In this document: positions 1 to 41,169 of the stretch, piece after piece
How the letters are laid out: each line of letters starts with the position of its first letter
How positions within the stretch are numbered: the first letter of the stretch is position 1
From: Nocardioides sp.
Lineage (GTDB): Bacteria; Actinomycetota; Actinomycetes; Propionibacteriales; Nocardioidaceae
Assembly (NCBI GenBank): GCA_025966445.1
Contig: JAICRP010000001.1
Span: 1 to 41,169, forward strand
Length of the DNA stretch: 41,169 nucleotides
Direction of reading: 5' to 3'
Position numbers and translations under genes: made by a program
Notes under the pieces: generated by a model
Told to the model about the DNA's origin: nothing
Seen by the model: the letters and a program-made list of their open reading frames with translations, nothing else
Databases searched by the model: none

Positions 1-404
1 AAGAACAGCTGGTCCTTCTTTGCCCGCAGCTCGAAGCGCGAGTAGGCCCACGCCGCCGGGACCCCGAACAGCGTGGCCAGCGCCGTCGATCCCCCGGCCA
101 CGATGACGGAGTTGAGGAACGCGACGGACAGGTCCGAGCGACCGCCGCCGGCGGCGACGAACGCGTCCTTGTAGTGGTCGAGCGTGACCCTGAAGCCGAA
201 GAACTTGGCCGGGACGGCGTAGACGTCCCGGTTCTCCTTGATCGACGTCTCGAGGATCCACAGCACCGGGAAGAGCATGGCGATCGCCAGCGCGGCGAGC
301 AGGACGACCTCGACCACCGCGCGGCCCCGACCACCACGGCGGGAGCGTGGCGGATCGTCGGGAACGGGACCGGTGGGCACGGCCTCCTGGATGGAGATGG
401 CCAT
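1..404 (-). CDS. Carbohydrate ABC transporter permease (MalG-type), 5' part; continues off the left edge
   Basis: Manual translation from ATG at 404: MAISIQEAV...VVLLAALAIAMLFPVLWILETSIK...FLNSVIVAGGSTALATLFGVPAAWAYSRF. Start overlaps the stop of the upstream permease. Confidence 0.9.
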   Translation of the reverse strand, partial: MAISIQEAVPTGPVPDDPPRSRRGGRGRAVVEVVLLAALAIAMLFPVLWILETSIKENRDVYAVPAKFFGFRVTLDHYKDAFVAAGGGRSDLSVAFLNSVIVAGGSTALATLFGVPAAWAYSRFELRAKKDQLF

Positions 405-1342
405 CAGCCCTCCTTGAGCTTGTTGAGGTAGCGCAGGTAGAGCTGCGCAAGGACGATGACGACCAGGACCATGAGGATCCCGTACGCCGAGGCGACGCCG
501 GTGTTGAAGCCGAGGAACGCGACCTTGTAGACGTGGAACGACAGCGTCTCGGTGGACACCCCCGGACCCCCGCTGGTGAGGATGTACACGAGGTCGAAGA
601 GCCGGAAGGCCTCGATGGCCCGGAACATCACGGCGATGAGCAGCAGCGGCCACACCAGCGGCAGGGTGATGTTGCGGAAGCGGAACCACTCCGACGCCCG
701 GTCGATGGAGGCGGCCTCGTACAGGTACTTGGGCACCGCCGTCAGGCCGGCGAGCGCGATCAGCATGATGAACGGCGTCCACTGCCAGGTGTCGACCACG
801 ATCAGGGAGAGCAACGCGGTGCGCTGCCGCGTGAGCCACTCCACCTGCCCGAACCCGAGCGAGCCCAGCATGCTGTTGATCACGCCGAACTGCGCGTCGA
901 GCATGAAGCGCCAGAACAGCCCGACCACCACCGGTGAGAGCATCATCGGCACCAGGAACAGGGTGGTGAGCACTCCCCGTCCGTGGGTGCGCCGCGAGAT
1001 GAGGTAGGCGATGGCGAAGCCCAGCACGGTCTGCAGGGTGACCGCACCGATGACGTAGATCAGCGTCGTCAGGGCCCGCTGGCGCACCTGCGCCGAGGTC
1101 AGGATGTCGATGTAGTTCTGCAGCCCGACGAAGTTGGCGGGCACGTCCCGCGTGGCCGAGTAGTCGGTGAACGACAGGTAAAGCGCCCACAGCAAGGGGA
1201 AGACGGACATCGCGAGCAGCAACAGCATCGCCGGGGAGATGAAGGCCACGGCGAGCCCGCGGTCGCTGAGGCGGCGGGACCGCCCCGGTGCAGGCGGCGT
1301 CGTGGACGCCTCCTGCACCGGGTGGTCGGTCGTCGTGCTCAT
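404..1342 (-). CDS. Carbohydrate ABC transporter permease (MalF-type)
   Basis: Multiple hydrophobic helices, WQWTPF and EAA loop (LYEAASIDRASEWFRFRNITLP). Confidence 0.95.
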   Translation of the reverse strand: MSTTTDHPVQEASTTPPAPGRSRRLSDRGLAVAFISPAMLLLLAMSVFPLLWALYLSFTDYSATRDVPANFVGLQNYIDILTSAQVRQRALTTLIYVIGAVTLQTVLGFAIAYLISRRTHGRGVLTTLFLVPMMLSPVVVGLFWRFMLDAQFGVINSMLGSLGFGQVEWLTRQRTALLSLIVVDTWQWTPFIMLIALAGLTAVPKYLYEAASIDRASEWFRFRNITLPLVWPLLLIAVMFRAIEAFRLFDLVYILTSGGPGVSTETLSFHVYKVAFLGFNTGVASAYGILMVLVVIVLAQLYLRYLNKLKEG

Positions 1343-1351
1343 GGGGTCAGA

Positions 1352-2785
1352 TCACAGCCCGCCGCCGCCACCGGAGTCCAGCACCTCTTGCTGCTCCGTG
1401 GCGATGTCGTCGAGTGCTTCCTCGGGGTCCTTGGCCCCGTTGAGAGCGGCGTTGACGTTGGTGTTCTCGATGTCGATGAGGCGGGCGTACTCGGGCACGT
1501 TCCACATGTCGCGCAGGCGGGAGACCGAGTCGGCGTACACCTGGCTGAACGGTCCGGCGTCGAGGAACTCCGACGACTCGAGGGCGTCGGTGCGCGACGG
1601 CACCCCGCCCGCCGCGGCCCACTTCTTCTGCACGTCGGCCTGCTCGAACCACTTCATGAAGTTCAGGGCCTCCGCCTGGGCCTCGTCGGAGGCGTAGGCC
1701 GAGATGTGCATGCCCATCCCACCGAGAGGAACGAAGTCGGTGTCCTGGGTCGGCAGGGTCGCGAAGCCGAGCTTGCTCTCGATCTCCTCGGGCGTGCTGC
1801 CCAGCGTCGACTGTTCGGGGTCGAGGAGGCCGCCGCTCGCGGCGATCCACTGGAACGCGATGCATGCCTTGCCCTGGGCCACGGCGGCGTTCACCTCGTC
1901 GATGAACCAGTTGCCGGAGCCCTTGGCGGTCAGCGGCTTCATCTCGTTGACCAGGACGTCCATGGCCTTCTGGCCGGCGTCGTCATTGATGACCCCTTCG
2001 ATCTGCTTGTCCGCAGACTCCCAGAGGTTGCCGCCGTAGACGCCGTTGACCGTGTTGTAGGTGACCGCGGCGGCGTCGGAGCCGTTGGCCTGGTGGAAGG
2101 CCAGCCCGCTGACTCCGGGGTTCTCGTCCTGGCACTTCTGGGCAGCGGCGATCATCTCGTCCCACGTCTCTGGGGGCTCCTCGCCGATCAGGTCCTTGCG
2201 GTAGATCATCGTCCAGGTGTCGCCGAGCAGCGGCAGGCCGTACATGCTGGCGTTCTCGTCGCGCTGCCCCGTCTCGGCCTGGGGGTACTGGCCGTAGGCC
2301 GCCAGCAGGTAGGGGTCGTAGGCGTCGACGTCGATGTTCTCGTTGACGAAGTCGGTGATGTCGAGGATGTTGCCGTTCGTCACGGCCTCGCCGATGTGCT
2401 GGGAGTCCAGGATCGCGACGTCGAAGTCGGTCTGCCGGGCCGCGAACTGCGTGAACATGGCGTCGTGCCAGTTGGCGTTGGGCACCGTGTTGACCTCGAT
2501 GGTCACGTTCGGCCGGTCCTTGGTGTACTCGGCGTTAGCGAAGTCCTCCAGCGCCTGGGCCGGGGGCCACTCGAACCAGATGAACTTCAGGGTCAGCGGG
2601 TCGTCGGTCAGCTCGGGGACGGTCGCCGGCGCCTTGGGGCCGCTCGCCTCCGCGTCGCCTCCTCCCCCGCCGCTGTCGTCACCCCCGCCGCAGGCCGCCA
2701 GGGCCGTGGCCATCACGATGGCCGCCGCCGCCAACCGCACCGGCCGGCCGGGAAGGTTCCGTCGTCCCATTCTGATGTTCCGCAT
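1352..2785 (-). CDS. Sugar ABC transporter substrate-binding lipoprotein (family 1)
   Basis: Lipobox LAAC, YGLP and YRKDL..PPETWDEM motifs; SD GGAG upstream; precedes two permeases. Confidence 0.93.
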   Translation of the reverse strand: MRNIRMGRRNLPGRPVRLAAAAIVMATALAACGGGDDSGGGGGDAEASGPKAPATVPELTDDPLTLKFIWFEWPPAQALEDFANAEYTKDRPNVTIEVNTVPNANWHDAMFTQFAARQTDFDVAILDSQHIGEAVTNGNILDITDFVNENIDVDAYDPYLLAAYGQYPQAETGQRDENASMYGLPLLGDTWTMIYRKDLIGEEPPETWDEMIAAAQKCQDENPGVSGLAFHQANGSDAAAVTYNTVNGVYGGNLWESADKQIEGVINDDAGQKAMDVLVNEMKPLTAKGSGNWFIDEVNAAVAQGKACIAFQWIAASGGLLDPEQSTLGSTPEEIESKLGFATLPTQDTDFVPLGGMGMHISAYASDEAQAEALNFMKWFEQADVQKKWAAAGGVPSRTDALESSEFLDAGPFSQVYADSVSRLRDMWNVPEYARLIDIENTNVNAALNGAKDPEEALDDIATEQQEVLDSGGGGGL

Positions 2786-2866
2786 CTGTTCTCCTGCTTC
2801 CTGCTTCCTGGATCGGGTGTTGCCGGTCTTCCCGAGGGAATCTGCTGGGTGTTGCCGGGTGCGTGG

Positions 2867-4342
2867 CTACCAGGACGTCGCGACGTACTGGGTCTCCATG
2901 AACTCGAGGAGTCCTTCCGTGCTCCCCTCGCGACCGAGGCCGCTCTGTTTGGTGCCCCCGAAGGGCGCGGCGGGATCCGAGACCAGACCTCGGTTGAGGC
3001 CGACCATGCCGCTCTCGATGCCTTCCGCCAGGCGGAGGCCGCGAGCCAGGTCGCCGGTATAGAGGTAGCTCACCAACCCGAACGTCGTGTCGTTCACCAT
3101 GGCCAGCACCTCCTCCTCGCGCTCGAAGCGGACGACCGGGGCGACCGGACCGAAGACCTCCTCGTGCAGGACACGGGCGTCCAGCGGCACGTCGACCAGC
3201 ACGGTGGGCGGGTAGAAGCAGCCCGGACCGTCGGCTGGTCGGCCACCCAGCAGGGCCCGGGCGCCCCGGTCGAGCGCGTCCCGCACGAGCACGTCGACCT
3301 TGCGAACGGCCTCGTCGTTGATGAGGGGGCCGCACTGGGTGGACTCGTCCGTGCCTGGACCGACCTGCACCGCCGCCATGCGGGCGACGAGCCCCTCCAC
3401 GAAGGCGTCGTGGACGGGAGCCTGGACGAAGAACCGGTTCGCGGCCGTGCACGCCTGGCCGCCGTTGCGCATCTTGGCGACCATGGCGCCGTCGACCGCG
3501 GCGTCGACGTCGGCGTCGGCGAGCACGACGAAGGGGGCGTTGCCTCCGAGCTCCATCCCGCACTTGAGGACCTGGTCGGCTGCCGTGCGCAGCAGCAGGC
3601 GCCCCACCTCCGTGGACCCGGTGAAGGACAGCATGCGGGTGCGCGGATCGGTGAGCATGGCCTCCACGACGGGACCGGGGTCGGAGGTGGTGACGACGTT
3701 GAGCACTCCAGGCGGGAGTCCGGCCTCCAGGAGCAGCGCGGCCACCGCCAGAGCCGTGAGTGGTGTCTCGGCTGCGGGCTTGAGCACGGCCGTGCACCCG
3801 GCGGCCAGGGCCGGCGCGATCTTGCGGGTGGCCATGGCGGCGGGGAAGTTCCACGGGGTGATGAGCACGCTGACACCGACGGGCTGGTGGGTCACCACCA
3901 GGCGGTTGGCCCCGCCCGGCGATCGGCCCACCTGACCGCGCAGACGGACGCCCTCCTCGGCGTACCAGCGGAAGAACTCTGCGGCATAGCTCACCTCGGA
4001 CCGCGCATCCGCCAGGGACTTGCCGTTCTCGAGGCTGATGAGCCGGGCGAGCTCCTCACTCCTGTCGAGCATGAGGTGGAACGCCCGCATCAGCAGGTCG
4101 GCGCGGGCACGGGGAGCGGTCGCCGCCCACTCCGCGGCCGCCTCCGACGCGGCACCGATCGCGGCCGCGGCGTCCCCGGCGTCGGCATCCGCCACCGAGG
4201 CGAGGACCAGGCTCGTCGCCGGGTCGGCGACATCGAGCCGTCGCCCGCTGGCGGCGGGACGCCAGACACCTGCCACCAACAGCTCGGTCGGCACCTCGAT
4301 CGAGTCGACCAGCGTGCTCATGGTCGCGTCCGTGACGGTCAT
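2867..4342 (-). CDS. NAD(P)-dependent aldehyde dehydrogenase, succinate-semialdehyde dehydrogenase (GabD)-like
   Basis: ITPWNFP, SFTGSTEVG, MELGGNAP, catalytic Cys in GQACTAANR, EEVFGP, PFGGTKQSGLGREG; ATG at 4342 overlaps the upstream stop. Confidence 0.92.
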   Translation of the reverse strand: MTVTDATMSTLVDSIEVPTELLVAGVWRPAASGRRLDVADPATSLVLASVADADAGDAAAAIGAASEAAAEWAATAPRARADLLMRAFHLMLDRSEELARLISLENGKSLADARSEVSYAAEFFRWYAEEGVRLRGQVGRSPGGANRLVVTHQPVGVSVLITPWNFPAAMATRKIAPALAAGCTAVLKPAAETPLTALAVAALLLEAGLPPGVLNVVTTSDPGPVVEAMLTDPRTRMLSFTGSTEVGRLLLRTAADQVLKCGMELGGNAPFVVLADADVDAAVDGAMVAKMRNGGQACTAANRFFVQAPVHDAFVEGLVARMAAVQVGPGTDESTQCGPLINDEAVRKVDVLVRDALDRGARALLGGRPADGPGCFYPPTVLVDVPLDARVLHEEVFGPVAPVVRFEREEEVLAMVNDTTFGLVSYLYTGDLARGLRLAEGIESGMVGLNRGLVSDPAAPFGGTKQSGLGREGSTEGLLEFMETQYVATSW

Positions 4343-5613
4343 CGCGCACCCGCCGACGAGGTCAGGTCCGGAGAGGGCCGGTCCGGCCGGGCTTCCCGCA
4401 GGGCCGCTCGGTCGCCGGCATGGGCGGCGCGGATGATCGCCTCGAGGGTGTCGACGTCGAGCGGACGCGGGTTGTTCGCGACCAGCCTCGCGGCTCCCAT
4501 CGCCTGCTCGGCGGTCCACCGCAGGCGGTCCGCGGGGACTCCGAGGTCGGCGAGCGTCGAGGGGATCCCCACCGACGCCAGCAGGGCGGCCACCCGGTCG
4601 ATCGCCTGGTCCGCCAGGTCCTCGGGCGACGCGTCCGCGCGAGCTCCCATCGCCAGCGCCACGGCGGCCATCTCGACGACCCGCACGGAACGGTTGAACT
4701 CCATCACGTACGGCAGGAGGGCCCCGACGCCGACCCCGTGGGGCGTGTGCGTGAGGGCTCCGACGGGGTACTGGATGGCGTGCGCGGCCGCGGTGCCGGC
4801 AGAGCCGAGGGCGAAACCACCGGCGGAGGCCCCGAGCATCATCGCTTCACGCGCTGCCATGTCGTCGGGGCGCGACCAGGCGCGGTGCAGGCTGCCCGAG
4901 ATCAGCCGCACGCCCAGGAGGGCGAAGGTGTCGGTCAGCTCGTTCTTGCCGACGAACACGCGTTCGGTGGCCAACGCGGACGTCACCGGATGCCGCACCG
5001 CGGTGAACGCCTCGACCACGTGCGAGAGGGCGTCGGCACCGGCGCTCGCGGTCAGGGCCGGAGGGCAGCCGAGCGTGAGCTCGGGGTCGCACACGGCGGT
5101 GTGGGGGATGATGTGGGGGCTGGAGATCCCCACCTTGCTGACGCGCTCGGGATCGGTCAGGACGGCGACCGGAGTCACCTCGGACCCGGTGCCGGCCGTG
5201 GTGGGCAGGGCGACGACGGGAACCACGGGGCCGGGCACCCGGAGCTCCCCGTAGTAGTCGGACGCCTGGCCGCCGTGCGTGAGGACCACGGCCACCGCCT
5301 TGGCGAGGTCGAGGCAGCTCCCCCCTCCCATGCCGACCACGACGTCGGGGTCCACCCGGGCCGCCAGCTCCGCGCACTGCGTCACCTGGTGCACGGGGAC
5401 ATCGGGCAGCACCTCGGTGAACGTCGTCACCCGCACACCGGCGCCCTCGAGCAGCTGGACCAGGTCGGCGAACTCTCGGGTGCTCCCGAAGCGCGCGTCG
5501 GTGCAGACCAGAGCGCGGGACCCCAGCGCCGCGGTCACCGTTCCCAGAGCGTGGCGCTGCCCGGCTCCGAACAGGACCTGTCGCGGTCCGCGCAGGACGC
5601 CGAACATGCTCAT
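4339..5613 (-). CDS. Iron-containing (group III) alcohol dehydrogenase
   Basis: GGGSCLDLAK, PTTAGTGSEVT, metal ligands in DALSH and HAIQY...PHG; start set at ATG 5613 after GGAG. Confidence 0.93.
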   Translation of the reverse strand: MSMFGVLRGPRQVLFGAGQRHALGTVTAALGSRALVCTDARFGSTREFADLVQLLEGAGVRVTTFTEVLPDVPVHQVTQCAELAARVDPDVVVGMGGGSCLDLAKAVAVVLTHGGQASDYYGELRVPGPVVPVVALPTTAGTGSEVTPVAVLTDPERVSKVGISSPHIIPHTAVCDPELTLGCPPALTASAGADALSHVVEAFTAVRHPVTSALATERVFVGKNELTDTFALLGVRLISGSLHRAWSRPDDMAAREAMMLGASAGGFALGSAGTAAAHAIQYPVGALTHTPHGVGVGALLPYVMEFNRSVRVVEMAAVALAMGARADASPEDLADQAIDRVAALLASVGIPSTLADLGVPADRLRWTAEQAMGAARLVANNPRPLDVDTLEAIIRAAHAGDRAALREARPDRPSPDLTSSAGAR

Positions 5614-5693
5614 GGGAGCTCCGGAGGTAGATGATGGAGGATGAGGAGGCAACCGGTCCGTTACTCTGCAATCGAGCGAGGCTCGATTTCATA

Positions 5694-5743
5694 TACGATC
5701 CGATTGGGCCCAGAGCATGGGCCAGTGGAGCGGCCGCTGTCAA
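5694..5743 (-). promoter_or_regulatory. Sigma70-type promoter (TTGACA-18-CATGCT) with palindromic operator at 5694-5708, for the ADH-ALDH-ABC operon
   Basis: Plus-strand TGTCAA at 5738-5743 and TACGATC-C-GATTGGG at 5694-5708; the same layout recurs at 18786-18834. Confidence 0.65.
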
Positions 5744-5779
5744 CAGGTTCAGCGACATGAGAAGGGGGACCAGCGCGAA

Positions 5780-6520
5780 GTGAACGGCGAGGCGACACGC
5801 GGCCGGGACGACGAGCCGACCGCGGAGGGGCAAGGCCCGCCGAGCGCACGACCGCGCGGACGGTTGGCCGACGAGGTCCACGACACGCTGCTGGCCCAGC
5901 TGATGTCGCTGCGGATCGTGCCGGACTCGCGGGTCACGATCGACGCGCTGGCGCGTGAGCTGGGGGTCTCGCAGACGCCGATCCGGGACGCCCTGAACCG
6001 CATGGAGGCGGACGGTCTCGTCGTGCGCGTGCCACACGCCGGCTACCGGATCCCCCCGCAGATCACCCGCGAACGTTTCGAGGACATGCTCGAGATCCGC
6101 CTGCTGCTCGAGCCTGCAGCAGCCAGGAAAGCAGCGGAAAGAGCCTCTGCAGAGCAGGTGGCGGGTCTGCGGCGCATGCTCGAGGAGATGGCCGAGCTGG
6201 TGGAGGGCGACGGACACGTGGCCTACGGCGCGTTCGGCCTCCGCGACGCCGCCTTCCACGACCTCGTCGCCGAGACTGCCGGCAACAAGGTCGTCCGCGA
6301 GGCGCTCGCCCGTCTGCACACCCACGTGCACCTGTTCCGCCTCCTCTACGACAAGCAGGTCACCTACCTGGCCATGGGAGAGCACGACGCCGTCATCGCC
6401 GCGGTCGCCGCCCGCGACCCGGACGCCGCCGCCTACGCGATGCGTCGGCACATCCTGTTGTCGGGCGACCGCTTCCGCCGCCTGTTCGACGAGGTCGAGA
6501 GTGCGGCCGATCCGGCGTGA
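5780..6520 (+). CDS. GntR family (FadR/VanR-type, FCD domain) transcriptional regulator
   Basis: wHTH LARELGVSQTPIRDALNRMEADGLV; FCD motifs DAAFH, GN, EHDAVIAA; GTG at 5780 with GAAGGGGG SD. Confidence 0.93.
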   Translation: MNGEATRGRDDEPTAEGQGPPSARPRGRLADEVHDTLLAQLMSLRIVPDSRVTIDALARELGVSQTPIRDALNRMEADGLVVRVPHAGYRIPPQITRERFEDMLEIRLLLEPAAARKAAERASAEQVAGLRRMLEEMAELVEGDGHVAYGAFGLRDAAFHDLVAETAGNKVVREALARLHTHVHLFRLLYDKQVTYLAMGEHDAVIAAVAARDPDAAAYAMRRHILLSGDRFRRLFDEVESAADPA

Positions 6521-6525
6521 AGGGC

Positions 6526-6575
6526 TTGACGCAGCGTCCTGGCCGGGTAGCCTATGCCGGTCGAATCAGATTGGA
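6526..6575 (+). promoter_or_regulatory. Promoter (TTGACG-16-TAGCCT) with palindromic operator at 6561-6575
   Basis: TTGACG 6526-6531, TAGCCT 6548-6553, TCGAATC-A-GATTGGA 6561-6575. Confidence 0.65.
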
Positions 6576-6622
6576 TTTGACGTGATGTGGTTCACAGACC
6601 CCCTGACTGCGAGGAGAAACAG

Positions 6623-7192
6623 GTGCCCAGAGCGCTGCTTCTGACCGGCGACGCCGCCGAGGAGCTCGACACCATGTACCCCTACTACCGCGTGCAGGAG
6701 GGCGGGTGGGACGTCGACGTGTCGTCGCGGACGATGCGCGACGTGCAGCTGGTCATCCACGAGTTCGACCCCAACTCCGACGCGTACGTCGAGAAGAACG
6801 GCCGCAAGCTGCCGGTGGACGTGCCCTGGGCCGACGTCGACGTCGCCCGCTACGACGCCCTCATCATTCCCGGCGGTCGCGCACCCGAGTGGATCCGGGT
6901 CGACGCCGACGTCCGACGAATCACCGAGCACTTCTTCGCGCAGGACCTCCCGATCGCGCTGGTGTGTCACGGAGCGCAGGTGCCGGCGGTGTACGGGCTG
7001 CTGAAGGGCCGCAAGACCGCGTGCTTCCCACCCATCACCGGCGACATGGAGAACGCGGGGGCCACGGTCATCGACGCCCCGGACGTCGTGGACGGCAACC
7101 TCGTCTCCTGCCGAGGGTGGCCCGACATGCCCCAGTTCGGCCGGGCGATGATGGACCTGTTCGCCAAGCACGTCGACTCCACCTCGGCATGA
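6623..7192 (+). CDS. DJ-1/PfpI family protein (glyoxalase III/deglycase-like)
   Basis: GDAAEELD (Glu), YDALIIPGGRAPE, nucleophile elbow VCHG, VDGNLVS; GTG at 6623 with GAGGAG SD. Confidence 0.93.
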   Translation: MPRALLLTGDAAEELDTMYPYYRVQEGGWDVDVSSRTMRDVQLVIHEFDPNSDAYVEKNGRKLPVDVPWADVDVARYDALIIPGGRAPEWIRVDADVRRITEHFFAQDLPIALVCHGAQVPAVYGLLKGRKTACFPPITGDMENAGATVIDAPDVVDGNLVSCRGWPDMPQFGRAMMDLFAKHVDSTSA

Positions 7193-7211
7193 GCACGGCC
7201 GTCCACCCTCG

Positions 7212-8024
7212 GTGACGGAGCCGCGGACCGTCGTCGTCGACGGCTCGCCTGTCCACGTCCTCGACGAGGGCGACGGCCCGGCGGTCCTGCTCCTGCACGG
7301 CTCCGGGCCAGGGACCACGGGCTCCGGAGCGTGGGGAGCAACGGCCGAGGCACTGCGCGGCTCGTGGCGCCTGGTGGCTCCCGACCAGGCAGGGTTCGGC
7401 CGGACACCGCTCCCGCCGGGCTCGAGGGGCGGGTTGCGCCTGTGGACCGAGCAGGCCGCGCGACTGATGGATGCCATGGGGGTCGAGTCCTACGCGGTCG
7501 TGGGCCATTCGATGGGCGGTGCCGTGGCCTTGTCGTTGGCGGGCGCCCGCCCGCAGCAGGTCACCGCCGTGGTTGCGGTCTCGACGATGGGAGCCCCGGG
7601 AGCGCCGCTGTCGGCCGAGCTCGACGCCGTCTGGGCCGCCCCCGCCGGGCCGCAGGGGGCGCGCGAGATGCTCGGACGCTTGTTCTTCGACCAGTCCCTG
7701 GTCACCGAGGCGGCCGTCGCCTCTCGCGCCCAGGCCATCCAGGCAGGTGCATCCGCGTTCGCGTCACTGTTTCCCCCGCCAAGGGCGCGATGGGCGGAGG
7801 ACCTGACCTTGTCGGTGCAGACGCTGGAAGAGATCAAGGCACCCGTGCTGCTGGTCCACGGCGCCGAGGACCGCGTCACCCCGTTGGGCTCAGCGGCCCT
7901 CCCTCTGCTCGAGCGCCTGGCGGATGTCCGGTTGCACGTGCTTGAGGGATGTGGGCACGTGCCGGCGGTCGAGCTCCCTCAAGACTTCCAACGCCTCCTT
8001 GCGGAGTTTCTCGCCCGGCCGTGA
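7212..8024 (+). CDS. Alpha/beta fold hydrolase (MhpC/BphD-like scaffold)
   Basis: LLHGSGPG, GHSMGG (Ser), HGAEDRVTP (Asp), CGH (His). Confidence 0.9.
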   Translation: MTEPRTVVVDGSPVHVLDEGDGPAVLLLHGSGPGTTGSGAWGATAEALRGSWRLVAPDQAGFGRTPLPPGSRGGLRLWTEQAARLMDAMGVESYAVVGHSMGGAVALSLAGARPQQVTAVVAVSTMGAPGAPLSAELDAVWAAPAGPQGAREMLGRLFFDQSLVTEAAVASRAQAIQAGASAFASLFPPPRARWAEDLTLSVQTLEEIKAPVLLVHGAEDRVTPLGSAALPLLERLADVRLHVLEGCGHVPAVELPQDFQRLLAEFLARP

Positions 8025-8272
8025 ACGAGGAGCTCGTCCAGGACACCGTCAGAGGTTTGGGCCAGGTCTATCGCGCCGGCGACCGCGGTGATCCATCGCG
8101 AGGTTGCCGAGCGCTCGTGGGGCTGGGTGCTGACGCCAGTGCGGCGGGGCGCTGGCGGGGTGTGGCTCACCGAGCACCCGGATCAGACCGAGCCGGGCGA
8201 TTACATCTGTGCAGTGAGGAGCGTGGCTCGTCGAGCGGCCGGCCGCGAGGGCGGCGGGCGGGGACGGCAGGG

Positions 8273-8400
8273 TCAGCCGATGTGCTCCATCGCAACTCGC
8301 CACACGCCATCAGGCTCCTTGCGCCAGACGAGCAAGCCCCGCACCTCGATCCTCGTCGGCTGGTCCTCCGGCCCGCTGACCCAGGCCACGTGTGTAGCCC
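8273..8400 (-). pseudogene. 3' remnant of an NTF2/SnoaL-like (DUF4440/YybH-type) gene
   Basis: C-terminus RGLLVWRKEPDGVWRVAMEHIG* resembles the family terminal strand pattern; no credible N-terminal half. Confidence 0.55.
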
Positions 8401-8537
8401 TTGAGCCGCGGCCGGGTCGCCGCGCTGTCAAGTCCCGAGCGGGACAAACCCACCACAGCATGAGCGTTCGTCGTCCGCCTGACTTGAGCCCAAGGCGTTG
8501 GTCAAGGTCGCCCTGACGAGGCTGCCGGCTCCGGCGG

Positions 8538-9164
8538 TCATCGTTCAGCTGGGTGTGCGGCGGCCCGACGTCGACGGTGCATCAGTGCCAGCGCGGGAAC
8601 GGTGCCGAGCAGGACCAGTCCTACCGGCAGGACCGCCGCGCGTCCCCGCTGCCACCACTTGTCCTCTTCCGTCACCGCAGCCGACGCACTGACGTCGCCA
8701 CCCTCCGAACCACCGTTGCCTGCTGCGGCGGCACGCGAGGCCACCACGAAGCGCACTTCCCCACGCACGTCGTGACCGTCCGCCGACACGACGAAGTACT
8801 CCAACAGGTACTCACCGTCCGGGCCGGCCCAGAGGGTCTGGCTGACTTCTGGCCCGAGGGAGGTGGCAGCACCATTCGTGACGCTCCCGTCCGGCCCGAC
8901 CACCGTGATCTCTCGAATCGTGGCGACGGTGTCGGAGAAGGTGAGGCGGGCGCGCGACGGCAGGGCCTCGACCACCGCGTCCTCCGCCGGGTCGGAGTAG
9001 AGCAGTGCCCCATGGGCGGCTGCCGGGGGTGCGGGCACCCATCCGACAATGGCGGCGACGAGCAGGACCGTCAGGGCGACCACGCGGGACGTTTCGGACG
9101 GCGCAGCCCTTGGACGGACGACGGGACGGGGAACGGCTGGCGCTCCTCGGGTCGAGCGGGTCAT
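8538..9164 (-). CDS. copC: CopC copper-binding protein with C-terminal membrane anchor
   Basis: Signal peptide ending AAA-H, HxxLxxSDP, LTFS, VVSADGH, then a hydrophobic helix and RRRR tail. Confidence 0.9.
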   Translation of the reverse strand: MTRSTRGAPAVPRPVVRPRAAPSETSRVVALTVLLVAAIVGWVPAPPAAAHGALLYSDPAEDAVVEALPSRARLTFSDTVATIREITVVGPDGSVTNGAATSLGPEVSQTLWAGPDGEYLLEYFVVSADGHDVRGEVRFVVASRAAAAGNGGSEGGDVSASAAVTEEDKWWQRGRAAVLPVGLVLLGTVPALALMHRRRRAAAHPAER

Positions 9165-9335
9165 GGAAGGGGGTCACGAACGCCGTGAGGGGTGCGGCAG
9201 GTTGCCTCACGGCGCCGACTACCCGCCCCGAGGAGGGCCCGGCCACCGGCCGCTCGCAGGGGCGAACCTGCGAGCGATCGGAGCCGTACGGCCGGGCCTT
9301 CCATCTGCGGACGCTCTCTTCTCCAGCCGAGCCGC

Positions 9336-12300
9336 CTATGACTGGTCCGCGCCCGCCGAGGCGAGTCGCAGCCAGGTGAGCCTGGAGTCGTCCACGAGGC
9401 CGCTGACGGTCACCGTCGGCGTCGCGATGGCGATCTTCACGGTGACCTTCTCGATCGCTGAGACCGTGCCGGTGGCGTCGGTCGCCCTGGCCTGGACCTG
9501 CCAGGACCCGTTGGTGGCCACCGTGAACGGCCCGGTGTACAACGTCCAGGCACCGCTGCCGACCTTGTACTCGAGCGTCAGCGTGCCCTGGCCACCGGAG
9601 CCGGTGAGGGTGAAGGTGACCGGTGAGGTGTACGTGCCGCCCTTCCCGTTCGGCGCCGTGGGTTCCAAGGTGATGCTCACGGTGGGTTTCGACGCCGTCC
9701 CGGGCCCGGACTTCTTGTCGACGACGATGGTCAGCTCGCCCGTGCCCGTGCTGCCCGCGTTGTCGATGGCGCGGTAGCGCAGGACGTAGGTGCCGGCATT
9801 GCTGAAGGTCACGGGTGTCGTGTACGTCGTCCAGGTCGTCGCGTCACCGATCCTGTACTCGATCCTGTCCACGCCGGAGGTGGCGTCGGTGGCGGTCAGG
9901 GTGACCGTCTTGGTGCTCGATCCCGACACGGCAGCCGAGATGTTCGGGTTGACCGTGTCGATCTTGACCGTCAGCGACTTGATGGCCTCCTGGTTGCCCT
10001 TGTCGTCCGTCGAGCGGTACTCGACCAGGACCGAGCCTTCACCGGGCACGGAGACAGCCGCGGTGTAGGGCGTCCAGTCGCCCCCGGCGATGCGGTACTC
10101 GGTCGAGGCGACCCCCGACCCGTCCTCTCCGTCGGTGGCAGCCAGCGTGAACGACGGACGCGTGCCGTACCAGCCGGCCGCGTTGGCCGCCGGGATGGAG
10201 AGCGTCGTCGTCGGCGCCGTCGTGTCGGGCGTCGGGACGAAGACCGAGAGCTGGTCGCTCGCCACGTTGCCGGCCACGTCGAAGGCACGGAAGGCCACGT
10301 CGTAGGTGCCGGGATCGCTGAACGTCACCGGTGTCGTGTACGTCGTCCACGTCGCCGCGTCACCGATCTTGTACTCGATCCGGTCCACGCCGGAGGTGGC
10401 GTCGCTGGCGGTCAGGGTGACCGTCTTCGTCTCCTCACCGGTCGTGCTGCCCGACACCGTGGGGATGACCGTGTCGATCTTGACCGACAGCGACTTGATG
10501 GCCTCCACGTTGCCCGCCGTGTCCGTCGAGCGGTACTCGACCAGACGCGTGCCCTCACCGGTCACCGAGACCGCTGCGGTGTACGGCGTCCAGGCTCCCC
10601 CGGCGATGCGGTACTCGGTCGAGGCCACGCCCGACCCGCCCGTCCCGTCGGAGGCAGCCAGCGTGAACGACGGACGCGTGGTGTACCAGCCGGCGGCGTT
10701 GGCGGCCGGGATGGAGAGCGTCGTCGTCGGCGCCGTCGTGTCCGACGGGGCCGGCGGCTTGCACGTGTCGTCCTTGCCCAGCGTGAAGTAGTCGAACCTC
10801 GCGATCAGGTTGTCTGCTCCCCCGGCAGCCGTGGCACCCAGGGCCAGCAGGCCGACCTTGGGCGACGTGATGCTGGTCAGGTCGCGTGGTGCGGCCGTGC
10901 CGCCCGACGTGGTGATCGACAGCCAAGTGGTCCCGTCGGTGCTGTAGGACGGGGTGACGACGTTGCCGTCGGTGCTCGACAGCCGCAGCCACACGGTGTC
11001 GGGGAACGTCGAGCCCAGGGCCGTGGAGTTGGTCTCCGAAGCCGTGGCGTTGACCTCCTTGAAGAACTGGATGATGTTGTTCGCCTTGTTCCCCGCGGTT
11101 GCCGTGGAGCGACCCGAGTAGACGAGCTTCAGGTAGTTGTCGTCGTCCCCGTAGATGATCAGTCCGGCTTGCTGGTAGCCCCTGATGGCGTTCAGCGTGA
11201 CCTTGGTCGTGACCACGAACGCCCCGCCGGGCAGGTCCTGCAGGACGATGTTCGGCGTCGTGTTCGTCGTCTGGTAGAGGTCGGAGTTGGTCAGCGGGAT
11301 GTTGAGCGTCCCGCCGGCCACCGTGAGCGAGTCGTTGAGCCGGACGCTCCTGTTCCACCGCGCCAGGTCCAGGGCGTTGCCGTCGAACTGGTCGACCTGG
11401 CACGGGGTGGCGCACGGGGTGGCCGTGCTGTCGGGCGTGATCAGGAAGTAGTCGAACTTCGCGACCAGGTTGTCCGCACCACCGGCAGCCGTGGCACCCA
11501 GGGCCAGCAGGCCGACCTTGGGAGAAGTGATGCCGGTCAGGTCACGCGGGGCTGCGGTCGCACCGCCGGTCGACGTGGTGATCGGGAGCCAGGTGGCCCC
11601 GTCGCTGCTGTACGACGGCGTGACGCTGTTGCCGTCGGTGCTCGACATCCGCAACCACACGGTGTCGGGGAAGGCGGCGCCCAGGGCGGTTGAGTTGGAC
11701 TCCGACGCAGTGCCGTTGAGCTCCTTGGCGAACTGGATGACATTCGCCGCCTTGCTCCCCGCGGTGGCCGTGGAGCGACCCGAATAGACGAGCTTCAGGT
11801 AGTTGTTGTCGTCGCCGTAGATGACCAGCCCCGCCTGCTGATAGCCGCGGACGGCGTTCAGCGTGACCTTCGTGGTGACCTCGAACGCGCCGGCCGGCAG
11901 GTCCTGGAGCACGATGTTCGGCGTGGTGTTGGTCCCCTGGTAGATGTCGGAGTTGGTCAGCGGGATGTTCAGGTTCCCGTCGGAGACGGTGGCCGTCTGG
12001 TCGAGCCGGACGCTCCTGTTCCAGCGCGTCGTGTCGAGCGAGGTGCCCAGGAAGTCGTCGGAACGTCCACTGAAGCAGATGTTCTCGGCCGCCGTGACGG
12101 TGATCTCCAGCGACTTCGTGGTCTTCGCCCCACGGGCGTCGGTGACCGTCAGGGAGACGGTGTACTTGCCCGGGGTGGCGTAGGTCTTGCTCGGGTTGGC
12201 CACAGTGGAGGTCGTGGTGTCGCCGAAGCTCCACGCGTAGGTGACCGGGGTGTCTCCGTCGGCGTCCGTGACGGTGCTCGTGAAGCTCACGGGCAAGGGC

Positions 12301-15300
12301 GCAGGTCCGGTCAGCTTGCTGGCACTGATGGTGACCGTCGGCGGCGAGTTGTCGGTCACACCGCGACCGGCGAACTCGAGCCAGTTGACGTTGGCCCCTC
12401 CGGTGGTGGCGACGAAGTACAGCGGGCCGCTGTCCAACGAGGCTCCGGTGAACGTGGTCGAGACGCTCTGGAAGGTCTGGGCGCCGCCGGTGTTGGGCAC
12501 CACGAGCGCCCCGATCGTGGGGCCGGTGGCCGAGCCCTGGCGGACCTCGAAGGTGGCGCCCGCCGTGGTGGAGGCAGCACGCATGGTGAGGCCGGTGATG
12601 TTCGTCAGGTTCATGACGTCCCAGCGGAACCAGTCACCGGTCTCGACGCCGGTCACGTTGGACCCACCGTTGGTGTCGGTGGTGGTCTGCGTGGCGACTC
12701 CGGGCGTACCAGCGGTGTTGGAGCCCGTGCGACCGGTCTGGTCGAAGTACTCGGCCTCCTTGTGCTTGGTGTGCAGCACCGCCCCGTCGACGCCGGTCAG
12801 CTGGCCGGCGGCCCCTGCACCGGAGTCCTTGTAGGTCGCAGTGACGGTCCCGAAGACGTTCGCGACGGAGTGGCCGGCGTCACCGGGCAGCACGAAGCTG
12901 CCGCTGCAACCGGTGTACTGCTCGTAGCCGTGCGAGTGCTGGTCGTGACCGAGACCCGGCTGCACGATGACCTTGCTGCAGTCGATCGTCCCGTCCTCGG
13001 CGTCGGTGACCGAGACCTGGTACTTGATGGTGTCGCCGAACTCGAAGAAGCCACCGTCGAGCGGAAGCTCCAGGTTGACCACCGGGGCGGTGTTGCCCGC
13101 CACGATGTCGATGTTCGTCGAGCCGGTCTTGCCGTTGAGAGCCGTCACCGTCAGCTTTGCGGTGTAGTTGCCCGCCGCCGCGTAGGTGAACGACGCCGTC
13201 GGCGTGGTCGCGTCGGTCGAGCCGTCGCTGGTGAAGTCCCAGGCGTAGGTGAGGCCGGCGTTGGTGCCGGTGTCGCCGTCGAAGGACGAGCTGCCGTCGA
13301 AGCTGACGGTCAGCGGCGCGGGACCTGACGTCTTGTCGGCCGCCGCACGTGCGGTCGGGGAGCGCTCCCCCTCGACGTAGTCGATGCGGTAGACGCCGGA
13401 GTTCGCGTTGTCACCGTTGAACCCGCTGCCCCACTCGATCATGTACAGCGCGCCGTCCGGGCCGAACTGCAGCGCGTGCGGGCGGGACATGGCCAGGTTC
13501 GGCAGGAACCGGTTGATGTCGGTGTAGTTGGTGCCGTTGTCGTTCATCTGCACGGTGAACAGCCGGCTGTTGTTCCAGTCGGCCCAGATCGCCTTGCCGT
13601 CGAAGTACGCCGGCCACTTGCGGTCCGACGCCAGGTCCGGGTCGAAGTCGTAGGTGCCGGAGGTCATCGGCGCGCCGCTGGCCCCGATCTCGGGGGTCCC
13701 CGTGATGGAGGCGTTGTTGCTCTGCCAGATGACCGCAGCCTTGGCAGGCGGCAGGTTCGTCAGGCCCGTGTTGTTGGGCGAGTCGTTGACCGGTGCCGCA
13801 CAGTTGAACGTCGCACCTGAGGTGCTGCTCGCGAAGTTGTAGTCGTTGTAGGGAGTGTTGGCGCCCACGCAGTAGGGCCACCCGTAGAACCCGGGCTGGT
13901 CGAGGATGTTCCACTCGACCCGGCCGTTGGGACCGCGCGTGGCACTCACCGAGGTGGCGTCCGGCCCGTAGTCGGCGACCAGAAGCTTGTTGTTCTGCTC
14001 GTCGAGGCCGATGCGGAACGGGTTGCGGAAGCCCATCGCGTAGATCTCGGGGCGGGTCTTGTTGTTGGCATCAGCGGCCTCGTCGAACAGGTTCCCTGCC
14101 GGGATCGTGTAGCCACCGGCCAGGGCGGGCTTGATCTTGAGGACCTTGCCGTTGAGGTCGTTGGTGTTGGCCGAGGTGCGCTGGGCATCCCAGGCGCTGC
14201 GGCCGTCGCGCTCGTCGATGGGTGCGTAGCCGTCGGAGTTGAACGGGTTGGTGTTGTCACCGGTCGCGAGGTAGAGGTTGCCGTCGTGGTCGAACTCCAT
14301 CGAGCCGCCCGCGTGGCAGCACTCGTTGCGCTGGACGGGGATGTCCAGGATCGTGACCGCCGAGGCCATGTCCATGGTGTTGCCGTTCATCGTGAACCGG
14401 GAGACCCGGTCGATCGAGGCCGTGCCCTGGGGTGCGTAGTAGAGGAACACGTGCCCGTTGGTGGCGAAGTCCGGGTCGAGCGCGATGCCGAGCAGGCCGA
14501 ACTCCTGACCCGTGTAGACGGGCACCGTGCCGGCCGTGACGACGCTGCCGGTGGGGAGGATGATCTTCACCGCGCCGGCGCGGTCGATGTAGAAGACCCG
14601 ACCGTCATCGGCGATGTCGAGCTCCATCGGGTTCGTCGTGTTCTCGTCGAGGGCGACCTTCGCGAAGCTGGGCTGCAGCGTCGCCTTGCAGTCCGACGGG
14701 ACGACACCGGCAGCGGTCTCGATACCCCCGAGGATGTGCTGGAGGAAGTTCGGGTCGGTGAAGTTGGCCTCCGTGTGACCCATGCCGGTGTACCAGCTGC
14801 GACCACCGTCGTAGTCCTGGCACCAGGCGATCGGGTGCTCCACCCCGTTGGCGCCCGTGCCAGGGGTGTAGGTGGTCTCGTCCATCGAGGCCAGCACGTG
14901 GATCTGGTTGCGCGCGGTGAGGGTGTTGGGAGTGCGGAAGTTGTACCACTCGTCCACGCGCTGCCAGCGCTTGGGAAGCCCCGCGGTGGAGGGGTGCGCG
15001 GGGTCCTCGACCTTGACGGTGGCGGTCGGGGTGCCTGCGGGGTGGTTGTTGAAGTAGGCGCCGACGAGGCCGCCGTACCACGGCCAGTCGTACTCGGTGT
15101 CGGACGCGGCGTGGATGCCGGCGTAGCCGCCACCACCCTCGATGTAGCGCTCGAACGCCGCCTGCTCGGTCGCGGTCAACACGTCACCGGTGGTGGAGAG
15201 GAAGATGACGACCTCGTACTGCTCGAGGTTGGCGTCGTTGAAGACGGAGCTGTCCTCCGACGTGGTCACCGTGAAGTTGTTGGAGGCCGCGAGCTGCTGG

Positions 15301-15638
15301 ATCGCGGTGATCCCCTCGTCGAGGTTGGAGTGCCGGAAGGCCTGGGTCTCGGAGAAGAGCAGCGCGTCGAACGACCCGGCTGCAGCCGCCTCGACCTCCG
15401 CGGAGGCGATGCTCGCAGGGGGCCACGGCTTGGCCTTGCCGAGCTCGGTCACCTCGCCACCAGGAGAGGACTCCTGGGAGGTGCCGGCCGGGGCCTTGTC
15501 CCCGTCTCCTGCTCCCGCACTCGCCGATGCGCCGAGGCCGAGAGCCACGCTCAGCGGTAGCGCCACGAGCATGGCAATGGTCGAGCCCACGACGGCGCGT
15601 GAGCGCCTCTTCGGCTGCGTGATGATGCGGTTCATCAC
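9336..15638 (-). CDS. Giant secreted multidomain protein: ThuA-like, glucose/sorbosone dehydrogenase (GSDH) propeller, PKD, CBM6-like, PKD, two ConA/DUF1349-like domains, Ig-like repeats
   Basis: Signal peptide; ThuA motifs (FRH, GIHAASDTEY, DEWYNF, YTGMGH); GSDH motifs (CCHAGG, LYLATGDN, GFRNPFR, YGWPYC, GPDGALY); PKD WDF/WSFGD; EAEYF CBM; DTTAPTT repeats. Confidence 0.88.
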   Translation of the reverse strand: MMNRIITQPKRRSRAVVGSTIAMLVALPLSVALGLGASASAGAGDGDKAPAGTSQESSPGGEVTELGKAKPWPPASIASAEVEAAAAGSFDALLFSETQAFRHSNLDEGITAIQQLAASNNFTVTTSEDSSVFNDANLEQYEVVIFLSTTGDVLTATEQAAFERYIEGGGGYAGIHAASDTEYDWPWYGGLVGAYFNNHPAGTPTATVKVEDPAHPSTAGLPKRWQRVDEWYNFRTPNTLTARNQIHVLASMDETTYTPGTGANGVEHPIAWCQDYDGGRSWYTGMGHTEANFTDPNFLQHILGGIETAAGVVPSDCKATLQPSFAKVALDENTTNPMELDIADDGRVFYIDRAGAVKIILPTGSVVTAGTVPVYTGQEFGLLGIALDPDFATNGHVFLYYAPQGTASIDRVSRFTMNGNTMDMASAVTILDIPVQRNECCHAGGSMEFDHDGNLYLATGDNTNPFNSDGYAPIDERDGRSAWDAQRTSANTNDLNGKVLKIKPALAGGYTIPAGNLFDEAADANNKTRPEIYAMGFRNPFRIGLDEQNNKLLVADYGPDATSVSATRGPNGRVEWNILDQPGFYGWPYCVGANTPYNDYNFASSTSGATFNCAAPVNDSPNNTGLTNLPPAKAAVIWQSNNASITGTPEIGASGAPMTSGTYDFDPDLASDRKWPAYFDGKAIWADWNNSRLFTVQMNDNGTNYTDINRFLPNLAMSRPHALQFGPDGALYMIEWGSGFNGDNANSGVYRIDYVEGERSPTARAAADKTSGPAPLTVSFDGSSSFDGDTGTNAGLTYAWDFTSDGSTDATTPTASFTYAAAGNYTAKLTVTALNGKTGSTNIDIVAGNTAPVVNLELPLDGGFFEFGDTIKYQVSVTDAEDGTIDCSKVIVQPGLGHDQHSHGYEQYTGCSGSFVLPGDAGHSVANVFGTVTATYKDSGAGAAGQLTGVDGAVLHTKHKEAEYFDQTGRTGSNTAGTPGVATQTTTDTNGGSNVTGVETGDWFRWDVMNLTNITGLTMRAASTTAGATFEVRQGSATGPTIGALVVPNTGGAQTFQSVSTTFTGASLDSGPLYFVATTGGANVNWLEFAGRGVTDNSPPTVTISASKLTGPAPLPVSFTSTVTDADGDTPVTYAWSFGDTTTSTVANPSKTYATPGKYTVSLTVTDARGAKTTKSLEITVTAAENICFSGRSDDFLGTSLDTTRWNRSVRLDQTATVSDGNLNIPLTNSDIYQGTNTTPNIVLQDLPAGAFEVTTKVTLNAVRGYQQAGLVIYGDDNNYLKLVYSGRSTATAGSKAANVIQFAKELNGTASESNSTALGAAFPDTVWLRMSSTDGNSVTPSYSSDGATWLPITTSTGGATAAPRDLTGITSPKVGLLALGATAAGGADNLVAKFDYFLITPDSTATPCATPCQVDQFDGNALDLARWNRSVRLNDSLTVAGGTLNIPLTNSDLYQTTNTTPNIVLQDLPGGAFVVTTKVTLNAIRGYQQAGLIIYGDDDNYLKLVYSGRSTATAGNKANNIIQFFKEVNATASETNSTALGSTFPDTVWLRLSSTDGNVVTPSYSTDGTTWLSITTSGGTAAPRDLTSITSPKVGLLALGATAAGGADNLIARFDYFTLGKDDTCKPPAPSDTTAPTTTLSIPAANAAGWYTTRPSFTLAASDGTGGSGVASTEYRIAGGAWTPYTAAVSVTGEGTRLVEYRSTDTAGNVEAIKSLSVKIDTVIPTVSGSTTGEETKTVTLTASDATSGVDRIEYKIGDAATWTTYTTPVTFSDPGTYDVAFRAFDVAGNVASDQLSVFVPTPDTTAPTTTLSIPAANAAGWYGTRPSFTLAATDGEDGSGVASTEYRIAGGDWTPYTAAVSVPGEGSVLVEYRSTDDKGNQEAIKSLTVKIDTVNPNISAAVSGSSTKTVTLTATDATSGVDRIEYRIGDATTWTTYTTPVTFSNAGTYVLRYRAIDNAGSTGTGELTIVVDKKSGPGTASKPTVSITLEPTAPNGKGGTYTSPVTFTLTGSGGQGTLTLEYKVGSGAWTLYTGPFTVATNGSWQVQARATDATGTVSAIEKVTVKIAIATPTVTVSGLVDDSRLTWLRLASAGADQS
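9790..10742. repeat. Intragenic tandem duplication, 516-bp period (two-domain Ig-like unit)
   Basis: GCCAGCGTGAACGACGGACGCGTG at 10141 and 10657; protein DTTAPTTTLSIPAANAAGWY twice. Confidence 0.9.
10780..12070. repeat. Intragenic tandem duplication of a ConA/DUF1349-like domain, about 660-bp period
   Basis: GTGGCACCCAGGGCCAGCAGGCCGACCTTG at 10831 and 11491; protein NIPLTNSD..TTPNIVLQDLP..YQQAGL..GGADNL twice. Confidence 0.9.
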
Positions 15639-15722
15639 GATCCCTTCGTTGGTGACGGTTGGTCTGCGATGCGGATGATCAGTGGTGCGGACGGTGGTCG
15701 GTGCTGCCGAGCGGCAGGGCGC

Positions 15723-16967
15723 TCAGACGGGTGCACTGGCGCTGCGGCGTGGGACCCGGGTGGGATCCGCGAAGACGGATTCGAGGGCTGCGGTGGCGCC
15801 GCCGCGAACGGCGGCACTGAACCCCAGGACCGACAGCTCGACCTGGGTGCCGCCCGCGTCCGGCGCGAGCACGCCGGCGCGCAGGGCCTGCTCGATCGCA
15901 GTCCGCATGTGGTGGCCGACGGCGGCGTAGTAGCCGGTCAGGACGATGGTCGCCGGGTTGAGGGCATTGACCAGGATCGCGGCGCCGGTCCCGACCCACG
16001 TTGCGACGTCCTCCAGTGCCTGCAGGGTGCGGGCGTCGCCGAGGCCCGCGCGGCGGTTGATCTCGGCCAGGCGGTCGTCGAGGGCCATCGTCGGATTGCG
16101 GATCGGGTCGTCCGGATCGGCGGCCAGCTCGAGCAGGGCACGAAGGCCGCTCACCGTCTCCCAGCACCCTTGTCGCCCGCATGCACACTGACGCCCGCCG
16201 GGCTCGACGATCATGTGCCCGAACTCCCCGGCGAAGCCGTGGCTCCCCCGCAGCAGCCTTCCGCCGCTCACGATGCCGCCACCGACGCCGATCTCCCCGT
16301 GCAGCACCAGCATGTCCTGACGACCGGCGTCGCCCGGGATCACCTCGGCTGCCGCAGCCAGGTTCCCCTCGTTGTCGACCACGATCGGGAACGACCCGCC
16401 CAGCTCCTGGCGCAGGATCGCCCCGACAGGCACGTCGTACCACCCGAGGTTCGGTCCGTGGGTCAGCACGTCGCGGGTCCGGTCGTACAGACCCGCCACG
16501 CCGACCGTGAGTCCGACGGTCTGGACGCCCTCCTCGTCGAGCCGATCCACGGTCTCGCGGACCAGGTCGGCGAGGTGGCCGAGCACGATGGTGGAGTCCA
16601 TGGAGCGGGCGTCCAGCGCGAGCTTCCGGTCCCCCACTACGCGGCCCCGCAGGTCGAGCGCCATCGTCGACACATGGTTGACGTTGATCTCCGCCCCGAT
16701 GCCACACACGGCGTGGCCGTCCAGCTCGACGGCGGTGCCGGGGCGGCCGACGGCGCTCTGCACCAGCGGCCCGTCAGTCAGGAGGCACCGTTCGATCAGC
16801 TCGGAGACCAGTGTCGACACCGTCGAGCGGGTCATCCTCAGGTCAGCGGCCAGGGAGGCGCGCGAACGCGGGCCGTGGTCCCGCAGGTGGCGCAGGACCA
16901 GGCCGAGGTTCGCCCTCCGGACGTCAGGGTGCGTGACGCCGCGATCGGACAGTGCCTGGTACGGCAT
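15723..16967 (-). CDS. ROK family transcriptional regulator
   Basis: N-terminal HTH (SRASLAADLRMTRSTVSTLV), GRP, VDNEGN, GFAGEFGH, Zn motif CACGRQGCWE. Confidence 0.93.
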   Translation of the reverse strand: MPYQALSDRGVTHPDVRRANLGLVLRHLRDHGPRSRASLAADLRMTRSTVSTLVSELIERCLLTDGPLVQSAVGRPGTAVELDGHAVCGIGAEINVNHVSTMALDLRGRVVGDRKLALDARSMDSTIVLGHLADLVRETVDRLDEEGVQTVGLTVGVAGLYDRTRDVLTHGPNLGWYDVPVGAILRQELGGSFPIVVDNEGNLAAAAEVIPGDAGRQDMLVLHGEIGVGGGIVSGGRLLRGSHGFAGEFGHMIVEPGGRQCACGRQGCWETVSGLRALLELAADPDDPIRNPTMALDDRLAEINRRAGLGDARTLQALEDVATWVGTGAAILVNALNPATIVLTGYYAAVGHHMRTAIEQALRAGVLAPDAGGTQVELSVLGFSAAVRGGATAALESVFADPTRVPRRSASAPV

Positions 16968-17053
16968 CCTCGCTCCTCTCGGACACGACGAAGGGCATGG
17001 GTGATGGACCCGGGGGCGGTGGACACCTTGTGGAAGACCCGAGCCCGGCTTGA

Positions 17054-17068
17054 TCCGATCAGATCGGA
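17054..17068. promoter_or_regulatory. Perfect 15-bp palindromic operator TCCGATC-A-GATCGGA
   Basis: Read directly; about 90 bp upstream of the ROK gene start; matches sites at 5694, 6561 and 18786. Confidence 0.7.
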
Positions 17069-17102
17069 AATGACCCTGATGGGCCTGTGATCGGTGTCAC
17101 TT

Positions 17103-17127
17103 TTAGTTCAGGTGACGGTCAAACTAG
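17103..17127. promoter_or_regulatory. Putative ROK (XylR-type) operator TAGTT-N13-AACTA
   Basis: TTAGTTCAGGTGACGGTCAAACTAG; arms and spacing match the Bacillus xylO as I recall it; lies between two ROK genes. Confidence 0.55.
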
Positions 17128-17241
17128 GCCCAGCGCGGAGGAGCCACAACAGCCAGGTCGAAATTTCCAATTGGAAATTTGGACTTCTGACGCTTCTCAC
17201 GCGTCTTCTGACCGAATTGGTCAAAACTCAGGTCCAGATCC

Positions 17242-18369
17242 TCAAAAATCCTGTTCGATCCAGGAGGTGATGGCCGCTGCGGCACCACCGATGAGGTCCG
17301 CCCGACCGTAGGGGTCGCTCAGGGAGATGTCGAGCCCCTCGGCCAGTGAGGGTGGCGCCAGCCGGTAGACCGTGGCCCGGAGGTCGCCGAGGACGGACGG
17401 TCCGATCGCGGCCACCGGACCGCCGACGACGACGCGACGCGGATTGCCGTGGGCCACCAGGCCCGCCACCACGCGTCCCAGCCTCTGGCCCAGCTCGCGA
17501 CCCACCTGGGCCACGACCGCATCCCCCGTGCGTCCAGCGTCGACGAGGTCGCGGAGGTCGAGCTTCCCCGCTCGCTCCAGCACCTGCGCGAGCCCGGACG
17601 AACGACCCCGACGCGCGAGGCTGGTCGCTTGCGCGACGAGCGCAGACGAGCTGACGAAGGCGTCCAGGCATCCGGTGAGCCCGCACGCGCATGCCGGTCC
17701 GAACTCCTCCACCCTGAGGTGCCCGATCTCACCGGACCGTCCGGTGGATCCGAGGACGAGGCTTCCCCCCGCCACGGTCGCCACGGTGACGCTGCGACCC
17801 AGCCGGACGGCCACCAGGTCGTCGGCGGCGCTCGCGCTACCCTCGCACCTCTCCCCGAGCGCCAGGGCACGCACGGCCGAGACCGTGGCGCGTGGTCGAT
17901 CGGGGTATGCGCTGGCGAGTCGCGCCACGACTGCCTCCGCGGCGGTGGGCTCGATGTCGGCGGCCGCGACGCCGACGGCCGCAGGGGCGGACGTCCCCAA
18001 GAGCCGGTGGGCTGCACGACACACGGTGTCCGCGAGCCACTCCGTCTCCAGGTCGCGGTCGTGCAGATCGATGTTGACTCCCGATGTGACGGTGAGCTGG
18101 CCGTCGAGGAGGGCAACCCGCGCCGAGGTCTCGCTCATGGAGACCACCAAGAACCGACGACCGGACGCGATCCGTACGGTGACCGAGCGCCGGCCTCCGG
18201 AGCTCACCGCGACCGAGCCGTCCTCGACGTGTCCGGCGTCCGTCAGTCCGCGTACCGAGGCGTTCAACGTCGTGCGCGGGATGCCGAGGACATCGGCGAG
18301 CTGGTTCTTGGTCTGCGGTCCTGCGTCCCTCAGGACCTTCAGCACCTCGCCCTCCAGTCCACGCCTCAT
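17242..18369 (-). CDS. Second ROK family protein with HTH and degenerate sugar-binding motifs
   Basis: HTH (KNQLADVLGIPRTTL), SSGGRRS, SGEIGH, CACGLTGCLD; start set at ATG 18369. Confidence 0.85.
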   Translation of the reverse strand: MRRGLEGEVLKVLRDAGPQTKNQLADVLGIPRTTLNASVRGLTDAGHVEDGSVAVSSGGRRSVTVRIASGRRFLVVSMSETSARVALLDGQLTVTSGVNIDLHDRDLETEWLADTVCRAAHRLLGTSAPAAVGVAAADIEPTAAEAVVARLASAYPDRPRATVSAVRALALGERCEGSASAADDLVAVRLGRSVTVATVAGGSLVLGSTGRSGEIGHLRVEEFGPACACGLTGCLDAFVSSSALVAQATSLARRGRSSGLAQVLERAGKLDLRDLVDAGRTGDAVVAQVGRELGQRLGRVVAGLVAHGNPRRVVVGGPVAAIGPSVLGDLRATVYRLAPPSLAEGLDISLSDPYGRADLIGGAAAAITSWIEQDF

Positions 18370-18380
18370 GGGCGGTACTG

Positions 18381-18703
18381 CTACCTGCCGACCTCGGCCA
18401 GCATCTGGCCGGTGCCGGCATCGAAGAGGTTGGCTCGGTCGAGGTCCCCGGCGACCGCCAGTGGCTCCCCCGGAGCTCCCGTAGCCGCAGGACGCGCGTT
18501 CATCTCGAGCACCTAGGCACCTGCCTTGACGTCGACCAGGGTGCGGACGCCAACGGCTCGACCGCATGGAGCTCACCGAACAGGGAGGCGTCGCCCCGAC
18601 GCTCGACCGACAGGCCCCCGAGACGCAGGCCGGGACGAAGGTGCTCAACGGCTGCGGTGGATGCGCGTGAGCTCGGTTCGCGCAGGACGCCGAGCGTGGT
18701 CAT
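18381..18703 (-). pseudogene. Remnant of a sugar ABC ATPase (MalK/MsiK-like) C-terminal OB/TOBE region
   Basis: Reconstructs as ...LFGELHAVEPL/VRTLVDVKAGA*VLEMNARPAATGAPGEPLAVAGDLDRANLFDAGTGQML, with a frameshift near 18550 and an in-frame TAG at 18513-18515; no Walker motifs. Confidence 0.7.
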
Positions 18704-18785
18704 GGCGGCTCCGGAAGCTCGACGGTAGGGGGGAGACGGCCGCCCGGCTCAGGAACTCGAGACCGGATGTGCCGACCAATTCCTA

Positions 18786-18834
18786 TACGATCTGGTCGGA
18801 TGGACATCGTCTGGCAGAGCGCGACAGATGTCAA
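18786..18834 (-). promoter_or_regulatory. Promoter TTGACA-17-GACGAT with palindromic operator at 18786-18800
   Basis: Plus-strand TGTCAA 18829-18834, ATCGTC 18806-18811, TACGATC-T-GGTCGGA 18786-18800. Confidence 0.7.
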
Positions 18835-19320
18835 CAGGGGGCGCTGACCGCGAAGAAAAACCGCGCCCTCACGCTGCCGCCCGTGGTGGCCGTTCGAGCA
18901 GGCGGTGCGACGGCGAGGGCGGCCGCTGGGCTCGATGGGTGACGTCGACGCAGTCATCAGACAAGATCAAATCGGATCTAGTTCATTCACTGGGGGAGCT
19001 TCGCATCGTACGAGAACCCCGGGTAGGTCAACTGCTGGTCACTCCTGCATCAACTCGAGATCGGATGTTTCTGCTGGTGAGAGACCACGTCTGCCCGGGC
19101 GTTCATGAAGATCGACGGCCGGGTGGTGTGGTATCAAGCGCACCGGAACTGCCCGAGCAGCAGCCGGGAGACAACGGGTGATGCCTGACCCGCGCCGACC
19201 GACTGACCACGACGGACTTCGCCGCGGGGGTACGCCGGAGGTACGCGGAGCGCGCGCGGTTGACATAACCGGAGCGGCGCGGAGACCCGTACAAAGTCCC
19301 AGGTCAGCGCGATGTGCAGG

Positions 19321-19396
<76 letters not shown>

Positions 19397-19486
19397 AGAT
19401 GTGTTGCTTCTACGCCGTCAGGATGACCCCTCAGACGCGAAACGGAAGGCTAGCACCGGGCCCGAGGGGGTACCGAATCAGGCCGG

Positions 19487-19960
19487 TCACACCAGGGAGC
19501 GCTCGAGCTGCTCGAGCGCCTGGCGTGCGTACCCTCGCCACATCCGCGCGAAGATCGGCAGTGCGGCGGCGCCGAAGCGGCCCTGGGGGTGCAGCACCCA
19601 GGACCAGGTGACGCGGGTCCCGGTGCCGGCCTTCTCGAAGGCGTACAGGCCCTCGATGCGCTCCACGAGCGGTGACAGGGCGCCGCGCAGGTCGGTGATG
19701 TCGTAGCCGAAGGCCACGGGCCGGTCGCACCTGGTCAGGGTCTCGGTCATGGTGCCGCCGTCGGCGAGGTGGATGGTGCGGCTCTGCCCGACCGTGCCCC
19801 ACGGTCCGGCATCGTGCTGCTCGACGCGGGTGACGCCCGGGACGGCGAGGTAGCGACGGGAGAACATCTCCGTCAGCGGCAGCTCGATGGTGTGGAGGTA
19901 CGTCTCGTCGAGCGGCGCCGGCACGGCGCGGGAGCTGGAGACGGTGGTGGGTCCGGCCAT
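19487..19960 (-). CDS. SRPBCC (polyketide cyclase/dehydrase-like) family protein
   Basis: WGTVGQSRTIHL, FGYDIT, GTRVTWSW and C-terminal helix typical of the fold; TAGGGT -10 six nt before ATG. Confidence 0.8.
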   Translation of the reverse strand: MAGPTTVSSSRAVPAPLDETYLHTIELPLTEMFSRRYLAVPGVTRVEQHDAGPWGTVGQSRTIHLADGGTMTETLTRCDRPVAFGYDITDLRGALSPLVERIEGLYAFEKAGTGTRVTWSWVLHPQGRFGAAALPIFARMWRGYARQALEQLERSLV

Positions 19961-19994
19961 CCGCCGACCCTAGGCGATCCCAGTCAATGACCCG

Positions 19995-20789
19995 TCAGGA
20001 ACCGACCGCGCGGTCGCGGGCCGCCCGGGCCTCGTCAGCCTGCTTCTTGTCGCGGGCGGTCTGCTCGGCGCCGCGGGCGAGCTTGCTGTCGGCCTGGGTG
20101 TGGCCAGACGTCCACACGCCGGTGGCGTCGAGGTCGATGGTGCGGACGGTGCGCTGGGCGGCGGCCTTGCCGACGTACGTCGGCAGCGTCACCGGCACCG
20201 GGTCCCACAGGTCGGGGTCGGCCTCGACGGCAGTGAGGGTGTCGGTGTCGGCCTCGTCGTCGAGGGCCACGGCCGGCCGTTCGGCGGTCTCCTCGATCAG
20301 CGCCTCGACGACCTGCTCGACGACGGACGGACGCCACGTGCGCTCGCGACGGACCATCAGCCGACAGGCGACCAGCCACGCGACGAGGACGGCGGCCGGA
20401 GCCGCGACCCACCACACGTTGATGACGCGGGCGCTGGCCAGGGCGATCACCGCGAGGTTGGCGAGCACCAACAGGAGCAGGACACGGCGACGACGACGGG
20501 CGGCGCGGTTGGTGGCCTGGCGGCGGGCCGAGAGCTGCGCGGCGGTCGTCATGACCTCCTCGCCCTGGGTCACCGACTCGACCTGCACCGCGGGGCGGCC
20601 GGGCGTCACGACCAGGCGGGCGTTGCGTCGGTCGACCGGCTCGCGCCGGGCCAGCACGCGCATCCGGTCGGAGAACCGGTCGACCGACCGGCTGCGCACG
20701 ACCTCCTCGTGGTGCTTGAGCGCCTTGGGGATCAGGTAGGCGGCCCAGGCGAGCGCCAGGGCGACGAAGATCAGTCCGCTCAAGTCCAC
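19995..20789 (-). CDS. sepX: Divisome protein SepX/GlpR-like membrane protein
   Basis: N-terminal TM ending WAAYLIP, RRRRVL plus TM pair, WDPVPVTLPTYV motif; conserved position between rimJ and tRNA-Ala. Confidence 0.8.
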   Translation of the reverse strand: MDLSGLIFVALALAWAAYLIPKALKHHEEVVRSRSVDRFSDRMRVLARREPVDRRNARLVVTPGRPAVQVESVTQGEEVMTTAAQLSARRQATNRAARRRRRVLLLLVLANLAVIALASARVINVWWVAAPAAVLVAWLVACRLMVRRERTWRPSVVEQVVEALIEETAERPAVALDDEADTDTLTAVEADPDLWDPVPVTLPTYVGKAAAQRTVRTIDLDATGVWTSGHTQADSKLARGAEQTARDKKQADEARAARDRAVGS

Positions 20790-20862
20790 GAGTGCGAGCC
20801 TAGGTTTGCTAGCGCACGGTGGGGCGGATGTCCATAGGTGTGTCGCCAGGGAACTCGTGTGA

Positions 20863-21462
20863 CTACTGGGGTTCGAGCAGCCGACGGAGAAGGCCGCCAG
20901 GGCACTCCTCGGTCGTGACGGCGTACAACCGGTGGTCGCGCCAGTGGCCGTCGATGTGGAGGAAGCGCGGCGCATAGCCGTACTCCGCCAGGCCGAGCTT
21001 CTCGACCACGCGCAACGAGTTGGAGTTCTCCGGGCGGATCGCGATCTCGATGCGGTGGAGACCCGCGGTGGTGAAGCAGTGGTCGATCACCAGCGCCACC
21101 GCCACCGGCATCACGCCGCGGCCGGCGAACCCGCGGTCGAGCCAGTAACCGACGGAGGCGAACTGGGCCGAGCCGCGCACGATGTTGTTGACCGTGATCT
21201 GGCCGGCGAACCTGTCGTTGACGTCGATGGCGAACGGCATGCACGTCCCCGCCCGCGCCGTCCGGTCGAGGCGCCGGACCAGCGCCCGGAACGTCGCCGG
21301 CCGGTCGCCACCACCGGGCGGGACGGTGGCGTCCCACGGCTTCAGCCAGTCGGCGTTGGCCCGCCGCGCGGTCCGCCAGGCGTTCGCGTCGCCGTACTTG
21401 AGCGGGCGGACCGTGACCTCACCGTGGCGCAGGGTGGCCGGCCACCCCGGCGCGGTGCTCAA
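20863..21462 (-). CDS. rimJ: GNAT N-acetyltransferase, RimJ/RimL family
   Basis: WLKPWDAT, SVGYWL, GLHRIEIAIRPENSNSLRVVEKLG, IDGHWRDH. Confidence 0.88.
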   Translation of the reverse strand: MSTAPGWPATLRHGEVTVRPLKYGDANAWRTARRANADWLKPWDATVPPGGGDRPATFRALVRRLDRTARAGTCMPFAIDVNDRFAGQITVNNIVRGSAQFASVGYWLDRGFAGRGVMPVAVALVIDHCFTTAGLHRIEIAIRPENSNSLRVVEKLGLAEYGYAPRFLHIDGHWRDHRLYAVTTEECPGGLLRRLLEPQ

Positions 21463-21950
21463 TGATCGCTCCCGACGATCTGCTCGACGGCGTGCTCGAG
21501 GATCGGCGCGAGCACCTCGAGGCCGTCCTTCACGCCGCCCTTCGAACCCGGGAGGTTGACGACCAGACAGCTGCCGATCACGCCTGCGGTGCCTCGCGAG
21601 AGGGCGGCGGCCGGGATGCCCTTCGCCGCGCCGTACGCCCTGATGGCCTCGCCGATGCCCGGCACCTCGAAGTCCAGCAGCGCCCGGGTCTGCTCGGGCG
21701 TCCGGTCGGTGGGCGTCAGACCCGTACCGCCCGTGGTCAGCACCACCCGCGCGCCGTCCGCGACCGCCGCCGAGATGGCCGCTCCGACCGGAGCCCCGTC
21801 GGGTACGCCGACCGGGGCGCCGACCGCGAACTCCAACGACCGCAGGAACTCGACCAGCAGCGGGCCGGTCAGGTCGTCGTAGACCCCCGCCGCTGCGCGG
21901 TTGGACGCGACGACGACCGCGGCCGGGACGTGCACGACCTCCTCGGTCAC
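21459..21950 (-). CDS. moaB: MogA/MoaB molybdopterin adenylyltransferase family
   Basis: SNRAAAG, TTGGTGLTPTDRTPE, LSRGTAG, VNLPGS. Confidence 0.9.
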   Translation of the reverse strand: MTEEVVHVPAAVVVASNRAAAGVYDDLTGPLLVEFLRSLEFAVGAPVGVPDGAPVGAAISAAVADGARVVLTTGGTGLTPTDRTPEQTRALLDFEVPGIGEAIRAYGAAKGIPAAALSRGTAGVIGSCLVVNLPGSKGGVKDGLEVLAPILEHAVEQIVGSDH

Positions 21951-21957
21951 GGGACCA

Positions 21958-22446
21958 TCACCGGCTCCAGTCCCCCGACTTGCCGCCGGTCTTGGTCTCC
22001 ACCCTGACGTCGGTGATCACGGCCCCCTTGTCGACGGCCTTGACCATGTCGATGACGGTCAGCGCTGCGATGGAGACCGCGGTGAGCGCTTCCATCTCCA
22101 CGCCGGTGCGCTCGGTGGTCGACACCTGCGCGACGATGTCGACGGACTCGTCGCCGACCGCCAGGTCGACGGTGACCGACGACAGCATCAGCGGGTGGCA
22201 CAACGGGATCAGCAGCGGCGTCTGCTTGGCGCCCATGATCCCCGCCAGTCGGGCGACAGCGAGGGTGTCGCCCTTGGGCACGCCGTCCCCGCGCAGCAGG
22301 TCGATGACCTGCGGCGAGACCAGGACCCGCCCGGACGCGGTGGCCGAACGAGCCGTCACCGCCTTGCCGGAGACGTCGACCATCCTCGCCGCCCCTGACT
22401 CGTCGACGTGCGTGAGGCGGACCGGCTCGTCCGGCACGTCGGCCAT
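21958..22446 (-). CDS. moaC: Cyclic pyranopterin monophosphate synthase
   Basis: LTHVDESGAARMVDVSGK, LIPLCHPL, TGVEMEALTA, DMVKAVD, GGKSG. Confidence 0.96.
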   Translation of the reverse strand: MADVPDEPVRLTHVDESGAARMVDVSGKAVTARSATASGRVLVSPQVIDLLRGDGVPKGDTLAVARLAGIMGAKQTPLLIPLCHPLMLSSVTVDLAVGDESVDIVAQVSTTERTGVEMEALTAVSIAALTVIDMVKAVDKGAVITDVRVETKTGGKSGDWSR

Positions 22447-23687
22447 CAGAACTCCCGGTCCAGGGGGACGACGGTGACGGTCGCACCGGCGTCGAGGGAC
22501 GTGGTGTCGGTCGGCACCACGATCAGCGCGTTGGCCTGCGCCAGGTCGCCGACCAGGTGGGACCCGGGCCCGCCGACCGGCGAGACGGTGACGCGCTCGT
22601 CGGCGGAGTCGAGCTCGCCGCGGAGGTACTGCGCACGCCCGGGTGGCGAGGTCACGCCGTGGGTCAACGTGGCTTCGACGGTCGGGCGCGCGTACGGCAG
22701 CCGGCCCATCATCCGGCGCAGCGCCGGCAGCACGAACATCTCGAAGGAGATGAACGAGGAGACCGGGTTGCCCGGCAGCGTGAAGATCGGGATCTTGTCC
22801 TCGCCCACCACACCGAAACCCTGGGGCTTGCCCGGCTGCATGGCAACCCCGCCGAACCACACGGTGCCCGTCGGAGCAAGGGCCTCCTTGACCACGTCGT
22901 AGTCGCCCATCGACACGCCACCGGTCGTGATCACGGCGTCGGCGCGCACCAGCTGGTCGCCGAGCGCGTCCAGGAACGCCTGCGGCTCGTCCGGCACGAT
23001 GCCCACGCGGTAGGCGATCGCACCTGCGCGCCGGACCGCCGCGGCGAGCATGTAGGAGTTGCCGTCGTAGATGGAGTCGTGGCCGCGGACGGTGCCGGGA
23101 TCGCGGAGCTCCGAGCCCGTCGACATGATGACCACGCGCGGCCGGGGCCGGACGACGACCGACGCGCGGCCCACGCTGGCCAGCAGGCCCAGCTGGCGCG
23201 GGCCGAGCAGCGTGCCCTCCTCGATGAGCAGGTCACCCTCGGCGACGTCCTCGCCGGCCGACCGCACGTGCTGTCCTCGCTCGGGTGCCTTGGAGATCAC
23301 CACCTGCGCGACGCCCCGGTCGGTCCACTCGTACGGCACCACCGCGTCCGCGCCCCTCGGCACCGGAGCGCCGGTCATGATCTTCACGGCGGTGCCGGGC
23401 GACAGCGCGAGGATGCGGGCCTGCCCCGCCCCGATCTCCCCCACGACCGGCAGGTGCACCGGGCTCTCGTCGGTGGCGGTGGCCACGTCGTCGTGCACCA
23501 CGGCGTAGCCGTCCATCGCGGAGTTGTCGAAGCTCGGCAGCGCGATCGGCGCGAAGACGTCCTCGGCGGCGACGAGTCCGAGGGCGTCGAGCAGCGGCTG
23601 GTCGTACGGCGCCAGGGGACGCAGCGAGTCGAGGACCTGATCTTGGTGCTCGGCGACGGTGCGGAGCGTCGTTGGGGGGTCGGCCAT
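22446..23687 (-). CDS. moeA: Molybdopterin molybdenumtransferase
   Basis: PSFDNSAMDGYA, IMTGAPVP, STGSEL, TTGGVSMG, MQPGKP, LPGNPVS. Confidence 0.96.
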   Translation of the reverse strand: MADPPTTLRTVAEHQDQVLDSLRPLAPYDQPLLDALGLVAAEDVFAPIALPSFDNSAMDGYAVVHDDVATATDESPVHLPVVGEIGAGQARILALSPGTAVKIMTGAPVPRGADAVVPYEWTDRGVAQVVISKAPERGQHVRSAGEDVAEGDLLIEEGTLLGPRQLGLLASVGRASVVVRPRPRVVIMSTGSELRDPGTVRGHDSIYDGNSYMLAAAVRRAGAIAYRVGIVPDEPQAFLDALGDQLVRADAVITTGGVSMGDYDVVKEALAPTGTVWFGGVAMQPGKPQGFGVVGEDKIPIFTLPGNPVSSFISFEMFVLPALRRMMGRLPYARPTVEATLTHGVTSPPGRAQYLRGELDSADERVTVSPVGGPGSHLVGDLAQANALIVVPTDTTSLDAGATVTVVPLDREF

Positions 23688-25060
23688 CAGCCGTCGAGCA
23701 CCGTGTCGGCCGCGATGCGCTGCGCCGAGTCGGACTCGAGCTCCACGTCGCCGACGACCTGCACACCCTTGCCGAACGTGAAGTCGCCCTCGACCTTGAG
23801 CGAGTGCGCCTGGCGCAGCGACGGCGCCCCCTGCGGGAAGCGCTGGTCGAAGTCGCCGACGAGCCTGTAGAAGTCGGGGTCCAGCTCGACGTACGGCACG
23901 TCGGAGGCCTGGTCGAGACCGAAGTCCTGACCGAGGTCGTAGACGTCGGAGCGCAGCACCAGCAGGTCGTTGGTGGTCTTGACGGGGATGAACCGGTCGC
24001 GACCCACCTCGATGGTGCGCGAGTCCTCGAACACCTCGATCGCGGCGCCCATCGCCGTCTCGATCTGCACGACCTTCGGGGTGGACGGGTCGGCCGGGTC
24101 GAGGTTCTTCACGTTGCGGATGAGCGGCAGGCCGAGGATGCCACCGCGGCGATCCAGCTCCTCGCGCATGGCGACGAGGTCGAACCAGAGGTTGTTGGTC
24201 GAGCAGAACCGGTGACGGTCGAGGTCGGCGAGCGCGGCGAGGTCTCCGGGCAGCGTCTGCGCGGTCTCGCGGAGCACGATGCGGCCGTCGTTCTTGCGAC
24301 GCGCGAAGTGGCCGCCCTTGCGGTCGGACGGCGTGCGTCGTACGGCCTCGATCGCGAACGGCGTCCCGCACGACTTGAACCAGCCGGCCACCTTCACGTC
24401 GGGCACGGCGCCGAGGTTGTCGGAGTTGGAGACGAACACCCGCTCGTAGCCGGCCTCGATCAGCCGTTCCAGCAGGCCGGTGCCGCGCAGCGCGGTGTAC
24501 AGGTCGCCGTGGCCGGGCGGACACCACTCGAGGTCGGGGTCTCGGGGGTAGGAGACCGGGAGGAGGTCCTTCTCCAGGAGCTTGGGCTCCTTGTTCTGCC
24601 AGAACTCCAGCGGCAGCCCCTCGACGGGCAGGTCTTCGTAGCGGGCGACCGCGGCCATCGTGTCGGCCGAGGTGCGAAAGGAGTTCATGAAGATCAGCGG
24701 CAGCGGTGCGTCGTACTCCTGGCGGAGGTGCAGCACCTGGCGGACGATCACGTCGAGGAAGGACAGCCCACGCCGAACGCACAGCAGCGACTTGGCGCGG
24801 TCCATGCCCATCGACGTGCCGAGCCCGCCGTTGAGCTTGATCACGGCGGTCGTACGGATCGCGTCGGCGGCGAGCTTCTCGTCGACCTCGAGGTCGGCCA
24901 GGGACTCCATGTCGAGCGGCTCGATGGCCGACTCGGGGATCATGCCGGTCTCGCCGTGCTCGAGCAGCCGGTAGTAGTGCGCGAAGGTCTCGACGGCAAC
25001 CTCGTCCACGCCCGCGTCCACCATCTTCTGGCGAGCCTGGTTCAAACCTGGACTACCCAT
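23687..25060 (-). CDS. ugpA: UTP--glucose-1-phosphate uridylyltransferase, eukaryote-type (UDPGP family)
   Basis: KLNGGLGTSMG..AKS, MNSFRT, WCPPGHGD, SNSDNLGA, KGG, ETAMGAAI, RFIPVKTTNDLL. Confidence 0.92.
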   Translation of the reverse strand: MGSPGLNQARQKMVDAGVDEVAVETFAHYYRLLEHGETGMIPESAIEPLDMESLADLEVDEKLAADAIRTTAVIKLNGGLGTSMGMDRAKSLLCVRRGLSFLDVIVRQVLHLRQEYDAPLPLIFMNSFRTSADTMAAVARYEDLPVEGLPLEFWQNKEPKLLEKDLLPVSYPRDPDLEWCPPGHGDLYTALRGTGLLERLIEAGYERVFVSNSDNLGAVPDVKVAGWFKSCGTPFAIEAVRRTPSDRKGGHFARRKNDGRIVLRETAQTLPGDLAALADLDRHRFCSTNNLWFDLVAMREELDRRGGILGLPLIRNVKNLDPADPSTPKVVQIETAMGAAIEVFEDSRTIEVGRDRFIPVKTTNDLLVLRSDVYDLGQDFGLDQASDVPYVELDPDFYRLVGDFDQRFPQGAPSLRQAHSLKVEGDFTFGKGVQVVGDVELESDSAQRIAADTVLDG

Positions 25061-25082
25061 GCTTCGATCGTAGGCTTGCCGG

Positions 25083-25724
25083 GTGGTCGAGCGGCAATCA
25101 CCTCCCTCTCCGGACGTCCCGGGCGCCAATGACGGGTCGGGGCCTACGGCGAACGCGGCCAAGGTCGCGCTCCGCGACCAGCTCCTGACCGCCCGCCACC
25201 GGCGCGGTCTGCTCGAGGTCGGCGCGGCCGGCCGGGCCATCGCGGAGCACATCCTGGCGACGCCGGAGGTACGTCGGGCGGCCACCGTGGCGGCGTACGT
25301 CTCGATCGGTGCCGAACCCGGCACCTCCGCACTGCTGGACGGTCTCGTCGCGCTGGGCAAGCGCGTGGTGCTGCCCGTCGTGCTGCCGGGACTCGACCTC
25401 GACTGGGCGGTGTACCACGGGCCGACTGCCCTCGCGCCCGCCCGCCGCGGCCTCCTCGAACCCGTCGGCCCGCGACTCGGGAAGGAGGCGGTCGCGACCG
25501 CCGACGTGGTGCTGGTGCCCGGCCTCGCGGTCTCGCCGACCGGCCTGCGGATGGGCCAGGGCGGCGGCTGCTACGACCGCGCCCTCGCCCGCGTCCCCGT
25601 CGGCACCCCCGTCTGGGTGCTGCTGTACGAGGACGAGGTCGGCCTCGCGGTCCCCGCCGAGCCCCACGACCGTTCCGTCACCGGAGTGGTGTCTCCGAGC
25701 GGCCTCGTGCGCATCTCGGGGTAG
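25083..25724 (+). CDS. 5-formyltetrahydrofolate cyclo-ligase (exact start uncertain)
   Basis: KVALRDQLLTAR, VPGLA..GLRMGQGGGCYDRAL, PAEPHDR. Confidence 0.93.
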   Translation: MVERQSPPSPDVPGANDGSGPTANAAKVALRDQLLTARHRRGLLEVGAAGRAIAEHILATPEVRRAATVAAYVSIGAEPGTSALLDGLVALGKRVVLPVVLPGLDLDWAVYHGPTALAPARRGLLEPVGPRLGKEAVATADVVLVPGLAVSPTGLRMGQGGGCYDRALARVPVGTPVWVLLYEDEVGLAVPAEPHDRSVTGVVSPSGLVRISG

Positions 25725-25751
25725 TCCCCCGGAGACGCACGGGACTACCCC
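25718..25751. terminator. Probable bidirectional terminator hairpin between convergent genes
   Basis: GGGGTAGTCCC (25718-25728) and GGGACTACCCC (25741-25751): perfect 11-bp stem, 12-nt loop, covering both stop codons. Confidence 0.65.
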
Positions 25752-28333
25752 GAATCGGCCTCCGGTAGCAGCGTCAGGGTGTGCTCGGCCGAATCGTCGA
25801 CGGCGTCGCGGGTGAAGGCCCACGGGATCGTCTCGCCCCGGACCCAGAGGTCGGTCTGGTCGGTGTAGTGGGCGTTGAACGGATGGCCGGAGACGCCGGT
25901 GAGGTTGATCCATCGGGAGTCGTCGAAGTCGGCGAGCGAGACGACCATGCGCATGGACGGGGCGAACGCGACGGTGTACCCCTCACTGACCAGGTTCGCC
26001 GAGGCGTCGACGGCGGCGGGACCACCGCCGACCTCCCAGCCGCCACGGTTGACCAGCCACTCGACCGGCCCGATGCCCGACGTGCCGAGCGTCGGCTCCG
26101 TGAGCTCGAGCCGGTGGAGGTGGCCCCACTCCCACTCGGAGACCAGCACCGCGTCGAGCTTGGTGACCTGGTCACGGGCCTCGGTCATCGCCAGCCGCAG
26201 GATGTCGTCGCGGGTCTCGACCTCGGGCGTCTCCCGGTCGTCCCACCAGGCCGACGTGGGGTCGTCGAGGAGGCCGGCCATCACGGCGATCCACCGGTCG
26301 CCACCGCTTGGCCAGACGTCCTCGGGCATCTCGTCGTGGAACGTCAGGTCCAGCAGGGTGCGCCAGACGACGTTGAAGTACTCGGCCGGGGCGCTGTCGG
26401 CGGGCTGGTCGAAGTCCCAGTGCCGCAGCTGCCGCTGACCGGCTGACCAGTACCCCCGGGGCAGGTCGACGGCGAGCAGGCGCGGGACGAGCACCGGCGC
26501 CAACGGGCTGCGGGTGTCGGTCTGGATCTCGGTCATGTCGGCTACCGACAGCGTGCCCTCGTCCTCGATCCGCCGCTCGAGCAGGTCGCGGATCCGCTGG
26601 GACCGGTAGCCCTGGTCCCAGTCGTCGGTCAGGTGGTACGGGTAGTCCGGCCCGATCACGGCCTGGTTGGCGGTCACCACGAAGCCCTCGTCGGGGTCGA
26701 GCACGTGAGGCAGACCGTCGAACGGCACGTACTCGCCCGTCCAGTCGTTCTCGCTGCGCCAGCCCTCCTGCGGCTGGAGGCCGTCGTTCCCGGACTTCCG
26801 GATCGGGACCATTCCGGGAGCCTGGTAGCCGATGTGGCCGTCGCGGTCGGCGTACACGATGTTCTGCGCCGGCACCGCGAACGACGAGACCGCCTCGCGG
26901 AAGCTCGTCCAGTCACTGGCGATGTTGAGGTCGAAGATCGCGTCGGCGGTGCGGGAAGGCGTCAGCGCGGTCCAGGCGAGGGACACGGCCGTGGAGCTGC
27001 CACTGCCGGCCAGGTCGGCATAGAAGTCCGAGACGTCGCTGATGATCGGGCCGTGCGCCGTCGAGCGAACCTGCAGGGGTACGTCGTCCTCCCCGCGCAC
27101 GCGGATGGTCTCGTCGCGGATCGTGAGCGGCCGCGGCCGGCCGTCCTGCTCCCACTCGTCGCCGGTGACGCGTTCGAGGTACAGGTCGGTCACGTCCGGA
27201 CCCAGGTTGGTGAACCCCCAGGCGATGTCGGCGTTGTGGCCGATGATCACGCCGGGCACGCCGGCGAATGTGAAGCCCGCGACGTCGAGCGGGCACTCGC
27301 TGCTCACGGTCGTGCAGTGCAGCCCCATCTGCATCCAGATCCCCGGCATGCTCACGCCGAGGTGCGGGTCGTTCGCGAGCAACGGCTCGCCGGTCTGGGA
27401 GTGCTGGCCGTCGACGACCCAGCTGTTGCTCCCCACCCCGTCACCGCGTCCGACGAACGACGGCAACCGCTCCAGCGTGCGGTGCAGCCCGGCCAGCTGG
27501 GCCCGCTGGTCGGCGGTGAACGCCGGCCGCTCGGGGTTGCGGGTGCCGCCCTCCTCCGCCTCCGGCTCGAAGACGCCGTCGACCACGGCCCCGCCGCCGA
27601 CGATCGGGGCGTGCGCCTCGTAGTCGTACGCCGGGTACAGCTCGGCGACCTGCTCCGGCGTGTGGCCCACGGAGACCAGCGCACGCTCGATCTCCTCGTC
27701 GATGTTGCCCTTGAGGTCCCAGGCCATCGCCTTGAGCCACGCCAGCGAGTCGACAGCGGTCCACGGCTCGGGGCGGTAGTCGAGACCGCCGAGCCCGAGG
27801 ACGGTGTACTGCACGGCGATCTGCGACAGGCTGCGGTCCTCGAGGTAGGCGTTGACCCCGACCGCGTACGCCTCGAGCGCGGCTCGGGTCTCCGGCTTCA
27901 GCAGCGGCAGCTCCTGCGTGGCCACCCGCCGCCACCCCAACGTACGCACGAGCTCGTCGATCTCGAGGGTGTCGGGTCCGAACAGCTCCGAGAGGCGGCC
28001 GGCCGTGGTGTGCCGCCGCACGTCCATCTCGTAGAAGCGCTCCTGCGCCTGCACGTAGCCCTGCGCCGCCATCAGGTCGGCCGTCGTGTCGGCGTACAGC
28101 TGGGGGATGCCTCGCTCGTCGCGCACCACCTCCACCTCACCCGTCAGCCCGGGCACGCGGACCGACCCCTCTACCTGGGGGAACGGTCGCCGGACGAGCA
28201 TCACCGCCGTGACCAGACCCGCGAGGAGCAGGAGCACCAGCCCGACCACGCCGTACGCCGACCAGCGCACGGCCCGCGGCCACTCCGTGAAGACCTGCCA
28301 CCACGAACGGGAGGGGAATGTTCGCTCGCTCAT
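25745..28333 (-). CDS. Penicillin acylase family (Ntn hydrolase) with N-terminal membrane anchor
   Basis: RDERGIPQLYA, QGYVQAQER, GSNSWVV nucleophile, LLANDPHL, GHNADIAWGFTN, GVSGHP. Confidence 0.93.
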   Translation of the reverse strand: MSERTFPSRSWWQVFTEWPRAVRWSAYGVVGLVLLLLAGLVTAVMLVRRPFPQVEGSVRVPGLTGEVEVVRDERGIPQLYADTTADLMAAQGYVQAQERFYEMDVRRHTTAGRLSELFGPDTLEIDELVRTLGWRRVATQELPLLKPETRAALEAYAVGVNAYLEDRSLSQIAVQYTVLGLGGLDYRPEPWTAVDSLAWLKAMAWDLKGNIDEEIERALVSVGHTPEQVAELYPAYDYEAHAPIVGGGAVVDGVFEPEAEEGGTRNPERPAFTADQRAQLAGLHRTLERLPSFVGRGDGVGSNSWVVDGQHSQTGEPLLANDPHLGVSMPGIWMQMGLHCTTVSSECPLDVAGFTFAGVPGVIIGHNADIAWGFTNLGPDVTDLYLERVTGDEWEQDGRPRPLTIRDETIRVRGEDDVPLQVRSTAHGPIISDVSDFYADLAGSGSSTAVSLAWTALTPSRTADAIFDLNIASDWTSFREAVSSFAVPAQNIVYADRDGHIGYQAPGMVPIRKSGNDGLQPQEGWRSENDWTGEYVPFDGLPHVLDPDEGFVVTANQAVIGPDYPYHLTDDWDQGYRSQRIRDLLERRIEDEGTLSVADMTEIQTDTRSPLAPVLVPRLLAVDLPRGYWSAGQRQLRHWDFDQPADSAPAEYFNVVWRTLLDLTFHDEMPEDVWPSGGDRWIAVMAGLLDDPTSAWWDDRETPEVETRDDILRLAMTEARDQVTKLDAVLVSEWEWGHLHRLELTEPTLGTSGIGPVEWLVNRGGWEVGGGPAAVDASANLVSEGYTVAFAPSMRMVVSLADFDDSRWINLTGVSGHPFNAHYTDQTDLWVRGETIPWAFTRDAVDDSAEHTLTLLPEADSG

Positions 28334-28357
28334 GGTGGTTCTCAGTGTGCCGTACCA

Positions 28358-28384
28358 TTGGCAGTCGCCTGCGGCGAGTGCCAG
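28358..28384 (+). promoter_or_regulatory. CIRCE-like element (HrcA operator)
   Basis: TTGGCAGTC-N9-GAGTGCCAG versus consensus TTAGCACTC-N9-GAGTGCTAA; abuts -10 TACCAT (28353-28358). Confidence 0.8.
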
Positions 28385-28402
28385 CAAGATCGAAGGGGAA
28401 CC

Positions 28403-28738
28403 GTGCCGACCTACCAGTACGCCTGCACCGAGTGCGGGCATGCCTTCGACCAGTTCCAGAGCTTCTCCGACGATGCGCTGACCCAGTGCCCGGAGTGCCA
28501 GGGCCGGCTCCGCAAGATCTTCAACGCCGTCGGCGTGGTGTTCAAGGGCTCCGGCTTCTACCGCAACGACAGCCGCGACAAGAAGCCGTCCGCTCTCTCG
28601 TCCGAGAGCAAGTCGGACGGCAAGTCCGACACCACGTCGGACTCGGGGGCCTCGAGCAGCGCCAAGTCCGAGACGAAGTCGGAGAAGAAGGCCGACGCCT
28701 CCTCGTCCAGCAGCGCCAAGGCCCCGGCCACGGCCTAG
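28403..28738 (+). CDS. FmdB-family zinc-ribbon protein (Rv0991c/Ruc-like)
   Basis: MPTYQYACTECGH..CPECQGRLRK..FKGSGFYRND plus low-complexity S/K tail. Confidence 0.93.
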   Translation: MPTYQYACTECGHAFDQFQSFSDDALTQCPECQGRLRKIFNAVGVVFKGSGFYRNDSRDKKPSALSSESKSDGKSDTTSDSGASSSAKSETKSEKKADASSSSSAKAPATA

Positions 28739-28793
28739 TCACCCGCTGTGGAGAGCGCTCCCACCGCCTCCCCGACCGGCCTACGGTCGTCGC

Positions 28794-29423
28794 GTGCTCG
28801 ACCGCTCGCAGCTCGCCCGCCGGCGACGCGCCGTACGCCGCGTGGTGCTGTCGCGGCGTCGCCCCCTGGCCGCGCTCCTGGCCGCCGCGGCTGTGGTCGC
28901 CGGGCTGCACGAGCTGAGACCCCCGCCGCCCGACGTGGTGGCCGTGCTCACGGCCGCTCGTGACCTCCCGGCCGGCACCACGCTGCGCGAGCGGGACCTG
29001 ATGTCGGTCGACTACGCGTCGGGCACGGCGCCGGCCGGCCTGGCCAGCGACGCGGTGGGCCGGGTCCTGGCGGGGCCTGTCCGAGCAGGCGAACCGGTCA
29101 CCGACGTCCGTCTCGTCGGCGGTGCGCTCGCCGCGGCATATCCGGCCTCGGTCGCGATCCCCGTCCGGATGCCCGACGCCGGCATGGCCGCGTTGCTGCG
29201 CGTCGGTGACCGGATCGACCTGGTCGCGGCCGACCCGCAGGGCGTGACAGCCCGCGTCGTCGCGTCCGACCTGACCGTCGTGGCGCTGCCGCAGCCCGAC
29301 GAGGAGGCTCTGGCCAGCGGCCTGCCCGGCCGCTTGGTCGTCCTCGCGGCACCCGAGGCCCTGCGAGAGGAGATGGCCCAGGCGGCGGTGACGGGGTTCC
29401 TGACCTTCACCTACGCCCGCTAG
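28794..29423 (+). CDS. SAF/CpaB-like domain membrane protein (Rv0990c-like)
   Basis: RRR plus TM, VLTAARDLPAGTTL, GEPVTDVRL, LLRVGDRIDLV; conserved position after fmdB. Confidence 0.85.
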   Translation: MLDRSQLARRRRAVRRVVLSRRRPLAALLAAAAVVAGLHELRPPPPDVVAVLTAARDLPAGTTLRERDLMSVDYASGTAPAGLASDAVGRVLAGPVRAGEPVTDVRLVGGALAAAYPASVAIPVRMPDAGMAALLRVGDRIDLVAADPQGVTARVVASDLTVVALPQPDEEALASGLPGRLVVLAAPEALREEMAQAAVTGFLTFTYAR

Positions 29424-29482
29424 CGTGCAGTCGTCGAATCGCCTTGGCCGGCCCTCGGGCGCGGCCGCCTGAGGAGCAACTC

Positions 29483-29836
29483 ATGACCGGTTTCAGGAAC
29501 TTCGTCCTCAAGGGCAATCTCATCGAGATCGCCGTGGGCCTCATCATGGCGCTGGCCTTCGCAGCGGTGGTCACCGCATTCGTCGCGTGGCTGACCAGCC
29601 TGATGCCGGACTCGGCCTCGAACATCTTCAGCGACGCGGAGCCCTTCGGGGCGTTCATGAATGCGCTCATCTCGTTCGTGCTGCTCGCCGCGGTCGTCTA
29701 CTACTTCGTGGTCCTGCCCTACACGAAGGCCAAGGAGCGCTACTTCCCGTCCGACGAGGCCGGCACGCCGGCCGACGTCGCGCTGTTGGAGGAGATCCGC
29801 GACCTGCTCGCGAGTCAGGGCAATCGGCCCGTCTGA
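29483..29836 (+). CDS. mscL: Large-conductance mechanosensitive channel
   Basis: GFRNFVLKGNLIEIAVGLIMALAF, LLEEIRDLL; GAGGAG SD. Confidence 0.93.
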   Translation: MTGFRNFVLKGNLIEIAVGLIMALAFAAVVTAFVAWLTSLMPDSASNIFSDAEPFGAFMNALISFVLLAAVVYYFVVLPYTKAKERYFPSDEAGTPADVALLEEIRDLLASQGNRPV

Positions 29837-29837
29837 C

Positions 29838-30023
29838 CTAGCCGTGGTGCGGCGGCACCTGGTCGCGGTACCAGGTGTCGCGGGCCGACTCGTCCCGACG
29901 ATCGTCCGAGCCGGGATCCCGCTCGTCGGTCGTCGTCTCGGGCAGCACGTCGCCGAAGACCTCGGCCAGCCGGCGCTTGCGCTCCGCCTCCTGCCGAGCC
30001 TCGTCCGAGGGCAGGTCGGTCAT
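29838..30023 (-). CDS. Small conserved actinobacterial hypothetical protein
   Basis: VFGDVLPETTTDERD...QVPPHHG pattern; ATGA overlap with the LCP stop. Confidence 0.75.
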   Translation of the reverse strand: MTDLPSDEARQEAERKRRLAEVFGDVLPETTTDERDPGSDDRRDESARDTWYRDQVPPHHG

Positions 30024-31294
30024 GCGCAGAGCCCGTTGTCGATCGCTTCCTGCGTGTCTTCCTCAGTAGGCACGTCGGACGGCGTGGAGGACGGCGTGCT
30101 CGGCGAGCTGGGCGTCCCGGTCGGCGACCCGCTCGGACCGGCTGTGTCGGTCGGCGTCGGGGTCGGGGTCGGGGAACCGGGCAGGTGCTCCGCGCTGATC
30201 GCGTCGTCGAGGAACCGCGGCGCCAGCGGCTTGTCGTCGATCATCGCCTGCCAGACCTGCTTGGACTCGGGGAGCCAGCGGATCCGGTTCGGGTCGTCGG
30301 GGGCGTACTGCCACGGGACGGTGATGAACTGGATGTTGTCGAGGCCGATGTTCTTGAACTCCACGCCGAGCTTGGCGATCTTGACCAGGCTGCCGAGTCC
30401 CTCGTCGAGCTGGAGGGACCGGGTCGACGCGTCGAGGAACTTCAGCAGCCGGTCGGGCCGGGCCAGCGTGTTGGCGCTCAGCACCTGGTGCGCCATCGCG
30501 GCGAGGAACGCCTGCTGACGCTTCATCCGGCCGATGTCGGAGCCGTTGCCCAGCACGTATCGCTCGCGCACGTAGTTGAGGGCCTGGAACCCCTCGAGCT
30601 TGCGGGTGCCGGCCGGGATGTTGATGCCGTGGGCAGGGTCTTGGATGCCCGGCTCGGGGATGCACACCTGGACGCCGCCGATCGCGTCCACCATGCCGCG
30701 GAACCCTGCGAAGTCGACGACGATGAAGTGGTCGATCGGGATGCCCGTGAGCTGCTCGACCTGGTGCACCGTGCAGGCCGGGCCCCCGACCGAGAAGGCC
30801 TCGTTCCACATCACGTCGGTGCCACCGGGGATCGGGTCGAGGTCCTCGTCGAGGCACTCGGGCCGGTTGACGAGCGAGTCCCGCGGGATGCTGATGCCGT
30901 ACGCGCGCTGCCGGTCGGCCGACAGGTGCAGGAGGATCGTGGTGTCGGACCGCTTGCCACCGCCGGTGAGGTTGTCGATGTTGTTGCCGGGGGCGTCGCG
31001 GTCGTCGGACCCCATCACCAGGATGTTGAGCGGCTCCTTGGGACCCTCGACCTCCTTCTTCACCGGGCGGTCGACGATCTGCTCCCCGACGTCGATCACG
31101 TCGAGGTTGCCGTTGTAGTGGCGGTACAGGTACAGCGTCGACAGCCCGGTCACCAGCGCGAGCACGACCGACGTGACGAGGAGCACGCGGCCGACGGTGT
31201 GCCGCTTCTTGACCCGGCCGCGCCGCTTCGGCTTGCCTAGCGAGGGGTCGCTGGATCCAGGCGTGGCGCCCTCAGGGGGGTCGGACTCGGACAC
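30020..31294 (-). CDS. LytR-CpsA-Psr (LCP) family phosphotransferase
   Basis: TM helix, NILVMGSD, RSDTTILLH, SIPRDS, DFAGF, ALNYVRER, SDIGRMKRQQ. Confidence 0.94.
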   Translation of the reverse strand: MSESDPPEGATPGSSDPSLGKPKRRGRVKKRHTVGRVLLVTSVVLALVTGLSTLYLYRHYNGNLDVIDVGEQIVDRPVKKEVEGPKEPLNILVMGSDDRDAPGNNIDNLTGGGKRSDTTILLHLSADRQRAYGISIPRDSLVNRPECLDEDLDPIPGGTDVMWNEAFSVGGPACTVHQVEQLTGIPIDHFIVVDFAGFRGMVDAIGGVQVCIPEPGIQDPAHGINIPAGTRKLEGFQALNYVRERYVLGNGSDIGRMKRQQAFLAAMAHQVLSANTLARPDRLLKFLDASTRSLQLDEGLGSLVKIAKLGVEFKNIGLDNIQFITVPWQYAPDDPNRIRWLPESKQVWQAMIDDKPLAPRFLDDAISAEHLPGSPTPTPTPTDTAGPSGSPTGTPSSPSTPSSTPSDVPTEEDTQEAIDNGLCA

Positions 31295-31455
31295 GCGGAA
31301 GCCTCGGGGTAGGCAACAGGACAAGACGTCGTGGCCACGACGCCTGCCCCCATGGTGACGTTGCTTCCTGAGAAGAACCAACTCCACCGACCGTCGGTAT
31401 GAGGGGGGAGCGCCTCCCGTGACAGGATGTCCGGCGCCGAAACGTCATCGGCCAC

Positions 31456-31528
31456 GCCCCAGTAGCTCAGTGGATAGAGCAGCCGCCTCCTAAGCGAAAG
31501 GTCGCCAGTTCGACTCTGGCCTGGGGCA
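31456..31528 (+). tRNA. tRNA-Arg (anticodon CCT), CCA not encoded
   Basis: Acceptor GCCCCAG/CTGGGGC, D arm GCTC/GAGC, loop CT-CCT-AA, T arm GCCAG-TTCGACT-CTGGC. Confidence 0.92.
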
Positions 31529-31546
31529 CTCCCCGAGGGCGTCCGC

Positions 31547-32155
31547 TCAGTGCAGCCCACGCATGCGCAGGACCGCCTGCGTCCGATCTCGCACCTGCAG
31601 CTTGGCGAGCACGTTGGAGACGTGGTTCTGCACGGTCTTGACGCTGAGCCCGAGCTCGCGGGCGATCTCGGCGTTGCTGGCTCCGCGGGCAACCAGGGCG
31701 AGCACCTCCGACTCGCGCCCCGTGAGCGAGGCACCGCCGGGCCAGCCCGCCAGGGAGCCCGTGCCGGTGACGCCCGGCCCGACGATCGAGCCCCCCGCGG
31801 CGACCGTACGGATGGCGGCGAGGACCTGCTCCTGACCCGCGTCCTTGAGGACGTAGCCGCGGGCGCCGACCCTGAGCGCCGCGACCACCGAGGCTTCGTC
31901 CCCCTGCATGGTGAGGACGAGGACGGAGCACTCGGGCGCCGAGGCGACGATCCGACGGGTGGCCTCGAGGCCGGGCGTGCGCGGCAGGTTGAGGTCCATG
32001 AGCACGACGTCCGGACGCGTCTCCAGCGTGCGGTGGATCGCCGCGTCCCCGTCGGCGGCCTCGCCGACGACCTCCATGTCCGGGACGGTCTCCAGCAGGC
32101 TGGTGATGCCGGCGCGGAACAGCGGATGGTCGTCGACGACGAGGACCCGGATCAC
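31547..32155 (-). CDS. NarL/LuxR family response regulator
   Basis: [42 protein letters not shown]; GTGA overlap with the kinase stop. Confidence 0.95.
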
Positions 32156-34122
32156 GCCTGCACCTCCAACCGGACGGGGAGCCGCAGCCGCACCGCCGTG
32201 CCACGAGTCTTGGTCGACACCTCCACCGCGCCGCCGATCTCGGCCGCGCGATGGTGCATGCCGGGGATGCCGAGCCCACGGCCCGCACGGGCTCCGCCAC
32301 ATCCGTCGTCGACCACCTCGATGACCAGCGCATCGGCCGTCAGCGACCCGGACACGCGACACCGCGTTGCGCGGGCGTGCCGCACCACGTTGGTCAGAGC
32401 CTCCTGGGTGACGCGGTACGCGGCCACCTCGACGGCAGCCGGCAGTCCCGGCCGCGCTTCGGGCAGCTCCAGCGTGACTGCGAGCCCCGACCCGTCGGCC
32501 AGCTCCCGACCGAGCTCGGCGATGGCGCCGAACAGCCCGAGGTCGTCGACAGCCGGGGGCCGCAGCCCCTGGACGATCCGGCGGACCTCGACGACGGTGT
32601 CGCTGAGCCCGAGCCGGAGCCGATGAAGACGGTCCTCGACCGGTTGTCCGTCGGCGACGAGGTTCTGGACGGCGTCGAGCTGGAATCCCAGGCCGGCCAG
32701 CGCCGGCCCGAGCCCGTCGTGGAGGTCGCTGCGGAGACGACGCCGTTCCTGCTCACGGGCCATGACGAGCCGTCCCTGCGCGTCACGGAGCTCCTCGACG
32801 AGCCCCGCCGTGTGCACGGCGCCGCCGATCTGGTGGGCCAGCGCCTCGAGCAGGGTCCGATCGGTGGCGTTCAGTGGCCGGCCGGTCCAGCGCAGCTCGC
32901 CCACCTCCCGTCCGTACGCCGTGAGCGGCAGCTTGTCGGTCGACGGGCCCTCGCTGCCGCTCGCGCTCAGGACCCGACCGCTGGTGTCCCGGATCTCGGC
33001 GTAGGAGAACCCGAGTCCGTCGACCATCTCGGTGGTCAGGGCATCCAGGAGCGTGGAAGAGTCCGCGGAGTCCGCGAGTCGTCGACCCGTGTCTGCCAGC
33101 ACGGTCGCGGGAGCGGCCCATCGGCCGTAGGTCAGCTGGTTGACGATGCCCTGCAGCCAGTCCCGCAACGGGACGAACACCACGGCGACCACCGCCGTGG
33201 CGACCAGCGGCAACCACGGGGCGCCACGGTCCTGCAGCATGACGCCGGCGCCCACGACGACCAGGGCGTAGAGACCTGCCAGCACGGCCGAGAGGGCGAC
33301 GTAGGTGAGGGTCCGGGTGACCGCGAGCTGCACGTCGTACAACCGCCGCTGGAACATGGCCACGGCCACCGCGAGGGGCACGGGAAGCGTCGACAGCGCG
33401 AACATCCACGGCCTCGAGGCAGGCGTGCCGGCCAGCACCAGGACCAGCAGTGGGAGCGCGAACGCGATGCCGAAGACCAGCACCTGCTGACGGATGAGCT
33501 CGTCGCCGGCCTGCCACCGGTGGACCATCGCGCGGATCACGACGAAGAGGGCGACGAACGCCAGCGCGAGCGAGGCGATGGCGAGGAGGTCCGCGGCCAG
33601 CTGCCAGGACCCCGGGAACCCGATCGGGTTGTCGACCGTCGCCAGCCGGTTCTCCAGCGGGACCGGGGCGGCCAGGGATGCCACGGTGAAGGCGGTCACG
33701 GCTGCCCACACCAGGCGGGTCGCTGCCCGACTGGGCGATCGGCCGTCCGGGAACACGAGCGGCAGCGCCAGCACGAGCACCAGCCAGCCGAACCCACGCA
33801 TCGCACTACCCAGGACGCCGATCAGCGCAGCAGCCACGGATCCCGGGCCCTCGTCGAGCACGGCGATGCCCAGCGCCAGGAGACCCTCGCCGACACCCCA
33901 GGTCCAGGCTCCTACGAGCATGAGCCGCCCGACCGGATGACCCGGTCGGGCGAGCTCGACGGCAACGCCCACCACCGCGTACGCCGCCACGGCAAGCACG
34001 ATGACGAGGTCGTCGAAGGAAGCACGGGAGTCAGTGACCGCCATCGCGACGACGACGCCGGCGACGGCCGAGCCGGCCACCAGCAGCGCCGCGGACCCTC
34101 GGATCCCCCGCACGCGCTTCAC
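32152..34122 (-). CDS. Multi-TM sensor histidine kinase (HisKA_3 type)
   Basis: Many TM helices, [15 protein letters not shown]-box, [11 protein letters not shown]-box, DDGCG, GLGIPGM. Confidence 0.94.
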
Positions 34123-34128
34123 CTCCGC

Positions 34129-34824
34129 TCAGAGGGTGCCTGAACTTAGCCGTTCGCGCTGTGGATTCGCGACCTCCCGCTCATCGTCTCGATGACGCAG
34201 GAGGAGCACGCCCACGCCGACGAACCAGACCATCCACACCAAGGTGCCCCAGTCGTGGAGGTTCACGGTGGCCAGCGGTGTCGAGGCGAACAGCACCACC
34301 GACGTCGCGAGCCCGAAGCCGCCCCACCAGCGCGGGTGCACGTGGCCGGCCAGGGCCGCCACCGCGAAGCCCAGCGTGCTGCCGCCGAGGAGCAGCAGGC
34401 TCAGGAAGTAGGCGAAGATGCGCACGTTGTTGATGGCGAACGCTGCGTCCAGGTCGAGGCCGTGCTGCGCGCCGTACATCGCGGCACCGCCGGCCGGGAA
34501 CCCGACGGCGAACGTGACGGCGACGTAGGCCAGCCCGCACAGGACACCGGTCTCGGCAGCCCAGCCGGCCAGCTCGCCGCCCCTGCCCAGGACCCGGCCG
34601 AGGAACACCAGCACCGGCACCAGCATCAGGAACGCGAAGCTCTCCAGCACCCCGCCGGCGAAGGACCGTGTCAGGTCGCCCTCCACGTAGGCCTCCGCGA
34701 TGCCGCCGACGCCGTCGGCGAAGAGCGCCGGCATCTCCAGGGCGAGTGAGACCGGGATCAGGACGACGTGGGCGATGGCCAGTGCGCCGGCCGCCCGCCA
34801 CAACAGTTGAGGAGTCGAGGTCAT
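34129..34824 (-). CDS. Polytopic membrane protein (DUF4386-like), co-oriented with the two-component pair
   Basis: About six hydrophobic helices; ends 7 nt before the kinase start. Confidence 0.75.
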   Translation of the reverse strand: MTSTPQLLWRAAGALAIAHVVLIPVSLALEMPALFADGVGGIAEAYVEGDLTRSFAGGVLESFAFLMLVPVLVFLGRVLGRGGELAGWAAETGVLCGLAYVAVTFAVGFPAGGAAMYGAQHGLDLDAAFAINNVRIFAYFLSLLLLGGSTLGFAVAALAGHVHPRWWGGFGLATSVVLFASTPLATVNLHDWGTLVWMVWFVGVGVLLLRHRDDEREVANPQRERLSSGTL

Positions 34825-35014
34825 GTGTGCCTCCCGGCACGTGAGGGAATGAGACCTCCAGATCGTCGGTCCTCACGCTGACGAGCGCCTCGGGCGGAAT
34901 CCCGGATCGCCCGGGAGAATCTCCCGGATCGGTTCTCGCCCGCCGGCATGCTTCCCACGATGTCCACCCAGGCAGGTGGAGTGTGCCGGCGTGAATGTCC
35001 GGATGATGGGTCGG

Positions 35015-36448
35015 ATGAGCAATCCACCTCGGACGATCGGCGGCCGCTACGCCCTGCGCCGCCAGATCGGTCAGGGCGGCATGGGGGCGGTCTGGTTGGC
35101 CGACGACCAGGTGCTCGGCCGTGAGGTGGCCGTCAAGCGGGTGGGCCAGTTCCACGACGGCTCCTCGCCGGACCTGATGCGGGCCCAGCGCGAGGCCAAG
35201 CTGGCCGCCAAGCTCAACCACCCGCACGTGGTGGCCGTCTTCGACTTCGTCAGCGAGCAGGACGAGCAGTGGCTCGTGATGGAGCACGTCGACGGAGCCG
35301 ATCTCGCCGTGCTGGCGGAGCACGCCGACGGACTGTTGCCCGACGAGGCGGCGGCGCTGCTGGCCCAGGTCGCCGAGGCCCTTGCGGCCGCGCACGCGGC
35401 GGGGATCGTGCACCGGGACGTCAAGCCGTCCAACGTTCTCGTGACCCACGACGGCACCGCGAAGCTGGCGGACTTCGGCATCGCCCGGGCGCGGGACTCG
35501 ACGATGACCGCGTCCGGTCGCGTCTCGGGCTCGCCGGCGTACCTCGCCCCCGAGGTGGCGTCCGGCCATCCGGCCACCGAGGCCAGCGACGTGTGGTCGC
35601 TCGGCGCGACGCTGTACCAGGCCCTCACCGGCCGGCCGCCGTACGACACCTCCGACAGCGTCCTGTCGGCCATGTACCGCATCGTGCACGAGGCGCCCCC
35701 GCGACTCCCCGGCGCTGACTGGCCGGCGGACCTGCTGGCGAACACCATGGCCACCGATCCCGCGGAGCGGTGGCCGATGGGCCGCGTGCGCGACTACCTG
35801 CTCGCGGGGCCGCCCGCCGCCGACGAGCAGGCCTCGCCGACGCTGGCGCTCGCGTCCGTCCCCGCAGAGCGGCGATCGTGGCTGCTGCCAGTCCTGCTGA
35901 GCGTGGCCGTTCTCGTCGCCGGGGTGGGCCTGGGGTGGCTGATGCTCCGGCCCGACTCGACGCCCGAGGCCCAGAAGCCGACCGGCGCGAGCTCGTCGAA
36001 GCCGACGAAGTCCCCGACACGTACGCCCTCGCCGACGGCGTCGGCGTCCGAGCCACCCCCGACCTCGACCCCACCGACCGAGTCGCCCACGTCGCCCACC
36101 AGCTCCGTGACCGAGGAGCCGCCGACAGGGGGTGGCGGCGCAGCCGCCATGCGGACCTTCGTGCAGCAGTACGTCGACACGGCCCTCGCCGACCCGGGGG
36201 CGGCATGGGACCAGCTGAGCCCGCGGTTCCAGCAGGACTGCTGTGCGGGCGACGAGGGCAGCTACACGGGGTACTGGAACACGATCGAGTCGGCGACCCT
36301 GCGGGACGTCAAGGCGAACCCCCGGTCGATGGAGGTCAGCTACACGATCACGTGGGACCCCGAGGGCGAGCGCGGTCCCGAGGACGAGGACGTCACCCTG
36401 GGCCTGGTGGAGAACGGCGACGGCTACCTGATCGAGTACGAGCTCTGA
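35015..36448 (+). CDS. Hanks-type Ser/Thr protein kinase with TM and extracellular domain
   Basis: IGQGGMGAV, VAVK, HRDVKPSN, DFG, GSPAYLAPE, DVWSLG; TM; P/T/S linker. Confidence 0.95.
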   Translation: MSNPPRTIGGRYALRRQIGQGGMGAVWLADDQVLGREVAVKRVGQFHDGSSPDLMRAQREAKLAAKLNHPHVVAVFDFVSEQDEQWLVMEHVDGADLAVLAEHADGLLPDEAAALLAQVAEALAAAHAAGIVHRDVKPSNVLVTHDGTAKLADFGIARARDSTMTASGRVSGSPAYLAPEVASGHPATEASDVWSLGATLYQALTGRPPYDTSDSVLSAMYRIVHEAPPRLPGADWPADLLANTMATDPAERWPMGRVRDYLLAGPPAADEQASPTLALASVPAERRSWLLPVLLSVAVLVAGVGLGWLMLRPDSTPEAQKPTGASSSKPTKSPTRTPSPTASASEPPPTSTPPTESPTSPTSSVTEEPPTGGGGAAAMRTFVQQYVDTALADPGAAWDQLSPRFQQDCCAGDEGSYTGYWNTIESATLRDVKANPRSMEVSYTITWDPEGERGPEDEDVTLGLVENGDGYLIEYEL

Positions 36449-36452
36449 CCGG

Positions 36453-37613
36453 TCACCGCACCTCGAACTTCAGGCCGCCGGCCTGGACCCGGGCCAGCAG
36501 GTTGCCGCCCATCGCCTGGGCGGTGGTCACCTGCCCGGCCACCTCGGGGTTGTCGTCGAAGGCCAGGCACAGGCCGGACTCGGCCAGCATCATCGCGGTC
36601 TCGGTGTAGCCAGGATCGCCGCCGGAGACACGGGTGTGCACGGTCTCCCCGCCGGCCTCACCGACGAAGTCGACGCTGAACCACGAACGCTCGCGGCGTT
36701 CGGGGTCGGGGCCGTCGCCGGCCGGGTACCACTTCATCAGCAGGTCTCGGGTGAGCTTGAGCTGGGCGGCCAGCCCCAGCCCGGCCATGACGACGGCGCC
36801 GCCGACCGCGTACGGCAGCGTCTTCGTGCCGGCGTAGTGGGAGTAGCGGAACTTCGGTCCGTACGACGGCAGGGCCGCGCCGCTGCGAGCGACGATCGCC
36901 GGGTCCATGGTGGGTAGCGGCAGCAGCCAGTAGCCGAGGACCTCGTCGCGGTGCGGCTTGCCGGCCACGGCGCGAGAGGAACGCCCTTCGGGTCGCGGCT
37001 CGACGCGCTTGCGGGCCTGCGCGGCCTCGCGGATGTGCCGGACCCGCGACATCCCGGTCAGAGTCGTCTCGAACGTGCCACCCGACGGCAGTCCGCCGGC
37101 GCGGACGACGCCGCGCATGTCGATCGGCACGTCGGCGGGCAGGTGCTCCACGGTGAACATCGCGCCGAGGTCGTGCGGGATGGAGTCGAAGCCGCAGCCG
37201 TGCACCAGGCGGGCGCCGCTGGCGACGGCGGTCTGGTGGTGGGCGACGTACATCCGGTCGACGAACTCGCCCTCGCCGGTGATGTCGCAGTAGTCGGTGC
37301 CGGCGTCGGCGCACGCGCCGACCAGGGCCTCGCCGCGGCCGACGTACGGACCCACGGTCGAGAGCACCACCTGGGTACGGGCCGCCAGGTCGGCCAGGGC
37401 CACCGGGTCGCCCGAGTCGGCGACGATCAGCTCGACTCCGGCGCCGGCCTCGCCGAGCGCGTCGCGCACCTGCTCGAGCTTGGCCAGGTTGCGGCCGGCC
37501 AGACCCCATCGGAGGCCGTCGGGGCCCTGGCGGGCGAGGTACTCGGCGGTGAGCCCGCCGGTGAATCCCGTCGCCCCGAAGAGGACGACGTCGAGCTCGC
37601 GGCTGTGGGGCAT
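36453..37613 (-). CDS. Saccharopine dehydrogenase-like oxidoreductase (trans-acting enoyl reductase family)
   Basis: FGATGFTG, LAGRN, TVGPY, DITGE, CGFDSIPHDLG, SGGT, DPGYTETA. Confidence 0.92.
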   Translation of the reverse strand: MPHSRELDVVLFGATGFTGGLTAEYLARQGPDGLRWGLAGRNLAKLEQVRDALGEAGAGVELIVADSGDPVALADLAARTQVVLSTVGPYVGRGEALVGACADAGTDYCDITGEGEFVDRMYVAHHQTAVASGARLVHGCGFDSIPHDLGAMFTVEHLPADVPIDMRGVVRAGGLPSGGTFETTLTGMSRVRHIREAAQARKRVEPRPEGRSSRAVAGKPHRDEVLGYWLLPLPTMDPAIVARSGAALPSYGPKFRYSHYAGTKTLPYAVGGAVVMAGLGLAAQLKLTRDLLMKWYPAGDGPDPERRERSWFSVDFVGEAGGETVHTRVSGGDPGYTETAMMLAESGLCLAFDDNPEVAGQVTTAQAMGGNLLARVQAGGLKFEVR

Positions 37614-37667
37614 GGCTCATCGTCGCAGTCCGAGGAACCAGTCGCGCCACTGGTCCGTCGTACCCCC

Positions 37668-39542
37668 GTGCACCAGCTCGCCCGTTCCGGACTCGCCGTC
37701 GCCGCCGTCGGCGCGCTCGGCGCCGCCTTCGCGGCGGGCGTCTCGTTCGGCTCGGCCGGCCCGACTGCCAGCGACGATCGTCGGCCGCCCGTCGACGGCA
37801 GCGAGCTCCGGCTGGTCAACGCGGACCTCCGGCCGGCGGCGTCTTGCGACGACCTGCTGCGGTGGTACGTCGACCACGGCGTCGAGCGTGTGACGCCGTA
37901 CGGCTGGGACTACCTGCGCGTCTACACGATGGCCGACACCGCGGGCTCGCCCGAGGGGCCGCAGCCCGCCGAGGCGACGTCCAGCGACACCGGCACCAAC
38001 GTCCAGGAGGCCGGCGTCGACGAGCCGGACGTGGTCAAGTCCGACGGCACGCTGATGGTGCGGGTCGTCGACGACAGCACCCTGGTCGTCTACGACGTCT
38101 CCGGCTCCCAGCCGACCCGGCTCGGGTCGCTGCCGCTGGGCACGATGTTGTCTCCGGAGCTGCTGCTCGTCGGCGACCGGGTCGTGGTGGTCGGTCAGGA
38201 ACCCGGCGCCGCCAAGGGTCGAATCGCCCCGGGGACCCGGGTGCTCGTCGTGGACGTGGCCGACCCGAACGCGCCCTCGGTCGTGCGCGAGTCGGCGTAC
38301 GACTCGGGTCTCGTGACCGCCCGCCAGCACGGCGACGTCGTCCGGCTCGTGGTCTCGACCGGGCTGCCGGACCTGGACTTCGTGCAGCCCGGGTTCTTCG
38401 GCCGGGAGGGCACGGCCCTCGAGAAGAACCAGGACATCGTGCGAGCCAGCTCGATCGACGACTGGCTGCCACACGTCACGACTGTCGGGCCCGACGGAGC
38501 CGCCCGTGAACAGCTGCTCGGGTGCGACGACGTCGCCATCCCGGCCTCCGACGCGGGTCTCGGTACGGTCGCGGTGGTCGGTTTCGACGTGCATGACCCC
38601 GCGACCACCGACACGACGGCGGTGACCACGCCGAGCGAGACGGTGTACGTGTCGGACGAGCACCTCTACCTGGCCAGCTCGGCGTACCGCTCCGGCTGGC
38701 AGGTCTGCTGCTGGGACGTGCCCCAGCCCGAGCCGCAGGTGGTCGCCGACGACGGCACGACGTACCTCTACGGCTTCGACCTCGCCGGCACCGAGACGAC
38801 CTACAGCGCGTCTGGTCAGGTCGACGGATCGATCGCCGACCGCTGGTCGATGGACGAGCACGACGGTGTGCTGCGCATCGCGGTCGGGCCGACGATGCGA
38901 ACCGGGGGCTTCAGCTCGATCGTGACGCTCTCGCAGGAGGGCAGCCACCTGGTCGAGGTCGGGCGCGTCGACCGGCTCGGCGTCGGCGAGGAGATCAAGT
39001 CGGTGCGGTGGTTCGACGACCTCGCGGTGGTCGTGACGTTCCGGCAGACCGACCCGTTCTACGCGATCGACCTGAGCGACCCGTTCGACCCGGAGCTGTT
39101 GGGCGAGCTGAAGGTCCCAGGCTTCTCCTCCTACCTGCACCCGATCGACGGCGACCTGATGATCGGGATGGGCTCGGCGGCCGACCCGACGACGGGAGTC
39201 ACGTCGGGGGCGAAGGCGTCGCTGTACGACGTCAGCGACCTGACGGCACCGCGCGAGGTCGACACCGTGTCCTACCCCGCCGGCTCGACCGCGCTGGCCG
39301 GCCTCGACCCGCGGCAGTTCACCTGGCTGCCCGACCACCGCACCGCCCTGACCGTGATCTCCCAGGGGTTCGAGGGCATCACGGGCTACGTCTCCGTCCT
39401 GCGGGTCGGCGACGAGGGTGTGACCAACGAGCTGGTCGAGGTCGACTACGGCGTGGAGGTCGCCGACGTCCGCATCGTGCCGCTGCCCGACGGTCGGGTG
39501 GTGCTGGTGACCGGCGATGCCGTGGCCTTCTTCGACCTCTGA
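37668..39542 (+). CDS. Secreted beta-propeller domain protein (start approximate)
   Basis: Signal/TM, TNVQEAGVDEPDVVKSDG, WSMDEHDG, EEIKSVRWF, VTFRQTDP, GELKVPGFSSYLHP. Confidence 0.88.
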   Translation: MHQLARSGLAVAAVGALGAAFAAGVSFGSAGPTASDDRRPPVDGSELRLVNADLRPAASCDDLLRWYVDHGVERVTPYGWDYLRVYTMADTAGSPEGPQPAEATSSDTGTNVQEAGVDEPDVVKSDGTLMVRVVDDSTLVVYDVSGSQPTRLGSLPLGTMLSPELLLVGDRVVVVGQEPGAAKGRIAPGTRVLVVDVADPNAPSVVRESAYDSGLVTARQHGDVVRLVVSTGLPDLDFVQPGFFGREGTALEKNQDIVRASSIDDWLPHVTTVGPDGAAREQLLGCDDVAIPASDAGLGTVAVVGFDVHDPATTDTTAVTTPSETVYVSDEHLYLASSAYRSGWQVCCWDVPQPEPQVVADDGTTYLYGFDLAGTETTYSASGQVDGSIADRWSMDEHDGVLRIAVGPTMRTGGFSSIVTLSQEGSHLVEVGRVDRLGVGEEIKSVRWFDDLAVVVTFRQTDPFYAIDLSDPFDPELLGELKVPGFSSYLHPIDGDLMIGMGSAADPTTGVTSGAKASLYDVSDLTAPREVDTVSYPAGSTALAGLDPRQFTWLPDHRTALTVISQGFEGITGYVSVLRVGDEGVTNELVEVDYGVEVADVRIVPLPDGRVVLVTGDAVAFFDL

Positions 39543-39556
39543 TTTACCCTCGGAGC

Positions 39557-39826
39557 ATGTGCCGCAACATCCGCCCGCTGAACAACTTCGAGCCGCCGGC
39601 GACGAACGACGAGGTCCACGCGGCCGCGCTGCAGTTCGTGCGCAAGGTCAGCGGCACGACGAAGCCGTCGCAGGTGAACCAGGAGGCGTTCGACCGCGCC
39701 GTGCACGAGATCGCGCACATCACCCGGCACCTGCTCGAGGACCTCGTCACCGCCGCGCCGCCGAAGAACCGCGAGGTCGAGGCCGAGAAGGCCCGCGCCC
39801 GGGCGCGGCTGCGGTACGCCACGTGA
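39557..39826 (+). CDS. DUF2277 family protein
   Basis: MCRNIRPLNNFEPPAT..AAALQFVRKVSG. Confidence 0.9.
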   Translation: MCRNIRPLNNFEPPATNDEVHAAALQFVRKVSGTTKPSQVNQEAFDRAVHEIAHITRHLLEDLVTAAPPKNREVEAEKARARARLRYAT

Positions 39827-40635
39827 CGGTCCTCGACGCCACGACGTACGACGCCGCCCTGGGCCTGCTCAGCGGTCGGCCGCTCGTCGTGCTCACCGGC
39901 GCGGGGCTGTCGACCGACTCCGGCATCCCGGACTACCGCGGGCCGGGGTCGCCGTCGCGGATGCCGATGACGTACCAGGAGTTCGTGTCCGGGTACGACG
40001 CCCAGCAGCGCTACTGGGCACGCAGCCACCTCGGCTGGTCGCGGATGCGCGGGGCGACGCCCAACGCGGGGCACGTCGCGCTCGCGCGCCTCGACCCCAC
40101 GCTCCTGATCACCCAGAACGTCGACGGGCTGCACGAGCAGGCCGGCTCCCGGTCCCTCGTCGCCCTGCACGGCCGGATCGCGGACGTGGTCTGCCTGTCG
40201 TGCCGGTCGGTCACCCCGCGCGCGGCCCTCCAGACGCGGATGGCCGAGCTCAACCCGGACTGGGTGTCGCGCCATGCGTCCGCCGCCACCCGACCCGACG
40301 GTGACGTCGACCTGGACGACACTGCCGGATTCGTGGTGCCCGATTGCGCGTGCGGCGGCGTGCTCAAGCCGGACGTGGTGTTCTTCGGCGAGAACGTGCC
40401 GGCGCCCCGGGTGGCGCGCTGCTACGACGCCGTCGACGCCCTCGGCTCTTCCGGCGCCCTGCTCTGCGTCGGCACGTCGCTGACGGTGATGAGCGGCTTC
40501 CGGTTCGTGCGCCGGGCGGCCAAGGCGGGTACCCCGGTCGTGATCGTCAACCGGGGAGGTACCAGGGGCGACGAGCTGGCGACGTACAAGGTCGAGGCCG
40601 GTTGTTCGGAGTTCCTCGGCGACCTGGTGGCGTGA
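39823..40635 (+). CDS. cobB: Sir2/CobB NAD-dependent deacylase, class II (SIRT4-like)
   Basis: TGAGLSTDSGIPDYRG, RYWARS, TQNVDGLH, LHG, RPDGD, LKPDVVFFGE, GTSL. Confidence 0.93.
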   Translation: MTVLDATTYDAALGLLSGRPLVVLTGAGLSTDSGIPDYRGPGSPSRMPMTYQEFVSGYDAQQRYWARSHLGWSRMRGATPNAGHVALARLDPTLLITQNVDGLHEQAGSRSLVALHGRIADVVCLSCRSVTPRAALQTRMAELNPDWVSRHASAATRPDGDVDLDDTAGFVVPDCACGGVLKPDVVFFGENVPAPRVARCYDAVDALGSSGALLCVGTSLTVMSGFRFVRRAAKAGTPVVIVNRGGTRGDELATYKVEAGCSEFLGDLVA

Positions 40636-40657
40636 CCGGTCAGGCTGTTCTGGCACT

Positions 40658-40709
40658 TGTCAGGTGTTGCAACGCCTGACATCTGCAGGAATACCCGGAT
40701 ATCCGGGTA
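40658..40709. repeat. Two loopless palindromes (24 bp and 18 bp) between convergent genes
   Basis: TGTCAGGTGTTG|CAACGCCTGACA (one mismatch) and TACCCGGAT|ATCCGGGTA (perfect). Confidence 0.75.
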
Positions 40710-40727
40710 CTCATCCAGGAAGCTCGC

Positions 40728-41169
40728 CTACTGCTTGCCGACGAAGATGTGGGCGGCGGCTTCCAGGTCGATCTCGGCGGCCTCACCGCCGGACCCGACG
40801 AGCACGCCGTCCTGGGTGCCCGAGACGCCGACGATCTTGTCCGGCAGGGCGCCGATGCGGCGCAGCGTGGACATCAGGACCTCGTCCTTCTGCAGCTCCT
40901 CGGAGATGCGGCGGACCCGCACGGACGCCTGGTCGCCGACCTTGGTCGTGACCTCGGCCAGCGACACCATGCCGTCCATGAACTCGTCGGCCTGGCCGCT
41001 CTCGCCGAGCTCGTCGAGGCCGGGGATCGGGTTGCCGTACGGCGACTCGGTCGGGTGGTCGAGCAGCTCGACGAGGCGGCGCTCGACGGTCTCGGACATC
41101 ACGTGCTCCCAGCGGCACGCCTCGGCGTGGACCAGCTCCCAGTCGAGCCCGATCACGTCGGTCAGCAGC
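40728..41169 (-). CDS. ideR: Iron-dependent repressor IdeR/DtxR, 3' part; start off the right edge
   Basis: [35 protein letters not shown] plus FeoA-like tail. Confidence 0.92.

What the first reader, a model, noticed from the sequence alone, without database searches (positions are those of the whole stretch)
5694..18976. One palindromic operator links the transcription units of the island into a candidate regulon
Seen: a 15-bp palindrome with consensus TCCGATC-N-GATCGGA occurs at 5694-5708 (TACGATC-C-GATTGGG), 6561-6575 (TCGAATC-A-GATTGGA), 17054-17068 (perfect), 18786-18800 (TACGATC-T-GGTCGGA) and weakly at 18962-18976. All copies are intergenic. Three lie 28-29 nt downstream of a TTGAC[AG] -35 hexamer, at the predicted transcription start, which is repressor geometry. 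Inference: the adjacent GntR is the likeliest binder. That would place the ABC/ADH/ALDH operon, the DJ-1/hydrolase operon, the ROK-giant enzyme-CopC unit and the dead ATPase-ROK unit under one signal. I do not recognise the motif.
Basis: partly seen in the sequence, partly recalled or inferred. Interest (0 to 1): 0.8.

Follow-up and report, generated by a model that had tools for sequence, protein, structure and literature searches.

The report
Stacked GntR operator in 5-bp repeats
A short DNA signal repeated at this soil bacterium's sugar-breakdown promoters is real and conserved in 80 related genomes, and is likely the binding site of the neighbouring GntR repressor, which is predicted to stack in overlapping copies whose number changes in steps of five bases.

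Summary
The five sites exist and are not chance, but the motif was mis-framed. It has 8 hits in the 2.83-Mb assembly, 7 in this island, including a missed site at 17165. It is conserved at 79 of 80 orthologous gntR divergons and 80 of 80 DJ-1 promoters, where it forms (GATCG)n arrays that change by whole 5-bp units. Distant GntRs with the same recognition helix but other target genes carry it too, so the adjacent GntR/FCD repressor is the likely binder; binding is untested. The regulon is narrower than claimed. Sites 4 and 5 are relics of a second, collapsed copy of the same cluster, and site 5 precedes no gene. The ROK-ThuA-CopC unit has its own conserved ROK-type and CRP-like sites; its GntR-type sites appear only in the gntR-linked clade. 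The closest known motif is the predicted HypR2 site. Verdict: a new FadR-subfamily regulon with an unusual stacked operator; effector unknown.

The parts
5688..5704 (.). Operator A: 12-mer TTCATATACGAT (5688-5699) plus an offset partial copy (5693-5704), about +4 to +20 of the leftward ADH-ALDH-ABC promoter; overlaps a candidate gntR -10 (TACGAT 5694-5699, inferred).
   Evidence: (79 of 80 orthologues)
5714..5743 (-). Predicted leftward promoter: -35 TTGACA 5743-5738, -10 CATGCT 5719-5714
   Evidence: start site not mapped
1..5613 (-). Operon: Fe-containing ADH (4339-5613), SSADH-like ALDH, family-1 solute-binding protein, two permeases; cut by the contig end (two ATPases follow in relatives)
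5780..6520 (+). GntR/FCD repressor, 246 aa from GTG 5780; winged helix plus six-helix C-domain; invariant D156, H160, H202, H224
6526..6553 (+). Predicted DJ-1 promoter: -35 TTGACG 6526-6531, -10 TAGCCT 6548-6553
6560..6576 (.). Operator array B (12-mer ATCAGATTGGAT 6565-6576 plus a weaker copy from 6560), about +1 to +17.
   Evidence: (80 of 80 orthologues)
6582..6595 (.). CRP/GlxR-like GTGA-N6-TCAC just behind array B
   Evidence: only 2 of the 80 orthologous DJ-1 promoters share it
6623..8024 (+). DJ-1/PfpI gene (6623-7192) and alpha/beta hydrolase of meta-cleavage C-C hydrolase type (7212-8024)
8538..16967 (-). ROK1 (15723-16967), 2100-aa ThuA/GSDH/CBM6/PKD protein (9336-15638), CopC (8538-9164)
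   Evidence: same order in L142
17053..17069 (.). Operator array D: two 12-mers offset by 5 bp in the ROK1 leader, about +46 to +62.
   Evidence: weak trace at the same place only in L141
17087..17149 (-). ROK1 promoter: -35 TTGTGG 17149-17144, -10 TAGTTT 17126-17121, ROK-type palindrome 17103-17126, CRP/GlxR-like site 17087-17100
   Evidence: 30 of 30 ROK-type; 22 of 30 strict CRP-like
17165..17176 (.).
17242..18369 (-). ROK2, intact; last gene of the ABC operon in L051, L053, L096
18384..18715 (-). Collapsed relic of a second ABC operon: frameshifted C-terminal part of ATPase 2 fused to the first 42 nt of an ADH gene (86% identical to 5584-5625)
   Evidence: spanned by contigs of 3 of 4 runs laid
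18780..18834 (-). Operator E (TTCCTATACGAT 18780-18791) with -35 TTGACA 18834-18829: paralogue of operator A and its promoter, now facing ROK2.
18966..18982 (.). Relic array F (ATCAAATCGGAT 18966-18977), collinear with the DJ-1 promoter but with decayed -35 and -10 and no gene behind it.
19321..19396 (-). tRNA-Ala(CGC) at the right edge of the region

Best explanation
The sites are copies of a 12-bp palindrome, WTC-NN-AT-NN-GAW, that is conserved beside gntR orthologues and is likely the operator of the adjacent GntR/FCD repressor, which would block the ADH-ALDH-ABC, gntR and DJ-1-hydrolase promoters until a small, probably carboxylate, effector releases it. Because (GATCN)n is its own reverse complement, n units hold overlapping 12-mers every 5 bp, half a helical turn, so successive dimers would sit on alternating faces of the DNA (inferred). 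A relic copy of the promoter keeps ROK2 under the same operator (inferred). Two further sites flanking the ROK1 promoter, 107-112 bp apart, would add GntR input, by looping or roadblock, on top of that promoter's own ROK-type and CRP-like control (inferred, weaker). Site 5 is probably a dead relic. Shown: sequence, position, conservation, paralogy. Inferred: binder, repression, stoichiometry, effector.
For: Rarity: 8 hits in 2.83 Mb, 7 in the island; a matrix built from the orthologous loci ranks nine window hits first in the assembly. Conservation: 79 of 80 divergons and 80 of 80 DJ-1 promoters, with 1-4 overlapping copies. The motif follows the regulator, not the enzymes: 23 of 25 distant GntR loci (about 40-54% identity, four families) carry an exact 12-mer upstream, and the other two show a one-mismatch copy in the printed sequence. 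Those loci share the I-D...S-[QA]-T-P-[IV]-R helix but face sugar-acid dehydratase- or lactonase-like genes. Published code: the predicted HypR2 motif WTCGTATACGAW fits the 12-mer, and HypR2 has Asp at the position where this protein has invariant Asp55, while HypR has Ser and a T in place of the C (compared by eye); the paper reports an Asp-C correlation there. Against ROK2 as binder: L117 has site C without an adjacent ROK2, while L113-L115 have ROK2 without site C.
Against: No binding, start-site or expression data. The right half of operator A (TACGAT/TAGGAT) also fits an actinobacterial -10 box, which could explain part of its conservation. The 80 loci are kin, mostly Streptosporangiaceae and Nocardioides, and 21 of the 25 distant loci come from one family. 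Site C maps to one ROK1 clade, so it is a single event (quick tree, support 93), and it is degraded in one of the four gntR-linked genomes (L141). Site D is full only in this window. The assembly is 58% complete and holds two other FCD genes. The 12-mer pattern was partly drawn from the window's own sites.
Confidence: 0.85

Rival explanations
1. GntR controls only its own cluster (sites A and B, plus relic E and F). The sites at the ROK1 promoter are non-functional or belong to another factor, so the ROK-ThuA-CopC unit is not a regulon member.
For: The ROK1 promoter has its own ROK-type palindrome in 30 of 30 orthologues, and 26 of the 29 ROK1 genomes tested lack the gntR orthologue. Site D is window-specific and site C is a single gain, degraded in L141.
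Against: Site C keeps its position (-52/-53 from the -10 box) and its dyad through three sequence variants while the flanks diverge. None of the 26 unlinked ROK1 promoters scored above 4.8, against 13.7-15.8 for the intact sites. C and D score among the top nine hits in the assembly.
Confidence: 0.3
2. A ROK protein or an unlinked regulator, not this GntR, binds the motif.
For: Two ROK genes lie in the island; two other FCD genes are in an incomplete assembly.
Against: ROK1 or ROK2 orthologues lie within 10 kb in only 4 of the 80 loci, yet 80 of 80 have the arrays. The motif also sits upstream of distant GntRs with other targets.
Confidence: 0.07
3. The arrays are GATC methylation targets forming an epigenetic switch of the Pap/agn43 kind (analogy recalled).
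For: Orthologous DJ-1 arrays hold 2-5 GATC each.
Against: The window's array B and sites A-core and C contain no GATC, and 49 of 284 array units are ATTGG. No Dam-family PF02086 gene was found in the 58%-complete assembly. GATC is near its expected frequency, 17222 against 17984.
Confidence: 0.05
4. The pattern is only promoter sequence (a gntR -10 box) plus neutral microsatellite expansion at the DJ-1 start site.
For: TACGAT fits a -10 box; array length varies by whole units.
Against: The arrays vary only at the positions that are free in the single palindrome, while TC/AT/GA are kept. They are present in 80 of 80 loci across several families, and the same 12-mer occurs at ROK1 positions that are not -10 boxes.
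Confidence: 0.05

Closest known systems
HypR2 / HypR / HpxS even-spaced FadR-subfamily operators (Suvorova et al. 2015, PMC4494728)
   Same: 12-bp even palindrome with an AT centre; the predicted HypR2 sites ATCGTATACGAT and TTCGTATACGAA fit WTCNNATNNGAW; autoregulated divergon; Asp at the correlated helix position.
   Different: The GT/AC boxes are relaxed (CT/AG, GG/CC, CG/CG); CCTATAGG and TATAGGAT have 0 hits in the two supplement files searched; Gln replaces the Arg/Lys of the recognition helix; actinobacterial; different target genes; overlapping arrays at 5-bp steps.
GntR operators with additional boxes, and NanR direct repeats (PMC4494728)
   Same: Extra half-sites beside a palindrome, proposed to recruit more subunits cooperatively.
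   Different: There the extra boxes lie 7-12 nt from the centre or are plain direct repeats; here whole palindromes overlap with a 5-bp period and the copy number varies.
Fur and DtxR/IdeR boxes (recalled; search returned no paper)
   Same: Overlapping inverted repeats bound by dimers on opposite helix faces; works-like analogy only.
   Different: Unrelated protein families and sequences; metal-sensing co-repression.
PmiR-type and TM0439-type six-helix FCD regulators (PDB 7xp0, 3fms; names recalled)
   Same: Best solved relatives, E 4e-23 and 1e-12; six-helix C-domain in the model.
   Different: Only distant similarity; not orthologues; effector differs or is unknown.
Levoglucosan / 3-keto-glycoside loci (LgdA, LgdB, LgdC; PMC10066097)
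   Same: A levoglucosan-dehydrogenase-like gene ends the ABC operon in 5 of 80 loci; ABC transporters and ROK regulators are common neighbours of lgdA.
   Different: The oxidoreductase scores 360-377 bits against a cut-off of 650; the passages read name ROK, LytTR, PucR and LacI regulators, not GntR; the DJ-1/C-C hydrolase/ADH/ALDH core is not described in them.

Membership tests
GntR family, FadR subfamily (protein) | [quoted passage not shown] | tested here: met
   53.3 bits, cut-off 27; three helices plus a hairpin in the model
GntR family, FadR subfamily (protein) | All-helical FCD C-domain of six or seven helices | tested here: met
   PF07729 89.4 bits; six helices over residues 97-243, counting 170-186 as one kinked helix; mean pLDDT 82.9; definition
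GntR family, FadR subfamily (protein) | Effector binding (often a carboxylate at an Asp/His metal site) releases DNA | not testable with these tools
   D156, H160, H202, H224 invariant in 27 of 27 sequences; their role is recalled from related proteins
Canonical FadR-subfamily operator (NyGTM-N0-1-KACNy) | Conserved GT and AC boxes | tested here: not met
   72 of 79 divergon sites are TTCCTATACGAT (one box only); array units have neither
Canonical FadR-subfamily operator (NyGTM-N0-1-KACNy) | Short palindrome at an autoregulated divergon or start site | tested here: met
   79 of 80 and 80 of 80
HypR2 orthologous group | HypR2-type helix sequence and gene context | tested here: not met
   Recognition helix S-Q-T-P-I-R-D here against S-K-I-P-V-R-E in most HypR2 rows; NCBIfam and Pfam scans gave no hydroxyproline-pathway names for the core genes
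Operator of this GntR | Direct, sequence-specific binding and repression | not testable with these tools
   needs EMSA, footprinting or a mutant
Operator of this GntR | Co-occurs with the regulator across lineages and target sets | tested here: met
   kinship limits independence
Dam-methylation epigenetic switch | Strict GATC in every operator and a cognate methylase | tested here: not met
   array B and site C lack GATC; PF02086 not found in a 58%-complete assembly
Levoglucosan dehydrogenase (NF052479), distal gene in relatives | Score above the curated cut-off | tested here: not met
   359.7 and 377 bits against 650

The most novel reading that the evidence does not exclude
This GntR clade uses a self-complementary 5-bp repeat as a slippage-tunable operator: each (GATCG) unit gained adds one overlapping dimer site on the opposite helix face, so repeat number sets how tightly the DJ-1/hydrolase operon is repressed. 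Duplicated, collapsed promoter-operator relics are kept because they wire further regulators (ROK2, then ROK1 and the giant ThuA enzyme) into the regulon of an undescribed actinobacterial sugar-breakdown pathway.
Probability: 0.25. Interest if true: 0.65.

Novelty: new variant of a known kind. Interest (0 to 1): 0.4.

Why it matters
It gives a precise, testable operator and regulon for a nine-gene catabolic cluster conserved across soil Actinobacteria, for which the paper searches found no description. The regulator offers a handle on the unknown substrate, since its effector can be screened directly. If overlapping sites at half-turn spacing and their whole-unit length changes tune repression, it would be a simple natural rheostat for GntR repressors and a useful part for synthetic promoters. 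Otherwise it is an ordinary new local regulon of a well-known family.

Tried and rejected
Fixed 15-bp odd palindrome: rejected, since it separates poorly from background and misses the TATA-centred half of sites 1 and 4. Sites 4 and 5 as independent recruitments: rejected. Assembly artefact for the collapsed copy: rejected, since contigs from three studies span 17242-18925 (the fourth run did not cover it). Repeat-number variation within this species: not seen; 4 runs laid on 5500-6800 showed no 5-bp indel, but contigs hide rare variants, and none was seen at array D. The generic promoter scan found 0 sites, as its consensus is too strict for this high-GC organism. Weak matrix hit at 17248 lies inside the ROK2 coding end and is left uncounted. 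The eighth genomic 12-mer (contig C109) and lower-ranking matrix hits were not followed up. No cluster gene was found behind site 5 in the part's output that was shown (it was cut). Substrate assignment: binding-protein, ADH and hydrolase searches gave only distant relatives. Paper searches for the motif strings (none relevant among 0 and 26 listings, judged from titles and abstract starts), for the gene set (46: 0; 58: 1), and for GntR dimers on opposite faces or tandem repeats (56, 59: 0) found no description. PMC5507952 passages held nothing on this motif. Earlier-finding look-ups were empty. A scan of all genomes for promoter-linked arrays was not run, so arrays in genomes without this gntR are untested.
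Full report
Setting. The window is contig C178 of a 2.83-Mb, 58%-complete assembly of about 72% G+C. Its closest titled orthologous loci are Nocardioides and other Actinomycetota. Bases 1-19000 hold a leftward operon (Fe-ADH, SSADH-like ALDH, family-1 binding protein, permeases), gntR (GntR+FCD), DJ-1/PfpI and an alpha/beta hydrolase, then leftward ROK2, ROK1, a 2100-aa ThuA/GSDH/CBM6/PKD protein and CopC. A tRNA-Ala follows at 19321.

Observation. The five 15-mers are present as stated, and three lie 28-29 nt from TTGAC[AG]. The 15-bp consensus is a weak discriminator: 1 perfect, 8 two-mismatch, 128 three-mismatch and 1144 four-mismatch sites in the assembly. TATACGAT, however, occurs 3 times in the assembly, twice at sites 1 and 4, which pointed to another frame.

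Reframing. The gntR query found 295 relatives among GTDB genomes, of which the best 80 (77-87% identity) were kept. The core is conserved: ALDH and ADH in 80 of 80; binding protein, permease and DJ-1 in 79; hydrolase in 77. Upstream of gntR these loci carry TTCCTATACGAT or a variant; at the DJ-1 promoter they carry (GATCG)n arrays (output partly cut). Both fit WTC-NN-AT-NN-GAW. It is present at 79 of 80 divergons (the miss, L044, has one mismatch) and 80 of 80 DJ-1 promoters, with 1, 2, 3 or 4 overlapping copies in 7, 37, 31 and 5 loci. Of 54 loci sharing one -10 anchor, 47 could be scored, and 42 of these have array spans of exactly 25, 30 or 35 nt: gains and losses are whole units. In the assembly the 12-mer has 8 hits, 7 in this island, against 1.4 expected per genome and 0.02 per window under a fourth-order model, and at most 2 in 2000 shuffles of the island's intergenic DNA. 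A matrix from the 80 loci ranks nine window positions first. The pattern was chosen with the window in view, so these counts are partly circular; cross-genome conservation is not.

Who binds. In 25 distant GntR loci (L006-L030, about 40-54% identity, four families), 23 have an exact 12-mer upstream, 21 of them the perfect ATCCTATAGGAT in one family, and two have a one-mismatch copy. Their neighbours are sugar-acid dehydratase-, lactonase- and hydrolase-like genes, except L006, which faces an ADH. All share the I-D...S-[QA]-T-P-[IV]-R helix. In Suvorova et al. 2015 (PMC4494728; read: parts 2-3 of 7, passages, supplement S1 part 14 of 56 and term searches), predicted HypR2 sites such as ATCGTATACGAT fit the 12-mer. 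By eye, HypR2 has Asp where this protein has invariant Asp55, and HypR has Ser and T instead of C; the paper reports an Asp-C correlation at that position. The model shows a winged helix and a six-helix C-domain, with invariant D156, H160, H202 and H224, recalled as the FCD metal site. ROK proteins are unlikely binders: orthologues lie within 10 kb in 4 of 80 loci. No binding was measured.

Sites 4 and 5. Bases 18384-18676 encode the frameshifted C-terminal part of the cluster's second ATPase, and 18674-18715 match the ADH start at 86%. The stretch to 18834 aligns with the site 1 promoter. In L051, L053 and L096 ROK2 ends the intact operon. So this is a second copy of the cluster, collapsed by deletion, whose promoter-operator now faces ROK2. 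Contigs from three of four runs, from three studies, span it. Site 5 is collinear with the DJ-1 promoter but has a decayed -35 and -10 (modest, 57% mean column identity), and no cluster gene was seen behind it. Five other loci show a duplicated operator pair around a decayed gntR.

ROK1 unit. ROK1 orthologues were found in 52 of 400 family genomes. All 30 promoters examined have a TTG-type -35, TA[GC]TTT -10 and an overlapping palindrome, taken to be the ROK operator (inferred), and 22 have a strict GTGA-N6-TCAC, matching the GlxR consensus (PMC7999487, passages). Of 29 ROK1 genomes tested, 3 hold the gntR orthologue. A 12-mer at -52/-53 from the -10 box is intact in the window, L112 and L117, degraded in L141, and absent (score at most 4.8) in 26 unlinked promoters, one of which has gntR on another contig; L139 was not scored. 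L051 also has it; L096, L036 and L053 repeat L112, L117 and L141 and are counted once. The four linked ROK1s form one clade (quick tree, support 93; the careful tree did not finish), so this is one gain. Site 3 lies about +46 to +62 and has only a weak trace in L141. GntR input on this unit is plausible (about 0.65) but secondary.

Mechanism. Predicted start sites put array B at +1 to +17 and operator A at +4 to +20, where a bound dimer would block initiation; A also overlaps a candidate gntR -10 box. A 5-bp offset is half a helical turn, so overlapping dimers would occupy alternating faces, as recalled for Fur and DtxR (search gave no paper). C and D are 107-112 bp apart, compatible with a loop. 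All of this is inference. The pathway is unresolved. DJ-1 is closest to plant DJ-1D (glyoxalase III activity recalled), the hydrolase to meta-cleavage C-C hydrolases, and a levoglucosan-dehydrogenase-like gene (below cut-off) ends the operon in 5 of 80 loci, with ThuA-domain genes nearby in 6 of 80 (PMC10066097, passages). My best guess, at about 0.3, is breakdown of an oxidised sugar or dicarbonyl, with a carboxylate product as effector.

Novelty. Searches for the motif strings, the gene set and stacked GntR operators found no description; the library lacks most subscription papers, figures are not held, and RegPrecise was not available. The operator works like known even-spaced FadR-subfamily sites but fails the GT/AC-box test and forms overlapping arrays of variable length. 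Verdict: new variant of a known kind, interest 0.4.

Noticed in passing
   Followed up: yes
window 17087-17126 and L112-L141: Conserved ROK1 promoter architecture: -10 overlapped by a ROK-type palindrome, followed at once by a CRP/GlxR-like site; a candidate second regulon in Nocardioidaceae
   Followed up: partly
L046, L063, L074, L092, L100, about 11300-19800: Tandem duplication of the gntR-DJ-1 unit with giant ThuA-domain genes and a ROK remnant in between and a decayed second gntR; links ThuA enzymes to this cluster in another lineage
   Followed up: partly
window 9762-10742 and 10785-12060: Two long internal direct repeats (about 466 and 616 bp, 84-86% identical) in the 2100-aa ThuA gene; OmpL47-type barrel repeats by NCBIfam
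   Followed up: no
L125-L140, upstream of the ROK1 -35: A different palindrome (ACTTT[GC][CG]AAAGT-like) recurs in several ROK1 promoters that lack the gntR cluster; binder unknown
   Followed up: no
L007-L027 divergons: Perfect ATCCTATAGGAT upstream of a related GntR facing sugar-acid dehydratase, lactonase or transporter genes; a second candidate regulon
   Followed up: partly
L091-L109, upstream of the binding-protein gene: Many Streptosporangiaceae loci keep a short relic of the ADH start between the promoter and the binding-protein gene, a trace of the older gene order
   Followed up: no
G000 contig C167, 598-1752: Levoglucosan-dehydrogenase-like oxidoreductase 74% identical to the distal gene of five orthologous operons, but here behind a different ABC transporter
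   Followed up: partly
window 31456-31529: tRNA-Arg(CCT) gene
   Followed up: no
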